Assembly: GCA_963722385.1 (NCBI GenBank)
Contig: CAVRKK010000002.1
Location: 768,001-832,000 of the forward strand
DNA from: an uncultured bacterium
GTDB lineage: Bacteria; Babelota; Babeliae; Babelales; Babelaceae
Length of the DNA: 64,000 nucleotides
Direction of reading: 5' to 3'
Below, one piece after another: positions 1 through 64,000 of this stretch. The translations under genes were made by a program, and so were the position numbers. Numbering within the stretch: position 1 is the first letter of the stretch; each line of letters starts with the position of its first letter. The notes under the pieces were generated by a model, which searched no databases, was not told where the DNA came from, and saw only the letters and a list, made by a program, of their open reading frames with translations.

Positions 1-1
1 T

Positions 2-1369
2 ATTGCGGGGGAATCTGAAGAGGTAAAGCAAGCTAAAAATCCTGCGACGGTGGCCGAATCTCTTAAGTCTATAACCCCTGAAGTCTTTGAGAAGCTAACA
101 CCTGAACAACAAGCTGACGTAGCCGTCGCCTGGGTTAACTCGGATAATCCTGACGCGCAAAATCGAGCAGCAGAGACTGTTGCTGACAAGGAACAACAGC
201 TTGATGAGTTTACCAACGAAAAAACACCACTAACACCTGAACGCGTTGCTGCAATCGTGAAAATATCACGATTCCTTGCTTCGGTCATACGTCTAACTCG
301 TTTTGTTGCCATTGTTAAGTTACCATTTCAGGCCATGTTGAAGCTTACTCACGGGCTTGATAAATATATTCACACTGCTGTTTCTGCCGTTAAGAGCAGA
401 ATTGGCACGCAAGGGCTCACTACTGACCCGATCACCTGGATCAAAGCACAGGAAGCTGAATTGCAAAAAGAGCTTAAGAATCCTGAGCTGGACACGGCTG
501 GGCGGATAGCCGTTTGGACTGCGGGGCGGTTAGCTGAGAGTCTTTTCCCCTTGATAGGCATCATGTGGCTTGGCGAAACAATTGGGAGAACTGCACTTAT
601 CAGCAATCTCGATGCCATTGGTACGGTTTTTTCTAAAGCCTATAGATTACGAAAAGAGGCAGAAAAGACTTATGCTGCATACCCTGAGCTATCGGATAAA
701 ATGTCGAAAAATCAGCTTGTTGATTTCAGCAACAAAAAAATTGCTGAATTTGGAGCTACGGCAAACGAAGAGGTCAAAAAAATCAGTGATTTTAAAACCA
801 TACGAATAGGAATTGATAGAGAGAGAAATACCTATGCTTTTGAGGCCGACCCGGAAGCGCCAGAAGTGAAAAGTATGTATGCCAAATATGAGATACCTGC
901 GGACACAAGTCCTGAGGCTGCATATACAAAAATATCAACCGAAGAGCATAATATTTATCTTAGTCGAGTGAAAAAGTTTCTTGATGCAAAAGGTTTAACA
1001 AAAAACTCAAACATTGAAAAGCTTATCAAAAACGCTCACTTGGGTGAATACGCATGGCAAAAGCCTCAAGTTTCGTTTCCAGCAGATATGGCCCCAGAAG
1101 ACAAAGAAGCTGTTCAAAAAGAATTGAGAAGGATGAATTTAGAATGGGGAGCTATTGATACCAATATTGAAAATGTTTTACCAACACCTCAAATTATAGA
1201 AAAAAACAAGGCATACGACAAATTAATCAATATTCTGCGCAAACTCCAAAAAGACCGCAACAATAATCTGGTGATTATGAAAGGGGCGGTTGAATATCAA
1301 AGGTTCCTCGGCAACATCGATAATGACCAAGCTGTCGAAGATAAGATTTTGGGCAAGAAAACTGCCTAA
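2..1369 (+). CDS. Hypothetical protein, probably 5'-truncated by the window edge
   Basis: The frame is open from position 2 through the listed GTG at 50 to TAA at 1369. Mostly helical and charged, with no recognised motif. Confidence 0.7.
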   Translation: MAGESEEVKQAKNPATVAESLKSITPEVFEKLTPEQQADVAVAWVNSDNPDAQNRAAETVADKEQQLDEFTNEKTPLTPERVAAIVKISRFLASVIRLTRFVAIVKLPFQAMLKLTHGLDKYIHTAVSAVKSRIGTQGLTTDPITWIKAQEAELQKELKNPELDTAGRIAVWTAGRLAESLFPLIGIMWLGETIGRTALISNLDAIGTVFSKAYRLRKEAEKTYAAYPELSDKMSKNQLVDFSNKKIAEFGATANEEVKKISDFKTIRIGIDRERNTYAFEADPEAPEVKSMYAKYEIPADTSPEAAYTKISTEEHNIYLSRVKKFLDAKGLTKNSNIEKLIKNAHLGEYAWQKPQVSFPADMAPEDKEAVQKELRRMNLEWGAIDTNIENVLPTPQIIEKNKAYDKLINILRKLQKDRNNNLVIMKGAVEYQRFLGNIDNDQAVEDKILGKKTA

Positions 1370-1412
1370 AAGAGGCGCCTGCGCGTCGAGCGGCAAGCGG
1401 GGTTCTCGCAAC

Positions 1413-1615
1413 CTACGCTAATCGCCTTCTTTCGAAGGCTGCTCCGGACAAAACATGCGTTACTTCGCATGTTTATGTCCTATGCAACCCGTGCGCCAAG
1501 GTTTCACCGTGGACCCTTTCAAGCGGCCCCTTCCGTCTACGTTTTTCGCTCTTCTTTAGAAGAGCTACTTCGGACAAATTAGGCGCTACTCCGCCTAATT
1601 CTGTCCTTGCATCCC
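1413..1615. repeat. Two tandem copies of a double-hairpin unit (1413-1490 and 1537-1615)
   Basis: Copy 1 has GCCTTC/GAAGGC and GGACAAAACATGCG/CGCATGTTTATGTCC. Copy 2 has GCTCTTC/GAAGAGC and GGACAAATTAGGCG/CGCCTAATTCTGTCC. The CTACG and TGCA.CCC flanks are shared. Confidence 0.8.
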
Positions 1616-1699
1616 GGAAGGATGCGCCGGGGCTACTCGGAGGGCTCATCAGATTTTATTTATTAAAGATTTTGGTAGAGATTTACTACAGGGTAAAAG

Positions 1700-1864
1700 A
1701 ATCTATTCTCCGTTAGGAGAATTGCGTTTGCCGTAATCATGCGTCCCGCATGGTTATGGCATTGAAAGAAAAAAAGACGGAGCAAGATAGCAACAGATCC
1801 AAATCAATGGGTGCAGGGCCGCCGCCCTGCCGCTCGATGCGTAGTCGCGCCCACCGCGTAGGTG
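1700..1864 (+). repeat. Dispersed ~165 bp intergenic repeat (REP/MITE-like), copy A
   Basis: Matches the reverse complement of 15425-15588 in two blocks: AATCTATT..GCGTTTGCCGTAA..CGCATGGTTA and GGGTGCAGGGCCGCCGCCCTGCCGCTCGA..GTCGCGCCCAC.GCGTAGGTG. Confidence 0.85.
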
Positions 1865-1899
1865 TGCATGCTCGCCGCATAGGCGCCGCCCCTCTTCCA

Positions 1900-3357
1900 T
1901 TATTTGTCAATGAGCCACGCAAAGGTCTCGGGAGTGAGATCCGTCTCATTATACTTTTTTAGATGAGCGAGATGCCTGTCCGCATCCTCCACAAAAAGAT
2001 CGGCGGCAATGCCCTCAGCCAGCCTTTGAGCTCCGACGCTAATACCAGCAATATCCTCGCTAATAAGCCCATGACTTAAGGCAGCCGCGTAATTAAAACA
2101 GTGAATATTCTTAAGATACGGAGCCAGCCCCGGAACCTTCTCAAGAAACTCAAAACGCGGGCCCAAATAAGGGAACCTGCCTAATTTTTTCTCGATAGGC
2201 GTTTTTTGCAGCCCCACCACATCGTGCCATAACATAACCTTGTCAATAACACCCCGCAACTCAGGCTGCTTGCTCCCATCAACGGCAAAGCCCGTTGCTA
2301 AAATGACATAATCAGCCGTAAATATCCCCGCTTGTGTTACTACCTCTACCAGATTGCCCCGCTGGCGCAAACTATCTATGGCTATGCCGGGATAAAGCTT
2401 CACATTGTCATGCCCCTTTAATCGCATGACCGAAATAAGCGGCACGGTCGCTCCCGCAAGAAAAATATTCTTGAACATCTCCCACCGCTGCTGATCGCTC
2501 AATGAATAAAATCCCTGCTGTGCACCCTCATGGGCCAAATAACGCGTCTTGGTAACAAGCGGCGGTTGCGGCCGCCGCATAAGCAAAGAAACCGTGCGAG
2601 CACCGTGCTCTAGTGAATAGCCAGCCGCATCAAAAGCCGAAGCACCAGCTCCAATAATAACAATGTCTTTATTACGAATCGAGCCAGAATCAAGCGCCTG
2701 CGCGGTATGCGCATACCGCGAAACCGGAAGATCACCGACAAAGCTCGGCAACTCAAATCCTCCAAAACCCGGCCTCCCCGTAGCAAGAACAACCTTATGC
2801 GCTTTTATACTAAGCAGGCGACTGTTTTTCTTAAGAGTAAGTTGCAACAGCTTACCCGCCGGTGCGACCGAAACGAGCTGAACACCATTCTTAACGGGAA
2901 GGGCAAGCACTTTTTTGTACCATACCAAATAGCTACCCCATAACTCCGTCGGCACCATATCCATCTTTTGCCAGGCATCAGCTCCAAACTGCGCCGTATA
3001 CCACGCCCGAAAGGTAAGGTGCGGTATAAAAAGAGCCGGCCCTAGGTACTTCTTGTTTGATCGCAAAACATTCATACGCGCATACGTCTGCCACGGCCCC
3101 TCGCGGCCGTCTTTCTCCTGATCAATAATAAGAATATTGGTAACACCAAGCCTACGCAACGCAAAGCCAATCGCCAATCCCGACATGCCACCGCCCACAA
3201 TAACAACATCAATAGGCCCCTGCTCCTCACGCCATGACGCTGCCGGGTAGTTAATAAGCTCAAGCTCTTCGCGCAAAACAGCCTCTAATTGCTCCAGCCC
3301 AGCAAGGGTCCTTGCAGATCCGCTCAAAATGAGGAGAGAAATTAATAACCGGACCAT
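1900..3357 (-). CDS. FAD/NAD(P)-dependent oxidoreductase (flavin monooxygenase-like) with a predicted signal peptide
   Basis: Two Rossmann motifs (VGGGMSG, IGAGASA), two ATG motifs (LATGRPG, LATGF) and a hydrophobic N-terminus. Confidence 0.8.
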   Translation of the reverse strand: MVRLLISLLILSGSARTLAGLEQLEAVLREELELINYPAASWREEQGPIDVVIVGGGMSGLAIGFALRRLGVTNILIIDQEKDGREGPWQTYARMNVLRSNKKYLGPALFIPHLTFRAWYTAQFGADAWQKMDMVPTELWGSYLVWYKKVLALPVKNGVQLVSVAPAGKLLQLTLKKNSRLLSIKAHKVVLATGRPGFGGFELPSFVGDLPVSRYAHTAQALDSGSIRNKDIVIIGAGASAFDAAGYSLEHGARTVSLLMRRPQPPLVTKTRYLAHEGAQQGFYSLSDQQRWEMFKNIFLAGATVPLISVMRLKGHDNVKLYPGIAIDSLRQRGNLVEVVTQAGIFTADYVILATGFAVDGSKQPELRGVIDKVMLWHDVVGLQKTPIEKKLGRFPYLGPRFEFLEKVPGLAPYLKNIHCFNYAAALSHGLISEDIAGISVGAQRLAEGIAADLFVEDADRHLAHLKKYNETDLTPETFAWLIDK

Positions 3358-3658
3358 TTTGCACCACTATTTGTCAAATATTATTCATCTACACGGTAAA
3401 CGTAAACTATTTTTGACCACCAAGTCAATCAAGGAAAACGAGCCTTTATGAAATTAACAAAATAAGTTTAAAAAAAATGATTTTCAATCCACAACTCACG
3501 CGAAAAACGGCTTTTGTTTAAGAGCATACAAAGTATACTAATATCGTAAAAAATCACCGCAAGAACCGAGATAACTACTTGAAATTAACTTATCCTTGAT
3601 ATGTTGATTAAAATTATCTTATTCTTAAATTCGAAAAATCGGTGCAGGGGATGAGCAC

Positions 3659-4708
3659 ATGGGAACATTTCGATATCTTTTTCTGATAGTGCTTGCCAGT
3701 CACTTCTCGGTGACGGGAGCACCGGCTCAATCATGGACAGGGCATTTTCAGAAAATTTTCAGGCACCCTGAGCCCACGAAGCGCTTGATTACGATATCAA
3801 GCAGCAAGGAACCATGGCACGTTCCGCATTTTCGACAACTTATCTGCTCGTGGAATGCGCACCGGCCACGACGTGGCCATTTGCGATTTTTTGCCCGCGT
3901 CCGTAATAAAGCAACGAGTCAGTGGCTGTCCTGGCACAAGATTGCCGAATGGGGTTCCCATACCCAAAAATCTTTTAGCAATGCGGCAAAAGGGTCTTCC
4001 CATCATTTTGTACGGCTTGAGCTTGATCAAGATTTGTTGGCCGACGCCTTCGAGATCAAAGTACATGCATCCCATGGTGCACACTTAAAGGACATGGCTA
4101 TGGTTTCGGTGACGGTCGCTCGGCCTGAAAGCATGGCTCCTGAGTCAGCAACGCACTTCAAAAAGCTGCCCTCGGTGCTTATTCATTGTCCCGCCATATC
4201 GCAATTTTTAGTCGACCACCCTGATGCACATCGCATCTGCTCACCCGTATCATCAACCATGCTCGTAAGCTATTTAACGGGTAAGCGGATTAACCCGATT
4301 TCATTTGCAGAAAAGTCGTATGACCATGGCTTAAAAGTCTATGGCAACTGGGCATTTAACGCAGCACATGCCTTTGAGCAGGTTCAAGGTAGCCACTACA
4401 TTGCGGTTGCACGGCTCGGGTCATGGAGCGACCTACATGCCCTCTTACAGAAAAAAATTCCCATCGTGGTCAGCATACGGGGAGAGCTCGCTGGCGCGCC
4501 TAAACCATACCCTGAGGGCCACCTTTTGCTCGTTATTGGGTATAACAACAGAACACAAGAAGTTATTTGTCATGACCCAGCACAGCCAGAGGCAGCTCTG
4601 GTAAAAACTGCTTATGCGCTTGAACCTTTCTTAAGGGCCTGGGAGAGATCCCACCGCCTTGCTTATATTGCCCGGCCAGCCAAGCGGGAGGAGCAAGCAT
4701 GCAAGTAG
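3659..4708 (+). CDS. Peptidase C39-like family protein, exported
   Basis: SQF..ICSPVS (Cys), YGNWAFN, GHLLLVIGY (His) and HDPA (Asp) motifs, plus a signal-like N-terminus. Confidence 0.75.
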   Translation: MGTFRYLFLIVLASHFSVTGAPAQSWTGHFQKIFRHPEPTKRLITISSSKEPWHVPHFRQLICSWNAHRPRRGHLRFFARVRNKATSQWLSWHKIAEWGSHTQKSFSNAAKGSSHHFVRLELDQDLLADAFEIKVHASHGAHLKDMAMVSVTVARPESMAPESATHFKKLPSVLIHCPAISQFLVDHPDAHRICSPVSSTMLVSYLTGKRINPISFAEKSYDHGLKVYGNWAFNAAHAFEQVQGSHYIAVARLGSWSDLHALLQKKIPIVVSIRGELAGAPKPYPEGHLLLVIGYNNRTQEVICHDPAQPEAALVKTAYALEPFLRAWERSHRLAYIARPAKREEQACK

Positions 4709-4817
4709 GTTATTTGCTTATTTTGTATTCGGATTGGTCCTCTATACGCGCGATGGGACACCGAAGCACTATCCTGATTTTAAAATTTTTAAGCTTTTTG
4801 GCCGATAAAGGAGCGCT

Positions 4818-6080
4818 ATGAAAATTGCACGTGTTATTGGACGAGAAGTGTACGATTCACGCGGCTGGCCCACCCTCTTGGTTGAGTTGTTGCTCAGTGA
4901 TGGTTCTCTTTTTACGGGATATACGCCATCAGACAGTGTATCAAGCCGCTACCAAGCACACGAAAAGCTTGACAATGATAAGCGATTTGGTGGCAAGGGA
5001 GTCCGTAAAGCAATTGCAACAATTGACGAAGTCGTCGCTCCCTTCTTGGTCGGCAAAGAACCGATTATCCCCGAGCTTGATTTTGCCCTTATAAGCCTTG
5101 ACGGCACAACCGACAAATCAAACCTTGGCAGCAACGTACTTATTGCCCTCAGTATGGCACTCTACCGGGCTCACGCGTTTATTGAGCGCGTTGAGCTCTA
5201 TGAATTATTAGCGTACCTTGTTGGCGCTGATTCAGTAACCTTGCCCTGCCCACAAGTGACCCTCCTAACCGGCATCAGGACCATCAATGAAAATCTCTGC
5301 ATTCAAGAATGCATGATCGCACCGATCGGCTCATCCACACTCCAAGAAGCGCTTGAAGCCAGCTTTACTCTTTACCATGAACTCAAAAATATGCTTTTTG
5401 TCCGCGGCAAGCTTGTTGGCTTTGGTGATAATGGCGGCCTTGTAGCACCTTTTCATGATGACAGGCAGGCCCTTGATATCGTACTTGAAGCGGTTGAGCA
5501 GGCAATGCATAATGGTGCTCAAGGCTTTGGTATAGCATTAAATATTGGCGCCAATCATCTTTATGATGAGTCGTTTGAGCGGTACCGCGTACATGGGCAG
5601 GCAATAACCCGCCAAGAGCTCGTCAATTTCTATAACGAACTTGTTCAGACCTACCCCATCTATTCGATTGAGGACGGCTTGAGCGAAAATGACTGGGAAG
5701 GCTGGCGCCTGCTAACCGAGACACTGGGAGATAAGGTCCAAGTTGTCGGTGGCGACGTCTTTGCAACCTCGCCCGATCGGTTAAATAAAGTGACTGATTA
5801 CAATGTCGCAACGGCAGTTCTTATAAAACCGCATCAAATCGGCACTATTACCCAAGCAGTCCAAATGATTAACCTCTGCAAAAAGTACCAGCTCAACCCT
5901 ATCGTTTCGCTGGGTGGCGGTGAAACCGAAGACTCATTTATAGCCGATTTAGCCATCGGCACCAGCGCGGGACAAATCAAAGCCGGTGGCTGCTGCCGCA
6001 GCGAACACGTGGCCAAATACAATCGCCTATTGGCTATCGAGGAATCTCTAATCTCGGGCCGCGATCGCTTCCTGCTGTAA
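4818..6080 (+). CDS. Enolase homologue, probably catalytically inactive
   Basis: Full-length enolase pattern (DSRGWPT, GKGV, SIEDG, LIKPHQIGT, GETED, GQIKAG, AKYNRL), but the SGAST, His, GDEGG, two Mg-binding Asp and SHRS positions are substituted. RBS AAGGAG. Confidence 0.85.
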   Translation: MKIARVIGREVYDSRGWPTLLVELLLSDGSLFTGYTPSDSVSSRYQAHEKLDNDKRFGGKGVRKAIATIDEVVAPFLVGKEPIIPELDFALISLDGTTDKSNLGSNVLIALSMALYRAHAFIERVELYELLAYLVGADSVTLPCPQVTLLTGIRTINENLCIQECMIAPIGSSTLQEALEASFTLYHELKNMLFVRGKLVGFGDNGGLVAPFHDDRQALDIVLEAVEQAMHNGAQGFGIALNIGANHLYDESFERYRVHGQAITRQELVNFYNELVQTYPIYSIEDGLSENDWEGWRLLTETLGDKVQVVGGDVFATSPDRLNKVTDYNVATAVLIKPHQIGTITQAVQMINLCKKYQLNPIVSLGGGETEDSFIADLAIGTSAGQIKAGGCCRSEHVAKYNRLLAIEESLISGRDRFLL

Positions 6081-9065
6081 CTCTAACATTTCCTGGGTAG
6101 AAGGTTGCGGCGAGGCTTCTTTGCCGCGCCTCAATGACGCGTCAAATGTTTCAAGCGGCACCAGCGTCTCCTCGGCACGCGATGACGGAGGTGGCGCCTT
6201 GGCAATGTCTTCCGCCGGCACAAGCCGGGTTTCACGCATATAGTCTTCGACAATATCTGATTCTGCCGAATCTAAGCCAAAAAAGAAGCGCACAATCGGG
6301 TCCTTTTTATTGCCCATGAAGCTTTCATCGACAGGGCGCAAGCCTCCTCTGATCTTACGCGTCGTGTATTCACGCATGCTTGTCCTTCGACGCGGGTCAA
6401 CAATTGTCGGCCTGATAAAAATGCCCAATTCAGTTTCAGTAACGATCTCGCGATCGCCCCGGAAAAACCAGCCTATAATCGGGATGCGGCTCAAGATCGG
6501 CGTTTCTGTTACGAGTTGGAGCTTTTGAGTTTGCGTGAGCCCACCAATAACAAGCACCTGGCCGGGCCCCCGGTGACTACCACCCTTAAGGTTGACACAT
6601 GTTTGCACCTTGCGTGTATTACGCGTGAAGCCGACGTCAGACGTAAATTGCGTGACATCAACCACAACTTCAAGATTAAGCCGATCAACAGAGCTAATGC
6701 GTGGCGTCAAGCTCAAGCTGAGCGTCGCCGGAATATCGCCAATGTTCACCTGAATAGCACCACCCGTCGAGCTCGAGCCATCAGTCTGTGTCCGCCGGAT
6801 AAGGGAGCTATATACCTGAGCATTCGTATTATTAAGAGCAATTAAATGGGGATGGGAGAGCACTTTGGCATGCCCAATGTTGTCTAAAATACTCAAAAGG
6901 CCCCAAATACCCGTGCCCGCCGGATCATTAAAGGAGACCGCAGCGGTTCCCGGCGCTGCCGGAATAATCGTGCCCGTCGTATCGGTAAAGAACCGCAAAA
7001 GGTCACCCGTAATCGTGGTGTCAGCCGGGCAAGCGGCTTGAGCAAGATTTTGCGCCGCCTTGCTAGCACCGGCCAGGCTATCTTTAAGGCTGTTGGTGGC
7101 CTGAGTTGCCTGGCTAAGCGCTTGAGCCTGTGTAGATGCTCCCGCTTTAACGGCATTACCAAGGCTTCCTGCTGCGCTGGCAAAATCATTCGCTGCTTTT
7201 TGCAAGATGTCGCCGGTCAAGAGCTGACTCGCTCCGGAGGCTGCTGCTGCCATACATTCGGCGCTCGTTAAAATGTTGCTCGTAATATGGGCTGCCTGAA
7301 AGCCAGCCCCTGGCAAGAAGTCAAATCTACTCAAATTGCGTACTTGACTGTTGAGCCGTTTATCGAGATCCCGCTCGTAATCGACGATAAGCACTTCGAG
7401 GATAACCTGCAATTGCGGTACATCAAGCTTGTCGACCAATTTTCTGAGCTGTTCCCAGTCGGAAGGCTGGGCCGCTATGAGGAGCCTATTGCCCCCCTTA
7501 TAGACTGTGCCAGCCGTTGATCCCTGGTCAAATTCCGAACCAGCGGCGGCGCCTTGCGCTGGCTGGGGCGACTCAACCGGCTGGTAGGTTTCTGCACGAA
7601 TCACCACGCCTTCAAAAAACCGGCGCGCACCCGAAATCCTCTCTCCCGCCTTTTGTTCGCCAAGGCCTGATGAGGTAACAACACTCGTAAGCACTTCAGC
7701 AAAAGACTGCGCATCAAGGTACTTTAAGTCATAGACATGGAAAATGGAAGTTCCCGAGTCAAGCGGTGCATCCATATATTCTCGCACAAAGCTTTTCAAT
7801 CGATTGACAGGCGCTTCTTTGCCCATAATGATCAGCGTGTTACGCCTGGTATCCGCTACAACGCGTATATTGGTTGAAAAATAAGAGCCAATCGTCGTCT
7901 TTGGCTCATTGCCTATTATTTTATTTCTGCCGGCAACGGCCAAAATTTGCGAATTGAGCAACTCGGCGACATAGTGCGCATTCGCATTATAAAGCTGGAG
8001 GGTAGCAAGAGCGTGCTGTGCACTTGACGAATCAAGCTCGCTGAGAATTTGCAAGGCCGCCGTAACGACACGTGCTTTGTCGGTGATAACGATAGCGTTG
8101 GATACAGGGTCAACAAAAACATTGGTCGGCGCCGATAAAATCTCCTTAAGAATTACCAACACCGGGTTGCTTGCTTGGTCGTCAACCTTGAGATTGGACA
8201 AGTAATATATTGCACGTATAAAAGCATTATTGGCCGGAAGATCTTCAGGAATAAGCTTACTTGTTGTATCAAAAACGTAGAGCGGAAGCTCATTCGTTTG
8301 CGCTTCCTTGCTCTTGATAATAACCGTAAAATCTTCGTTCGGCGATCGCGTATACCCGACATAATCCAAAAATAGATCAAGATACTTTTCTGCTTCATCA
8401 ATCGTCAAGAGCCGACCTGGCTTAAACGTAATTTTTTGCTTAAGAGCAGCGGTTTGTTGCGGTACAATAATATTGAGCTTTGTTTTACGTGCAAATCGCC
8501 TGATTACATCGGTCAAATCAGCATTATCAAACGTAAAATCAATCAAATCTTCTGGTGTTTTAACTACTTTTTGTGGCACTTGTTTGGCGGTAACCGGAAC
8601 AGCTGCTTTTGCCGCTTGTGCTTTTTTTGTCGGCCCGCGCACTTCTTTCCAGGCGCTCACCACAGGTGGCCCAGCAGCGGCTTTTTTGGCCTTTTCTGCA
8701 GCCTCTTTTTTTTGCGCTGCCGCTTCCTTTTTTGCTTTTCGAGCTGCCGCTCTCTTTTTGGTAGCAGGCTCTTTTACTTTTGCTTCTTGTTCTTTTTTGG
8801 CTTGGGCAGGCTCTACCGGCTTAGGTGCCGCAGCTGGCTGTGCTGGTTTCACTGGCACTGTCGGTGCTACCGGTGCAGGAGGCGTAACCGGCTGCGCTGG
8901 TGTCACGGGCGGTGTAACGGGTACCGCCGGCTTCGCTGGCGTTTCAGGCACCGGCTGCCATTTTACGACAGGAGGGGGCGCCCCATTTTCAGCAGCATGA
9001 ATCGCCTGGCCACATCCTAGAGCGAGTAGTATGATAATATTTTTCTTAAGTGTATTGTTTACCAT
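6048..9065 (-). CDS. gspD: Type II secretion secretin GspD-like, copy 2, with a long Pro/Ala/Lys-rich N-terminus
   Basis: Signal peptide, N0 domain (IDFTFDNADL), N-domain repeats (VADTRRNTLII) and secretin C-domain motifs (QVILEVLIVD, LVIGGL, PILSRIPIIGWFF). Confidence 0.85.
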   Translation of the reverse strand: MVNNTLKKNIIILLALGCGQAIHAAENGAPPPVVKWQPVPETPAKPAVPVTPPVTPAQPVTPPAPVAPTVPVKPAQPAAAPKPVEPAQAKKEQEAKVKEPATKKRAAARKAKKEAAAQKKEAAEKAKKAAAGPPVVSAWKEVRGPTKKAQAAKAAVPVTAKQVPQKVVKTPEDLIDFTFDNADLTDVIRRFARKTKLNIIVPQQTAALKQKITFKPGRLLTIDEAEKYLDLFLDYVGYTRSPNEDFTVIIKSKEAQTNELPLYVFDTTSKLIPEDLPANNAFIRAIYYLSNLKVDDQASNPVLVILKEILSAPTNVFVDPVSNAIVITDKARVVTAALQILSELDSSSAQHALATLQLYNANAHYVAELLNSQILAVAGRNKIIGNEPKTTIGSYFSTNIRVVADTRRNTLIIMGKEAPVNRLKSFVREYMDAPLDSGTSIFHVYDLKYLDAQSFAEVLTSVVTSSGLGEQKAGERISGARRFFEGVVIRAETYQPVESPQPAQGAAAGSEFDQGSTAGTVYKGGNRLLIAAQPSDWEQLRKLVDKLDVPQLQVILEVLIVDYERDLDKRLNSQVRNLSRFDFLPGAGFQAAHITSNILTSAECMAAAASGASQLLTGDILQKAANDFASAAGSLGNAVKAGASTQAQALSQATQATNSLKDSLAGASKAAQNLAQAACPADTTITGDLLRFFTDTTGTIIPAAPGTAAVSFNDPAGTGIWGLLSILDNIGHAKVLSHPHLIALNNTNAQVYSSLIRRTQTDGSSSTGGAIQVNIGDIPATLSLSLTPRISSVDRLNLEVVVDVTQFTSDVGFTRNTRKVQTCVNLKGGSHRGPGQVLVIGGLTQTQKLQLVTETPILSRIPIIGWFFRGDREIVTETELGIFIRPTIVDPRRRTSMREYTTRKIRGGLRPVDESFMGNKKDPIVRFFFGLDSAESDIVEDYMRETRLVPAEDIAKAPPPSSRAEETLVPLETFDASLRRGKEASPQPSTQEMLELQQEAIAARD

Positions 9066-9071
9066 TGCTTA

Positions 9072-9623
9072 TTATGATGTCAATTTAGGTTGTAAAGTAG
9101 CAATTACCAATGTCACATCGAGCAGTGATGCTTTGGGCGATTTTATCAGCACAAGCTCCTTTGGATAAACACGGTCATTTTTTTCAATCTTATAGAGAAG
9201 CTCCGCCACCTGCTTCATGTTCATCTCTTTAAAGCTACTATCAAGCTGCACTTCCTCATAGCCGTTATTCAAATCACTTTCAGCAACCGTTGGCTCTTTG
9301 CTCATATGGTTGCTCAGCCCAAGCTCTTTAACCAGCAGGTCAAAATATTGGGGAATTTTAAAATTTTTGTCTTTGGCAAGAATCTCGTCCACCGTAGCGC
9401 GCTGCTGATTAATCAAACGATACTCTTGCAAAATAGCGCGCGCTTCCTCGCGCTGCTGATTAATGCGCCTCAGTCGTTGTTCAAGTGCCCCAATACGACG
9501 CCGTTGAAAAAAAATAAGTGCTCCCAGAAGCAAGAGAAAAATACCAAGAAATATCCCTAAATATTGGTAAAATTGCTTTTTCTCAAGCTCTTGTAAAAAA
9601 TTTCTAAATCCTGCTACCGTCAT
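9072..9623 (-). CDS. gspM: T2SS GspM/PilO-like inner-membrane protein
   Basis: One N-terminal TM helix, a coiled coil and a ferredoxin-like C-terminus. Its start overlaps the gspL stop. Confidence 0.65.
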   Translation of the reverse strand: MTVAGFRNFLQELEKKQFYQYLGIFLGIFLLLLGALIFFQRRRIGALEQRLRRINQQREEARAILQEYRLINQQRATVDEILAKDKNFKIPQYFDLLVKELGLSNHMSKEPTVAESDLNNGYEEVQLDSSFKEMNMKQVAELLYKIEKNDRVYPKELVLIKSPKASLLDVTLVIATLQPKLTS

Positions 9624-11197
9624 GATGCTCCACCCAAACTTTTAGCAAGAATTAGTTTAGCTGAAAATGTAAGCTCTTGTAAGCGAGACACGCTCGTAAA
9701 GAGCTTTGATCGCCTTAGGTCTTCTTCCAGCTGCTTGAGGGCTTCATAATCCTTTACCTTACCTTCGAGATTTAGCGAGTCTTCGGTGAGCGTTAATCTC
9801 GTCAATACAAGCCCCAGCCCATCAGCATCGATACGCGTACTCAATTCTTGGAGGTACATCAAAAAAGATGCTCTGTTCTGCGTCGATAGTGCAAACCAAA
9901 TATTCTTTTCGCGCGCTACTTCGGCCCGCGATGCCTTTATGGCCATGTCAAGCGACGCGCTCTTGACACGCGGCACAATCGCTGGAAGCTCCTTCTTGAG
10001 CCGATCGACTGCCTCTTTTTCTGATTTTTGAATTTCTTGACGTAACCGCCGCGCATTAAACAGTCCATGCGCTACCAGCGAACAGATCGTGAGCACCATA
10101 AGCGCGATTGCGGTAATAAGCTGGCGGTTCAACAGTGTATCTTGGGCGACAATTTCAGGAGCTCGATAAAGGTTAAAGTCCTGGCTGGCGGGAAGGGCCA
10201 AGCTGGCGCTCGTGCTTATCACCGACTTATTAGGGATGCCGTGGTTTCCCTTAAGCTTAGCAAGATTGTGCTGCACCAAGGCTTGGCCGACGAGCGTATC
10301 GCACGGCAATCCCGTAATCTGTTCAATAAGAGCAGGCAGTCCCTTAACATCTGCTGCGGGCCCCATGAGCAGAATTTTTTGTAATTTTTCATCCTCAGGC
10401 ACGCGAACCGTAAAAGCCTCCAGTGTAAATTGTACGTCGCCTAAAAATGTCGCGGCAGATGCGCTATCATCTGGTGAAAGGGCGCTGTGCATCAGCTGCT
10501 CAAGATTGCCATTCTTAAGCCGAGCAAGCGCGGCAAGACCATGAGGCAAAAATCGAACAGCCTTCAATTGCTGCTGCACAATAACTTCTAAACGACTACT
10601 ATTCGTTCCCACGTAAAACAGAAGGATATTCCCATCCGCAATTTTGGGGTAGAGCGCTTTATAGAGAGCATATAATTCAATGGCATCGACGGTGGCCCTC
10701 GTTGGGAGTAAACCAGCGGCTTCGTAAGGAGCAAATTGCTCAGCAAGTGTTTCATGCTTAATAGCCACTGCCATCACCACCGAATGGTCCGCTTGCATGC
10801 TCGTAGTTATACAGTCTACCGTCGCCTCGCTTAAAGCAAAGGGCAGCAAGGGCTCAATTTCGAATGGTAACACGAGCTTGATTTTTTCAGGACTGGTAAA
10901 CGGCAAGCGTAACTCCTTAAAAATCACCGTGTTGGCCGGCATAACGATCGAAAGCTGACTGTAGCGACCAACTGATGAGAAAGCTTGGGTCAACGCGCTT
11001 GCAGCCCGCTCAGCGTAAGACTTTGTTGCATCATCTTCAAGAGGCACCTCAATAATCTGCTCAATGGTTCTCACCCTGCCCGCTATCTTCGTCGCGGTGA
11101 GCCGGACATGATTCTTCGTGAGCTGGCAAGCAACCAATCGCTGTGCAAAAACGTAATAGTCACCAATCTGGTCAGGTAAAAAAAGGGAGCGGATCAT
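9620..11197 (-). CDS. gspL: T2SS GspL (PilM-like cytoplasmic domain, TM helix, PilN-like domain)
   Basis: LRLPF..KIKLVLPFEIEPLLPF motif, a single TM helix and a periplasmic LNLEG domain, located between secretin genes. Confidence 0.75.
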   Translation of the reverse strand: MIRSLFLPDQIGDYYVFAQRLVACQLTKNHVRLTATKIAGRVRTIEQIIEVPLEDDATKSYAERAASALTQAFSSVGRYSQLSIVMPANTVIFKELRLPFTSPEKIKLVLPFEIEPLLPFALSEATVDCITTSMQADHSVVMAVAIKHETLAEQFAPYEAAGLLPTRATVDAIELYALYKALYPKIADGNILLFYVGTNSSRLEVIVQQQLKAVRFLPHGLAALARLKNGNLEQLMHSALSPDDSASAATFLGDVQFTLEAFTVRVPEDEKLQKILLMGPAADVKGLPALIEQITGLPCDTLVGQALVQHNLAKLKGNHGIPNKSVISTSASLALPASQDFNLYRAPEIVAQDTLLNRQLITAIALMVLTICSLVAHGLFNARRLRQEIQKSEKEAVDRLKKELPAIVPRVKSASLDMAIKASRAEVAREKNIWFALSTQNRASFLMYLQELSTRIDADGLGLVLTRLTLTEDSLNLEGKVKDYEALKQLEEDLRRSKLFTSVSRLQELTFSAKLILAKSLGGAS

Positions 11198-14169
11198 GGG
11201 CAGACCTCAGGTGTACGTTTTTGGACAAAGTCATACAATTTTTTTGTCCTTATGGCACCAGGTGGCTTGAGGCTTTGGCTACCCTTGATCGGCGATGGCG
11301 GGGGCGGTTGAGCGGGCAAGGCGCACGGGCGATTAATTAAGAAATTTTCGATCGGGTCACGCAATGGCTGCTCAAAAGACTCAGGGGGTGAGCCTATAGC
11401 CATTTCTGGTGGCATCGTCGGCGGCTGGCCTTTCCTACGCCCTCGCAGACGCGGTGGTGGCGGACCCATTGGTCCTGGTGGTAGTTCCGCCATCGGCGGC
11501 ATTCCCTCGCCTTCTGGGGCACGCGCCATTCTGCCGCGCATACGGACTGCAGTCTTTCGCCTTTTCTTGCGCTCTTTTTGATCAGCAGTTGGGTTTGAGT
11601 TAAAGTTTCTCATCAGAGCGCCTATTTGATCAATATCGTCCTCAAAGAACCATCGATGAATAGGGTCCTGCAATTGCTCATCACACATCATGGAATCAAG
11701 CAAGTTTTGGGCACTTGTCATTTGTGAATTGGTAAAGGCTTCTATTCTATTAGAGGCATGAGGGTTAATCACTTCTGCCGAAATCAGAATAAGCAAGCTT
11801 GCTTTTTGGACGGATTTTCGCCTGCTTTTGAAGAACCAGCCAAGGACCGGAATATCGCCAAATATCGGCACCTTAAACTCGCTCTCTGATATAACGTCCT
11901 GCGTCAATCCGCCGAGAGCAAGCACCTGATTGTCTTCTACAATCACCGACGTGGTAATACGCTTATCGTCTCTATTGCCCTGTGATGGGTTATCAGACGG
12001 TACGGCGGTATTGCTGGCGGCAAGAGTGAACGTACTGCTATCAACCGTCACCGTAAGCGTTATCAGGCCATCAGGGCTTATCTGCGGCATGATATCAAGT
12101 GTCAAGCCAGCCTCTAAGTCGCCAAAAGTTGGCACACTCGTATTCGAGCCACCAACGATCGTCGATGTTATAACGTGGCGAACCTCGGTGATCTGTATCT
12201 GAGCATTATACTTATGCGTCGTGACGATGAATGGTTTTGCAACGATCGAAGTATTCAAATAGCTTTGCAGAACTTTAAAGAGGCCCCAAACGCCAAAAGC
12301 ATCGGTGCCCAAGGTCACGAGCGTCGACCCAACGACGTTTGAGCTTGCAAGGTCTACCAGGTTACCCAATAATCGGACAGCGCCGCCCATACCCGGTGGC
12401 TTGGTCGAATCGTTGACCACAATTGACGAATTGGCACCATTGAGTGGCAAGCCAGATGTTTGAAAGTTAACATCCGGGCTGAGCGAGCCATCAAGCGTTG
12501 GTTTGCGGTTACGAAGCTGCATGCCAAACTGCCGACTATTGGTCGCATTAACATTAAGAACGAGCACGCGTATAGCAACCTGCGGCTGCTCCGTATCAAC
12601 TTTTTGAAGCAACTCGTAAATTTGCAGGTAATCATCATAGTCAGCATTGATAATTAAGCTATTAGTCGACTTTTCAGCCGTTACCGTTACCGTTGGCTTG
12701 AGGAACTTAGTGCCACCAATAACACCTCCAAATTGGGTTACGCCCGCGGCGCTCTCGGGACTAAAGCCCTTAAGCTCATTAACAATCTGAGCCATTGCCT
12801 CGGCATCGATATATTTAAGCGGGTAGACATGCAATGGGGAGTAGGGCAAATCAATTTCTTTATCAATCTCTTTACGCACAAAGAGCTCTATTTTTTCAAC
12901 ATTACTTCGCGGCCCGAGAAGTATCAGCGAATTAGTACGTGCATCGGCAATAACACGCACGTTTTCGGTAAAGTAAGCAACCGTCGATTGCTTTCTGCCC
13001 CCCGGGCTTAAACGTGCCAGGAGCGACGTTTCCTCTTTTACGAGCGCATCATAGAGCGCTTTTACCTTAGTTGCATCGGCATTTTCCAATTTGATGATAA
13101 CGAGCGTCTCGGGCAACGTTGGCTTGTCGAGCTCCTTAAGAATAGCCAGGATTGACCGGATATTGCTCGAGCGGTCAGCCAAAATAAGCGCATTGAGATC
13201 TTCGATAAGAATTGGCTGCCCCGCGATGGCACTCTTTAAATTGTCAGCAACATTTTTAATAACAGCAGGCGTCGTATTTTGAATAAAGTACACATAACGA
13301 ATTTTAACATCATTTGTTGGCAAGAGATTATAATCGATGCCGATAAACGTAGGCACCGGGTCCTTGCTCGTACTGAATGTTGAAGCGCGTGCGTTATTGG
13401 TGATAAGATATGCCCGCTCTTCAGGCCCTGGAATAATCATCAAGCCCGCGAGATCAAGAAACTTAACAAAGAAGTTCCATGCTTGTTTCTTATTAAGCGC
13501 AGCCTCAGTCCTAAAAGAAAATTTAACTCCGGTAACCAAGCGCGCACCGGGTTCAGGTGGCTTAATAATATCATCGAGTATAAACGTAAGCTCGTACTGC
13601 TTTTCAAAATAACGAATGAGGTTGATCAGCTCGGCATTTTCAAAATTTATATCAATCTTTTTTTCACCCTTGACATACTCCCATGGGTTAAGAAACTGGC
13701 CCAGGTACGCGTAATTGGCAAGCGGTGTTTCAGCTCGTTCTTCTTCTTGTTCTTCGATTTCCGTTTCAGCTTCTTCGTTGATTTTTTCTTCGAGATCACG
13801 CATCACTTTTTCAGCTTCCTCAATTCCCGTCATCGGTTCGCTCAATATGACCGGCGCGTGCTTTTCTTCCTCCTTAAAGTCAAAGGTAACTGATAAAGCA
13901 GGCAGTGGGGGCACGATGGTATTCAGTCTTTCATGAAGCTGTTGCAATAATCCCTCTTTGCTGGCAATCTCTTCTTTCAGCTTTTCAAGAAATGCCATAT
14001 TTTTGCTTTTAACCCAGCTTCTTACTTCAGGGGCGGTTGCGGCCCTAAAGATCTCGTGATCAACGCCTTCCTGAATTTCCAATGCACGGGTATCGGCAAA
14101 GCCGATCACACTGATGACCATCAATAAAAGGTACCAATTTTTACCTAAGCTATTCATTGCAATTCGCAT
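11194..14169 (-). CDS. gspD: Type II secretion secretin GspD-like, copy 1, with an N-terminal coiled coil and a Pro/Met-rich C-tail (alternative start 14157)
   Basis: IDINFENAEL N0 domain, IADARTNSLIL repeats, QVAIRVLV, LALGGL and KVPIFGDIPVLGWFF secretin motifs. Confidence 0.85.
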   Translation of the reverse strand: MRIAMNSLGKNWYLLLMVISVIGFADTRALEIQEGVDHEIFRAATAPEVRSWVKSKNMAFLEKLKEEIASKEGLLQQLHERLNTIVPPLPALSVTFDFKEEEKHAPVILSEPMTGIEEAEKVMRDLEEKINEEAETEIEEQEEERAETPLANYAYLGQFLNPWEYVKGEKKIDINFENAELINLIRYFEKQYELTFILDDIIKPPEPGARLVTGVKFSFRTEAALNKKQAWNFFVKFLDLAGLMIIPGPEERAYLITNNARASTFSTSKDPVPTFIGIDYNLLPTNDVKIRYVYFIQNTTPAVIKNVADNLKSAIAGQPILIEDLNALILADRSSNIRSILAILKELDKPTLPETLVIIKLENADATKVKALYDALVKEETSLLARLSPGGRKQSTVAYFTENVRVIADARTNSLILLGPRSNVEKIELFVRKEIDKEIDLPYSPLHVYPLKYIDAEAMAQIVNELKGFSPESAAGVTQFGGVIGGTKFLKPTVTVTAEKSTNSLIINADYDDYLQIYELLQKVDTEQPQVAIRVLVLNVNATNSRQFGMQLRNRKPTLDGSLSPDVNFQTSGLPLNGANSSIVVNDSTKPPGMGGAVRLLGNLVDLASSNVVGSTLVTLGTDAFGVWGLFKVLQSYLNTSIVAKPFIVTTHKYNAQIQITEVRHVITSTIVGGSNTSVPTFGDLEAGLTLDIMPQISPDGLITLTVTVDSSTFTLAASNTAVPSDNPSQGNRDDKRITTSVIVEDNQVLALGGLTQDVISESEFKVPIFGDIPVLGWFFKSRRKSVQKASLLILISAEVINPHASNRIEAFTNSQMTSAQNLLDSMMCDEQLQDPIHRWFFEDDIDQIGALMRNFNSNPTADQKERKKRRKTAVRMRGRMARAPEGEGMPPMAELPPGPMGPPPPRLRGRRKGQPPTMPPEMAIGSPPESFEQPLRDPIENFLINRPCALPAQPPPPSPIKGSQSLKPPGAIRTKKLYDFVQKRTPEVCP

Positions 14170-15251
14170 TACTTCTGGGGTATTCGCTGTAGTAGTGCCT
14201 CATGGCTTCCAAATTTTCTCATAGCTGCTTGATCTCTTTTTTGTATTTCATATGCTGCTGGTGGTAGATGGGCAAGCGAGCTTGCTTCCATCGCTCTGGG
14301 TAGCTCGCTTTGCAAGCTGAGTGGTTTTGCTGAACTTATGTGCTGCAGTATCACCACGAGCTCATGTACTTTTTCTTGCCGCAGCAGCCGTACTCGTATT
14401 GTTTGGCCCAAGGTAGCATTCTTCAATGACTGGTAAGCGGTTACGCGCTCCTGGGTTGTCGCAAGCGGCATGTTATTAACGTGAGTTACTATATCGCCGG
14501 TCTGCAAGCCGAGTGCGTAGCCCAGTGATTGGTCAGGCATTCGACCAATATGGCAGCCAATGCTTACATCGCGCTCAAATGCTGTCGTCATATCAAGCAT
14601 ATCGACAAATTGCGCTACGCTGGTTATTTTGCTTTTCAGTATATCTGGATCAATGGCATACGACCAGTCGGTAATTTTTTGCACGGTTTTCTCCCATGAC
14701 GTATCATGCGCAAAAACTGGGTCTTCTGATGCGTCCTGCGCCGTCAAGAAGAGCGTTTCTTGCTGGCCATTAGAGCGTATAAAGATGACTTTATCGCGCT
14801 CAATTCTAATAATTTCGGCGTCTTCTAGTATACCACCAACTGCATAAATCTCTTCTTTTTTAGTTTTTTCATCGGCAATAATTGCTCTATTGTCTTGCTC
14901 ATCACTGCTCGTGATTATACCTTTCAAGCTTATTTTGAGCGGCTCGAGAAATTCTATGCGCGGCTGGGGCAGCGGCATCGGCATCAGCGGGATAGGCGGA
15001 GGCGGCGGCACGACGTTCACTTTTTCTGGTTCGATTGGTTTAAGTGGCGGCTTATAGGTATTAAAGAGGTCATTATTGTAGATACGGCTTAAGTCGATGG
15101 GGAAAAAGGGTTTTTTGGCAGGCGCAACAGCGGCGCTCGGTGTAAGCGATTTACGAGCTGGAGGCGCTTTTCTGGTAAAAAAAATAACACATAAAACGAG
15201 GAGCCAAAGGAGCGCTAGGCTCGAAGTGAGCACCCAGAGTGGATTTCTCAT
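14169..15251 (-). CDS. gspC: T2SS GspC (TM helix, HR domain, PDZ domain)
   Basis: TM helix, poly-Pro linker, LKGII..RAIIAD..EEIYAVG HR domain and GLQTGDIVTHVN PDZ motif. ATG at 15251 follows AAGGAG. Confidence 0.85.
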   Translation of the reverse strand: MRNPLWVLTSSLALLWLLVLCVIFFTRKAPPARKSLTPSAAVAPAKKPFFPIDLSRIYNNDLFNTYKPPLKPIEPEKVNVVPPPPPIPLMPMPLPQPRIEFLEPLKISLKGIITSSDEQDNRAIIADEKTKKEEIYAVGGILEDAEIIRIERDKVIFIRSNGQQETLFLTAQDASEDPVFAHDTSWEKTVQKITDWSYAIDPDILKSKITSVAQFVDMLDMTTAFERDVSIGCHIGRMPDQSLGYALGLQTGDIVTHVNNMPLATTQERVTAYQSLKNATLGQTIRVRLLRQEKVHELVVILQHISSAKPLSLQSELPRAMEASSLAHLPPAAYEIQKRDQAAMRKFGSHEALLQRIPQK

Positions 15252-15424
15252 ACTCTCCTTTGTTTGAGCTCTGCATACCAATGCAACAAGACAATACTCT
15301 CGTTGAATAACAAATTTGTCAAGATACATCTCCACTTTCTAAAGCTATCACAGTATAGCCGAGCAACGCCTTCTTTAAAAGAGGCAATTTTTGAGGGGGA
15401 GGCCTCCGCGGTTTCGCCAAGACT

Positions 15425-15588
15425 CACCTACGCAGTGGGCGCGACTCCGCGTCGAGCGGCAGGGCGGCGGCCCTGCACCCACACCAATATATACGAGCGC
15501 AATGCTCATTTTCGCTGTCATGAATGCCGTAACCATGCGGAGCGCATGATTTTACGGCAAACGCAATTTTCCTGACGGAAAATAGATT
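15425..15588 (-). repeat. Dispersed ~165 bp intergenic repeat, copy B
   Basis: Reverse-complement match to 1700-1864, with a divergent middle segment. Confidence 0.85.
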
Positions 15589-15690
15589 TTTATCATGGAG
15601 CGTAGCGAACATGATAATGGCGTAAGTTATCGTACGCTTTTGCGTACGATAACTACTCACCAAGCTTATAAGCATTAAGCATAACGCATC

Positions 15691-15734
15691 GGGATTGTTA
15701 AGGGACGCTGTCCCTTAACCGCTAGCCGCGCAGG
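15691..15734 (+). repeat. REP-like hairpin unit of the same family
   Basis: GTTAAGGGAC/GTCCCTTAAC stem followed by CCGCTAGCCGCGCAGG, similar to CCGCTCGACGCGCAGG (reverse complement of 1378-1393). Confidence 0.6.
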
Positions 15735-15753
15735 CGATTCTATTCGCTACTTG

Positions 15754-16497
15754 CTATAACACTGAAATTGGTCCCGTGGGCAAACCGCGAACAAACTGAT
15801 AGATATACGGATTATGGGACTGCCACAGCGAATGCGCAGGGCCGAAGAACTTAATCGTCCCCTCGTGTAAAAGCGCAACGTTATCCACGTACTTGAAAAT
15901 TTCGGTGTCATGCGATATTACCAACGAGGTAACCCCCAAATTTTTCTGCATCGCATACATAAGCTCATGGACAATACGCGTGTTGATGGGATCAAGCCCG
16001 GTTGTTGGCTCATCGTAAAGAATTACCTTAGGGTTAAGCATGAGTGTTCGCGCGATCCCGACACGCTTGCGCATGCCACCTGATAACTCCGAAGGGTACT
16101 TATGCAAAATGTCAGGGGCCAAATTGACAAGCGCCAGCTTTTCTTGAACAAGTGGAATTACCTCTTCGAAAGGCGCGCCATTCTCACTTAAGGGCAACGC
16201 AACGTTTTCAGCAATCGTGAGCGAGTCCAAGAGCGCAGCAAATTGAAAAACATAGCCGCATTTTCTAAAAATTTGTTGCAACTCTTTGCCTTTAAGCTGG
16301 GTCACCTTGACGCCATCAATAATGATATCTCCCGAGGTCGGCTTGATAAGGCCCACGATTTGCTTGAGCAATACTGATTTTCCCTCACCGGACCTACCAA
16401 TAATACAGGTCATTTGACCAGCCGGTATGGTCAAGTTAACGCCAGCAGTAACCCAACGATCAGCAAATTTTTTTTTAAGATCAATGATCTGTATCAT
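15754..16497 (-). CDS. mlaF: ABC transporter ATP-binding protein, MlaF/Mkl type
   Basis: Walker A GRSGEGKS, signature LSGGMRKRV and YDEPTTGLDP. Overlaps mlaE. Confidence 0.9.
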   Translation of the reverse strand: MIQIIDLKKKFADRWVTAGVNLTIPAGQMTCIIGRSGEGKSVLLKQIVGLIKPTSGDIIIDGVKVTQLKGKELQQIFRKCGYVFQFAALLDSLTIAENVALPLSENGAPFEEVIPLVQEKLALVNLAPDILHKYPSELSGGMRKRVGIARTLMLNPKVILYDEPTTGLDPINTRIVHELMYAMQKNLGVTSLVISHDTEIFKYVDNVALLHEGTIKFFGPAHSLWQSHNPYIYQFVRGLPTGPISVL

Positions 16498-17279
16498 CCA
16501 AGGCCTGTTTGCAAAAGAAATGAGCTTAAAAGATAATTAGTAACTAAGATAAGAACTGAAGCTACGACCACGCTACGCGTGGTTGCACTTCCTACGGCGC
16601 GCTCCCCACTGGCATGATAGCCATAATAAGAGCCAACCCATGAAATAATAAGCCCAAAAACGCCCGCTTTAATAAGCCCAACGGCCAAATCAGCGGGCTC
16701 AACAAAATTACGTATGCTCGCAAAATAGATTTCAGGATTAAGTGCTAAAAGATAGGTGCAAAACACAAAACCACTTGCTATCCCGAACAACATGGAAAAG
16801 AGAGCAAGACAAGGCGTCACCATAATACCAGCAATAAGGCGCGGTATAATCAAATATTGATAAGGGTCGATACAGAGGGTCCTCAATGCATCAATTTGCT
16901 CGGTCGTATTCATCATAGCCAACTCGGCTGCCATGGCTGACCCTGCACGGGCTGTTATCATCAGCGCTGCCAATACGGGTCCAAGGTCACGCGTCATAGC
17001 CATCGCTACCACGCCGCCAATAAAACTTTCCGCGCCAAAGCGGCTAAAGCCAACATAAGCTTGTAAAGCAAGCGCTAGTCCCGTGAACGAACCAGTTAAT
17101 ATAATGATAAGAGAAGATTCAACACCAAGCCGCATTATCTGGATCCGCACCAGTTTCATCTTCAGAGGCATGGTGCAAAGAACCTTAATCGCTCGCGCCA
17201 AAAACTGAGTAAAATCACCAATTAAAGAGCATACTTTGAGCGTGTACAAGCCAAGCTTACTAATGAGCTCGAGCGCCAT
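16494..17279 (-). CDS. mlaE: MlaE family ABC permease
   Basis: RDLGPVLAAL..GSAMAAELA.M..TEQIDAL..L.IDP and VGSATTRSVV motifs. Confidence 0.9.
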   Translation of the reverse strand: MALELISKLGLYTLKVCSLIGDFTQFLARAIKVLCTMPLKMKLVRIQIMRLGVESSLIIILTGSFTGLALALQAYVGFSRFGAESFIGGVVAMAMTRDLGPVLAALMITARAGSAMAAELAMMNTTEQIDALRTLCIDPYQYLIIPRLIAGIMVTPCLALFSMLFGIASGFVFCTYLLALNPEIYFASIRNFVEPADLAVGLIKAGVFGLIISWVGSYYGYHASGERAVGSATTRSVVVASVLILVTNYLLSSFLLQTGLG

Positions 17280-17282
17280 CGT

Positions 17283-17654
17283 TTATGCGGTCGGTTGCGC
17301 AGGCTTTAGAGGAGCAGATTCGGAAGCAGGCGCTGCCGGTGCAGCTTCTTGTGCTGGCGCTTCTTTGACCTCAGATACCGCTTCCTGCTTTTCTTTGATT
17401 TTTATGTAGCGAACATCATGCAAGGTTGATGACTTCATAAGACCGAGCGCAAGCGAACCCCCCATAAAAAGAGCTCCCAAGGCCCAAGTAATTTTCTGAA
17501 AAAGGTCTTGGCCGCCCGAGCCGCCAAAAAGCATCTGGGTGCCACCACCCATCGTCCCAAGCCCCATGCTTCCCTTGCCCTTCTGGACGAGAACAAGCAA
17601 AATAAGGGAAAAGCACACAAAAATAAAAAGCGTTAACAATAAACCATACAGCAT
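17283..17654 (-). CDS. secG: Preprotein translocase subunit SecG
   Basis: Two TM helices, LVLVQKGKG..G..FGG..L.KIT pattern. Confidence 0.92.
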   Translation of the reverse strand: MLYGLLLTLFIFVCFSLILLVLVQKGKGSMGLGTMGGGTQMLFGGSGGQDLFQKITWALGALFMGGSLALGLMKSSTLHDVRYIKIKEKQEAVSEVKEAPAQEAAPAAPASESAPLKPAQPTA

Positions 17655-17818
17655 AATATTCCTCAGTTAATATCTTTATCTCGTAGCTTACTCTTTTTTT
17701 AAGCACTTGGAAAGCTCGCCCGCTCTTTCTCCCCTGAAGAACTTGCGACGTGACCCTTGCTCCTCGGTTACTTGATCGGGTACGGTAATACTATTATAAG
17801 CAAGATCGAAAGGGCCCA

Positions 17819-18838
17819 ATGAAAAAAAATGATCTTTTTGCGGGCATTCCTGAGGCAATCCTCGAAAAGCGCAAGCATATTGCGCAGCCCTCTTTTATTG
17901 AGCCGATGCTGGCGACCTTAACAAAAGACTATTTTTCAAGCAAAGACTGGATCTATGAGCATAAGTTCGATGGCGAGCGCTGCCAAGCCATTAAAAAAAA
18001 TGGCAAAGTCATGCTTATGTCGCGCACGCAAAAGAGCATAAATCTCGAATATCCCGAATTGGTCACGGCGCTTGAGCAACAAAAAGCTGACGATTTTATT
18101 ATCGACGGTGAAATTATCGCGCTTAAGGGTGGCCTCTCAAGCTTTGAACTGCTTCAATCGCGTATAAACTTGCAAGACATCGCTGCTATTGCAAGACGAG
18201 AAAAGCGTATCCCAATAGGCTATGCTATTTTTGATATCATGTACGTCGGTGGTTACGATGTGCGCGATCTCCCTTTATTAGCAAGAAAACAGTTGTTACA
18301 CAAATTGCTCGATTATAACCAAATCTTGATCTATACCCAGCACCGCTCACCTGACGGCGTAAAATATTTTCAGCAGGCATGTAAATTGCATTGGGAGGGA
18401 CTTATCGCAAAGCGCTCAGGAAGCACCTACGTGAGCATACGCTCACGCGACTGGCTTAAGTTTAAGTGCATCATGAAACAAGAGTTTGTCGTTGCAGGGT
18501 ATACCGATCCAAAGGGATCACGCACTGATTTTGGCGCTCTCCTCGTCGGCTACTATGAAGGAAAAAAGCTGCTTTATGCCGGCAAAGTGGGGACTGGATT
18601 TGATCATATAGCTTTAGAGCTTTTAGGGAAAAAGTTACGCGCATTACAAACCAAGATTTGCCCATTTGATAACTATACACTTTCAACCGCCGGTGTTCAT
18701 TGGGTTAAACCCCAGCTTGTAATCGAAGTACAGTTTGCTCAGTGGACCAACGCGAGCAGGCTACGCGTTCCCCGTTACAAAGGCTTACGCGACGATAAAG
18801 CCGCTCGCGATGTGGTGAAAGAAGTGCCAACTGGTTAA
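17819..18838 (+). CDS. ligD: ATP-dependent DNA ligase (LigD ligase domain only)
   Basis: PMLA, EHKFDGER (KxDG), IDGEI, EGLIAK, WLKFK and YAGKVGTGF motifs, plus an OB domain. Confidence 0.9.
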   Translation: MKKNDLFAGIPEAILEKRKHIAQPSFIEPMLATLTKDYFSSKDWIYEHKFDGERCQAIKKNGKVMLMSRTQKSINLEYPELVTALEQQKADDFIIDGEIIALKGGLSSFELLQSRINLQDIAAIARREKRIPIGYAIFDIMYVGGYDVRDLPLLARKQLLHKLLDYNQILIYTQHRSPDGVKYFQQACKLHWEGLIAKRSGSTYVSIRSRDWLKFKCIMKQEFVVAGYTDPKGSRTDFGALLVGYYEGKKLLYAGKVGTGFDHIALELLGKKLRALQTKICPFDNYTLSTAGVHWVKPQLVIEVQFAQWTNASRLRVPRYKGLRDDKAARDVVKEVPTG

Positions 18839-18965
18839 TTCTCGCGGCGGCGTAAGCCCGGGTATCTCTTCGCCTATGTCTAGCTACCATATGCGGCGAT
18901 TTCCTCAAAAATATCTTGTGCATCGTATTTAATAAACAAGAAGCGATTGCTTGAGAGAGCATCCA

Positions 18966-19592
18966 CTAGAATTCTACGTGTGGCAACTCATTACGCGCGC
19001 AATGCGCCATGAGCTTTTCCATGCGCTGAAGAAACAGCTTAAATTTCCGATAATCGTTACCGGATATTACCGATAACATACTCACAAAATTCTCAAGATA
19101 CGCGGGCGTCAAAAGATGATCGTTGCCAAGCTGCTTAAGCATGGCGAGCAGCAATTCATCGAGGGAAAACAACCCTTGGGTATTACACAGCAAGTGCACA
19201 TAAAAGGGCTCCGCAAAAAAATCGCGCATCTCACGACTCGTTGCCTGGCGGACAAAAGCATGAATTTTGGGCGGGAATGAAGGCAACTGGTAGTAGAGTA
19301 CATCCTGTTCCTGATACCCTAAGGTGACACATGAGATATGTGTCTGCAAAAGAGCAAAAATTTGCGGCTGCTCCTTCTTAAGCTCTTCGTGCGTTTTTTG
19401 GTAGGGAAATGGATAGCGACCCTGATCAATCGAGCCCGTCTGCACATGCGCTACCACCCCAAAGAGCGTCGACTGTCCTTCATTAATCACCAGCAAAGAT
19501 CCAAAGGGCGGCATAACATCCCATTGCCAGCAATGGACTTTCCAGCCCGACAAAGAACTTTCAACAATTTCACCAAATACGTGCTTGGTCAT
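18966..19592 (-). CDS. Stand-alone HAS-barrel-type protein (family associated with HerA/NurA)
   Basis: PPFGSLL..FGVV..VQTGSID..EEL..EQPQIF.LL and LP..PPKIHAFV patterns recognised by eye. Confidence 0.6.
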   Translation of the reverse strand: MTKHVFGEIVESSLSGWKVHCWQWDVMPPFGSLLVINEGQSTLFGVVAHVQTGSIDQGRYPFPYQKTHEELKKEQPQIFALLQTHISCVTLGYQEQDVLYYQLPSFPPKIHAFVRQATSREMRDFFAEPFYVHLLCNTQGLFSLDELLLAMLKQLGNDHLLTPAYLENFVSMLSVISGNDYRKFKLFLQRMEKLMAHCARNELPHVEF

Positions 19593-20298
19593 TATTATTC
19601 CCGCTTACCTGAGGTTCATCAATCTCTTTGTCTTCAAACTTGTCAAAATGGTCGATAAAAGTCTTGCGATGAATAAGGCTTGCCGTGTGCTCATGTAACT
19701 TTTGGCGATGGAGCGCCGTACAATACCCCTTGTGCTGATCAAACGCGTACCCAGGGAAAGACCCATTCAGCTGCTCCATAAGCTTGTCGCGCGTAACTTT
19801 AGCAACAATAGAAGCCGCAGAAATAGAAATCGACTTGCTTTCACCAAATGGAAATGCCACAATATCGGTCGCTAAAAAATCGATACTCAACGGCATCGCG
19901 TCAACAAGAATGTAGCGGGGTTTTTGCACGCCCGTAGCAAGCAGCTGCATAACTGCTCTTTTCATGGCAATAAGCGTTGCTTGGTAAATATTTCTTTGAT
20001 CAATAATACGTGGATGCGCAATGCCCAAGGCATACGAACCGTTGCGCTTAATCCACTCATAGGCACGCAAGCGATCAGCAGGCACCAGCTCTTTTGAATC
20101 TTTTATCAGGCGCGATTTTTTGCCAGCTTTGAGGATAACAGCTGCGGTCACCACCGGGCCAGCCAGACAACCACGGCCAACCTCATCAATACCACAAACA
20201 ACCCTGTTCTCCGACCAGGCGGACTCTTCGTAAAAATTTTTCCTAAAATCCGCTTTCCGTCTAATCGTTATCATAAAATGCAGTTTTCCATTTGACAA
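19570..20298 (-). CDS. rnhB: Ribonuclease HII (start uncertain; ATG near 20274 possible)
   Basis: GIDEVGRGCLAGPV, DSK, LVDA, ISAASIVAKVTRD and HKGY motifs. Confidence 0.95.
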   Translation of the reverse strand: MSNGKLHFMITIRRKADFRKNFYEESAWSENRVVCGIDEVGRGCLAGPVVTAAVILKAGKKSRLIKDSKELVPADRLRAYEWIKRNGSYALGIAHPRIIDQRNIYQATLIAMKRAVMQLLATGVQKPRYILVDAMPLSIDFLATDIVAFPFGESKSISISAASIVAKVTRDKLMEQLNGSFPGYAFDQHKGYCTALHRQKLHEHTASLIHRKTFIDHFDKFEDKEIDEPQVSGNNNDQARIW

Positions 20299-20319
20299 GA
20301 ATTGGAGTTTGAGTACAAT
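20292..20319 (+). promoter_or_regulatory. Candidate sigma70 promoter for the XRE/S24 regulator
   Basis: TTGACA-N16-TACAAT upstream of the AAGGAG RBS and ATG at 20382. Confidence 0.55.
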
Positions 20320-20381
20320 TAGAAATACGCGGTGATAACCATACTATCATATTTTAATAAAACATACAAAAGGAGTTTACA

Positions 20382-21062
20382 ATGTCAGCGTCATCAACAG
20401 CGTTGCGCGTAAAAGAGCTTTTGCGCGAAAAGGGATGGACGACTAAGATCTTGGCTGAAAAAACCGGCATGTCTGAAAGTTATCTGACGCACATTAAGAA
20501 TGGCACGCGTCGTTGGAATGAGGATTCCTTGCGCAAGCTGGCAAGTGCATTTGAAATAGGGCCTATTGAGCTTTTTGCGCAGCACCGGCAAAGAACCGAC
20601 CAAGTTACCAGCAATGTTAAGATGCCTGAAAAATCTGATGTTCAGGTTCAAGTACAGATCGTGCCCGTGCTTGGCGATATCCCATCACACCCATCGCCTT
20701 ACAATAACCAGCTGATGCAAGTTACCACTGGCTGCAAAGATATGTTTGTCCCGATGATAAACCGGACAGACCCGGGTATGTTCGGACTTATACTGAACAA
20801 TAACCTGCTAGCGCCTACTTTCGAAAAAGGCGATCTGCTCATTGTCTCGCCTGAGGTTTGGACACGCTCAGGAGATATAGCTGCTGTTGAGTACGGCAAT
20901 GATACGCCGATGAAGGGCATCATGAAAGTTACATTTACCGATGATTTTATTGTGCTTGAATCGGTCAACTATAAGCAATCCCCTATTGCACTCGTGCGCG
21001 CCAAAGACCATTTCAGAATCATTGGCCGCGTCATTGAACGGCACCAAGGATTTGTTGAGTAA
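20382..21062 (+). CDS. XRE-family HTH with an S24 (LexA/cI-like) domain, probably non-cleavable
   Basis: HTH (LAEKTGMSESYLTHIKNG), VPVLG, GDLLIVSP, LESVN..Y and IIGRV. The Ala-Gly site and the GDSM Ser are absent. Confidence 0.85.
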   Translation: MSASSTALRVKELLREKGWTTKILAEKTGMSESYLTHIKNGTRRWNEDSLRKLASAFEIGPIELFAQHRQRTDQVTSNVKMPEKSDVQVQVQIVPVLGDIPSHPSPYNNQLMQVTTGCKDMFVPMINRTDPGMFGLILNNNLLAPTFEKGDLLIVSPEVWTRSGDIAAVEYGNDTPMKGIMKVTFTDDFIVLESVNYKQSPIALVRAKDHFRIIGRVIERHQGFVE

Positions 21063-21140
21063 AAAAAGAAAACACTACTAAATGCGGCTTGCATGAGCAA
21101 GCCGCATAGTGTTATACACTACCGCTTAGTAGAGGATACT

Positions 21141-21644
21141 ATGATACGTTACGAAACTCTTTTTATGACCGTACCTGAGATCACGGCCGACGAAGCGGCT
21201 GCGCTCGAAGGGAGCTTTGAAAAGCTCTTGGCGGAACACAAAGCATCGCTTCTTTCGTTTGAGCGTTGGGGCAAATACCGTCTGGCTTACCCTGTACGCA
21301 CCAATGATTACGGCGTTTATTTTTTGACGCGCTTTGAAATTTCTGATGCAGAGAAATCGAAAAGCCTTTTGGATGCGATGGATACGCTCATGTCGGTCAA
21401 GTATAACGAGCTTGTCATGCGCCACATGAATACTAGACTTGGCGCACGCTCATCTCTGTCATACCACCGACCTGAATCACTTGAGGAAGCGCCTTCCCGA
21501 GATGTCGAAACCTTTCTAAAAGAAAGCAAAATGACAGGCCTGCTTAATGCTCGCGGGCCAGCCAAGCGCGACTTTAAGGAACAGCAGGCAGATATTCAGG
21601 CAATCGATGAAACCGATGAGATGATGGAAAGTGAGGAAGCTTAA
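21141..21644 (+). CDS. rpsF: 30S ribosomal protein S6 with a long C-terminal extension
   Basis: [18 protein letters not shown] and GVY motifs. ATG at 21141 follows GAGGA. Confidence 0.93.
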
Positions 21645-21646
21645 TT

Positions 21647-21934
21647 ATGGCACGCAAAGCTAAATTGAAAGTAAGCTCAAGGCTCTTACGAAAAAAAGCT
21701 CGCCGCAGCTCGCTCTTTACCGGCAAGCAGTGCAGATTTTGCAGCAGCGATGCCCAAGCAGCAACACTTGATTACAAAAATGCCACGCTCTTAAAGAGCT
21801 TCATGACGGAACGTTGCAAGATATTGCCTTCGCGCATCTCAGGTAACTGCGCGCGACATCAGCGAGACCTCGCTGGACAAATTAAAAAGGCACGCGTTAT
21901 GGCGCTGTTGCCCTTCTCTTCTGTTCAAATTTAG
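21647..21934 (+). CDS. rpsR: 30S ribosomal protein S18
   Basis: [27 protein letters not shown] and ARVMALLPF motifs. Confidence 0.96.
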
Positions 21935-22108
21935 GTCATGCGGAGAGAGACGAGGTCTCTCTCCAAGCATCTGGTTGCCGAAAGAATGCGCTCTATGAGA
22001 ATATGGTTTCTCCTAAGCCGCTCTAGACATCAGTTCAGACACATGCTATATTAGAAATAAATTAACATTCTCTTTTCTTTTTACAAATTCTCTAGGAAGA
22101 TAAGATCT

Positions 22109-23908
22109 ATGGTTGCACAGCAACGAGATAAACTACGTAATATAGCTATTATTGCCCACGTTGACCATGGCAAGACAACGCTCGTGGATAAACTTTTACG
22201 CCAGTCGGGCACCATTGGCGCCGAAGCTGGCGAGCGCGTTATGGATAGCAATGCTCTTGAGCGTGAGCGCGGTATTACCATTTTAGCAAAAAACACCGGA
22301 ATTCTTTACGAGGGATATACGATCAACATTGTGGACACGCCCGGCCATAGCGATTTTGGGGGCGAAGTTGAACGTACGCTCCAGATGGTTGAGGGATTTC
22401 TCCTGTTGGTTGATGCTGCCGAAGGCGTGCTTCCCGGCACTCGTTTTGTTTTGCACAAAGCCCTTCAGCTCAATTTAAAGCCAATCGTTTTTATTAATAA
22501 AATTGACCGTAAAGATGCTGACCTTGAGCGCACCGAAAGCCAGATTCATGACCTCTTCTTGGACTTGGCGATTTCGGAAAGCCAGCTTGCCTTTCCTTTA
22601 TTGTACGGTTCTTCGCGCCACGGGTTTGCTACCACCAATGCTGCGGTACCATCTGACTCGCTCAAGCCCCTGTTTGACGCGATTATTGACACCGTGCCTG
22701 CGCCAATCGAAAAAGAGCAGGGCCTCCAGATGTTGGTCACCAATCTTGACCATTCAGACTTTTTAGGTGCCATAGCGATTGGCCGCGTATTTAGCGGTAC
22801 GATCAAGGTGGGCCAATCATTTATATGCTGCAAGGATTCGTATATCAGCAAGCCGATGCGTGTTACCAAAATTTATAAATTTTATGGCCTTGAGCGCGTC
22901 GAGTGCGCAGAAGCTCAATTTGGCGATATCATCGCCGTTACGGGATTTAGCGAGCCGGTAAGCATAGGCTCAACGCTTTGTGACGTTGGCAACCCGCTCC
23001 CGCATCCCTATGTTAAGGTTGACGAGCCAACAATGGCCCTCTACATCTCGGTTAACGACTCCCCTTTTAATGGCCAGGATGGCAAGTTATTAACATCACG
23101 ACAAATCCGTGAACGCCTTGAAAAGGAGCTTAAGGTAAACGTAGCATTGCGCGTAGAACCTACTCAGTCTCCCGACGTTTTTAAGGCATCGGGACGCGGC
23201 CAACTACACTTGAGCATCCTTATTGAAAATATGCGTCGTGAAGGCTTTGAGCTTCAAGTTTCCGCTCCTGAAGTCATTTACCAAACAATTAACGGCACGC
23301 GTCATGAACCCATGGAGCACCTGGTTATTGATATTCCCGAGGACTATCAGGGAGTCGTTATAGAATCGCTTGGCCGCAAAAAAGCTGAGTTGAAAAATTT
23401 GGCACATTATGGCAATAAACGCGTCCGCCTAGAATTTGAAATACCATCACGGGGGTTACTGGGCTTTAGGAACCAGTTTCTAACCGATACGCGTGGTACA
23501 GGTATTGCTACCTTTAGCTTTGCCGGCTACCAACCGTATAAAGGCGACATCCAATTACGCACCAAAGGCGCACTCGTATCGATGGAAAATGGCGCAGCTA
23601 CCTCTTTTGCTCTCGAAACATTGCAGGAGCGCGGAGTTCTTTTTGTCAAGCCTACCGACAAAATTTACGAAGGCATGATTATAGGCGAAAATAGCCGTGA
23701 AGGTGATATGGATGTCAATCCCTGCAAGCTCAAGAAATTGACCAATATGCGGGCAGCTGGATCCGAAGATTTGGTCAAGCTCGAGCCACCCCGTGTCATG
23801 GATTTGGAACTTTGCATGGAGTGGATCATGCCTGATGAACTTATCGAGGTCACGCCACATCATATTAGGCTACGCAAAAAAATTCTCCGCGCGGCTCTTC
23901 GTAAATAA
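22109..23908 (+). CDS. typA: Translational GTPase TypA/BipA
   Basis: [43 protein letters not shown] and KKLTNMRA motifs. Confidence 0.97.
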
Positions 23909-24562
23909 CTACTTCTGCGCCTTATTTTGCAGAATAATAATACCAAAAATAAAAGCGCTTATCACGGCGGCGAAAAAGCACCAGATAGAGATAAAGAACA
24001 TTCGTTCAAACGTAAAGCTCACAAGAAGCGCACTGGCGATCAATGCGCCAAGCAGCTGGAGCGAGCGATGCGATGAGACAAGAAGCGAGCCAACCGTTAC
24101 TGCTACGTATATGGGCAACAGCAGCCGCGTCAGCATCTCGGTTTGCGCAAGAGAAAGCGCATAGGCAATGTGGCGGCCTTGAAGTGAAGCTGTTGCGCCA
24201 AAATAGATGAGTGCGCTTATAAGGCTAACTGCCAAGGCAGCACCAATAACACAGAGAGCGCGCAAAATTCGCTGGCGCCCATGCTCGCCTTCAAACGAAA
24301 GTGTCACATAAGGTACCCAGGCAGGCCATAAGCCAAAAGCAAAAAACAGAAAAGTATACGCCCCAACCATATACCAGCTCGCAAAATACCCATACGAAAG
24401 CCCCATCCAGACAAAGCCTTCAGCAATTTGTTGGAGCGCAAAAAAGGATGGCGTCATGGCGAGTAAGCGTTGCGGTGCCGACTGCGCTTGATACTGGGCA
24501 GCAGCGCCAATCAGGAAAAGGCCGCTCGCCGTAGCAAAACTAACGCTTGCGCAAAAACACAT
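23909..24562 (-). CDS. Multi-pass membrane protein (DUF6629-like)
   Basis: MCF.ASVSF start, LQQ..EG.VW and FISIWCFFAA motifs, about 7 TM helices. Confidence 0.6.
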   Translation of the reverse strand: MCFCASVSFATASGLFLIGAAAQYQAQSAPQRLLAMTPSFFALQQIAEGFVWMGLSYGYFASWYMVGAYTFLFFAFGLWPAWVPYVTLSFEGEHGRQRILRALCVIGAALAVSLISALIYFGATASLQGRHIAYALSLAQTEMLTRLLLPIYVAVTVGSLLVSSHRSLQLLGALIASALLVSFTFERMFFISIWCFFAAVISAFIFGIIILQNKAQK

Positions 24563-24585
24563 CGGTCTGCCCCCTAGAGAATACG

Positions 24586-24615
24586 AAAAAGAAGGCAGAA
24601 TTTCTATCTGCCTTC
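24586..24615 (-). terminator. Rho-independent terminator
   Basis: GAAGGCAGA/TCTGCCTTC stem followed by a T run on the minus strand, just after the stop at 24627. Confidence 0.7.
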
Positions 24616-24626
24616 AATTGACTTGT

Positions 24627-25211
24627 TTAATTCTGAACCGATTGGTCGTGTACTGCTGCTATCGCTTCAGTTTCAGCAATAGATTTTGCAAGAAATTTCA
24701 AATACTCTTCCTTCTCGCTAATCGCTGCTTGCTCGCCACGATCAAGCACGGCGTTCCAGGCAAGATTAAACAGCGCGCGGGCCGCCGCAGCAAATGCTGC
24801 AGCATCTAAGACATAATAAAAGTACCGCGTAAACTTATGAGCGCGCTCGTTTTTGATTCTCGATAAAAGATTATATTGAGATGCCTCAAGTAGGTGCGAT
24901 GCCAGCACGGTTGCTATAAAGAGCTGCAATACGCTCTCAACCTTGGGATGACTCGTTTCACCCCGCTTAACAACATACGCTTGTTTAAGCTCCTCGAGTG
25001 CTTTTGTTTGACTTGCCTGGTCCCGATAAGCTCTGACCAGCGCTTGTTGAATAGGCGGCAAATTGGCATAGTCAGCACCGTATCCCATAGCTTGCATGTC
25101 ATTGTCGTCCATCTTAACACACTGCACTGATCGCGCCACGGGAATGTTCGTTAGCCTTGCCGCCTGCACCCCTGACGCGGCAAAAAGTAATAAGGCACAT
25201 AACTTATTCAT
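24627..25211 (-). CDS. Hypothetical exported protein with coiled coils and two hydrophobic segments
   Basis: ATG at 25211 after AGGAG. Signal peptide MNKLCALLLFAASGVQA. Confidence 0.7.
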   Translation of the reverse strand: MNKLCALLLFAASGVQAARLTNIPVARSVQCVKMDDNDMQAMGYGADYANLPPIQQALVRAYRDQASQTKALEELKQAYVVKRGETSHPKVESVLQLFIATVLASHLLEASQYNLLSRIKNERAHKFTRYFYYVLDAAAFAAAARALFNLAWNAVLDRGEQAAISEKEEYLKFLAKSIAETEAIAAVHDQSVQN

Positions 25212-25444
25212 CGAAACTCCTCTCCTTGAGTTTTGGTTAAAGTAATAGATGCTTAAAAAAGAGAATAGCAAAACTTAATAAACACTCCTAATAAATTTTA
25301 CGCAATCAAAAAGAAAGCGCTCATCAAGCATAGAATACTTTTTTTCTTTCGTCGGAGAAAATGTTTTGCCCTGTGCACGAGCTGCTCAAAAAAAGAAGAC
25401 GGACCAAGGCCCATCTTCTTTAGAGCATTCTTTACACGTAAAGG

Positions 25445-25969
25445 TTAAGCAGCTGGTTCTATTTGCAACCCTGAGATATACTCAATGTGTTGTTGCAAGA
25501 ACCTATACCGCTCATCGAGTTTTTCAAGTTTATCTCGATAACAGCTATCACTTGAGTGGTCACGATATAATTTATACAAAGCCCATATCATTGTTGAAAG
25601 GGCCAGCGATCCTATAACGTACGTGCCTATATTTCTCGCTTTATTGCCAGCTTTAGCGGCCACCACTACATCTGGCTTGCCCTCATTAGGCTTGGCAGCA
25701 GCAACAACTTCTGCGGCAACGGGAAGATACTTGAGCATGCCGAGAGCACCTAATGCCCATCCTAGTTCTATGAGGCTTTCAAGGTAATAATGATTTTGCT
25801 CACCTGCTCTTCTGAGCCACTGTTCTTCTTCGTGTGCTTTCTGGTATAAAATTGCTTCTTGTTTTGCCCGTGGCTGTTTGGTAATGTCATCGTCAGAGGC
25901 TGGCCTCTCGGGATCAGCAATCACCTGCAACACGCCGAGCAAAGCAAGCGTTAATAGTGTTATTTTCAT
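25445..25969 (-). CDS. Hypothetical exported protein with two hydrophobic helices and a C-terminal coiled coil
   Basis: AAGGAG RBS. Signal peptide MKITLLTLALLGVLQVIA. Confidence 0.72.
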   Translation of the reverse strand: MKITLLTLALLGVLQVIADPERPASDDDITKQPRAKQEAILYQKAHEEEQWLRRAGEQNHYYLESLIELGWALGALGMLKYLPVAAEVVAAAKPNEGKPDVVVAAKAGNKARNIGTYVIGSLALSTMIWALYKLYRDHSSDSCYRDKLEKLDERYRFLQQHIEYISGLQIEPAA

Positions 25970-26146
25970 ATACTCTCCTTGGTAAAAATGTTAATATTTT
26001 GTTTGCTTCATTGGCACAACTGGATTCAATCTTAGCGCAGGGTTTTGAGGTAAGTCAACGACATACGAGAACATAAGGTGATCGCCAATACTTCAAAGCT
26101 TATCATTAAATAACCCTCGCAAAAATTATAAGCAGAGGAATACCGC

Positions 26147-26905
26147 GTGAATTATAGAGCATTGGTTGCTTATGATGGCACGGCATACCATGGCTGGCAA
26201 CAGCAAACTCACGATAACACGGTTGCAGGAACATTACAATCTTCGTTTATCAAAGCGTTTAGCCAGGAAGTGGCACTTCGTGGCGCCTCGCGCACTGATG
26301 CGGGGGTTCATGCGCTTGGCCAAGTTGTTCGGGTCACTACCAATCTCGATCTTGAGCCAAAGGTCATCCGTACTGCATGGAATGCTCGGTTACCACACGA
26401 TATACATATACGCGCATTGTGCTTAAGCTCTGCCGACTTTAATCCATTAGCACAGGTTATTCAAAAAACCTACTATTACCATTTTTTTCTTGAGAGGCCG
26501 TTGCCATTCATAGCACGGTATGGCGCCATATGGCATAAGCCGGTTAATTTTGATAAGCTACAAGAAAGCTTGTGGGTATTTACGGGCACTCATGATTTTC
26601 GGTCATTTTGCACGGGCGATGAACAAGAAACGATAAGGACGATTGACTCGATTAAGCTCGATTACCTAAAAAAATTTAAAACCTATCGTATTGTTGTGCA
26701 AGGTCCGGGCTTTGGCCGCTATATGATTCGGCGCCTTGTTGGCGCAGCGCTTGACTGTGCTAGCCGTGCAGAGCGATCACCTAACGACTTAATCAACGCC
26801 CTTGCTGAATGTGATCCTCGGCAACAATTTCCTACCGCAAAGCCTGAGGGATTATTGTTGCGCAAGATCGAGTATAAAAATTTTTCGTGGCCACCCGCAC
26901 CCTGA
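26147..26905 (+). CDS. truA: tRNA pseudouridine(38-40) synthase
   Basis: YDGTAYHGWQ, SRTDAGVHA.GQ, GTHDFRSF and MIRRLVG motifs. Confidence 0.95.
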   Translation: MNYRALVAYDGTAYHGWQQQTHDNTVAGTLQSSFIKAFSQEVALRGASRTDAGVHALGQVVRVTTNLDLEPKVIRTAWNARLPHDIHIRALCLSSADFNPLAQVIQKTYYYHFFLERPLPFIARYGAIWHKPVNFDKLQESLWVFTGTHDFRSFCTGDEQETIRTIDSIKLDYLKKFKTYRIVVQGPGFGRYMIRRLVGAALDCASRAERSPNDLINALAECDPRQQFPTAKPEGLLLRKIEYKNFSWPPAP

Positions 26906-26915
26906 AAGGGCTCAC

Positions 26916-27497
26916 ATGAAAATAAACCGTTATGCTGTAAGTAGTTTACTTCTCTCTGCGCTTATACTGATTGGATTAAGTTATTGGCATTTCCGAAGCC
27001 AGCGCACCTGTGACGGTATAGCAATATATAGCTCCGAACGAGATCGGGAAGCGTGCCTTAAGCTTTTTCAAGATAATTGGTACTGGTTAGTCCCTGAAGA
27101 TTTGCCTTTTTCGGCAGAAAAATTTTTGGCAAAAGGCCATCGCAGCGGAGAAAGCAGTGAAGAAACCCAAATAGCTGTTTATTGTGTCGAGGGCAAGGTT
27201 ATTGGCTTTGTTGCTTATCACAAAGAAAACTTTTACAAGGGCAGACTACGGTTTATCGTTCTTGATAAAAAATACCGCGGGCAAGGATATGCTGAAAAGC
27301 TCATGGAGTTTGCCCTGATTGCTATGAAAAAGATGGGGCTCCACCTCGTCCAGCTCATTACGCGCACTGACAATGAGTCTGCCATTAAGTTTTATCACAA
27401 AATCGGCTTTCATGAATATTGGCGCGATGACAAATTTGTGCGCTTCGAAAAATCGCTCGATCAGCCAGCGCCCGCTACCAAAAGCGCTCTTGCGTAA
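26916..27497 (+). CDS. GNAT acetyltransferase with an N-terminal signal or anchor
   Basis: YRGQGYA acetyl-CoA motif and N..AIKFY.KIGF. ATG at 26916 gives a hydrophobic N-terminus. Confidence 0.85.
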   Translation: MKINRYAVSSLLLSALILIGLSYWHFRSQRTCDGIAIYSSERDREACLKLFQDNWYWLVPEDLPFSAEKFLAKGHRSGESSEETQIAVYCVEGKVIGFVAYHKENFYKGRLRFIVLDKKYRGQGYAEKLMEFALIAMKKMGLHLVQLITRTDNESAIKFYHKIGFHEYWRDDKFVRFEKSLDQPAPATKSALA

Positions 27498-27590
27498 AGC
27501 GCGGATGCATGATACACTGTGGTCGCTTATTAAATAAAAAAATAACAAGCAAACAGCTTAATTATTCACTATTTATGACGAGAAGAATTT

Positions 27591-27971
27591 ATGAAAATCC
27601 ACCACTTTATTATACTTTGCAGTTTTTTTCTTATGGCCGCGCAAGCGCCTGCAAGCGAGCAACTTATTGCACCACATAACAATCAGGAGCAACAAGACGA
27701 CCTTTGGGATGAGCTCACTGAAGAAGAGCAAGCAGCTATTAATAGGCTTGATGAGATTTTTGACCAGGTGCCCGAAGAGGTCTTCGATGCAATTACGTAT
27801 GAGGATCCAAGCGCGTTTGAGCTTTATGTCCAGCAGCTCCTCAGTCTGATTGCTTCAGTACCAGGCGCAATTAAGTTAGCCGCCTGGCTGCGCACTCATA
27901 TGTCTGATTTTTCAAACATGATGAGCAGCCAGGTTGATCAAGAGACTGGCTCCTTACATGAAGAGCTCTAA
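27591..27971 (+). CDS. Hypothetical acidic exported protein
   Basis: Signal peptide followed by an acidic helical region. Confidence 0.65.
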   Translation: MKIHHFIILCSFFLMAAQAPASEQLIAPHNNQEQQDDLWDELTEEEQAAINRLDEIFDQVPEEVFDAITYEDPSAFELYVQQLLSLIASVPGAIKLAAWLRTHMSDFSNMMSSQVDQETGSLHEEL

Positions 27972-28722
27972 TAAGCTCATCGCATCACAGAGCCATATTT
28001 TTTCACTTTTTAGCGATCAGGAATTAAGCCAGCTTATTGTAGGACGTCACATCACGGTAACCGAGCATGCCCTGGTAAAGCGTTTAACACACGTATTGCG
28101 TGCCGAGCGGGGCGACGAAGTAATTATTTTTGATAAAAAGAATCATACTGCCTTTACGATAACTAATATTTCGAAGCAGGCTATAGAAGGTTCTCTTATT
28201 CACGTTGAGCACAACAAGGCATTATTGCCCCAGATTCATTGGCTTTTGCCATTGCTTGAACGCGATGCATTTGAAAAAGCAATTGCTGGCTTAACCGTTT
28301 TAGGAGCAACATCAATCGAGCCCTTTGTAACACGAAAAGTTCACCGAAGAGCTCTTTCACCCAAGGAGCATGAGCGTATTCATCGCATCATGATTGCTGC
28401 TGCCGAACAGTCTAAGCAGTTTGTATTGCCCGAAATCAAGCCAGTTGCCACTTTTGAATCTTTACGCTCTCGAAGTTTTACCGAGCCGGCGTTATTCTTT
28501 GACCCCGTCGGGATGCATGCTCGTGACATGATAGCGTTAATTGAAAAATCGCCGCCACCTAGTCTTAGGTGTATGGTCGGACCTGAAGGCGATTTAACCG
28601 TCGACGAGAAGAGCATGCTTAAAGAGTTACATTTTTCTTTTGTCGCTTTAACGCCCTCAATTTTACGCTCCGAAGATGCTGCTTTTATTGCTACGGGGCT
28701 CTTGCGGTCAATGTTGCGATAA
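27958..28722 (+). CDS. rsmE: 16S rRNA (uracil1498-N3)-methyltransferase
   Basis: HVLR, AAEQS, VGPEG and ILRSE.AA SPOUT motifs. Start uncertain (27934 or 27958). Confidence 0.88.
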   Translation: MKSSNKLIASQSHIFSLFSDQELSQLIVGRHITVTEHALVKRLTHVLRAERGDEVIIFDKKNHTAFTITNISKQAIEGSLIHVEHNKALLPQIHWLLPLLERDAFEKAIAGLTVLGATSIEPFVTRKVHRRALSPKEHERIHRIMIAAAEQSKQFVLPEIKPVATFESLRSRSFTEPALFFDPVGMHARDMIALIEKSPPPSLRCMVGPEGDLTVDEKSMLKELHFSFVALTPSILRSEDAAFIATGLLRSMLR

Positions 28723-29040
28723 AGTATTTGGGTAACGAAACTCATTGACCTCATGCAATGCCGGCTTTATCGTAAATGCTGTGAGTCCAAGAGCTTCTAA
28801 CCCATGATGGCTATAAAATTGCGCATCAGTCGTTGCTTCAAAATAAAGTGGCTTTGCTTGATAGCCATTATCGCTGATTGATTGCGCACTTGAAATATAA
28901 ATCAACGCAATCATACTGCGCGCATCAGCTTGTCTTGCATAAAAACTTAGTTTACAATAGAGCGATTCAATGCCGTAGTTTATTATTTTCTTTAGAAAAA
29001 TAATCTATGATATGTTCACTATTTTGTAAAGGAGTTGCTT

Positions 29041-30246
29041 ATGGCACCTATATATCGACTATCTATTGTGCTGCTCATGTTCAACAGTATTGCCGCCATG
29101 CAAGACCCTGACCCAAAAAAAAGCATAAGCAGCTCTCCTGATTCCAGCAATCACTTTGCTTTTTATGATGATATTTCTGACCAAAAAAAAGCCCGCGAGG
29201 AAAAGGCTGAATTACCTCGTGAGCTCTATCAGCAAATAGTTGAAAATTTGCCTATATCGTGCGTCGACATTTTTGTTTATGATCCCCAAACTGAAAGCTA
29301 TTTTATCGTAAAGCGCCATAATAAGCCTGCCGCAGGGCTTCTGTGGGTTCTTGGTGGTCGGCAAATAATTTTTGAAAGCTTTTTTCAGGCAGCGATCCGC
29401 AAATGCGCCGATGAGATGCATTTGCAGGTATTGCCTATCGCAGCACTTGGACACTATAGCACCACGTTTATCGATTCAGAATGGGGTAGCCCAACCCATA
29501 CCAACAATCGCGTTGTTTTAGCAATCGTTGAGCCAGGTTCGAGTCCATCTCCTGATCGCAACCATAGCAACGAACGCTGGGTTTCGCTCTATAGAAGCCC
29601 GCTTGACACCGAGTTTGAGGTGCGCCCCGAGAACTTATACCTTTTTCACCTCTGGCAGGATGCTCTTGCGGCAATTAGCCAACATCGCGACCTGATCGAC
29701 AGAATTTCAAATAACCAAGAAGAACTCAAGCACTACAAAGAGCAGCTGACACAAACAAATTCCTATCAAGCCACGGGACACCGCTATCGAGAATTATTCG
29801 ATAATTTCAACACCTACAGCACAACAAATAACGGCGAAACGCTCGCGAATACCTTATGGGCGACAATTCATAGCTTTGATGAAACTGAGCGCACGTCTGC
29901 CCTACAGCGCTTGCAAGAATTGATGGACGAGACGACGCGCCACTCAGCAAAAACCAAGGCAACAGCTGTGGTTGACCAGTTATGGCGTGTGCTCCAGAAA
30001 CTTAACCAAGAAGAACAGGCCGCTGCTCACATTAGGCTCGATTCATTCGTCCAAGCAATGATTAAATCAAAAGCAACAAGCTTAGTCGTTGAAACCATAG
30101 CGCCATCACCGACTGCTCATAATGCTACCGCTGGCTCATTCCAGCGACCACCTATAGTGACTTATGGTGATATTTATGCGCATTTTTTAGATGAAGAGCT
30201 TGAAGAAACCTTTTTTTTTAATCATAAGAAAGGATGGCCACGATAA
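29041..30246 (+). CDS. Exported Nudix protein (GDP-mannose hydrolase-like) with a helical C-terminal extension
   Basis: P..CVD, KR..KPA.G..W..GGR, a modified Nudix box, TH and H...RW motifs, plus a signal peptide ending IAAMQ. Confidence 0.75.
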   Translation: MAPIYRLSIVLLMFNSIAAMQDPDPKKSISSSPDSSNHFAFYDDISDQKKAREEKAELPRELYQQIVENLPISCVDIFVYDPQTESYFIVKRHNKPAAGLLWVLGGRQIIFESFFQAAIRKCADEMHLQVLPIAALGHYSTTFIDSEWGSPTHTNNRVVLAIVEPGSSPSPDRNHSNERWVSLYRSPLDTEFEVRPENLYLFHLWQDALAAISQHRDLIDRISNNQEELKHYKEQLTQTNSYQATGHRYRELFDNFNTYSTTNNGETLANTLWATIHSFDETERTSALQRLQELMDETTRHSAKTKATAVVDQLWRVLQKLNQEEQAAAHIRLDSFVQAMIKSKATSLVVETIAPSPTAHNATAGSFQRPPIVTYGDIYAHFLDEELEETFFFNHKKGWPR

Positions 30247-30315
30247 TTACTTCACCTAGCAAAAAGCACATTCACTTAAGGGGCACCTAGCATGGCGCCC
30301 CCTCTTTATGCTCCG

Positions 30316-32682
30316 TTAATGCATATTTTTTTTTTCGATATGCTGCTGAGGCATAAGAACGTGATGGATCACTTCATCAGCATGATTAACCCAAATTAAA
30401 TGCATATCCTGGGTAAGCTCTTCAAGCCCGACCATGTCATGCTGATTTTTACAGGGTAATATAACATGCTGGATGTGATTTCGCTTGGCGACCAGCAGTT
30501 TTTCCTTAACCCCACCAATAGGCATAACATTGCCGCGTAGATTTAGCTCTCCTGTCATCGCGTAATCAGCATTAATAGGCCGCTGGGTTAGCGCGGACAG
30601 TATTGATGCCAACATCGTAATACCTGCTGATGGCCCATCTTTTGGCACCCCCCCAGCAGGAACATGCAAATGAATATCACAATTGGTAAACATTCGCGAG
30701 TCGAGGCCAAACTCTTCGGCGCGGGTGCGAATATAACTCAATGCTGCTTGAGCAGACTCCCGCATAACGTTACCCAGTTGGCCCGTCAAAATCAGCTTTC
30801 CCTTGCCAGGAACAACAACAGCTTCAACTTTGACAAGCTCTCCACCAAAAGCCGTCCAGGCTAGCCCATTGGTAACGCCAACATGATTTTCTTTATCATT
30901 ATCATCCTCGGGGAACTTTTGTGGCCCCAGGAACTGCTTAATGTTTTCAGGCATAAAGACCGTACTTTCGCCACCCTCTACTAAGGCTCGCGCTGCTTTG
31001 CAGCAAAGCTTTTTAATAAGGCGTTCAAGTTCCCGCACACCAGCTTCACGCGTATAGTACGTAATAATATGCTCTATCACGGTGGCCGGGAACGTAATAG
31101 GCTGCTCGGCAAGCCCTGTTTGATCAAGTGCCCGCTTTATTAAATGGCGCTCGGCGATCGATTTTTTTTCTTGGACGGTATATCCAGACAATTGAATAAT
31201 CTCCATGCGATCTCTAAGCGGCTCAGAGATTGACTCGAGTGTATTTGCTGTCGCTATGAAGATCGCTTTAGAAAAATCAAACGAGACGCCCAGGTAATTA
31301 TCGTAAAATGTCTTATTCTGCTGTGGATCAAGGACCTCAAGCATTGCTGCTGCCGGGTCTCCACGAAAATCTGCGCCGATCTTATCAAGCTCATCAATAA
31401 TAATAACGGGATTACACGAACCGGCTTTTCGAATGCCTTGGATAAAGCGCCCAGGCATTGCACCGACGTAGGTACGTCGATGCCCGCGGATTTCTGCTTC
31501 ATCTTTAACACCACCCAACGAGACCCTGAAATAGGACCGACCTAAACTGCGTGCAATTGATTTACCTAAAGATGTTTTCCCGGTTCCCGGTGGCCCAACA
31601 AAGCATAAAATCGGCGTATAACCGTCCTGCTTAAGCGTCCTAACCGAAATAAAGTCTAAAATGCGCTCTTTGATATCGTTGAGTCCGTAATGGTCATGAT
31701 CGAGCACTTCGCGCGCTTGCGCAAGATCAAGGTTATCCCGCGTCTCTTTTTGCCAGGGAAGCGCAAGCGCCCACTCAATGTAGGTCCGTATCACCGAGGC
31801 TTCCATTGAATCAGGAGACGTTTTTTCCAGGCGGTTTATTTGTCGCGTTACTTCAGTGCGCGCCTCCTCGGTAAGCTGTATTTCCGTAGTCTTCAAGCGC
31901 ATGCGCTCTATTTCATCAAGATCATCTTCACCCAGCTCTTTTTTAATTGCTTTGAGCTGCTCGCGCAAATAAAATTCTTTCTGCGACTTATTCATCGCTT
32001 CACGGGCACGTATCTTAACACGCTCTTGTACCTCGGAGACCTCTACTTCGCGCACCAAATGCTCATACAATCCCGCCAAAAATTCACCGTGGGTTTGCGT
32101 CTCGAGCAATCGCTGCGCCTGTTCAACGCTCAGCGTAAGATGCGAAAATATAAAGTCGGCAATTTTTTCTGGATCATGCATTTTTGAAAGAATAAGGTAA
32201 AAGTCGGGGCTTAAGGATTGCCCGGAAGACGACATTTTTTCCGCTACCAGCTTGATCTCTTTAATTTGCTGCCCCAACCGCATAGGCTCATCCGGCTCAA
32301 GTGTCAGCGGCTCGCCGTGGGCGCTCAGAATTTCCTCATCAGCCACGATATCTAATACACGCGCTTTACAAACGCCTTGTACGAGAATTTTTACGCCACC
32401 TTCAGGGAGCTTAATAAGCCGCATGATCGAGCCAATCGTACCAATATCGTAGAGATCTTTAGTACCAATAACCCCTTGCGGATTGAGAATTTGCTTTTTT
32501 GAAGCAAGCAGAAAAACAAGCTTAGACTCATTCTGCGATGCTTTATTGATTCCTCGAATAATACGCTCATCAAGTACCAACAATGGAACGATCATATTGG
32601 GAAAAACAACCACGTCCATTGTCGGTACAATTGGAAGCCTCTCCGGAATTGACTCGTGCTTCTGCTTGCTCAGCATCTTCAT
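30316..32682 (-). CDS. lon: ATP-dependent protease La
   Basis: LON N-domain, GPPGTGKTS, IRGHRRTYVGAMPG and PKDGPSAG motifs. Confidence 0.97.
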   Translation of the reverse strand: MKMLSKQKHESIPERLPIVPTMDVVVFPNMIVPLLVLDERIIRGINKASQNESKLVFLLASKKQILNPQGVIGTKDLYDIGTIGSIMRLIKLPEGGVKILVQGVCKARVLDIVADEEILSAHGEPLTLEPDEPMRLGQQIKEIKLVAEKMSSSGQSLSPDFYLILSKMHDPEKIADFIFSHLTLSVEQAQRLLETQTHGEFLAGLYEHLVREVEVSEVQERVKIRAREAMNKSQKEFYLREQLKAIKKELGEDDLDEIERMRLKTTEIQLTEEARTEVTRQINRLEKTSPDSMEASVIRTYIEWALALPWQKETRDNLDLAQAREVLDHDHYGLNDIKERILDFISVRTLKQDGYTPILCFVGPPGTGKTSLGKSIARSLGRSYFRVSLGGVKDEAEIRGHRRTYVGAMPGRFIQGIRKAGSCNPVIIIDELDKIGADFRGDPAAAMLEVLDPQQNKTFYDNYLGVSFDFSKAIFIATANTLESISEPLRDRMEIIQLSGYTVQEKKSIAERHLIKRALDQTGLAEQPITFPATVIEHIITYYTREAGVRELERLIKKLCCKAARALVEGGESTVFMPENIKQFLGPQKFPEDDNDKENHVGVTNGLAWTAFGGELVKVEAVVVPGKGKLILTGQLGNVMRESAQAALSYIRTRAEEFGLDSRMFTNCDIHLHVPAGGVPKDGPSAGITMLASILSALTQRPINADYAMTGELNLRGNVMPIGGVKEKLLVAKRNHIQHVILPCKNQHDMVGLEELTQDMHLIWVNHADEVIHHVLMPQQHIEKKNMH

Positions 32683-32950
32683 GGTGCCCTACCCCCTTTG
32701 TCCCCTGCGAAGTGTCCCCATTTCACCTATCTACCATGAGTCTACCCAAAGACTTATGGTAAAAACAATAACCAACCTAGAAGTATTTTCTTATAGGCAA
32801 AAATATTAAGAATGGGTTGAAATAGACAAATATTGATTATTGCTTGCCATTACTAATTAAGATAAGAAAGGACATTAAAAGTCAGGTAAGAGCAATGAGA
32901 GCATTATTTGAAAATTTTAGTGACAACTCTGATTTTAATTAACCGCTTGG

Positions 32951-34135
32951 TCACGTTACGCGGTAGAATCGATGCTTCCCAACCTTTATATGATCGCCGC
33001 TATTAAGCGTTACGCACGCTTTAAAATCGATCACTTTATCGCTATTGATGCTCACCGCACCCTCTTTGATAAGACGGCGTGCCTCGGCTGAGGAACTAAC
33101 AGCGCCAAGTTGCTTAAGCAAGTCAATGATCCAAACAGCGCTTGCAAAGGCTCCCTTGTCAATTGCCTGAGCATAGTCAAAATCGCGCTTTTGAAAGAGG
33201 TGCTCAAAAGCTGCCTGAGCCTGATCTGCTTCGGACCTGCCCCAAAACTTACTCGTAATAGCCTGCGCTAAAGCTTTCTTGAGCGACATAGGATGCTCGG
33301 AGCCTTGCTGCACACGTTCCTTGAGCAATTGAACTTCAGCTTTAGGAAGCTGGAGTAAGATTTCGTAATATACCCACATAAGCTCATCTGATATAGACAT
33401 CAGCTTCCCATAAACATCATTAGCGGGCTCGGTTATCCCTATTGCGTTGCCCAGAGACTTAGACATCTTAATTGCGCCATCAAGGCCTGGCAAAAGCGGC
33501 ATCGTCATAATCACTTGCGGCTCTTGCCCATAATGCTCTTGCAAGAAGCGGCCCATAATTAGATTAAAAGTCTGATCGGTCCCCCCCAACTCAACATCGG
33601 CGCGCAGCGCGACCGAATCGTAGCCTTGGAGGAGAGGATACGTCAGCTCATGAAAGCCGATAGGCTGATGCGTCTGTATCCGTTGAGCAAAGTCTTCGCG
33701 CTCAATCAGGCGGGCAAGCGTAACCTGCGCACAGAGGGCAAGCCACTCTTTGCTGGTTAGCGACCCAAGCCACTCATTATTATAGCGCACGGTGATCGCA
33801 TTAAGATCGAGAATCTTAGCAACCTGCTCAAGGTACGTCCTAAAATTATGGACTATCTGCTCATCACTCAGGGGCGGCCGTGTCTTTGAGCGACCGGTTG
33901 GATCGCCGATGCGTGCTGTAAAATCACCAATTAATAAAATAACTTCATGACCAAGGTCCTGAAACTCCCGCAACTTTGACAAAACGACCGTATGGCCCAG
34001 ATGTAAATCGGGCGATGTTGGATCAATCCCAAACTTAATTTTGAGCTTTCGTTGCGATGCGAGCTTTTTGGCAAGGTCTTCCTGGGGGAGAACGGCAACC
34101 GTACCCGCGAGAAGCTTGCTGATTATACGTTCCAT
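32951..34135 (-). CDS. tyrS: Tyrosine--tRNA ligase
   Basis: GIDPT..LHLGH, YPLLQGYD, GGTDQ and KMSKS motifs, plus a C-terminal S4 domain. Confidence 0.97.
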   Translation of the reverse strand: MERIISKLLAGTVAVLPQEDLAKKLASQRKLKIKFGIDPTSPDLHLGHTVVLSKLREFQDLGHEVILLIGDFTARIGDPTGRSKTRPPLSDEQIVHNFRTYLEQVAKILDLNAITVRYNNEWLGSLTSKEWLALCAQVTLARLIEREDFAQRIQTHQPIGFHELTYPLLQGYDSVALRADVELGGTDQTFNLIMGRFLQEHYGQEPQVIMTMPLLPGLDGAIKMSKSLGNAIGITEPANDVYGKLMSISDELMWVYYEILLQLPKAEVQLLKERVQQGSEHPMSLKKALAQAITSKFWGRSEADQAQAAFEHLFQKRDFDYAQAIDKGAFASAVWIIDLLKQLGAVSSSAEARRLIKEGAVSINSDKVIDFKACVTLNSGDHIKVGKHRFYRVT

Positions 34136-34863
34136 TAAACTTTACCTACCATATGTCCTACTACCATAACGCTTCTGGCAATAACCTGAAACAGAAACGC
34201 TCTCAGGGGAGGTGTAAAAAATATCAGCAAAATAAATACGCTGACCCAAAGTACATTTTCATCATGGATATGTGTTGCAAGAAACGGCTTCTCACGCGTC
34301 CGAAGCCACATCATAACATAACGAAAGCCATGAGCAATCAAGCCAATCGAAGCAATAAATGTACTATAGGTAACAAGTGCGATAAGAAAAAGCCCTGAAA
34401 CAATCGCGAAAGACGAATGATCGGGATACATGGTAGCAAATGAGCTAAGTGGCGCATGGTTACTTATAAACATTGAAAAAGCAAAAGCAAGAGATCGGCC
34501 ACCAAAGCAAAGAACAAGCATCGTTAAAGCACCACAGGCAAGCATAATATTAATAATTGCCTGGGCCAAATATACCAGAATTAACCTCACGTTACCGAAA
34601 GCCGACCGCAAAGGCGCAGAATCCATGGGCAGCGGCCGCACCCAGCCAAACCCCAAGAGAGAAACCGTGAGCGCTCCGATAATGTCCACGTGATTAAGAG
34701 GATTTAAACTCCCCCAACCGTTGCGCAAAGCACTATCGTCGCCCATCCGCCATGCAAGCCATGCTTGGCCAGCCTCAGCCAGGGTTGAAGATACGGCATA
34801 GGCCCCTAACAAAAGGAGCGTCGTTACAATGCTTTGAATAATGTCTAAATTTAACATAGCCAC
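34135..34863 (-). CDS. Site-2 protease (M50) homologue lacking zinc ligands
   Basis: A...GD......SLNPL.HVD..G and FGW.RP family motifs are present, but HExxH reads AEAGQ and there is no NxxPxxxxDG. Confidence 0.75.
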   Translation of the reverse strand: MAMLNLDIIQSIVTTLLLLGAYAVSSTLAEAGQAWLAWRMGDDSALRNGWGSLNPLNHVDIIGALTVSLLGFGWVRPLPMDSAPLRSAFGNVRLILVYLAQAIINIMLACGALTMLVLCFGGRSLAFAFSMFISNHAPLSSFATMYPDHSSFAIVSGLFLIALVTYSTFIASIGLIAHGFRYVMMWLRTREKPFLATHIHDENVLWVSVFILLIFFTPPLRAFLFQVIARSVMVVGHMVGKV

Positions 34864-34957
34864 AATTTCGCACCGTAGGAGTAGATACTATTAAAACAAC
34901 GTGCTACACTCTCAATTCTAAGGCAAATTTACCAATTGGTCAAACAAGGGCCTCGCC

Positions 34958-37249
34958 ATGAAGCCGATTACGCTCGATACACAGCTATCAAAGTGGCAAT
35001 GTGTTTGCTTGCTCATGCTTCTGATTGGCGCAACGATCGCAACATACTACTCTTCGCTTTTCTATGGCTTCGTCTTTGATGATTGCCCGAACATCGTCAA
35101 GCTCTTCGAAATCCGTTCGCGTAAGCTTTCAGACCTTTTTTTTGAGCACTCACGCTGGGTAAGCGCCTGGCTCAATACGCTCTATTACCAGGTAGACCAG
35201 CTTAAGCCGTTTATTTATCGCTTGGGCAATCTGATTATTCACCTGATCAATGGCTCCCTTGTTTTTGCCATTATAACGATGCTCTTAGGCGGCGTTAGAA
35301 AAGAAAGTTTCTTTAAGCGCTACCGGCACCCTATTTCATTTTTGACAGCGGGCCTCTTTCTTTTGCATCCTGTGCAAACACAGACAATCTGTTACGTTAT
35401 TCAAGGGCAGCTTGAGGGGCTCGCAGCCATGAGCATTCTTTTAGCTCAACTTCTGTTTATTTTATATACAAGGGCTCAGAATTGTTCCACGAGGGCGCTT
35501 TTCGCTCTTCTGCTCTTGGCCATTGGTGCTCTGTCAACAGGGACCAAGGAAATTGCAATCGTGTCCCCCTTGCTCCTTATACTCACTGACTGGTTTTTTA
35601 TAGCCGAGGGCTCCTGGCACTCATTCAAAAAAAGGCTTTGGCTCCATGCCCTTTTTAGCATTACGGTGATCGTATGCTTATGTTATGTGCTCACGCCTGC
35701 TTTCTTTTGGCAGCTTATTCGCGGCAAGGTCCAGCCGCCTAACAATATGGGAAATATGTTGACTGATGCTCATATGGATAGCATTACGCCTTATGCATTT
35801 TTTATCTCACAATTTAAAGTAATTATTCACTACTTAATGATTTTTATTTGGCCATTTGGGTTGAGTGCCGATTATAACTGGAAGCTTTCCGAGGGTTTTT
35901 GGCATGCTGATAGTATCGGAGCTTTTCTTATCCTGTGCGCTCTTTTTCTTTGGCTGGCGCGAATCATTGCCCAGAATCATACAAGTTTGGTAGCTTTCGC
36001 CTTTTTGTGGTTTTTTATCGCGGTACTTCCTCGGGCAAGCCTTATTCCATCGGCTGAATTAGTAGCTGACTATAAGACCTATGAGGCCTCCGTGGGAATA
36101 TGCTTATTGCTTGCCGCATCACTTGTTGGCGCAGCCTTGTTTATTACCCGTCTCTTAGTAGCCTTACAATACAAGCTCTACGAACAGCAGGCATTTTGGC
36201 TTGCTCTTTGCATAATGCTCTTATCAGGAGGTTTTTTGGCAGCTCGGCGAGCACGGGTTTGGCAATCTGCTGAAGCATTTTGGTTTGACGTCATAGCGCG
36301 TGATGATGATAGCAAAGCACGCGCTTACAATAACTATGCGGTGACCCTTATTGAAAAGGGCAACCATCAGCAAGCAATCCAACACCTAGAGCGCGCTATC
36401 ACGCTTGACCGCGCCTACCCTGACCCCTGGAACAACCTGGCAATCGTTTATGGCAAGCTTGGCCTTGTTGATGAAGCAATCATGGCGCTTCAGACAGCGA
36501 TCAGCATTCACCCATACCATGCTGAAGGGTATAGTAATTTAGCGAACTTTTTCATCGTTCAAAAAAAGTATCGTGCGGCAGAGAAGGCGCTCAAGCGTGC
36601 AATCGCACTTCGTAAGCATTATGGCAAGGCCCTTTTTAAGTTAGGCCAGGTTTATCTTTTTCAAAATGATATCGAGCAGGCGCACCTATACTTTAAACAG
36701 TGTTGTACGCAAGCCGACATGGATACAGCGGAGGGTTTCGCCGCATGGGGCAAGGCAAGCACCGATCTTGCAAAATATGATGAAGCGGCTGAAGCATACG
36801 AGAGAGCATACAAGCTCCGTCCCACTGACGACCTTTTATACCATCTTGCTTATGCATACTTATTTAATCGCCAGTTAGAGGCTGCCGAGCGGTCCTTTAA
36901 GCAGCTGTATGCGCGCTATCCACGGGATCCGATCATAGTCCTCGGCCTTGCTGAGTATTACTTCACCACCCAATCTTACCCTCAAGCGATGGCGCTTTAT
37001 CATAAGGTTGAGGGCGGCAAACCGGACCTGCCTATGCTTTTTTGGCGCTTAGCAGCCTGCTCTTACAAGACTGGCGCGCTTTATGAAGCAGAGTGTTATT
37101 TGAGGAAATTTCTTGATGCTCGCCCGCCCGACGATGCAGCGGCCAAAGCGAGAGGAGTTCTCGATGCCTTGGAAAAAAGGGATTTTTCTGCGCCAATTTG
37201 GTCATGTTTAACAGAATTTTCGCGAAAACCCTCTGCATTTCTAGATTAG
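34958..37249 (+). CDS. TMTC-like membrane protein (GT-C fold, TPR repeats), possible O-mannosyltransferase
   Basis: FVFDD first-loop motif, LLHPVQ, KE, WPFGLSADY, about 11 TM helices and multiple C-terminal TPRs. Confidence 0.8.
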   Translation: MKPITLDTQLSKWQCVCLLMLLIGATIATYYSSLFYGFVFDDCPNIVKLFEIRSRKLSDLFFEHSRWVSAWLNTLYYQVDQLKPFIYRLGNLIIHLINGSLVFAIITMLLGGVRKESFFKRYRHPISFLTAGLFLLHPVQTQTICYVIQGQLEGLAAMSILLAQLLFILYTRAQNCSTRALFALLLLAIGALSTGTKEIAIVSPLLLILTDWFFIAEGSWHSFKKRLWLHALFSITVIVCLCYVLTPAFFWQLIRGKVQPPNNMGNMLTDAHMDSITPYAFFISQFKVIIHYLMIFIWPFGLSADYNWKLSEGFWHADSIGAFLILCALFLWLARIIAQNHTSLVAFAFLWFFIAVLPRASLIPSAELVADYKTYEASVGICLLLAASLVGAALFITRLLVALQYKLYEQQAFWLALCIMLLSGGFLAARRARVWQSAEAFWFDVIARDDDSKARAYNNYAVTLIEKGNHQQAIQHLERAITLDRAYPDPWNNLAIVYGKLGLVDEAIMALQTAISIHPYHAEGYSNLANFFIVQKKYRAAEKALKRAIALRKHYGKALFKLGQVYLFQNDIEQAHLYFKQCCTQADMDTAEGFAAWGKASTDLAKYDEAAEAYERAYKLRPTDDLLYHLAYAYLFNRQLEAAERSFKQLYARYPRDPIIVLGLAEYYFTTQSYPQAMALYHKVEGGKPDLPMLFWRLAACSYKTGALYEAECYLRKFLDARPPDDAAAKARGVLDALEKRDFSAPIWSCLTEFSRKPSAFLD

Positions 37250-38151
37250 CGCTGCATCTTCTTAAGGTAATTTATGAGGGCAATCGTTGAAGCATGGCTC
37301 GAGGCTATAGATTTTTTACATCGTGCTAAATGGCGCCTTAGTTCAGGCTTCCATAATTTCAATAACCTTGTGCTAAAAAAACCCGCTTTATAAGCAACTT
37401 GCTTAAGTGCAGCATAAAGGACCTCTGGCGGATAGGTATTAACCAAGCGCTCAAGCGCATTACGATACGCTTTAAGCGCCGCAAGCTCGATATCGGTAAA
37501 GATGGTACCATCATAAGCAAGCTGTTTTAAATTTTGCAATGCCGCATTCGCTAAATTTTTACTAAAGCCACAACTAAAATCGATGCCGTAAAAAGTGTCC
37601 ATTGCTCGATCATAGAGCATATTACCACAACTGCGATCAGCTCCAGCCATAAACGTATCAAGTGCCGCTATCAATGGTAAGGTAGGATGGTTCGCCATAC
37701 CCTTGATAGTTTGGAGCCGCAAACCACACGTGGGTGTTTTGGCGCAGCGGGAACCTGAATCTTGGTAAAGTTTTATCGACGGGCGATAAACGCAGCCCGA
37801 TGCACCGGGCATACGTGAATGGAGCGTTGCTGGGTAGTTTTTAAAATATTTATAGCGCCTACAAGCATCCCAAGGTACAAGCTCAACACTGTTGCACGGA
37901 ATATTTAAAAATTGCGCCATCCGGTGCCCGATAACCTCTGTAACACATTGAAATTGCTCACTTAAGATATTCTTTTTGCGTTGCTTGATAAGCCACTGGG
38001 AACCATCTTTTTTTTTCAGTAAAAACATATGGCTATGCGCTGCACGAAATGGAGCTTTTGCGATAAACGCTCGGCATCCCTCGTAGGGCTTAGCTGCCAT
38101 GAACCATAAGCTGGTAAGACCAAGGAGTGCCGTGCCATACCTGAGCGTCAT
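37246..38151 (-). CDS. Exported HipA/PI3-PI4-kinase-like protein
   Basis: WLIK, TEV..R.A..L.IP, D.F....DRSCGN and GIDF motifs, plus a signal-like N-terminus. Confidence 0.7.
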   Translation of the reverse strand: MTLRYGTALLGLTSLWFMAAKPYEGCRAFIAKAPFRAAHSHMFLLKKKDGSQWLIKQRKKNILSEQFQCVTEVIGHRMAQFLNIPCNSVELVPWDACRRYKYFKNYPATLHSRMPGASGCVYRPSIKLYQDSGSRCAKTPTCGLRLQTIKGMANHPTLPLIAALDTFMAGADRSCGNMLYDRAMDTFYGIDFSCGFSKNLANAALQNLKQLAYDGTIFTDIELAALKAYRNALERLVNTYPPEVLYAALKQVAYKAGFFSTRLLKLWKPELRRHLARCKKSIASSHASTIALINYLKKMQR

Positions 38152-38317
38152 ACGCAGTCCCCCTTACATTAACCACGCTCCCCCAAGAATACCACAGCGC
38201 CGATATGTTTTTATAGGGAAACCTACTGCGAAGCTCAATCTTTAGTTTGGGTAGCGCACAGGCCTTCTAAGGGGACAGCAAGCGCTACCCCTTGAAAATA
38301 AAATACGGTATGTGGAG

Positions 38318-38722
38318 TTAAGAACACTTTATTACGTCTCTTCCCCCATATAAGGTTGCTTTAAAGGAGTCAGCGCCCATCTTATCAATAAATATGGTTT
38401 CTACCCATCTGTTAGGGTTATAATCCCCCATCTTATGGATAGCATATGCTGGCAGACTCTCCCCATTAACTTCAATCGCCCCATTGATGGCTTCTAGCAT
38501 GCAACCACCATGTCTTGTTTTAAACTTTACCCACGGCAAGTCTATATATTGGTTAGTTGTCAATGTATGGCCGTAATCAAGAATTGACGGACAAGGGCGA
38601 TGGCTTGGATTCAATTTGACGTATATCGTTTGGCCTGATCTGTTGCAAATTCTCGTGGTAAAAGCATCCGCTTGCTGAGCTGCCAAGCTAAGCACTGTAA
38701 GGCCAATAATGTATTTAATCAT
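38318..38722 (-). CDS. Hypothetical exported protein
   Basis: ATG at 38722 after AAGGAG. Signal peptide ending ADA, with 4 Cys in the mature part. Confidence 0.7.
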   Translation of the reverse strand: MIKYIIGLTVLSLAAQQADAFTTRICNRSGQTIYVKLNPSHRPCPSILDYGHTLTTNQYIDLPWVKFKTRHGGCMLEAINGAIEVNGESLPAYAIHKMGDYNPNRWVETIFIDKMGADSFKATLYGGRDVIKCS

Positions 38723-39237
38723 GTGATCTCCTTGGTTTTTCGGTTTCTCGGTATCTCTTACTATATTAATACAAACAGAAACCAAAATTCAAAGCTTTTA
38801 TTTTAGTATTATATTTTAACCCCCAAATAGGCTGATCGGCGAGCTCCAAAAACCAGTAAAGATATTGATTTTTACAATGAAAAATACTGTCATCAAGCAT
38901 TGAATTATCACACTCCCCCAAGCATTAGATACCGACAAAACAGATTTATTTCAACAGATTTTGAAAAAAGGGCTATGCCCTTGGAGATGTGCATGACTCT
39001 TAAATAATTTTATTTTTGTGTCTTGACAATGGGTCACTTTACTGTAGATTATGCAGCTAAGGCTCAAAAAGGTCGAACGTTGATTGGTTTCATGAAAAAG
39101 GCTCTTTTAAAAAAAAAGATGCACGTTGTTGCTGTCAACAATTGTATGGCGAGTCCATAGTAGCTGCTTATGAGGGCTCATTTATTATAATCGTTTTTTA
39201 AGCTATGCAAAAAGATACATAGCTGGAGGAAGAGCTA

Positions 39238-41544
39238 ATGATTAAAAAGTGGTTGAATTTAGTCAGTTGTATTGTTGCTATGACGGTGTGCTTTTCTAGT
39301 AAAGCTATGGAGCACCCCGAAGAAAATAGTGTTACGAGCGATATAACAGGAATGTTGGAGATGGTAAGCGGCCAGCTTAGGAGCAGCTCTTTAGGTACAA
39401 CCGTAAATAATACGGTACCAGGCCAAACAATTAACGTGCATAGAAGTGATCAGCTAGATTTAAGCGATGATTTGTTAAAGGCGGTGCAGGCAAGAGAAAA
39501 CAGCTTAATTATGTATATAATTTTTAAAGTTTTAAGGTTTGATATTTATACGCTTAATACGTTACCTGCAAGGGAGTGGATTTTACAAAAACTATCTGAT
39601 CTGAGAACTCAGCCGCAAAACACAAGCAGCATCTCTGAAACTAAAGACTATAGGCAGTTATTAGCTCTTGTTCTATGGGCAGAAGAGAGGCTTAGAACAA
39701 TGAGAACGATGACTGCAACCTTAAAATTGCCCGACGCATTGGTGTTTTCTATTTTAAGTGAAGCAAAAGCTGTTATTTCCTTGTCTTCAGCTCAAATTTT
39801 AGGTCAAATTTTACATCATGCTGTCAAGGAACAAAATGAGGTGATAACTAAGGAGTTATTAAATCAAGGAGCTGACGTTTCTATCTGTGACTCTGCAGGT
39901 AAGCGACCGATAGACCATGCAGCACAAGTTGGCAATATTAAGCTTGTAAGATTGCTTATTGAGCATGGAGCTAAGGTTGATTTAGGAGAGGAAAAGCATA
40001 ACCAGCCTTTACATTATGCAGCAGCTCTCGGACGTGAAGATATAGTAGAATTGCTTGTAAATAATGGAGCTCGCATTGATGCGATTGACAAAGAAGGCTA
40101 TCAGGCAATCCATAGAGCAGCTGCTGGTGGGCATAAAGATGTAGTTGAGCTATTGCTTAAAAAAGGTGTACGTATTGATGCACTGACTGAAGGAGTTGGT
40201 TGGCAGCCTCTCCATGTTGCTGCAAGAAAAGGTCAGCTTGAGATGGTGAAGTGGTTGCTTGATCAGAAAGCTGATGTTAATGCCGAGGATACGAATAAAA
40301 ACCAACCTCTTCATCTAGCGTTAGATGCTAATCGGCTGAAAATAGCAAGGCTGCTTATTCAGCGTGGAGCTGATGTTAAGGCACGCAACAGCTGGACTAA
40401 GCAACCAATACATATTGCAACATCACGTGGTTTTAATGAAATACTTAAGCTTCTTTTAGAAAAAGGGGCTGATGTTGAAGCTCTAGCTCAGTGTAACCTG
40501 CGTCGTCAGGTCGGCCAAAATGCAATAGCTTATTTTCTACGCCCCATCCACATGGCAGTTCTTTTTGGAGATATAACAACAGCAGAGATATTAGCTGATG
40601 GAGGCGCTGACCTTACTGCCCTTGATGGAGGCGAAAGGGGTTTTCAGCCAATACATTATGCAACAAAACGTGGCGATGTAAAGTTAGTAGAGTGGCTTGT
40701 AAAAAAGGGTGTTCCAGTGGATAGTCTAAGCAGCCAATCCTGCTTTTGGGAGTTTAGTTGGGATACTGGGTGGACAATAGATTTAATAGATTGGTCGGCA
40801 AAAAGGTGTACCTCAATAGGTAGTATGAGCAGTCAGGCCTGCCTTCGGCCGATTACTATTGCAGTTATTAAGAGAAATTATGAATTAGCAAGCTGGCTTT
40901 TGAGTCATGGTGCTTGTGTAAACAAGATAGAAAATAACGGTGTAAATGATATAGCTCCTTTAATAGCTGCGATAGTAGCGGGATACCTTGCAGGTAATTT
41001 AGACAGCTACGCTTACATTAATATTGTTAGACTCCTTGTCAAACATGGTGCTAATATTTATGGACAGGAAATAGGAGGTTGGCAAGCAATACATTTTGCT
41101 GCCTCTGCGGGAAATGAAGCATTGGTAAGGTGCCTAATTACACTAGGTGCTAATCCTGCTGCCAAAATGGACAATGGCAATCAGCCAATACATCTTGCTA
41201 TCCGGGAAGGAGATGAAACAGTAGTAAAATGCTTAATTGAGCTAGGTGCTAATCCTACTGCTTGGGATGTCGATGGTAATCAACCGATACATTTGGCGGC
41301 GAAAAAAAGACAGCTAAAAGTGGTTCGATCTCTTTTGAATTACGGAGTTTCTAAAAATATAGTAAATAAGGCTGGTAAAAGTCCCATTGAGTGTGCACTA
41401 GAAGGTAAATCTGAGCTTAAATCTTACATGGTTAAGAAGCTTAATAAATATGATCGCATTTTAGAACTTTTGAGCTCGAAGACTGACTTTCTTGATAGAG
41501 AAGATGCTGCATTTCCTACAAATTGCTGCTTGTATAGCGGATAG
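39238..41544 (+). CDS. Ankyrin repeat protein with a signal peptide
   Basis: Numerous QP(I/L)HxAA..G...V..L...GA repeats. N-terminus reads MIKKWLNLVSCIVAMTVCFSSKA-MEHPE. Confidence 0.93.
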   Translation: MIKKWLNLVSCIVAMTVCFSSKAMEHPEENSVTSDITGMLEMVSGQLRSSSLGTTVNNTVPGQTINVHRSDQLDLSDDLLKAVQARENSLIMYIIFKVLRFDIYTLNTLPAREWILQKLSDLRTQPQNTSSISETKDYRQLLALVLWAEERLRTMRTMTATLKLPDALVFSILSEAKAVISLSSAQILGQILHHAVKEQNEVITKELLNQGADVSICDSAGKRPIDHAAQVGNIKLVRLLIEHGAKVDLGEEKHNQPLHYAAALGREDIVELLVNNGARIDAIDKEGYQAIHRAAAGGHKDVVELLLKKGVRIDALTEGVGWQPLHVAARKGQLEMVKWLLDQKADVNAEDTNKNQPLHLALDANRLKIARLLIQRGADVKARNSWTKQPIHIATSRGFNEILKLLLEKGADVEALAQCNLRRQVGQNAIAYFLRPIHMAVLFGDITTAEILADGGADLTALDGGERGFQPIHYATKRGDVKLVEWLVKKGVPVDSLSSQSCFWEFSWDTGWTIDLIDWSAKRCTSIGSMSSQACLRPITIAVIKRNYELASWLLSHGACVNKIENNGVNDIAPLIAAIVAGYLAGNLDSYAYINIVRLLVKHGANIYGQEIGGWQAIHFAASAGNEALVRCLITLGANPAAKMDNGNQPIHLAIREGDETVVKCLIELGANPTAWDVDGNQPIHLAAKKRQLKVVRSLLNYGVSKNIVNKAGKSPIECALEGKSELKSYMVKKLNKYDRILELLSSKTDFLDREDAAFPTNCCLYSG

Positions 41545-43044
41545 GGTTGTTGATAATGTTGTGGAAATCGAGCTTGACAATACAGAGATCCCTTAATAAT
41601 TGCAGCAGCCATTGGCAATGTCGAGGCGATCGAGCGTTTAATTCAGCAAGGAGATAATATTCAGGTACGAGGAAAAAGTGGTGCCCAAGCAATACACTGG
41701 GCTGCAGCTGAAGGACATATAGCAGCAATAGAATGTTTAGTTAGACGTGGTGCTAGCCTTACTGCTCAAGATGAGTATACAGATCAGCCGATACATTATG
41801 CCGCTCGATCCGGAAGGCTAGAGGTAATTGCATGGTTGCATGGTCGGGGTATTTCATTGGATTCATGTGGATGTAATGGGATGAAGCCACTACATTACGC
41901 AGTTCAAGCAGGAAATAGAGAGCTTGCTGGATGGCTTGTAGCGCATGGAGCTGCTATCTTAATAGGCGATAGGGAAGATGCTCAACCAATTCATTATGCT
42001 GTATTTTATGGACATTTGGATATGATGCAATTGATTGTGAAACAGGATGCCAGAGCTATTTCTGAAAAAGAAAAAAACGGTAGGAGAGCTATCCATTATG
42101 CTGCATGCCATCCTAATGTAGATGTTATTAAATGGCTTGTTGAACAAGGAGCTTTGCCGCTTGTACGTGATCTGTTTGATATGGAACCAATACAATATGC
42201 AGCATTAATGGGTAATAGAGCGGTGGTTGAGTATTTGGTTTCACTAGGTATTGATCTGAGGGCTGTCTATAACCAAGGTAGACAGCTTGTCCACTATGCA
42301 GCAGCAGGAAGCGTAGATTGTATAGAGTGGCTTGCGGAAAAGGGCATGTCTATTGATGTGGTAGATGCACTCGGTAGGCAGCCACTTTGTTATGCGATAA
42401 TTAAGCGCAATATGCCTATGGTAAGGTGGCTTATTGATCAGAAAAACGACCTTTTTAAAGTGGATAGTAATAATAAAGGTTTAATAGACTATGCAGTAGA
42501 AACAGGGGATACAGAAATAGTAGCGTATTTATTGTCTAAGGGTATGACTGTTAAACCACAGCAAGCCGGACTTTTAGTGCATAAAGCAGCACGTAATGGT
42601 CATCTTGAAATGATTCAAATGCTAGCTCATGAATATGGTGAAAATATTCTCCAAGCAGCCGATGATAAAGGCATGCAGGCGATCCATGTTGCAGCGGCGG
42701 CCGGACAGAAAGATGTAGTAGAATATCTTATTAATAGGGGAACTGATAAGTGTGTTCGAGATAAGAACGGTTTCCAACCTATACATTATGCGGTAGGGAG
42801 AAGTATGAAAATAGTTGATTACTTGTGTTCTTTGGGCGTTAATATTAAATCTGTGGATAGTCGCGGTGTTCAACCAATACATCTCGCTGCAGCACTTGGA
42901 TTAAGTTGGATGGTAGAATGGCTGGTAGCCCATGGTGCCGATATTGAGGCAGAGGATAACGGAGGCAAGAAGCCTCTTGATTATGCACAAAAGCAGGGGC
43001 ATGCTTGGGTAGTAGAGCGAGTGATAATTAAAAGGAGAAGCTAA
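41504..43044 (+). pseudogene. Ankyrin repeat gene with an apparent frameshift near 41587 (the listed ORF 41836-43044 is 5'-incomplete)
   Basis: The ankyrin frame is open from 41578 (DPLIIAAAIGNVEAIERL..) with no start codon. ATG 41504 in another frame stops at 41594-41596. Confidence 0.65.
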
Positions 43045-44879
43045 TGTTTAGCCTAGGTTTAAAAATACTGAGCTTTATTATTACTATAATGGTATGCTTT
43101 ACTTCTTGGACTATGGAACATCCGGAAGACCATGGCATTGGTGCTATGGTGAGCATCTTAGAGATAGCATCAATTGAGCCCAGCAATGGTGCTACTGCTA
43201 TTAATAGCACGTTGCCACAATCTTCATCAGCTGAAAACAGTGGCTCTCTGGTACATTATATTGTGTATGATAGCTGTTTGGATGATATTGAAGAGTTGCT
43301 AAGAAAGAATCATCTTGACGTTTCTATTTCTGGTTATTATGGTAGAAAATCGATACATTTAATATTCCTATTAAATGATAAGGAATTGCTCAGCATTGTT
43401 GTGCAAGCTGGAAGGATACTTGAAGCTAGAAAAATAGTTTGTTTCTCCGAGGCTTTGTATGAAACCTTATCGAAAGAGGCCATATCGTTGGCAAGTAGTC
43501 TGAGATATAATCTGAGATATTTGCTTACGCCCTCAAAGCTTGCCAAAACTGATGTCCCGCTCAATGCCCTAGATAATGATCCTACCCATTCTAACTATGG
43601 AGATGAATTACCGTTGCATAGAGCAGCACTATCAGGCGATGAAGAACTAATACGTTTACTGATTGATAATGGTATGCCTCTTGATGTAATTGACCAACGC
43701 GGTTTTCAGGCTATTCATAGAGCAGTGGAGTATGGACAATTAAATATTGTAAAGGTACTAGTTGATAAAGGAGCGCGCATTGATGCTCAAGTAAGGCGTA
43801 TTGGTTGGCAACCGATACATATAGCATCAAGGGAAAATCAACTAGAGATGATACAATGGTTGCTCGAACATGGAGCTGATATTAATGCTTGGGATGGTGA
43901 TGGTGATCAACCGGCGCATCATGCGGCAAGGCAGGGCAATAGAGAGATGATTCGATTTTTGCTTGAGCATGGAGCTCGGGTTGCTACAAAATGTAAGCGA
44001 AGTACTTTGTGGAGATCAGTTACTCAACCATCTTTGGATTCTTCATCTATACATTATGCAGCTTTACAAGGTGACTTAGAGAGAGTTCGGTTTCTTGTAG
44101 AAGAACAGGGTGTTAGTGTTTCGGAGGAAGATAGGTATGGTGCTCATCCGATCCATTATGCTATGGAGTCGGGGCAAGGAGACCTTGTTATGTATCTTAT
44201 TAACAAGGATGCTTACTTGCTTCCCAGTGATCATAACTTGAGGGAGCCTCTATTTTATGCTCTAGCTGCTGGACGTGTTGAGATGCTTGAAAAAGTAAAG
44301 AATAGCTATCGCTGTTGGAGAATCCTTACTCGGGATGGTTTCGGTGAAACCCCGATAACTTACGCATTTAGTTATGATCCATCGATATGCAACCTAGCTT
44401 CTTCTTTAATTTGTAGAGGCCAGGGCATACGCTTAATGTATGCAGCCGCAAAAGGGGGGTGTAGAAAAGTCCTTGAAAATCTAGTAGCCTCTGGCGAAGA
44501 TATTACAGTTTGCGATGACAATGGCTTGCAAGCCTTACACTACGCTGCAGCAGGACGATACGGCAAAAAGGAGCTTATCGATTGGTTGATTACCGTGGGG
44601 GGTGATATTAATGCACAAGATGCTAGAGGCTGGACAGCTTTGCATCATGCTGTTCACGCTGGCGATAGCATGATGGTAGATTTTTTGCTTGAAAAAGGAG
44701 CAAAGCCTAATATTAGAAGCTTCGATAGCGATGGTAATCGTACAGCTGATAAGGTTATTAATCCCGAGACGGCAGGAGGAAGAGGCCCTAGCATAACAAA
44801 GGCTATCTTGGCAGCCCAACAAAGCTATGGGGAAAGGAAAGGATGGTTGAGCGGTCTTAAAAGTTTCATCGGCTTGTAA
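43044..44879 (+). CDS. Ankyrin repeat protein with a signal peptide
   Basis: Multiple ankyrin repeats. The N-terminus (..MVCFTSWT-MEHPE) is paralogous to 39238. Confidence 0.93.
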   Translation: MFSLGLKILSFIITIMVCFTSWTMEHPEDHGIGAMVSILEIASIEPSNGATAINSTLPQSSSAENSGSLVHYIVYDSCLDDIEELLRKNHLDVSISGYYGRKSIHLIFLLNDKELLSIVVQAGRILEARKIVCFSEALYETLSKEAISLASSLRYNLRYLLTPSKLAKTDVPLNALDNDPTHSNYGDELPLHRAALSGDEELIRLLIDNGMPLDVIDQRGFQAIHRAVEYGQLNIVKVLVDKGARIDAQVRRIGWQPIHIASRENQLEMIQWLLEHGADINAWDGDGDQPAHHAARQGNREMIRFLLEHGARVATKCKRSTLWRSVTQPSLDSSSIHYAALQGDLERVRFLVEEQGVSVSEEDRYGAHPIHYAMESGQGDLVMYLINKDAYLLPSDHNLREPLFYALAAGRVEMLEKVKNSYRCWRILTRDGFGETPITYAFSYDPSICNLASSLICRGQGIRLMYAAAKGGCRKVLENLVASGEDITVCDDNGLQALHYAAAGRYGKKELIDWLITVGGDINAQDARGWTALHHAVHAGDSMMVDFLLEKGAKPNIRSFDSDGNRTADKVINPETAGGRGPSITKAILAAQQSYGERKGWLSGLKSFIGL

Positions 44880-44905
44880 TTTACTTCAGGTCTTAGTTGA
44901 TCTTT

Positions 44906-44933
44906 AAGCCAGTATTTGTATACTGGCTTTTTT
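44906..44933 (+). terminator. Rho-independent terminator of the ankyrin cluster
   Basis: AAGCCAGTAT/ATACTGGCTT stem followed by a T run. Confidence 0.8.
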
Positions 44934-45121
44934 AGGACGACTTACGCCCGTCAAATACACAGTTGCATTTATGGGTAATTTAAATATACGCACATCGTAG
45001 CATTCATATCATATATTTCAAGATTTTGTGCTATACTTTTTCATGTGCTTTTTATCGTATATGTTTATTAAAGCGCCTCCTCCCCGACTAAAGTTGCGGG
45101 GTTTCCGCGCGCCCGAGGTTT

Positions 45122-46414
45122 ATGTTTATGCGTCAATGCAGAGTGCCGGCGATCGCCGTGGGATTGTTGCTTATATTCTGCCAATCGGCTATGGCAGGCA
45201 CCTTTAATAACAATTTATTTAATCCTTATGATATTCTTTTGTTCAAGCCTTTGGAAAGCCACGGCGACTTTGTCGTTGCTTATGAAGGGGCTTTTCATGT
45301 CAAGGCCTTTCAGGCGGACCCTGATGATCGGATCGACGCAACGGAGCAAAAGCATTCGAACGTATTTAGGCGCAAAGCTGAAGTCCTCCAGCTTTGGCAT
45401 AACGAACAAGATTTTTGCGCCGCTTTACAAGGTGCACCGCACCATTCACCACACGCAGCAGAGGCAAGCTTATTTAATATAAAAAATCAAAAAATTATCT
45501 GCGGCTTGCGCGTGAGCGGCGATCTTTCCGTACCCATGAACCTTATGCTCTCGGCACGCTTTGCCTTGCCATATGACTTAACCCTCGCCTTTTATTTACC
45601 TGTCTTACTCGCCGAATTTAAAAATATTACTTGGGCTGAACATGACGCCGCAGCGGCGACGACATTTGCCGGCCGGTTTGGTAATTTTGTTGAGCGGCTT
45701 GAAAAGATTGGCTCGCTGAATCTAAGCCGTAATTGGCGGCGCACCGGCATCGGGGATTTCGCAACGCTTGTTTGGTGGAATAACACCTACCTTCAAGACA
45801 AAGAATGGCTAAAAGATGTCGGTGTGTGCATTCGTGGCGGTGTGACCTTTCCATCAGGCGCTCGTAAAAAAAGTGATCATCTCTTTGACCTACCCTTTGG
45901 GCATGATGCTGGACTTGGCATTCTTTTTGGCGGCAATATTGAGCTTGGTTTTGGTCGCTATCTCAAGCTTGGTATCGATGGCGAGTTTCACCATTTTCTT
46001 GGCTCAAAGAGAGAACATCGCATTCAAACAGATAAACAACAAACAGATCTTCTTTTTGCTAACAAAGCCAATTCACACACGCAACCGGGGCTTTTGCAAC
46101 ACTATACACTCTTTCTTAAACTGGGTGGCCTCGTTCCAGGCCTTTCAGGCACCATAGCTTACCAGCATAACCGACAACATGAGGATAAAATAATTCTCGA
46201 TAGCGCCCGATTTAACTCTTTGCTCGCTAATAACGCTGAAAATCTCCAAGATTGGACTACCCATACTATTGTTGGCATGCTGGATTATGAGTTCACCGAT
46301 TGGCTCGATTGTGATTATATGCCAGCAATTAAGCTCTTCGCTAAAAACGGCTTCAATGGAAAGCGCGCTTTACTTTTTGATACTGCCGGCTTCCAGATCA
46401 ATTGTCGTTTTTAA
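45122..46414 (+). CDS. Putative outer-membrane beta-barrel protein
   Basis: Signal peptide (..QSAMA), GIGD..GVTFPSG segment, amphipathic strands and a C-terminal Phe. Confidence 0.6.
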   Translation: MFMRQCRVPAIAVGLLLIFCQSAMAGTFNNNLFNPYDILLFKPLESHGDFVVAYEGAFHVKAFQADPDDRIDATEQKHSNVFRRKAEVLQLWHNEQDFCAALQGAPHHSPHAAEASLFNIKNQKIICGLRVSGDLSVPMNLMLSARFALPYDLTLAFYLPVLLAEFKNITWAEHDAAAATTFAGRFGNFVERLEKIGSLNLSRNWRRTGIGDFATLVWWNNTYLQDKEWLKDVGVCIRGGVTFPSGARKKSDHLFDLPFGHDAGLGILFGGNIELGFGRYLKLGIDGEFHHFLGSKREHRIQTDKQQTDLLFANKANSHTQPGLLQHYTLFLKLGGLVPGLSGTIAYQHNRQHEDKIILDSARFNSLLANNAENLQDWTTHTIVGMLDYEFTDWLDCDYMPAIKLFAKNGFNGKRALLFDTAGFQINCRF

Positions 46415-46704
46415 GCATATATATCTTCGTCTATAAGCGGCTGCTCTCGCATTTCGCACCGGATTGGATAATTATCAAGGTCCCATTGCTTGCAATAACA
46501 ATGGTGGCCTGCGTGATCATGATGAATAAAGACAGGATTATCATCTTCTTCTTTAGCTCGTGGGCTGCATACGCGCGAGCAATAGCACGGACAAGGGTTA
46601 TCTAAATCCAAACACGATCTCTTCGTAGGGCAGATTCCGACCGTATCAAAAACCTGAAAAATGAGCGCCAACATGATAAGACACAGCGAATATTTTGACA
46701 ACAT
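46411..46704 (-). CDS. Small Cys/His-rich exported protein
   Basis: Hydrophobic N-terminus, 9 Cys after it (CPCYC, CYC) and an HHDHAGHH run. Confidence 0.65.
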   Translation of the reverse strand: MLSKYSLCLIMLALIFQVFDTVGICPTKRSCLDLDNPCPCYCSRVCSPRAKEEDDNPVFIHHDHAGHHCYCKQWDLDNYPIRCEMREQPLIDEDIYA

Positions 46705-46727
46705 GATACTTCCCTTTTTTATTTATT

Positions 46728-46982
46728 TTAATACAAACTTTCTTTTTGAGCTACGCAAACAAGTTTCTTATTGTGCATCTGGTATGTCCCCTTATGGCAT
46801 TTTTGTCCCAGCGAAACGCACGTTAAGGTACCATCTACCATAACAAAGGTTCCTGGGGGGCTTCCCAAGAAGCCGGTTTTGTTACATGGCTTGCCAACCT
46901 GTTTGTTGCCATCTTGAGCGGTTAAGTAAGGCATCATGCTTATACTCAAGCTAAGCCATATACTCATATATTTTGCCTGCAT
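46728..46982 (-). CDS. Small exported protein with a duplicated Cys-pair motif
   Basis: AAGGAG RBS, signal peptide and two G..C.K..GT(F/Y).M....L.CV units. Confidence 0.65.
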   Translation of the reverse strand: MQAKYMSIWLSLSISMMPYLTAQDGNKQVGKPCNKTGFLGSPPGTFVMVDGTLTCVSLGQKCHKGTYQMHNKKLVCVAQKESLY

Positions 46983-47076
46983 TTTTTCTCCTTAAGCACC
47001 TAAGTAAATTTTTAAAAGTAACTAGAACAAGCTGCTTAATAAGAATATTATCAATTAGGCAATAAATAAGTCAAGA

Positions 47077-48924
47077 TTACAATTTTCTTTTAAATTTTTT
47101 CTCAATCTCATAAAGCGGGATAGTCCACGAAGTTGGGCGGCCATGAGGGCAGCTAAAGCGGTTGTTGGTTGTACTGAGGGACTCGATAAGCTGATGAATT
47201 TGCTCTTCCGATAAGAAATCCCCTGCCTTTACAGCTGCCTTACACGCCATTTGCGCTCGTAATGCGTGATGGAACGAGCTCGCCAAATCTTTATTGGGCT
47301 CATTGTCATCATGAGCACCGGCTAGTATTTGCTTAATCATATCTTCAAGTGGTTGATCTTTGAGCGGCACCGGGATGGTACGCACGGCCCATTGATGGGT
47401 GCCATATTGTTCAATTGCAATGCCATAGGCATCAAAGATCCCTTTGCATGTTTCTAATGTTTTGCCTTCAACCTCCGTGAGCGTGATAAGGGGAGGGAAG
47501 AGCAACGGCACAATAGCCACCGAATCGAAGCGCTGCTCAAAAAGCTCATAGAGTATTCGTTCGTGCGCAGCATGTTGGTCAATCATAACCAAGCCTTGGT
47601 CATTCTCGATCATAATATAGGTTTCATGCATTCTTCCCACCAGGCGATAAGCACGAGCTTTCGCTCCCGAGGTGAGTTCTTGTTGTGTGTAAGCTGGGTT
47701 CGGGTCAGCGGGACCTGCTAAAACCTGATGCGCATTGTGCTCGGTGTTGGGCAGCGGTTTGCTAAATGATTCCTCAAGCACTCGCTTAAACTGCTCCTCA
47801 TGCGCCTTGCTCGGTTGGGTTGCTTGTTGCTCTACGCGCACCGGCTCAAAAAAGGGCTTCGCTGACAAAGCCGGGGATGAGGTAGGCGAAATGAAGGGTT
47901 CAGGCATCGGCGCACTCAAATCGAAACTTACCCGTTTTTCAAGGACCGCGTGCACCATTTTTTCTAATGATTGCTCAATGCGGCGTGGGTGCAAAAATTG
48001 CACTTCCTCCTTTCGTGGGTGGATATTGATATCGACGAGCATCGGGTCTATCGACAGAGCAATGGCAGCGCTTGGAAACCGAGCGGGCGGCAACGTACCA
48101 GCATATCCTTTAAGTACTGCGCTCGTGAGCTTGGTATTTTTGACCCACCGCTTGTTGACAAACATAAAGATCCCTGACCGGTCGTAACGAGCATAGGTCG
48201 GAACGGTAAGCATGCCAACAATAGATAAGCCGAGTGACTGGTCGTCGTATGTACAAGGCATGCTCGCTTGTACCAACGTTGTATCGTATATCATGCTCAG
48301 CCGTGATACGAGATTCTCCGCCGGCCGACAATCAAGCAGGAGCCGGTCATGATGGTAAAAGGTCAAGCTACAGCTTGGATAAGCAAGCGCAAAAGCATGC
48401 ATAAGCGTGCATATCGCGCGTAGTTCGGTCTCATCGGTTTTGAGAAATTTGCGGCGTGCAGGTATATTCCCAAAAAGGTCGGTAATTGTAATATCAGTGC
48501 CCGTTATTGCAGAGCATGGCTCCTGGCTTACGATCTTGCCTTGACCTATAACAAGCTTTACTCCCGTTAGCGCCTCCGCCTCCTTGGTAACCAGCGTGAC
48601 ATTACTTACCGACGCAATGCTCGATAAGGCTTCACCGCGAAAGCCAAAGGTGCTACACTGTGCCAGGTCATCGATCGTTTTTATTTTACTCGTTGCATGG
48701 TGTATAATACTCATGCACGCATCTTCAGCAGACATGCCACAACCGTTATCAACGACCCTTATGAGCGATTTTCCCCCCTCATTGGCATAGACCGTAATAG
48801 CGGTTGCCTGCGCATCAAGCGCGTTTTCAACAAGCTCCTTAACGATATTTGCCGGCCGCTCGACAACTTCTCCTGCTGCGATTTTGTGTATCTCATGCGG
48901 GGCCAATAAGCTTATTTTACCCAT
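47077..48924 (-). CDS. mutL: DNA mismatch repair endonuclease MutL
   Basis: IAAGEVVERP..VKELVENALDA, GFRGEAL, DQHAAHER, ACK and CPHGRP motifs. Confidence 0.97.
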   Translation of the reverse strand: MGKISLLAPHEIHKIAAGEVVERPANIVKELVENALDAQATAITVYANEGGKSLIRVVDNGCGMSAEDACMSIIHHATSKIKTIDDLAQCSTFGFRGEALSSIASVSNVTLVTKEAEALTGVKLVIGQGKIVSQEPCSAITGTDITITDLFGNIPARRKFLKTDETELRAICTLMHAFALAYPSCSLTFYHHDRLLLDCRPAENLVSRLSMIYDTTLVQASMPCTYDDQSLGLSIVGMLTVPTYARYDRSGIFMFVNKRWVKNTKLTSAVLKGYAGTLPPARFPSAAIALSIDPMLVDINIHPRKEEVQFLHPRRIEQSLEKMVHAVLEKRVSFDLSAPMPEPFISPTSSPALSAKPFFEPVRVEQQATQPSKAHEEQFKRVLEESFSKPLPNTEHNAHQVLAGPADPNPAYTQQELTSGAKARAYRLVGRMHETYIMIENDQGLVMIDQHAAHERILYELFEQRFDSVAIVPLLFPPLITLTEVEGKTLETCKGIFDAYGIAIEQYGTHQWAVRTIPVPLKDQPLEDMIKQILAGAHDDNEPNKDLASSFHHALRAQMACKAAVKAGDFLSEEQIHQLIESLSTTNNRFSCPHGRPTSWTIPLYEIEKKFKRKL

Positions 48925-48927
48925 ACG

Positions 48928-49467
48928 CTACCTCGCTTGACTTTGTAGTTTGATAGCAGCCGTAAACATAAACAAGCCATTCTTTCCTTTACTAATTTCC
49001 GTTACCATATCATGTCTCGACTGAGCGATATTTTTTACTTTTTTAAAAAAAGAGGTTAGGTCTTTGAGGTTGCGTGCCGTGCCGGTAAGGCAGAGCTGCT
49101 TTTGTGCTTCAAAGCGCATCTCATCAAGACGTACGTTCTCGGGGATCCGATCAGCAATATGCTTAATGAGCTGATGCAGGCTTTCGCGAGAATCTTTATT
49201 GCCGCTGCGCGCTTGCTTTTGTAGCGCCTCTTGGTACTTTTCCTGGAGTCGCCCGCGCTGACCGGCAAGCGCCTGATGGTGTTCGAGCCGCGGCCGTACG
49301 GCGCGCATACGTGTCAGCAAGTAAGCATGCGCAATACCCATCCCAAGGATCACGAGTAGGCACCCCATAAGAGACACGCGCCACCACCAAAAGTCGGATG
49401 ATGCAGGCACAAAACTTCCACCGAGGTCACCATGAACAAGATTTTTATGGGGCCGCCGATATACCAT
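48928..49467 (-). CDS. PilN-like domain protein
   Basis: TM helix, coiled coil and IPENVRLDEM..L.LTGTA pattern. Confidence 0.65.
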   Translation of the reverse strand: MVYRRPHKNLVHGDLGGSFVPASSDFWWWRVSLMGCLLVILGMGIAHAYLLTRMRAVRPRLEHHQALAGQRGRLQEKYQEALQKQARSGNKDSRESLHQLIKHIADRIPENVRLDEMRFEAQKQLCLTGTARNLKDLTSFFKKVKNIAQSRHDMVTEISKGKNGLFMFTAAIKLQSQAR

Positions 49468-49469
49468 AA

Positions 49470-50057
49470 TTAATCATACGCCAGCATATGCAGACTACGC
49501 GTATAGGCTGGCGTATCGTTCGTTGACCTATAGGTACACTGCAATACAGCTTTCAATGTTGACAATGACACCAAAGCACTATCAGGAAGAGATTTCTGGT
49601 CTAAGAAAAAAAGAGCATGGTAAGCAAGTGTTGCGGTCGTTATCCGGGTAAGCCTCACCGGAACGGCAAGCGCCAAAAGATGGTATTGTGCTCGTAAGGC
49701 ATAGGGTATCGCCACACGATACCAGCAGTTGTCGGCAAGTTGTTGAGTGCTTATACTATAGCCCTCCTCATCGGCACAACCTGGCTCCTCATACATTAAG
49801 CTCTCGTCCAGGCAGCTTCCATCGAGGGAAATAATAGCTCTACCCCTATCCAGCCGCGAACCTGCAAGAAACACGCGGATAGCTTGCGCAATCAGCGTTG
49901 GATTAAAAATGGCAAGGCCATGAACCTGAAAGCGATCAAAGGGATACCACATCTGCCGCATGTCATCATCCTGCCAAAAAAAGAGGCCGAGACGTTCTTG
50001 CTCTACAACAAGCGCGAGGGTGGGAGAAGTGGGCGGCATTCTTAATCCTTCAAACAT
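49470..50057 (-). CDS. Hypothetical protein, possibly a highly diverged PilM-like protein
   Basis: Sits in an operon directly upstream of the PilN-like gene. GLAIFNP..IAQAI segment. Confidence 0.5.
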   Translation of the reverse strand: MFEGLRMPPTSPTLALVVEQERLGLFFWQDDDMRQMWYPFDRFQVHGLAIFNPTLIAQAIRVFLAGSRLDRGRAIISLDGSCLDESLMYEEPGCADEEGYSISTQQLADNCWYRVAIPYALRAQYHLLALAVPVRLTRITTATLAYHALFFLDQKSLPDSALVSLSTLKAVLQCTYRSTNDTPAYTRSLHMLAYD

Positions 50058-50959
50058 GGCACTATTCCACGCACAACACGATCACGGTCCCGAATGTCTT
50101 TCATAACGATTACCTCGTTAAATCCAGCTTTTTCAAAGAGAGAGCTTACTGCTGGCCCTTGCTGGTGTCCTATCTCACACCACAGCTGTGCACATTTATA
50201 ATCAGGACGTAGGTATTGACCTGCATGAGCAACAATCTGCCTGATGATGTCTAAACCATCACGCCCTCCAACCAGCGCATGATAATCTTCCCAATACCGT
50301 ACGGCTGGATCAAGCAAAGGAAACTCGCTTTGTGTTACATAAGGAGGGTTGGTTACGATAAGATCGCACAAAAATCCAGGAGCAAGCTGCTCATAGAGGT
50401 CAGACCTCATAAACGAGCAGTTGGCAATTTCATACTTAGCGGCATTGAGCTGGGCGCAATCAAGTGCATTTGGAGAATTGTCAATGGCGACGATCGCCAC
50501 ATTTTTATGGGAAAATCTTGAAGCGATCGCCAATGCAATACATCCTGAGCCGGTGCACAAATCAAGTATGGTGAAAGGCTTTTTGGGCGTTGCCTGTTCA
50601 ACAAGCGGCTCGATGGTAATGATGACGTCGGCGCACCAAAACTCGGTTTCGGGCCTTGGAATGAGCACGGGTGGCTTGATCGAAAGCTCCAAGTCGAGAA
50701 AGGGAGCAGTACCAATGGCATAGACAAGCGGTACGCCAACCCGCTTTATCTTATCGACGATCTGGTCAAGGTGCCTTCTTTGATCATCCGAAATCATGAT
50801 AAAGGGATTGGTGATAAATTGGACGCGGCGCTTGCCTGTTACATACTCGAGAATCGACCAAGCTTGTGAGTACGCTACGCTATTAGAGGGGTACACCGTC
50901 AGTAATCGATAGCTAATATCTTTAGCGAGCAGTGAGATATTTGTATAGGTACCATCCAT
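50042..50959 (-). CDS. prmC: Release factor glutamine methyltransferase
   Basis: VLIPRPETE, LDLCTGSGCIA, NPPY, ALVGG.DGL and EIG..QG motifs. Confidence 0.95.
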   Translation of the reverse strand: MDGTYTNISLLAKDISYRLLTVYPSNSVAYSQAWSILEYVTGKRRVQFITNPFIMISDDQRRHLDQIVDKIKRVGVPLVYAIGTAPFLDLELSIKPPVLIPRPETEFWCADVIITIEPLVEQATPKKPFTILDLCTGSGCIALAIASRFSHKNVAIVAIDNSPNALDCAQLNAAKYEIANCSFMRSDLYEQLAPGFLCDLIVTNPPYVTQSEFPLLDPAVRYWEDYHALVGGRDGLDIIRQIVAHAGQYLRPDYKCAQLWCEIGHQQGPAVSSLFEKAGFNEVIVMKDIRDRDRVVRGIVPCLKD

Positions 50960-50976
50960 AGTATAATCATTTCCAT

Positions 50977-51864
50977 TTATTGAAGAAGTTGATTTACATA
51001 GGTTTCAGGGTCAAAAAGAGCCATCTGGTCGACCTGTTCGCCATACGAGAGGTAGGCTATAGGGACTTTCACCTCATGAGATATAGCAAAAACGATACCT
51101 CCTTTACCTGTACCATCCATTTTTGTAAGCACAATGCCATTGAGATTCGTTATGTGATTAAAAAGTTTTGCCTGATCAAGCGAATTCTGCCCTAAGAGTG
51201 AGTCTATGGTTAACAGCGTAATAACGGGGGATGTAGGCAGCTGGCGCGTTATGACCTTGCGAACTTTTTCGAGCTCGCGCATCAGGTGTTCTTTATTTTG
51301 CAGTCTGCCGGCGGTATCGATAATTAAAATATCGTAGCCGCCCTCACTAAACTTTTGACACGCGTTAAAAACGACGGAGGCCGGATCGGCATCAGGAGCG
51401 CCTTTTATCAGGTCAACGCCAAGCCGGCGAGCAAAGACCGAGAGTTGGTCAACCGCCGCTGCCCGAAAGGTGTCAGCAGCCGCCAAGAGCACCCTTTTGT
51501 TATGCGTAACGTAGAAGTGCGCAAGCTTGGCAGCAAACGTCGTTTTACCCGTACCATTCACGCCAACGAGTATATAGACCGCTGCGTTATTGGCATAAGG
51601 ATGCTGCCGCAAGAGCGCCGTAAGCTCGTTGGCAAGAGCATCTTTCAGCTGATTGCCTTGCGTGATTTGGCCTCGAGCTACCATCTGTCGCAGCTGCTCC
51701 ATTAAGAGGCGTGTTGTAGCAACGCCGGTATCAGCCTCAAGCAAGATGCGCTCAAGCTGACTGAGCACCTCTTCGTCTACTTTGTTCTTAACAAACAAAG
51801 AACCAAGCCGCGTCGTGACCTGCGTATAAATTTTGCTCAACTGCTCTTTCAAGAACCGAAACAT
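50977..51864 (-). CDS. ftsY: SRP receptor FtsY (short form)
   Basis: GVNGTGKTT, DTFRAAA, DTAGR and TKMDGTGKGG motifs. Confidence 0.96.
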   Translation of the reverse strand: MFRFLKEQLSKIYTQVTTRLGSLFVKNKVDEEVLSQLERILLEADTGVATTRLLMEQLRQMVARGQITQGNQLKDALANELTALLRQHPYANNAAVYILVGVNGTGKTTFAAKLAHFYVTHNKRVLLAAADTFRAAAVDQLSVFARRLGVDLIKGAPDADPASVVFNACQKFSEGGYDILIIDTAGRLQNKEHLMRELEKVRKVITRQLPTSPVITLLTIDSLLGQNSLDQAKLFNHITNLNGIVLTKMDGTGKGGIVFAISHEVKVPIAYLSYGEQVDQMALFDPETYVNQLLQ

Positions 51865-51986
51865 TGCCAGTTTTTCTCTCCATTCACAAAGTGCCTTATT
51901 CTAATTTTATCGTTATAGAATAAGAAAGCAATATGTGGACCAAGCTAGACTTGTGGTCTCTGAAAAGAAATTGCTGTTCGCGGGAC

Positions 51987-52193
51987 TTATTGCAAGTGTT
52001 TCCATAATTCGGTGCCGTTGCGTTGTGCAATTTCAGGGAAGGGTAATGAACGCAGTGTTGTTGGACTTATACCCATTTGAGTGGCCATCTTTGCAATTGA
52101 TAGTCCTATTTTTCTATTAACAACAAGCAGTCTCTCACGGATTGCATCTTGATTTTTTTTATCCAAAAGTTGTTTGTAGCTGTATTCAGCCAT
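51987..52193 (-). pseudogene. Small HTH protein, 3'-truncated paralogue of 59734-59961
   Basis: YSYK.LL.KKNQD.IRERLL.VNRK.GLSIAKMA.QMGISPTTLRS is shared. The match ends at about 52045. Confidence 0.6.
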
Positions 52194-52433
52194 GCTTTCC
52201 CCAGGTTGTCTATATATTCCATATCTGCGCCTGAATAATTATCATGGCCAAGATAAGCTTTGTATAACTCTTTTCGTTTAAACCTTATAACTGGCTCTTT
52301 TGTTCGAACGATGTCCAGGAATAGATTGTAATAGCAAGAGCTTTCATGACAATAATTATTTCTTGCAATAAAGCTGCTTTTGAATATGCTTTATCTGTTA
52401 GTTTAAATCGATCTCAAAGAAGCGTGAGGATGC

Positions 52434-52678
52434 ATGACTAAAAGACTGTTCCAAAGAGAGCAATACCAGTAGACAGCTCTAAAGAAAAAGCTACCTTCAA
52501 TCTCTCTATTACGATACTGGAATCACTTGAAGAAGCCTGGCTCAATCTAAGACGCGCCACTAAAGGCCAGAACAAGATGACCAAAACTTCAATTGTTGAA
52601 GCAGCTCTGGCAATAGCCCTAGCTGAACTGAAAGATAAGAAAAAGCTGAGCGAGCTTTATAAAAGATTAGAGGAATAA
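52434..52678 (+). pseudogene. Small ribbon-helix-helix-like gene with a frameshift after codon 3
   Basis: One extra A in the A4 run after ATGACT gives MTKKTVPKRAIPVDSSKEKATFNLSITILESLEEAWLNLRR..MTKTSIVEAALAIALAEL..LEE*. GAGGA RBS. Confidence 0.55.
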
Positions 52679-52684
52679 AAGAAT

Positions 52685-54256
52685 ATGGCAGAGAAAATGG
52701 ACAAGAAAAAACTTCCTATCGATGTCAGTGATTTTGCAACGATTATTTCCGAGAATTACCTTTATGTCGATAAAACCTATTACATCCATCAACTCATCAC
52801 AAAGGGTCGGCTCTACTTTTTATCAAGACCGAGACGCTTTGGCAAATCGCTCATGATTTCAACGCTCAAGGAAATTTTTTCTGGTAATCAAAGCCTTTTC
52901 CAGAATTTATGGATAGGGAAAAGCAACTATACATGGCCAAATCATCCAGTCATTTCTCTTAATTTCTCTAAACTTGATTTTGATACGCCTACTGACTTAA
53001 GAGCCCAACTTAAGTGGACAATTGGCGATATTGCTTTTCAAAATAATATAAATGTCTCTTCAGCCCCTTCGGCTGGCGCTAAACTAGAACTGTTGGTAAG
53101 AAAGCTTGCTCAGCATAATAAAGTAGTTATTCTCATAGATGAGTATGATGCTCCTTTACTTAAATACATTAATGAACTAAAAATAGTTTCACGTATTCGT
53201 GAAATAATCAGCTCTTTCTTTACGGTAATAAAAAGCCTTGACGAGTATTGTAGGGCTATTTTTATTACCGGTGTAAGCCAATTTTCTAAAGCATCCATTT
53301 TTTCTGGTATGAATAATTTAAACGATATATCGCTCAAGCCAGAAGCAGAAGTCCTTCTAGGCTATACGCAAAAAGAGATAAACGAATACTTCGGTGAATA
53401 TATTGACGCATGTGCACAAGCTCGTGGAGTAGACTCAAAGTTTATTTTAGATGAGATGCAAACATGGTATAACGGATACTGTTTTTCGGAAGATACGCAA
53501 GACCGTGTTTACAATCCTTACTCAGTTCTTTACTACCTTAATGATAGAAAACTTAAAAACTACTGGTTTCAAACAGGAACACCCTTTTTCCTTATGAACC
53601 TGATTAAAACACAATTTCCCTGGCTGCATGAAATAGAAGAAATTGAACTGAGCGGCGAAAGTTTAGGTAAATTTGATATAAATGATATACCATTGATACC
53701 AGTTCTTTTTCAAACAGGTTACCTCACTATTAAAAGCTACGACCCTAAAACAAGCAAATATAAGCTTGGTTATCCAAATGAAGAAGTGCGTAGATCTTTT
53801 AAAGAATATTTATTGGGCGCGCTCTCTAATACAAGTGTAGCCACTGTAGAGCCAATGATAGCAACCCTTAAACGCGCCATCGAATCGAATAATATTGGGC
53901 TTTTTTGCTCAATCATAGAAAGCGTACTTGCCAGTATACCTTACTACCTCCATAAGCCTTCTGAAAGTTATTATCATTCACTCCTACTCATAATATTAGA
54001 CTTGTTAAGATATGAAACTCATGCAGAAGTTGCTACAAGTATAGGACGGATAGATCTGGCTGTACCAACTCCTCATCATATTTTTATCTTTGAATTCAAA
54101 TTTAATGCTACCGCTCAAGAAGCGCTTAATCAAATTAGAGACCGCGAGTATTATAAGAAATACCTACATAAAGGCAAGCCTATTATTTTAGTCGGCATTT
54201 CCTTCAATTTTACCGGTAAAGAATTATCACTTGATTGGGCGGAAGAAGCGGTGTAA
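52685..54256 (+). CDS. AAA-like ATPase fused to a PD-(D/E)XK nuclease (PF09820/PF08011-type architecture)
   Basis: YVDKT, SRPRRFGKS, LIDEYD, WYNGY, GRIDL..IFEFK and A..QI...Y motifs. Confidence 0.88.
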   Translation: MAEKMDKKKLPIDVSDFATIISENYLYVDKTYYIHQLITKGRLYFLSRPRRFGKSLMISTLKEIFSGNQSLFQNLWIGKSNYTWPNHPVISLNFSKLDFDTPTDLRAQLKWTIGDIAFQNNINVSSAPSAGAKLELLVRKLAQHNKVVILIDEYDAPLLKYINELKIVSRIREIISSFFTVIKSLDEYCRAIFITGVSQFSKASIFSGMNNLNDISLKPEAEVLLGYTQKEINEYFGEYIDACAQARGVDSKFILDEMQTWYNGYCFSEDTQDRVYNPYSVLYYLNDRKLKNYWFQTGTPFFLMNLIKTQFPWLHEIEEIELSGESLGKFDINDIPLIPVLFQTGYLTIKSYDPKTSKYKLGYPNEEVRRSFKEYLLGALSNTSVATVEPMIATLKRAIESNNIGLFCSIIESVLASIPYYLHKPSESYYHSLLLIILDLLRYETHAEVATSIGRIDLAVPTPHHIFIFEFKFNATAQEALNQIRDREYYKKYLHKGKPIILVGISFNFTGKELSLDWAEEAV

Positions 54257-54429
54257 TTCCTACTCGTGCTTATTTTGGATTTTATAGAAGTCATAGAAAA
54301 AGATGCACATGTTCATGTCTGTAAAGAAGACATTACAGACATGCAAAACAAATAATTCAAAGCAAATTAAGTGAGCCTCAAAAGCCACAACACATATCAT
54401 CGATTAAAAATCGATGATTAGGGAGAGAA

Positions 54430-54758
54430 TTACTTGGTGCTTATATAACGAGCAAGAGCAAATGCAGAATTACCACAACTGAAGAGACCTCCTATCAGAA
54501 TTTTGCCATCAACTTGCAGCGCCATACTAGCAGCAACGTTATCTCGACAACCATCAAATCTTGTGGTCGTAGTTCCTGGAAGTTTCCCTAGAGGAGCGAA
54601 AGACTGATCTAAAGTTCCATTTGTCCAATAGCGCGCAACACCAAAGTCTGAGTTTCCATTAGCAGCACCAGCATATCCTGATGCCAATATTTTGCCATCT
54701 TCTTGTAGAGTGAGGCTAGTAGCCGAATCATCTCCATAGTTAAAGAACTCTGTAAATA
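54430..54758 (-). pseudogene. C-terminal fragment of a delta-60 repeat (beta-propeller) protein, truncated by an IS
   Basis: LQEDGKILASG, VARY..NGTLDQSF, LQVDGKILIGG and FALARY. The frame runs up to the IS end. Confidence 0.7.
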
Positions 54759-55905
54759 CAGGACTTCCTCAAAATCTCCAAAGATTTGATCTAGCTTGAC
54801 TTTTGAGTAAAAAAATACTCTCCTAACGGTTGGAAAAAACCAAAAAAAGGAGAGTATTATGCTTACTAGTAGCACCATATTAACATACCCATTGCTTTTA
54901 ATTTTGTCGAATGGCAAAAGAAGTTTTCAAAATTTAGGCAGATTAATTGCTAAAAGTGGCGATACAATCAAGCGATACCTTCGGTCATCATCACTAAGCA
55001 TGGAATTGATGGTGCAATTAGCGAATACTATGTTTTTGAAAAAGAGGCATTTGGTTCTGGTAGTTGATGATACGTTAATCAGAAAAATCTATTCTCGCTT
55101 TATGGAGGGCTCTGGACGATTTTATGACACAAAAATTGGGCGATCAATTACTGCCTATAGGCTAATTGCTGCAATAATAACTGACGGTAGGTTTGTAATG
55201 CCTATTAATTGCGCATTTATGTTTGCGAAAGAACTTGTATCAGAGTCTGGTAAGATAAAATCGAAAGAAGATTTTTTTAAAGAGTTTGTAAAAAATGCAA
55301 TAAAGGTGTTTCCCGATAAAAAAATTCGCGTAGCAGCTGATGGATTCTATTCATCGATTAACATTATAAAATGGTGTCTTGATAATAACATTGAATGCGA
55401 AATGCGAATGCACAAAAATCGAAGAGTTGAATACAATGGGAAAAGCGTTGTAATAAGTGAAATAAAAAAGCTAATTCCAGTTGGGAGGCAAATGGCGAAA
55501 ACAATCAAAGTTATTTGGCATGAAATGCGCGTATACATCACTGCCGTCAAGCGTATTGATAAACATAACATCGAAAGCATCGTATATCAGGTTTCGACAT
55601 ACCACGCTTCACCTGATGAACACGCACAAACTTATAAAAAAAGATGGGGCGTGGAAAAAGTTTTTCGCACTATTAAGCAATATTTAGGTCTGGAGGAGTG
55701 CTTTTCGAGAAAATTAGAATCGCACAGCGATCATGTGACTGCTGTCTTTGTGGCTTACTCAATAGCTCAGTTGGAAATGAGAAAAAGAAAATTAGATACC
55801 CCAGAAGACGCTCTTAGAGCTCTTAAGTTTAAAAAATACAATGCTCTAGAACATCGATTGTCTGCATTGCATCAAATCTTTAACGTTGCTCATGCGTAAC
55901 TTCTG
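54759..55905 (+). mobile_element. IS701/IS4-like insertion sequence
   Basis: Imperfect terminal inverted repeats (CAGGACTTCCTCA and TGCGTAACTTCTG) around a DDE transposase. Confidence 0.65.
54859..55899 (+). CDS. DDE transposase (IS701/IS4-like)
   Basis: VVDDT, AADGFY and Y..RW.VE..FR..KQ.LGL motifs. Confidence 0.9.
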   Translation: MLTSSTILTYPLLLILSNGKRSFQNLGRLIAKSGDTIKRYLRSSSLSMELMVQLANTMFLKKRHLVLVVDDTLIRKIYSRFMEGSGRFYDTKIGRSITAYRLIAAIITDGRFVMPINCAFMFAKELVSESGKIKSKEDFFKEFVKNAIKVFPDKKIRVAADGFYSSINIIKWCLDNNIECEMRMHKNRRVEYNGKSVVISEIKKLIPVGRQMAKTIKVIWHEMRVYITAVKRIDKHNIESIVYQVSTYHASPDEHAQTYKKRWGVEKVFRTIKQYLGLEECFSRKLESHSDHVTAVFVAYSIAQLEMRKRKLDTPEDALRALKFKKYNALEHRLSALHQIFNVAHA

Positions 55906-56449
55906 AAAATAGTTACTCGTCTCTCATAATATTTAGCTGTTTTAGCTTTTGTTTTTATGTTGTACACATAATTTGTGTACAGTGTGTACACGCGGCTGTG
56001 TACAATAAGATGAAAAATCATTCCAAAAATATGTTGCAATCGCAGGATTGTTATTTTGGGGTAACGGTTGTTAAACAGAGTAAGCATTTTGTACACAAGC
56101 AAAGTGAGCTACAGCAAGCCATAACACATATATTTAGGTAGCTGTACACACGGGTAAAAAAGACAGCATTTTTATACCATGTATCAGTCGCGTGAGAGCG
56201 GCTACTGATTTGTTTTTATAGATCGGTTGATAAACATCGGTTGATAAACAGAGACGAAGCTCTGTGGGGGCTATTGGCTTAATCGGAAAAGACGAGAAAG
56301 CAACATTTCTTAAATTAGTAGCTCATAAATTGCGGCATGATGAACAGGCCTGCCGCGTAGGCCAATGGCCCAAAAATGTTGACTTTTATTGAAAAAATAC
56401 ACCATAATTGTATTATAATCTTTTTTTAAGCCATACAAAGGAGTATACG

Positions 56450-56836
56450 ATGAAATTTAATAATTCATTTTTACAAGGTTTTGTTTTAGCAGGCTTACTT
56501 ATATCGACCAGCGCTCTTTTCAATCAAGTTGGCGGTGAATATCCTCCTCATTATGAGTGGAAAAATTATTGCGCGGTATTGCTCAATAGTACTCATGAAA
56601 GAGTCGCCGGCTCAATTCAAGTACGTGCAGCGGAAGGAAATTTAACAGGAAGCTTCTTTATTGAGCCAGGCCAAACAAAATTACTGTCAGGCCCAATGGC
56701 TATGAACGAGCAAGCTGAGATCATAATTTCGAGCCCGAAGGTAGCTTATTATACGCTTAGAGGTGTAGAATCTTCACGAGAAACAGGATGCGAAAATCTA
56801 ATTTACGACGGTACTCAAATTCGACCTGTAGAATAA
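56450..56836 (+). CDS. Hypothetical exported protein
   Basis: AAGGAG RBS, signal peptide, upstream TTGACT-N18-CATAAT and a downstream hairpin at 56868-56893. Confidence 0.7.
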   Translation: MKFNNSFLQGFVLAGLLISTSALFNQVGGEYPPHYEWKNYCAVLLNSTHERVAGSIQVRAAEGNLTGSFFIEPGQTKLLSGPMAMNEQAEIIISSPKVAYYTLRGVESSRETGCENLIYDGTQIRPVE

Positions 56837-56968
56837 AACAATTAAAAAAGCCATCAGAGGCTATAAAGACCTAGCGCTACAGAGTGCTAGGTCAGTCATA
56901 CTTCGCCAATGCTTTTTGTGGGACCTCGCTCGCCGGGAGCAGGTGCTATCTGTTATAGTTTGCAAGGT

Positions 56969-57344
56969 CTAAGAAACTATTCTAAGACTTCGTTTATTGA
57001 TATATTGACCAAGCGAAATATGGTTAGTATAACCTAAAAATCTAGCTATCTTCCTGATCGATAGACCAATTTGAAGTAGTTCTTTAATTTTATCAACATG
57101 CTTGTCAACTCTTTTGAATCGTCCCTTTAGGTTTGCCAATCCTAATTCCCTGGCGCTTTTTGGCAGCGAGCGCTTCTCGCGTTCTTTGGCTAATAAGATC
57201 CCGCTCAAGTTCAGCGAAGAGGCAAAACATAGTAATCAGTACTTTTGATCCCATGTCCTGATGATTTGAATCTAATCCCTGCTTTATGACAATAAGTCGG
57301 ATATTGCGCTTGATAAGATCATTAATAAGGCTCATAACTTCGGC
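56969..57344 (-). pseudogene. Partial duplicate of the serine resolvase (3' half, frameshifted)
   Basis: Near-identical to 58214-58594, lacking the N-terminal catalytic region and with a 5-nt deletion near 57108. Confidence 0.8.
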
Positions 57345-57426
57345 GTTACCTTGTTTAGAAAGTGAGCGATAAAGAGATTCACGATTTAGAGTATCGTAAC
57401 GCAAGCTGCGTCACAATTAGTAGGTT

Positions 57427-57741
57427 TTAATTTTTTCTACTAGAACGAACTTCGAAATAAAAGTCCAATGTTCTTAATATAGAAATGAGATTTTTGATTT
57501 TTGGGTTACCTTGTTTAGAAAGTGAGCGATAAAGAGATTCACGATTTAAGTGAGTATCTTTCGCTAAATCGGTCATTCCTTTACCCTGTGCTTTTAATAC
57601 ATTTTTGAGTGCTACGAGAAAGACTCTGGGGTCTTCATCTTGTAGAGCTGCGTTAATATAGGCTTCTGCTTCTTCAGGGTCTTGAAGATCTTGCATAAGA
57701 ATTTCGTAGTAATCAACCTCATTATTTTTTTTATTCTTCAT
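57427..57741 (-). CDS. Addiction module antidote, HTH antitoxin (HI1420-like)
   Basis: YINAAL..DP..FL.AL..V.KA..GMT.LA....NRESLYRSLS..GNP pattern. Confidence 0.88.
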   Translation of the reverse strand: MKNKKNNEVDYYEILMQDLQDPEEAEAYINAALQDEDPRVFLVALKNVLKAQGKGMTDLAKDTHLNRESLYRSLSKQGNPKIKNLISILRTLDFYFEVRSSRKN

Positions 57742-58078
57742 AAGGTGCCTCTTTCGATGTTTTATTATAGATGCTCCAATAAGCTTTTGCTTTATCAATA
57801 TCTCGATCTTGGGTGCTTTTATCTCCTGCTATAAGTAGTATAACTTTAGTAGAGCCTTTTTCTCCAAAATATATTCTATAACCTGGCCCATAGTGTATAC
57901 GCAATTCCTGTACACCATTTCCAACAGGATCACAATTCCCGGAGTTCCCTATCTTCAAACGATCAATGCGGATTCTCATGATTGCCCTTGTTTTCGTATC
58001 TAGTTTGTAGAACCATTTGAAAAATGGGCTTTTTCTATAGTCATTTGTTGACTCAGGAATATAAACCGTAATAAACAT
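57731..58078 (-). CDS. Addiction module killer, RelE/ParE-family toxin (HI1419-like)
   Basis: PF.KW...L..RIDRL..GN.G...VG.GV.ELRIHYGPGYRIYF and GDKSTQ.RDI..A motifs. Confidence 0.9.
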   Translation of the reverse strand: MFITVYIPESTNDYRKSPFFKWFYKLDTKTRAIMRIRIDRLKIGNSGNCDPVGNGVQELRIHYGPGYRIYFGEKGSTKVILLIAGDKSTQDRDIDKAKAYWSIYNKTSKEAPYEE

Positions 58079-58213
58079 TGGCGCCTCAAAATTAATAGCC
58101 CTATTGTAGCTTTAATGCTACGAAATGTCAACAAAACCAATAAATTTTGCGAAGTGCACAGTAAAATGGCGAATTATATGGGCAGCCATAAGGAATAGAT
58201 GTGTTCTTAGCTT

Positions 58214-58832
58214 CTAAGAGACTATTCTGAGGCTTCGCTTATTAATATACTGACCAAGCGAAATATGGTTAGTATAACCTAAAAACCTAGCTATCTTCCT
58301 GATCGATAGACCAATTTGAAGTAGTTCTTTAATTTTATCCACATGGGCATCAAACTTACTCTTTTGAATCGTCCCTTTAGGTTTGCCAATTCTAATTCCC
58401 CTGGCGCTTTTTGGACGCGAGCGCCTCTCGCGTCCTTTGGCTAATAAGATCCCGCTCAAGTTCAGCGAAGAGGCAAAACATAGTAATCAGTACTTTTGAT
58501 CCCATGTCCTGATGATTTGAATCTAATCCCTGCTTTATGACAATAAGTCGGATATTGCGCTTGATAAGATCATTAACAAGGCTCATGACTTCAGCTGTGC
58601 TTCTGCCCAGCCTACTCAGTTCCGTAACAAGCAACGTATCAAAACCCGCAAGCCTTTCAACAAGCTCTTCAATGCGTCTCTCGATAGCTGTTTTTCTTGA
58701 AGAAGCTTCTATTTCTATAAAATCATCTACCTTTATATCTTTCCTGCGCGCGTATTCAAGAATTTCTAATTTTTGATTATTTAAGTCTTGTTTGTCACAA
58801 GAAGTTCTAATATAAGCAATTGTCTTATTCAT
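58214..58832 (-). pseudogene. Serine resolvase/invertase split by a +1 frameshift before the HTH
   Basis: YIRTS..KQ, ELSRLGRS and AELERDLISQRTREAL motifs. A G4 run at 58398-58401 (G3 in the duplicate) moves the HTH out of frame. Confidence 0.82.
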
Positions 58833-59000
58833 CGTTTTTTCCGGTAAGTATTAAGGCAAAAATACAAACAAAACTATACAAAATAAAGCAGCAATTTACC
58901 AGTAAAGAATGAGGCAAAATATTTGAGAAAAACCGGCCGATTTTGCTTACCGCTGCTCGCTGCAAATTTAAGTTGGTAAGATCTACTGGGCTACTAACAT

Positions 59001-59040
59001 TTGACTTAGTATAATATAATGAACTATAATATATTATATT
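59001..59040 (+). promoter_or_regulatory. Candidate promoter and operator of the second TA pair
   Basis: TTGACT-N18-TATAAT overlapped by the inverted repeat AATATAAT..ATTATATT. Confidence 0.55.
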
Positions 59041-59057
59041 GAAGCTTCTTTAAGATT

Positions 59058-59393
59058 TTGTCTAAGAAAGATGATATGAAAAAATGGAACATTAAGTATT
59101 GGGCCAATGACCAAGGGAAAGGCTTAATAGAACAATGGCTCAATCAGTTAACGAAAGAGCAATTCAAATCTGTTGCCAAGGAAATCGTCATGCTTGAGCT
59201 TGCTGGTAATGAATTAAAACTTCCACATAGCAGATCCTTAGGCAAAGGATTATTTGAATTAAGGGAGCGTAAGTATGGATATCGCATATATTACGCTTTT
59301 ATTGGCAAGATGGTAATTATCCTTCTTGCTGCAGATAAGAAAAGTCAGAAAAATGATATTAAAATTGCTCGTGAACGTTTATTAGAACTATAG
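59058..59393 (+). CDS. RelE/ParE (HigB/Gp49-like) toxin; ATG at 59076 is a possible start
   Basis: W+I.YW, LPHSRSLGKGLFELRE..YRIYY and KKSQ..DI..A..RL motifs. Confidence 0.85.
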   Translation: MSKKDDMKKWNIKYWANDQGKGLIEQWLNQLTKEQFKSVAKEIVMLELAGNELKLPHSRSLGKGLFELRERKYGYRIYYAFIGKMVIILLAADKKSQKNDIKIARERLLEL

Positions 59394-59404
59394 AAAGGGA
59401 AACC

Positions 59405-59725
59405 GTGAAAACAAAAAGCTTCCGCAAATACCTTGAAGAAAGACTTAATAAAAACGAAATTGCAGATATTGAAGCGCAAGCAGAGCTAGAAACAAAGATT
59501 TTACAGGCAATGCAAAATATTATTGCAGATACTATAGATGATTATCTCAAAAAACATGATATAGGTTTTAATGAGCTCGTTAGAAGGCTAGACTGGAGCC
59601 CCTCCAAAGTTGTAAAAGTACAACGCGGAGAAGCCAACATGACCTTATCAAGCTTAGCGCATTTATTTGCTCTTGTGGGAAAAGATCCTCGAGAAGTTTT
59701 TGTACCTAACAATCGCTCAAAATAA
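59405..59725 (+). CDS. XRE-type HTH antitoxin (HigA-like)
   Basis: ELVRRLDWSPSKV.KVQRGEAN.TLSSL HTH, directly downstream of the toxin. Confidence 0.8.
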   Translation: MKTKSFRKYLEERLNKNEIADIEAQAELETKILQAMQNIIADTIDDYLKKHDIGFNELVRRLDWSPSKVVKVQRGEANMTLSSLAHLFALVGKDPREVFVPNNRSK

Positions 59726-59733
59726 AGCATTAA

Positions 59734-59961
59734 CTATTTATTTTCATGCTGCTCTACAAAGCCCAAGATTTTTGATATTACCGCATATATCGCTTTCTTT
59801 TCATCGACCAGAAATGAGCGTAATGTTGTTGGACTTATCCCCATTTGAACGGCCATCTTAGCAATTGATAGCCCTGCTTTTCTGTTAACAATAAGTAGTC
59901 GCTCGCGTATGGTATCTTGATTCTTTTTATGCAAAAGTTCTTTGTAGCTATACCCTGCTAT
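59734..59961 (-). CDS. Small HTH protein; the start codon reads ATA where the paralogue has ATG
   Basis: Paralogue of 51987-52193. A GGGGA RBS precedes ATA at 59961. Confidence 0.5.
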   Translation of the reverse strand: MAGYSYKELLHKKNQDTIRERLLIVNRKAGLSIAKMAVQMGISPTTLRSFLVDEKKAIYAVISKILGFVEQHENK

Positions 59962-60063
59962 GTTTGTCCCCCTGAGTAATGATCTTAAAGATTCAAAAAA
60001 TTGTATCAAATTATGCGAAAATAAGCAATTTTGTATTATCTCGTAAAATATGTAATTTTTTGC

Positions 60064-60091
60064 TTGACTTTGTTTTGTATTGTTATATAAT
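60064..60091 (+). promoter_or_regulatory. Near-consensus sigma70 promoter
   Basis: TTGACT-N16-TATAAT. Confidence 0.6.
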
Positions 60092-60426
60092 TAACTACGT
60101 CTTTGGTCTAGTACCAAAATAAAACTTGTGGCCAAGTGTCTGAAACATGGCCCGCCTAAACAGCGAAGCCCGCTGTTTAGGCGGGCTTCGCTGTTTCCAG
60201 AAACCATGAATCTCTCATGATTCTGATAAGAAAGGCAACTAAGAATTCTGCTAGAAATTAGCTCATCCTAGCACCATCAGCGTTGAATATTCCGTCTCCT
60301 TGGGAGAATCAGTGATGTCCTAAACGAATTTGCCCATTTTATCGGGCAATCAATGAGGTCTTTACAAATTCGAATTTTGGATTAGAATTTGTAAAAGGGT
60401 TGTTTCTTGAGGAAAAGAGGAAAAAC

Positions 60427-61611
60427 ATGATTATCAAACGAGATATGGCTATAGACTTACGAGAAGCTGCTCAATTTTTACCTGTTATAGCCATTTTAGG
60501 GCCACGTCAGGCAGGTAAAACTACTTTAGCAAAGAAAACTTTTAAGAATCATAAATACGTTAATCTTGAAGAAGTTGATACACGTACTTTTGCTGTTACT
60601 GATCCAAAGGCTTTTCTAAACTTGCATCGTAGTGAGCACGGGCTTATCATTGATGAATTCCAGCATGTTCCTGATCTTCTTTCTTACATACAAGTACTCG
60701 TTGATGATGAAAAAAAGCCAGGCTACTTTATCTTGACAGGCTCCCAAAATTTCCTTATGAACCAAGCTATTACACAAACATTGGCAGGAAGAATTTCAAT
60801 TCATACACTTTTGCCTTTATCAATATCTGAACTTTCAGCAAATTCGCTTCTGCCTGAAGATGTTGAAACGCTTGTTTATCGGGGATGTTATCCCTCAATT
60901 TACGCTACTAACATACCAGCAGATCGCCTATATCCTAGTTACATTCAAACTTATCTTGAGCGAGATGTTCGCCAGCTTAAGCAAATTGAAAACTTAAGCC
61001 TTTTTCAAAAATTTGTCCAACTATGTGCTGGACGTATTGGACAAATTCTTAACCTCTCCTCGTTGGGCAATGACTGTGGCATTAGCGATAATACTGCTCG
61101 GCAGTGGCTATCTATCTTAGAAACAAGTTATATTGTTTTTCTCCTACGCCCTCATCATCAAAATTTCAGTAAGCGGCTAATAAAAAGCCCCAAGCTTTAT
61201 TTTTTTGATACTGGTCTTGCATGTTCGCTACTTCGTATTACGCCTGAACAGTTACCGATGCATTATTTAAAAGGCGGCCTCTTCGAATCCCTTATTATTT
61301 CTGAGTTTTATAAGTACTATTACAATCACGGAAAAATCCCCTATGTCCACTTTTGGCGTGACCATATCGGAAACGAAGTTGACTGTATTTTAGAGGAAAA
61401 TCAGCTTTTGGTCCCAGTAGAAATTAAGGCGGGTTCAACAATCAGCACCTCTTTTTTTAACGGACTTACTTACTGGAATAATCTTGCTCACGCTAATCCG
61501 GCTAATGCCTTTCTTGTATATGCAGGCAGCGAAAACCAAAAAAGATCCTTGGGTACTGTTGTAAGCTGGAATAATACGTCAAATATTTTCAATCTTATTC
61601 AAAAATCTTGA
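60427..61611 (+). CDS. AAA_14 ATPase with DUF4143
   Basis: GPRQAGKTT, IIDEFQ, ILTGS, LAGR, KSPKLYFFDTGL, EVD and VEIK motifs. Confidence 0.9.
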   Translation: MIIKRDMAIDLREAAQFLPVIAILGPRQAGKTTLAKKTFKNHKYVNLEEVDTRTFAVTDPKAFLNLHRSEHGLIIDEFQHVPDLLSYIQVLVDDEKKPGYFILTGSQNFLMNQAITQTLAGRISIHTLLPLSISELSANSLLPEDVETLVYRGCYPSIYATNIPADRLYPSYIQTYLERDVRQLKQIENLSLFQKFVQLCAGRIGQILNLSSLGNDCGISDNTARQWLSILETSYIVFLLRPHHQNFSKRLIKSPKLYFFDTGLACSLLRITPEQLPMHYLKGGLFESLIISEFYKYYYNHGKIPYVHFWRDHIGNEVDCILEENQLLVPVEIKAGSTISTSFFNGLTYWNNLAHANPANAFLVYAGSENQKRSLGTVVSWNNTSNIFNLIQKS

Positions 61612-61827
61612 TTGATAATGCGCCACTCGGGATCACAAGGAAACGGATCATAAATTAGCACAGATGGAACATAAAAACATCCGCGCAGAATACGATTTAG
61701 CATGTCTGTAAATATGTGAAAAAATACAATTCCTATCGACCTCATCGAGCTTTACAATATCTTTCTCCTTTGGAATACTATCATCAAGTCTCGAGAGGCC
61801 TAAATTTTCCTCATATGTATTGAACTA

Positions 61828-62952
61828 TAGGCATCACATTTAGGTTTTAGACTTAAAGCCCAGCAAACTGTACTCAAAGAAAGTGTTATTTAAAAATTCA
61901 GCAAAATCATTTGATATTTGCTTGATATTATCGATGAAACGATTATGTGAAACATTTTTGCGAGCAGCTTTCCAAACCTTCTCTTGCGGGTTTTCTTCAG
62001 GAGCATATGCTGGAAAGTAGATTAAATCGATGTTTTTATCTCCTTTTAAAAATTCCTGGACGGCTGACCCTCGATGCCATCCTGCATTATCCCAAATCAA
62101 AAGCAATCTGCTTTTCGGATAATTACGTCTAAGCTGCTTTAACACATCTACTGTAATATACATGTTTTGTTTTTCTGTGATGAAAGCATGTTCTCGGCCT
62201 GTTTTTATGTTTAAAAACCCATAAAATGACCGATTTTCTCGTTTGCTTGTGACCTCAATTTTAGGGTACTCGCCGGCGGGCAACCAAATTTTTTGGAATG
62301 TTGTTGTTGATGAAAGAATCATTTCGTCAGCAGCGAATATCTCGATCTGATCACTATTCCAGGCTTTTTTAACTACAGGCATTACTTCTTCTTTCCATTT
62401 CTGAACCTGCTGTTCATCACATTTCTGATAAACCTTTCCAGGCTTGTGAAATGTAAAACGCGCTTCTTTAAAAATAAGATACAATGAGGTTTTTGATTTA
62501 TATTTTACATCATATTGCTCGCGAATAAGATGTCCTAATGACCAAGTTGTCCAGTAATCCTCATCAAATCCGTAATCTCGAGGAGTATTATTTTTGAGCG
62601 TCTCTAAAATTTGTGTTCGTTGGCCTTTAGTCAGCAGTGATCGAATCTTTTTTTTACGCTTGTCCCTAATCCCGTCGATTCCTTTCCGCAGAAAATTGTT
62701 TCGCAATGTAAATATTGAACTTCTTTTAAACCCAGTTAGCTCTTCAATAATTCCTAAATCGAATCTTCTATTAAGCATTAAAATCGCTTGGCTACGCAGC
62801 GATTCTTTCGTGTTTGTTTCTTTGTTTTTTGAAAATGCTTTAAGATCTTCAATTTGTGCTTGGTTTAAAACAATCTGTCTTGGCATTTTAAAACACTCCC
62901 TTTTGCCAAAACAGTTTACCGTTTTTAGTCTATTTTTAAAGTGTGATGTCTA
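61828..62952 (-). mobile_element. IS630-family element with a TA target duplication
   Basis: Inverted repeats TAGGCATCACA..TAGACT and AGTCTA..TGTGATGTCTA, flanked by TA on both sides. Confidence 0.88.
61840..62886 (-). CDS. IS630 transposase
   Basis: HTH, WT..L, ADE, WDNAGWH and PAYAPEENPQE..W motifs. Confidence 0.93.
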   Translation of the reverse strand: MPRQIVLNQAQIEDLKAFSKNKETNTKESLRSQAILMLNRRFDLGIIEELTGFKRSSIFTLRNNFLRKGIDGIRDKRKKKIRSLLTKGQRTQILETLKNNTPRDYGFDEDYWTTWSLGHLIREQYDVKYKSKTSLYLIFKEARFTFHKPGKVYQKCDEQQVQKWKEEVMPVVKKAWNSDQIEIFAADEMILSSTTTFQKIWLPAGEYPKIEVTSKRENRSFYGFLNIKTGREHAFITEKQNMYITVDVLKQLRRNYPKSRLLLIWDNAGWHRGSAVQEFLKGDKNIDLIYFPAYAPEENPQEKVWKAARKNVSHNRFIDNIKQISNDFAEFLNNTFFEYSLLGFKSKT

Positions 62953-63914
62953 TAGAGAAATTTATCACAAAGCCAAAAATTTTTCAAAGAACTCTTGGCT
63001 TGAATTTTAAACAATTTCAGTTGCTCGTGAATAATTTAAAGCCATTATGGGCAACAGCGGAAGAAAGCAGAAAGGCGCATAAGGTGCGTAAACGAAAGAT
63101 TGGAGGAGGCCGCCTATATCACTGCAAAACATTAACTGAAATGGTGATAATAGTGCTGTTGTACTACAAAGCTTATGTGACACAAGAATTTGTTGGGTTA
63201 ATGGTAGGCTTGGACCAAGGAAATATATCAAGATTACTCAAAAAAATGCTGCCTCTGATTGAACAAGCAGCGGATCCGGAATTAGCCAGATATTTGGCAA
63301 ACGCAAAAGAAGAATTTGCGAAAATTCCCGTACAAAACCGGATTAACGAATGGAACGCTTTTTTGAAAAAATACCCTGATCTAAAGGAAGCATCTACAGA
63401 TGCTACTGAACAGCAATGTTATCGTTCGACTGATTACGAAATGCAAAAGAAGCATTACTCAGGCAAAATAAAGACGCATTCGCTGAAAACGCAGATTTCG
63501 GTTTCGCAAACAGGACGCATTCTTGATATATCAAAAACGGTTCCCGGCAGCATACATGATAAAAAGCTTGCCGATGATGAGCATACGGTAGAAAGGTTCC
63601 CAGAAAAGACCGCTCAACGCTTGGATTCAGGATATCAGGGTATTGCAACAGAAAATCCAGCTTTCTACATCATTCTCCCTCACAAAAAACAGCGCGGCAA
63701 AGAGCTTTCTCCGCAAGCAAAAGAGCTTAATCACGCGCACAATAAAAGACGTGTTATTGTTGAAAATGTGTTATCGCGCATAAAAAAATTCAAAATTTGT
63801 TCCGGATTATACCGAGGTGTTATTAACGATTATAACTCTTTATTCAGAAACATTGCTGCATTGGTTAATTTCAGATTAGCTACCGCTTTTATAACAATGG
63901 TTCGGACAAGTTAA
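62943..63914 (+). CDS. IS5-family (ISL2-like, DDE_Tnp_4) transposase
   Basis: DATEQ, YSGK.K.H..K.Q, GS.HD, DSGYQG and RVIVENV..RIKKF motifs. Confidence 0.88.
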   Translation: MMSIEKFITKPKIFQRTLGLNFKQFQLLVNNLKPLWATAEESRKAHKVRKRKIGGGRLYHCKTLTEMVIIVLLYYKAYVTQEFVGLMVGLDQGNISRLLKKMLPLIEQAADPELARYLANAKEEFAKIPVQNRINEWNAFLKKYPDLKEASTDATEQQCYRSTDYEMQKKHYSGKIKTHSLKTQISVSQTGRILDISKTVPGSIHDKKLADDEHTVERFPEKTAQRLDSGYQGIATENPAFYIILPHKKQRGKELSPQAKELNHAHNKRRVIVENVLSRIKKFKICSGLYRGVINDYNSLFRNIAALVNFRLATAFITMVRTS

Positions 63915-64000
63915 CCATGGATAGACCCAAGACTCAGGGCTTGATTATAGGCTGGATGTGATTTAAATTCAAGTAAGTTCAAACCAAAGATTGAAAAAAA

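Follow-up and report, generated by a model that had tools for sequence, protein, structure and literature searches.

Analysis of a 64,000-nucleotide stretch of Babelota DNA (hereafter the window) revealed an uninterrupted open reading frame of 420 amino acids at positions 4818-6080 of the forward strand (protein P0001). The frame matches the enolase family model TIGR01060 and represents the eno orthologue; judged by its residues, the product appears to be a catalytically dead enolase. A Shine-Dalgarno-like AAGGAG is present at 4808-4813 (+), 4 nt upstream of the ATG, which agrees with the intact enolase frame and strong ribosome-binding site of the preliminary description of this DNA. A scan for promoters and terminators found nothing above shuffled sequences. 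Upstream of eno, on the same strand and after a gap of 109 nt, lies a gene for a C39-family peptidase (3659-4708, +), and intact enolases in this family likewise have such a gene ahead of them. On the other side, the second secretin gene, gspD (6048-9065, -), is convergent to eno and shares with it the 33 nt from 6048 to 6080. The overlap noted earlier is thus real, but the two genes are placed tail to tail on opposite strands, on which the preliminary description was silent; gspD is an ancestral neighbour outside the function of eno. The rest of the T2SS-like operon (9072-15335, -) was identified by family scans as GspM-like, GspL/PilM-like, first GspD and GspC genes, the GspM-like name being given by position as a family match is absent. 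This two-secretin operon agrees with the TM6 operon described in PMC4776705. The second secretin carries a Pro/Ala/Lys-rich N-terminal extension of about 170 residues ahead of its GspD domains. Elsewhere in the window, a flavin-dependent oxidoreductase is encoded at 1900-3357 (-), and by eye the frames at 17819-18838 (+) and 20382-21062 (+) resemble an ATP-dependent DNA ligase and an XRE-type regulator, respectively.

The best named relatives of the window enolase are Dependentiae/Babelota proteins. Members of this phylum are described as living intracellularly in protists (PMC12172432), and the source bacterium is a protist parasite. The window gene is the sole enolase homologue of its genome (G000; 93% complete, two contigs), so the second canonical eno that the preliminary description proposed to look for is not found there. 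It is the ordinary, vertically inherited eno of Babelota at the ancestral eno locus.

The window protein contains the enolase N-terminal domain and barrel at full length and scores 397 bits against TIGR01060, where the cut-off is 300. Its AlphaFold2 model (pLDDT 90.1) superimposes on solved enolases with TM values of 0.90-0.93 and an rmsd of about 2 Å, the value for 3tqp being TM 0.90. Comparison with bacterial enolase (EC 4.2.1.11; TIGR01060, PF03952 and PF00113; structures 4a3r from B. subtilis, 3tqp and 1e9i) thus revealed the same two-domain fold, about 40% identity and an orthologous position in the gene tree. The window protein differs from these enzymes in its catalytic, metal and phosphate residues and in that the pathway around it is gone.

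Alignment to canonical enolases, with active-site residues in yeast numbering, revealed the replacement of eight of the 15 scored active-site residues. Loop 1 (4926-4946, +) reads PSDSVSS instead of PSGASTG, with S39 replaced by V41 (codon 4938-4940), and loop 2 (5268-5282, +) reads TGIRT instead of NGGxH, with H159 replaced by T155. E211, the general acid, is N205 (5430-5432, +), and the base K345 is kept without it. Among the three Mg ligands, E295 is kept (as E285) and the other two are replaced, D246 by N242 (5541-5543, +) and D320 by G312 (5751-5753, +). H373, R374 and S375, which serve substrate and phosphate binding, are replaced by L365, G366 and G367 (5910-5918, +); all five residues of the phosphate and second-metal site (S39, H159, H373, R374 and S375) are therefore replaced. 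The remaining residues kept are Q167, E168, D296, D321 and K396. The alignment confirms each of the losses listed in the preliminary description, as well as the retention of E168, E295, K345 and K396. Roles of the active-site serine, histidine, arginine and lysine residues of enolase, including K345 as general base, are given in PMC6863902, and the Mg ligands are named for the S. aureus enzyme in PMC4667285. Two other features were observed in Babelota enolases: the asparagine of the canonical G-N-P-T motif (region 4818-4890, +) is changed to a bulky W, F, Y or L, and position 22 is a lineage-specific cysteine in most of them and valine in the window protein.

The window enolase keeps seven of the 15 catalytic sites, compared with 56 of 68 other conserved columns (Fisher p = 0.007), the latter being non-catalytic columns whose conservation among intact Babelota enolases is 90% or more. 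The lesions therefore exceed general divergence, and the earlier view of a preserved scaffold with loss focused on the active site is upheld. In a comparison set of 80 enolases (79 from other bacteria and one from a Dependentiae MAG), 79 were intact and one was cut by a contig end. All eight lesion codons read identically in contig pieces from four public runs of three studies, where one of the four runs is possibly the source sample and the E211 and D246 codons are covered by one run only. As none of these contig pieces shows a differing letter at the codons, an assembly error is unlikely. Among the public runs listed, no RNA run carried the sequence. The window protein is almost certainly dead for the dehydration of 2-phosphoglycerate, and on the residues it carries it would count as an orthologue within the enolase family that falls short of what EC 4.2.1.11 requires for catalysis. 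The TIGR01060 cut-off is also passed by 11 of the 14 other damaged relatives tested. Annotation pipelines still label the window protein as enolase; it and those 11 relatives would be annotated as phosphopyruvate hydratase, and metabolic reconstructions need correcting.

Family searches of the 93% complete genome G000 did not find pyruvate kinase, iPGM, PGK or GAPDH. For the congener G009, too, iPGM, PGK and GAPDH were not found; the same searches did match control genomes. By local search, TPI and KdsA were not found in G000 and matches to dPGM reached 23-26% only. Local search did identify the MurA motif, and the genome contains a PEP synthase frame of 805 codons with the His and Cys motifs present (G000:C2:122210-124624). 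Across the 261 Babelota genomes, pyruvate kinase was found in one, compared with 217 for a PEP synthase/dikinase domain; any PEP-pyruvate step therefore runs through PEP synthase. From this we infer that the enolase of G000 is without substrate supply and that PEP derives from pyruvate. TM6 is pictured in PMC4776705 as converting glucose to pyruvate, a picture that fails for the dead-enolase lineages. The preliminary description missed both this cause, the loss of lower glycolysis, and its recurrence across the phylum. PEP synthase N-domain scores are weak in the eno-less genomes G016 and G017 (about 1e-62 compared with about 1e-110), where the gene is possibly degenerating. Many genomes of family f1 whose enolase is intact (e.g. 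G001-G006, G014 and G035-G040) give PGK matches split into two or three weaker pieces, and PGK there may be divergent or degenerate.

An enolase match was found in 228 of the 261 phylum genomes; the remaining 33, of which 18 are high quality, gave none even by the Pfam model. Of the 228 enolases, 196 were fetched, three were dropped as short or split, and 193 full-length proteins were scored. Analysis of these revealed 162 intact enolases, seven with one to three sites changed, none with four and 24 with five to 13. Enolases with at least five sites lost were counted as dead, a cut set after the gap at four had been seen. In trees built after removal of active-site columns, dead enolases nest among intact ones within their own families. 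The number of changes between the intact and dead states was 10 on the 193-row tree and 12 on a 78-row subset; these counts give no direction, and the outgroups are intact. The window protein belongs to a well-supported clade of seven full-length proteins, the sister of which is an intact enolase. None of the seven retains H159, and the other lesions differ between members. Among 119 database homologues, 110 were intact and nine had lesions. P0015, P0067 and P0090 are further damaged enolases outside the clade of the window protein; P0015 groups with the intact enolase of G010, which suggests another independent origin.

Comparison of the state of enolase with the neighbouring steps of glycolysis revealed PGK in two of 24 dead-eno genomes, 152 of 162 genomes with intact enolase and eight of the 33 eno-less genomes. 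iPGM, tested in 78 genomes chosen to include sister lineages, is present in two of 24 dead-eno genomes compared with 47 of 51 intact ones. Either PGK or iPGM is missing in all 24 dead-eno genomes, compared with seven of 51 with intact enolase, and four tested genomes with intact enolase are also without iPGM. Among independent pairs, the iPGM comparison stood at 6:0 (median p 0.03). For PGK it was 5:0 (p 0.06), which is not significant on its own. PEP synthase was considered as an obligate partner of dead enolase and ruled out, being found in nine of the 24 dead-eno genomes and absent from 15.

Each of the 24 dead-eno genomes gave a single enolase match, with no second enolase found. This bears on the proposal of the preliminary description that the protein is a regulatory subunit pairing with an active enolase. 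Enolases do form heterodimers, and such a role has been proposed for vertebrate ENO4 (PMC7132099), which likewise carries critical catalytic substitutions and has a proposed non-catalytic role. ENO4 is the nearest published analogue found. It differs from the Babelota case in being a paralogue beside active ENO1-3, whereas in Babelota the sole copy is dead, with many origins by pathway loss. An enolase of the host is formally possible as partner. With the window copy as the only homologue in G000, at the ancestral eno locus, the heterodimer proposal is to be abandoned as extremely improbable.

The residues that persist could instead belong to a pocket remodelled for a new ligand or chemistry, as in a sensor or a different enzyme. 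K345, K396, E168 and E295 remain in the window protein, and in dead pairs the omega of active-site strands and loops is still 0.02-0.11, a low value that includes structural barrel strands. Particular replacements have also become fixed within clades: all five members of family f4 (L169 and L171-L174) carry E211Y and R374D, and all five of genus g24 (L161 and L164-L167) carry D296N and K396Q. These clade-fixed pocket residues are proposed to reflect either structural compensation or a new ligand. The chemistry of the enolase superfamily requires metal, and two of the three Mg ligands are gone in the window protein. Furthermore, the replacements do not converge between lineages and form a mosaic inside the clade of the window protein. 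A new pocket is therefore considered very unlikely.

The preliminary description also named a surface factor as one possible role and noted the overlap with the secretin gene, calling a functional link unproven. By a further reading, the protein would be a surface or secreted factor that interacts with the host and is linked to the adjacent T2SS. In several bacteria, enolase is reported to moonlight at the surface (PMC8152036), and the intracellular life of the phylum in protists (PMC12172432) would suit such a role. A convergent gspD occurs within 3 kb of 21 of the 24 dead enolases. The same arrangement is ancestral, however, and common to 106 of 160 intact enolases, a lower bound owing to short loci; gspD overlaps eno in 55 intact and 12 dead cases. 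Of 22 eno-less genomes, 21 still have secretins. At 20 secretin-adjacent loci in 19 eno-less genomes no eno remnant was found (best E 0.66). In some cases the locus examined lay at the other secretin or ran into a contig end; the empty site is clear in about 10, where the usual flanking genes adjoin gspD directly. The secretin overlap is an ancestral tail-to-tail gene order. Substrates of the T2SS require Sec or Tat export, and the window protein begins with the usual first beta-strand, where inspection revealed nothing resembling a signal peptide. With the gene on the opposite strand and secretins kept where eno is gone, the protein was rejected as a T2SS component or substrate, and a secreted host-interaction factor is, by a small step, even less probable than a remodelled pocket.

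Selection on the dead copies was estimated from scaffold columns with the pairwise GY94 codon model. Omega was 0.045-0.074 in five unsaturated dead pairs compared with 0.012-0.100 in nine unsaturated intact pairs; three dead pairs, including G000/G009, for which omega is not estimable, and one intact pair were saturated. Omega = 1 was rejected in all eight dead pairs. The comparison of phylogeny and dN/dS suggested in the preliminary description thus yields genes that are nested among intact orthologues and not neutral. In simulations of neutral evolution to 0.4-1.0 changes per site, 0-1 of 1000 copies kept an open frame. Because the frames are open and the scaffold omega of dead copies is like that of active ones, these proteins are taken as selected pseudoenzymes and not as pseudogenes, with omega drawn from the five sister dead pairs as G000/G009 is saturated. 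Searches of contigs from genomes and metagenomes yielded canonical enolases almost exclusively and did not turn up a close relative with DNA.

Retention of conserved columns across 11 dead lineages was 0.54 in active-site strands and loops compared with 0.84 elsewhere. For the dimer-interface elements (named for enolase in PMC4667285) it was 0.87 compared with 0.84 in the remaining scaffold, an excess that is not significant (p = 0.25). Column retention in these 11 lineages thus identified no special binding surface at the dimer interface. By simple counting, dN/dS was 0.07-0.50 in 10 dead pairs and 0.03-0.20 in 29 intact pairs. Dead enolases also diverge faster than intact ones relative to RNase Y: between G000 and G009, eno is 54% identical where rny is 83%, and intact pairs reach an eno identity of 50-55% only at rny values of 66-72%. 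Some relaxation in dead enolases is therefore real.

The main rival to a retained function is slow erosion, in which the gene is still expressed, selection acts only against misfolding or disturbed operon ends, and the copy is heading to deletion. It holds this place because of genus g32, in which six of 10 genomes have deleted eno and the other four carry dead copies. Several observations fit erosion: sister lineages show clean deletions at this locus, divergence is faster and counting dN/dS higher, no specially conserved surface was found, and the enolase of G195 is very eroded (12 sites lost, on the longest branch). On the other hand, no trace of pgk, gpmI or gap could be detected in the genomes where eno is whole. 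Loss of the start or ribosome-binding site would be a cheap way of silencing, yet a Shine-Dalgarno-like motif is kept ahead of 17 of 24 dead genes, compared with 83 of 169 others. Clades of five, five and seven divergent members all have full-length frames, scaffold omega matches that of active enzymes, and eno is kept both with and without the gspD overlap. Slow erosion is therefore unlikely, though less so than any of the rivals above.

Our preferred reading is that the eno of this lineage died after the loss of glycolysis and was kept for a second job, to which as a whole we give a probability of about 0.7; retention of the window enolase for a non-catalytic job is likewise probable. As a first step, the lineage lost iPGM, PGK and GAPDH, as shown by their absence from the 93% complete genome, and the intact PEP synthase would make PEP from pyruvate for MurA. 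Enolase catalysis would then be useless because the enzymes making and using 2-phosphoglycerate had been lost and PEP was available through PEP synthase. Metal, phosphate and acid residues then decayed, H159 clade-wide and the others differently in each tip. Purifying selection on the remaining protein is of roughly the strength seen for active enolases; this last step is drawn from five sister dead lineages and, for the lineage of the window protein, only from open frames over saturated synonymous divergence. What is selected would be a prior second job of a folded, probably dimeric, acidic cytoplasmic binding protein. Such a job would be useful and not essential, because several lineages have deleted eno.

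The most likely partner would be RNase Y, as in the RNA-decay network of Bacillus, Streptococcus and Staphylococcus. B. subtilis enolase is reported to bind and support RNase Y (PMC8152036, PMC9775385), with a Kd of 100 nM, and deletion of eno to make the rpsO half-life 2.5-fold longer (PMC8152036). Genes for RNase Y (HD motif included), PNPase and DEAD-box helicases are all present in G000, as in the networks described for B. subtilis, S. pyogenes and S. aureus (PMC8152036, PMC4667285), and a fold-dependent, non-catalytic role would fit. The differences are that enolase in those networks is also an active enzyme, that RNase Y persists in Babelota genomes without eno, and that binding of enolase to RNase Y in Babelota is a prediction. 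RNase Y is present in 22 of the 24 dead-eno genomes, not being found in G065 (93% complete) and G088 (53%), and is otherwise near-universal in Babelota. In family f14 (G112-G117), eno is present in none of six genomes and RNase Y in neither of the two tested (97-98% complete). The RNase Y profile barely discriminates, because 18 of 20 eno-less genomes keep the gene. RNase E/G was found in 74 of 78 genomes, PNPase over cut-off in 45 of 48 and RNase Y over cut-off in 54 of 59; the presence of none of the three tracks eno. A predicted complex between the enolase dimer (residues 1-413) and residues 26-198 of RNase Y scored 0.00 with a mark of 0.32 and weighs neither way.

The preliminary description had suggested an RNA-degradosome scaffold, of which the RNase Y type stands as a possibility and the E. 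coli type does not. In E. coli, a microdomain of RNase E is described as binding in the dimer groove of enolase with the active site unperturbed (2fym, 3h8a; PMC2935283), and a binding role of that kind is the likeness to the present case. The frame of the RNase E/G homologue in Babelota, about 500-550 codons long, ends after the catalytic domain and is without the scaffold that carries the microdomain, so the E. coli-type route is closed. A text search of PMC5758883 found no mention of interface residues. RibD is another reported partner of bacterial enolase (PMC11908141), and some partner other than RNase Y is quite possible. Judged from gene content, it is rather doubtful that the retained job lies in RNase Y and RNA decay. 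The wider proposal, that Babelota enolase has a conserved non-catalytic function, probably as RNase Y cofactor, which preserved the protein about 10 times after loss of glycolysis, is advanced tentatively and at somewhat less than even odds.

A literature search in main texts, with most subscription journals outside its scope, found no published account of dead enolases in Babelota. The word enolase is absent from the main text of PMC4776705, PMC6561590 and PMC12172432; eno orthologues may appear in Table S5 of PMC4776705. What is new in this study is a sole-copy orthologue that died about 10 times in step with pathway loss and is still under selection. Enolase is a textbook moonlighting protein whose additional roles are not easily disentangled from glycolysis. 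Evolution in Babelota separated the two about 10 times, with the pathway gone, the active site gone and the protein kept, and this recurrent retention suggests that enolase has a further job that is not enzymatic. These natural, catalytically dead variants are available to test the RNA-decay role by itself. If the reading is true, the moonlighting of bacterial enolase is independently selected, and the variants would map the surface that carries it.

Follow-up and report, generated by a model that had tools for sequence, protein, structure and literature searches.

Two secretin paralogues of a Babelota type II secretion operon as probable partners in one mixed ring

In type II secretion systems (T2SSs), GspE and GspF drive a pseudopilus, and this pushes proteins that have folded in the periplasm out through a secretin. 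The canonical secretins of these systems (GspD, PulD, XcpQ, ExeD and EpsD; PDB 6hcg, 5wq7, 5wq8, 5zdh, 6i1x and 5wln) consist of 15 copies of one chain, encoded by a single gspD that lies beside gspE, gspF and gspG. Pairs of gspD genes have nevertheless been described. Yeoh et al. (PMC4776705) reported that each of seven TM6 (Dependentiae) genomes has two copies of gspD, the same feature that we describe here, and listed T2SS components among the core genes. These authors called pilQ absent and left as a question whether one gspD perhaps replaces PilQ; the accessible part of their paper makes no mention of operon order or of a mixed ring. It was the only study in the open-access literature we searched to combine TM6, gspD and pilQ. 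The nearest parallel is found in the mitochondrial T2SS-derived system, in which GspD and GspDL are reported as two co-occurring secretin C-domain paralogues and an elaborated pore is proposed by the authors (10.1101/790865). That system is eukaryotic, its proteins are described as truncated and split and as lacking N0, the S domain and GspC, and no mixed ring is demonstrated in the available part of the report.

A search of the open-access literature on hetero-oligomeric, mixed or duplicated secretins found no ring of two secretin paralogues. BfpG, the partner of BfpB, is not known to be a full secretin paralogue that gives strands to the barrel. The BfpB-BfpG assembly of the type IVb pilus is itself reported as a secretin channel complex made from two different proteins (PMC12531336).

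The Babelota locus described here resembles the canonical systems in that both of its secretins, D1 and D2, find their best matches among the T2SS secretins listed above and share with them N0-N3, a double barrel, the AHL and the gate. It differs in that two paralogues are parted by gspL and gspM, the motor genes are at other sites and a search for a PulS-type pilotin gave no match. A sequence-only reading of the locus had ranked it as the best candidate for an undescribed system in the window. This does not hold, since two gspD copies in TM6 are already on record (PMC4776705). The gene pair is thus known; a mixed ring of its two products would be a new, testable variant of the T2SS secretin.

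The operon and the remainder of the machine

The window, by which we mean the whole stretch of 64,000 nucleotides that was analyzed, carries the five genes gspC-gspD1-gspL-gspM-gspD2 on the minus strand at 6048-15251. Neighboring genes overlap by 1-4 nt, with a 6-nt gap ahead of gspD2, and the tightly packed operon that had been read from the sequence is borne out in full.

14169..15251, minus strand: gspC, 360 aa, with TM, HR and PDZ domains (PF11356 above cut-off; NF041515 GspC_delta, E = 1e-21)
11194..14169, minus strand: gspD1, a 991-aa secretin (Pfam Secretin and Secretin_N; model-based domain order)
9620..11197, minus strand: gspL, 525 aa (PF11104 above cut-off; PF05134 and PF05137 matches; TIGR01709, E = 3e-7)
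9072..9623, minus strand: gspM-like gene, 183 aa (NF040576, E = 0.004; place after gspL)
6048..9065, minus strand: gspD2, a 1005-aa secretin (Pfam domains, models and fold matches)

The start of gspC, chosen by its ribosome-binding site and by family consensus, is an ATG with a AAGGAGAG site; the open frame itself begins with a GTG at 15335. The gspL product combines a cytoplasmic PilM/GspL-like domain with a PilN-like periplasmic domain. The least secure name is that of gspM, for which T2SSM matches were obtained in 4 of 17 orthologues scanned, one of them above cut-off. The linkers GspC, GspL and GspM are therefore all present, GspC above its Pfam cut-off and the other two from weaker matches and position. 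At its 3' end, gspD2 overlaps a convergent enolase gene by 33 nt. An Rfam search of the 64-kb window gave no match.

The window contains no gspE, gspF or pilin gene, as had been noted from the sequence. All of these were found elsewhere in the same genome, so that the gap reflects gene scattering and not loss. GspE (570 aa, at C2:642008) passes TIGR02533 (660.9 > 630.25) and not the PilB model TIGR02538. A cluster that likewise lies outside the window begins with gspF, whose best model (TIGR02120) remains below cut-off, and gspG, which passes TIGR01710, and continues with gspH- and gspI-like genes; two further pseudopilin-like genes are also present. The gspJ and gspK assignments were made from position alone, the gspJ candidate having no Pfam match. 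Two Omp85 genes indicate that the organism has an outer membrane. In this 93% complete genome, no match was obtained for a PulS/OutS-type pilotin (PF09691), a feature that is not universal in T2SSs. Self-piloted lipoprotein secretins were considered and rejected, as a lipobox-like motif occurs in only 4/129 D1 and 10/129 D2 sequences.

D1 and D2 across Babelota

Both D1 and D2 exceed the Pfam cut-offs for Secretin and Secretin_N. The best NCBIfam model for each is TIGR02517 GspD, with scores below its cut-off (220 and 234 vs 351), and the best sequence and fold matches of both are T2SS secretins (GspD/PulD). The homologues that carry organism names belong to Candidatus Babeliaceae, Babeliales and Dependentiae, and the genome is accordingly assigned to Babelota (TM6). 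D1 begins with a signal peptide and a disordered N tail, followed by N0-N1-N2-N3, the secretin barrel, the AHL, S-like helices and a Pro-rich C tail. The same domain order is seen in D2, with an N tail rich in Ala, Pro and Lys and a helical insert at about residues 602-677; this insert lies in the β1-β3 loop, which is the longest such loop among 164 sequences. Structure models of both proteins contain N0-N3, eight barrel strands and the post-barrel helices, with tails of low confidence. The two window proteins are 26-28% identical across two aligned blocks, and identity between the paralogues is 23-38%.

The length of about 1000 aa, which had been noted from the sequence, is not kept as a family trait. 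Lengths range from 709 to 1142 aa for D1 (median 891) and from 732 to 1041 aa for D2 (median 845), and both paralogues reach at least 950 aa in just 3 of 130 pairs. The conserved core amounts to ≈650-680 aa and the remainder is a variable, low-confidence tail, predicted to be disordered, that accounts for the large sizes; giant size is thereby ruled out as a defining feature.

The presence of two secretins is conserved in the phylum. Counted by hand from the table of matches for 201 genomes, at least two secretins are found in 197, one in three and none in one. Of 142 operon-centered loci (20 families), 131 preserve an intact D1-L-M-D2 order, with median intergenic gaps of -4 to 8 nt. These loci were selected through secretin or gspL matches; one of the 142 duplicates another, L125 being dropped as a copy of L047, and the counts leave out ≈40 further genomes with a gspL match; such a match is lacking in 3 of the 71 genomes searched (G102, G184 and G199). 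The other 11 loci comprise six that are cut by contig ends and five that are interrupted, and in the latter, assembly error and decay look alike. Three of the five (L133, L141 and L154) have one paralogue interrupted and the other whole; the remaining two (L102 and L148) have breaks in several genes. Synteny extends to the relatives, and neither copy is systematically absent or decaying.

Phylogenetic analysis placed D1 and D2 together in one GspD-type clade (support 100) separate from PilQ, so that neither paralogue groups with PilQ. Within this clade, D1 is a single clade (97) in one tree and paraphyletic in the tree that includes outgroup PilQ; D2 is a single clade (94) in the tree with outgroup PilQ, and two other trees do not settle its monophyly. 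The D1 and D2 subtrees mirror each other in a tree that omits L048_D2 and L102. One shared clade with mirrored subtrees indicates a duplication older than the sampled families.

Coevolution between the paralogues and the mixed ring

Each secretin subunit is reported to give four strands to an outer barrel and four to an inner barrel (PMC6532946, PMC10550240). Because the inner strands are ordered β4-5-6-7, β4 and β7 can be in contact only across subunits, a geometric argument made before the scan. As a control we used 226 other secretins (Babelota PilQ-like proteins and outgroup PilQ and GspD), which are homo-oligomers by assumption. Within these single proteins, a β4-β7 ladder is seen at registers 1394, 1396 and 1398, all of them even, and the odd registers stay close to zero; a β3-β8 ladder is seen at register 1399. 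From the barrel geometry and the control together, we infer that β4-β7 is an inter-subunit pair.

We then applied Gaussian direct-coupling analysis to 164 locus-paired D1/D2 sequences (129 from genomes and 35 from metagenomes; Meff ≈142), pairing the first D2 alone where a locus has a tandem second D2. The alignments are shallow and lists of single-pair couplings are noisy. Within-subunit ladders were recovered at matching registers in both D1 and D2, and the strand limits obtained from coupling agree with the later structure models. The segments that are predicted to meet across the subunit boundary, and the gate residue discussed below, are as follows.

11950..11976, minus strand: D1 β7, residues 732-740, predicted from the coevolution ladder to pair with D2 β4 of a neighboring subunit
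6795..6821, minus strand: D2 β4, residues 749-757, predicted partner of D1 β7
12193..12222, minus strand: D1 β3/β4 turn, residues 650-659, predicted to touch D2 β7 in the reciprocal contact
6594..6623, minus strand: D2 β7, residues 815-824, predicted partner of D1 β3/β4
12187..12189, minus strand: D1 Gly661, at the alignment position of the GspD glycine that acts as central-gate pivot

The strongest inter-paralogue ladder joins D2 β4 to D1 β7, with a score of 6.3-6.8 and rank 1 of 1456. It was matched by 0 of 88 nearest-neighbor re-pairings, in which no ladder anywhere scores above 5.63, and it also heads the list of 84,339 unselected windows, where 0 of 129 nulls reach it. The ladder comes first in each of two non-overlapping sets of 76 and 88 pairs and again when the sequences are realigned independently, and it is robust to changes in pseudocount and weighting. 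Among random halves of the data it ranks first in only 7 of 12 (2, 5, 13, 51 and 83 in the others). Its rank drops to 11 when the 26 pairs of clade A are taken alone and to 18 for the 35 pairs from metagenomes; under MI-APC it is 12. Second among distinct windows comes the reciprocal ladder, D1 650-659 with D2 β7, which scores 5.6 and is reached by 0/129 region-restricted re-pairings and by 9/129 global null maxima. It lies four registers off (1392 vs 1396).

To compare subunit pairs we summed coupling over the four control-defined ladders, the registers having been fixed after 1396 was already seen. The resulting score, T, reaches 16.0 in the control, compared with 13.7 for D2→D1, 7.9 for D1→D2, 7.6 for D1-D1 and 2.1 for D2-D2 (null means 1-2, sd ≈2), and neither of the two inter-paralogue values is attained in any of 34 re-pairings. 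D2-D2 therefore gives no inter-subunit signal (p = 0.32). With 305 D1 sequences, the D1-D1 value is 8.5, as high as that of D1→D2, which makes D1 homo-contacts or D1 homo-rings possible; this signal is without the even/odd alternation and depends largely on a single asparagine. In the periplasmic domains, couplings between GspC and N0-N2 were not above the null (12/66 and 40/66 re-pairings reach the observed maxima), and D1 × D2 coupling in N0-N2 contained no clear ladder (best 5.0, a value without a null for that block).

Complex prediction for D1 (445-846) with D2 (438-932) returned 0.60, compared with 0.00 for the best control; at least 68% of contacts are shared between runs, and partner pLDDT is at least 63. 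Of 157 solved complexes, 116 reach the mark applied, as do 2 of 215 mismatched pairs; at 0.60 or under it includes only 18 of the 157 solved complexes together with both mismatches. The prediction lends weak support to the pairing, as the score may derive from likeness to solved homo-rings and cannot separate homomeric from heteromeric assemblies.

Taken together, these data indicate that D1 and D2 probably co-assemble as one hetero-oligomeric T2SS secretin ring and not as two pores. The sequence-only reading had offered either a hetero-ring or two alternative channels; the inter-paralogue ladders favor the first, and the missing D2-D2 signal disfavors the second. On this reading, the operon supplies a single T2SS with its GspC/L/M linkers and with both of its GspD-type secretins. 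D2 β4 would pair with β7 of a D1 neighbor (D2 749 with D1 740, D2 755 with D1 734) and, on weaker support, D1 β4 with D2 β7 (D1 657 with D2 817), such that D2 would be flanked by D1 and would not adjoin another D2. The ring could be alternating, and would then have an even number of subunits, or it could be (D1-D1-D2)5, and the data do not choose between them. The latter would keep 15 subunits and accommodate a genuine D1-D1 contact, and it fits the pattern of D2→D1, D1→D2 and D1-D1 signals with none for D2-D2. GspC/L/M, for which a heterotrimer role is reported (10.64898/2026.05.07.723501), would link the ring to the GspE/GspF motor and the pseudopilus. By the established T2SS mechanism, the GspG-K pseudopilus would be powered by GspE and GspF, whose genes lie outside this operon, and folded periplasmic proteins would exit through the mixed ring.

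The two subunits may also differ at the gate. The glycine reported to act as the central-gate pivot of GspD (PMC10550240) is kept in 159/164 D1 and 198/226 control sequences and in 64/164 D2 sequences; 15 of 20 families have none in D2, and the window D2 has Ser754 at this position. The loss of the glycine from most D2 sequences suggests that D1 and D2 may contribute unequally to gating. A broader proposal, which we put forward tentatively and consider doubtful as it stands, is that the whole phylum uses an ordered hetero-ring with fixed positions in which D2 makes the gate asymmetric, lineages with a third copy having a three-subunit repeat.

The best-surviving alternative, although an unlikely one, is that D1 and D2 form separate homo-rings on a shared GspC/L/M platform and serve different substrates or life stages. 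Each paralogue does retain the full domain set with the barrel, AHL and GGL motifs, and every solved secretin matched has 12-15 chains with one sequence per ring. The D1-D1 signal (T 7.6-8.5) points the same way, as does the occurrence of a tandem second D2 in six f1 loci and of a second D1 in one locus, from which it follows that copy number can change. However, T for D2-D2 stays at the null level even though the within-subunit ladders of D2 match those of D1 in strength, and separate rings do not account for an antiparallel D2-β4/D1-β7 ladder at the control register. Loss of a dispensable channel would also be expected in genomes of 0.8 Mb, yet G008 and G024 keep both genes.

If the mixed ring is real, a 60-strand barrel tolerates two subunits that are only ≈30% identical, and Babelota offer a natural system in which to study what sets the number of subunits, the opening of the gate and the mismatch in symmetry between ring and GspC/L/M platform. 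The few Babelota isolates are reported to be strictly intracellular in protists (PMC12172432), and signal peptides are reported on 44% of the proteins of one isolate (PMC6561590); the D1/D2 locus points to a conserved export route in this phylum of intracellular parasites of protists.

PilQ-like secretins and the pilus question

Many Babelota genomes, spread over many families, carry a third secretin of 450-630 aa that joins outgroup PilQ (support 98). PilQ is its best model in 10 of 12 cases tested, all below cut-off and one a near-tie with GspD, and the gene is preceded by PilO-like and PilP/HofP-like genes (mostly weak matches). One MshL-like secretin, on a contig of unlike composition (L119), was excluded from both the PilQ-like set and the control. 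By these characters, it is the third secretin that corresponds to PilQ of the type IVa pilus; D1 and D2 are unlike PilQ and form their own clade beside gspC/L/M. Although pilQ was called absent in the TM6 study, we thus find a PilQ-like secretin in many families, and both gspD genes persist with or without it.

This distribution bears on the guess raised in PMC4776705 that the T2SS uses one copy as its pore while the other replaces PilQ as the exit of a type IV or competence pilus, which we now regard as improbable. The genome studied here gives it some ground. Besides the T2SS it encodes further filament proteins, namely an ATPase of 382 aa, a HofC-like protein, a pilin resembling PilA, and ComEC, PilT not being found; it has exactly two secretin matches, and no third secretin or PilQ was found in the 93% complete assembly, so that the second pilus needs some exit. 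ComEC is present in 51/51 genomes. Across the phylum, however, D1 and D2 are both intact in 16/16 genomes that have a pilO-pilP-pilQ-like cluster and a retrieved operon. They are likewise intact in 9/9 genomes, from five families, in which T2SSE ATPase and GspF each occur once and a second ATPase and a PilC-like gene are both missing (9 of 50 relatives). Both copies therefore track the T2SS and not the pilus. One further genome (G199, 80% complete) shows the PilQ-like gene only. A PilQ substitute would moreover sit poorly with four N domains in each of D1 and D2 and with their grouping together, and it leaves the inter-paralogue ladder unexplained. It is possible that the mixed D1/D2 ring serves the pilus as a second job in lineages that lack PilQ. 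The residue pairs specified above make the PilQ question of PMC4776705 directly testable.

It is very improbable that shared ancestry produces the inter-paralogue coupling as a statistical artefact and that the second copy assists D1, as an accessory or in assembly, from outside the mature barrel: same-column D1/D2 coupling does exceed its null (0.51 vs 0.09-0.33) and D2 is less conserved than D1 (mean identity 37% vs 41%) and mostly without the pivot glycine, yet nearest-neighbor re-pairing preserves ancestry and abolishes the ladder, the ladder falls on the same strand pair and parity as in the control, and D2 retains a complete barrel. The same-column coupling is located mainly in the AHL, β9 and the S region. 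Gene conversion was considered as a source of coupling and rejected, D1-D2 identity being 32.5% within a genome and 32.3% across neighbors.

An insert in the second secretin and neighboring loci

The β1-β3 loop of D2, the secretin paralog encoded by gspD2, contains a long, Ala-rich insert that is predicted to be helical (residues 602-677, window about 7035-7262). At 143 aa, compared with a median of 79, this loop is the only one longer than 120 aa among the 164 locus-paired secretin sequences aligned. Downstream of gspD2, a ComEC match is found no more than about 3 kb to the 3' side in several genomes of clade A, a subset of the Babelota relatives (L064, L065, L071, L072, L073, and L100).

Some relatives encode three secretins in the operon. 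One branch of family f1 carries an extra tandem D2 (L046, L051, L054, L055, L060, and L061), and in genome G055 (L083) the third secretin is an additional, fast-evolving copy of the other paralog, D1.

Repeats and other features of the window

15424-15747 (between gspC and mlaF), also about 1697-1864: dispersed intergenic repeat, about 320 bp
17819-18838: stand-alone ATP-dependent DNA ligase with LigD-like ligase domains
55899-60400: 4.5 kb without any ORF of at least 150 aa

The intergenic repeat has 47 other matches in the genome by blastn (70-96% identity) and none in Rfam, and is MITE- or REP-like. The ORF-poor stretch has 20 genome matches by blastn, counting the self-match.

PilQ-like clusters and a second filament set

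One published account (PMC4776705) describes TM6 as lacking pilQ. About ten Babelota families have a pilO-pilP-pilQ-like cluster (L104-L118, L120-L123, and L063), which is often preceded by an M23 peptidase gene and, at three f10 loci, is placed after a long GspE-like ATPase. The MshL-like secretin cluster of L119 (G072:C9) lies on a 9-kb contig whose encoded proteins have a high-GC appearance; this contig is probably a binning contaminant.

The window's own genome, G000, has a second, scattered filament set:

C2:289841-290989, C2:955216-956403, C2:734315-734797, and C1:96433-97696: second filament set of G000

Neither PilT nor PilQ was found for this set in the G000 genome. It comprises a HofC-like protein, a PilA-like pilin, minor pilins, and a 382-aa ATPase that lacks the usual N-terminal part; ComEC is also present.
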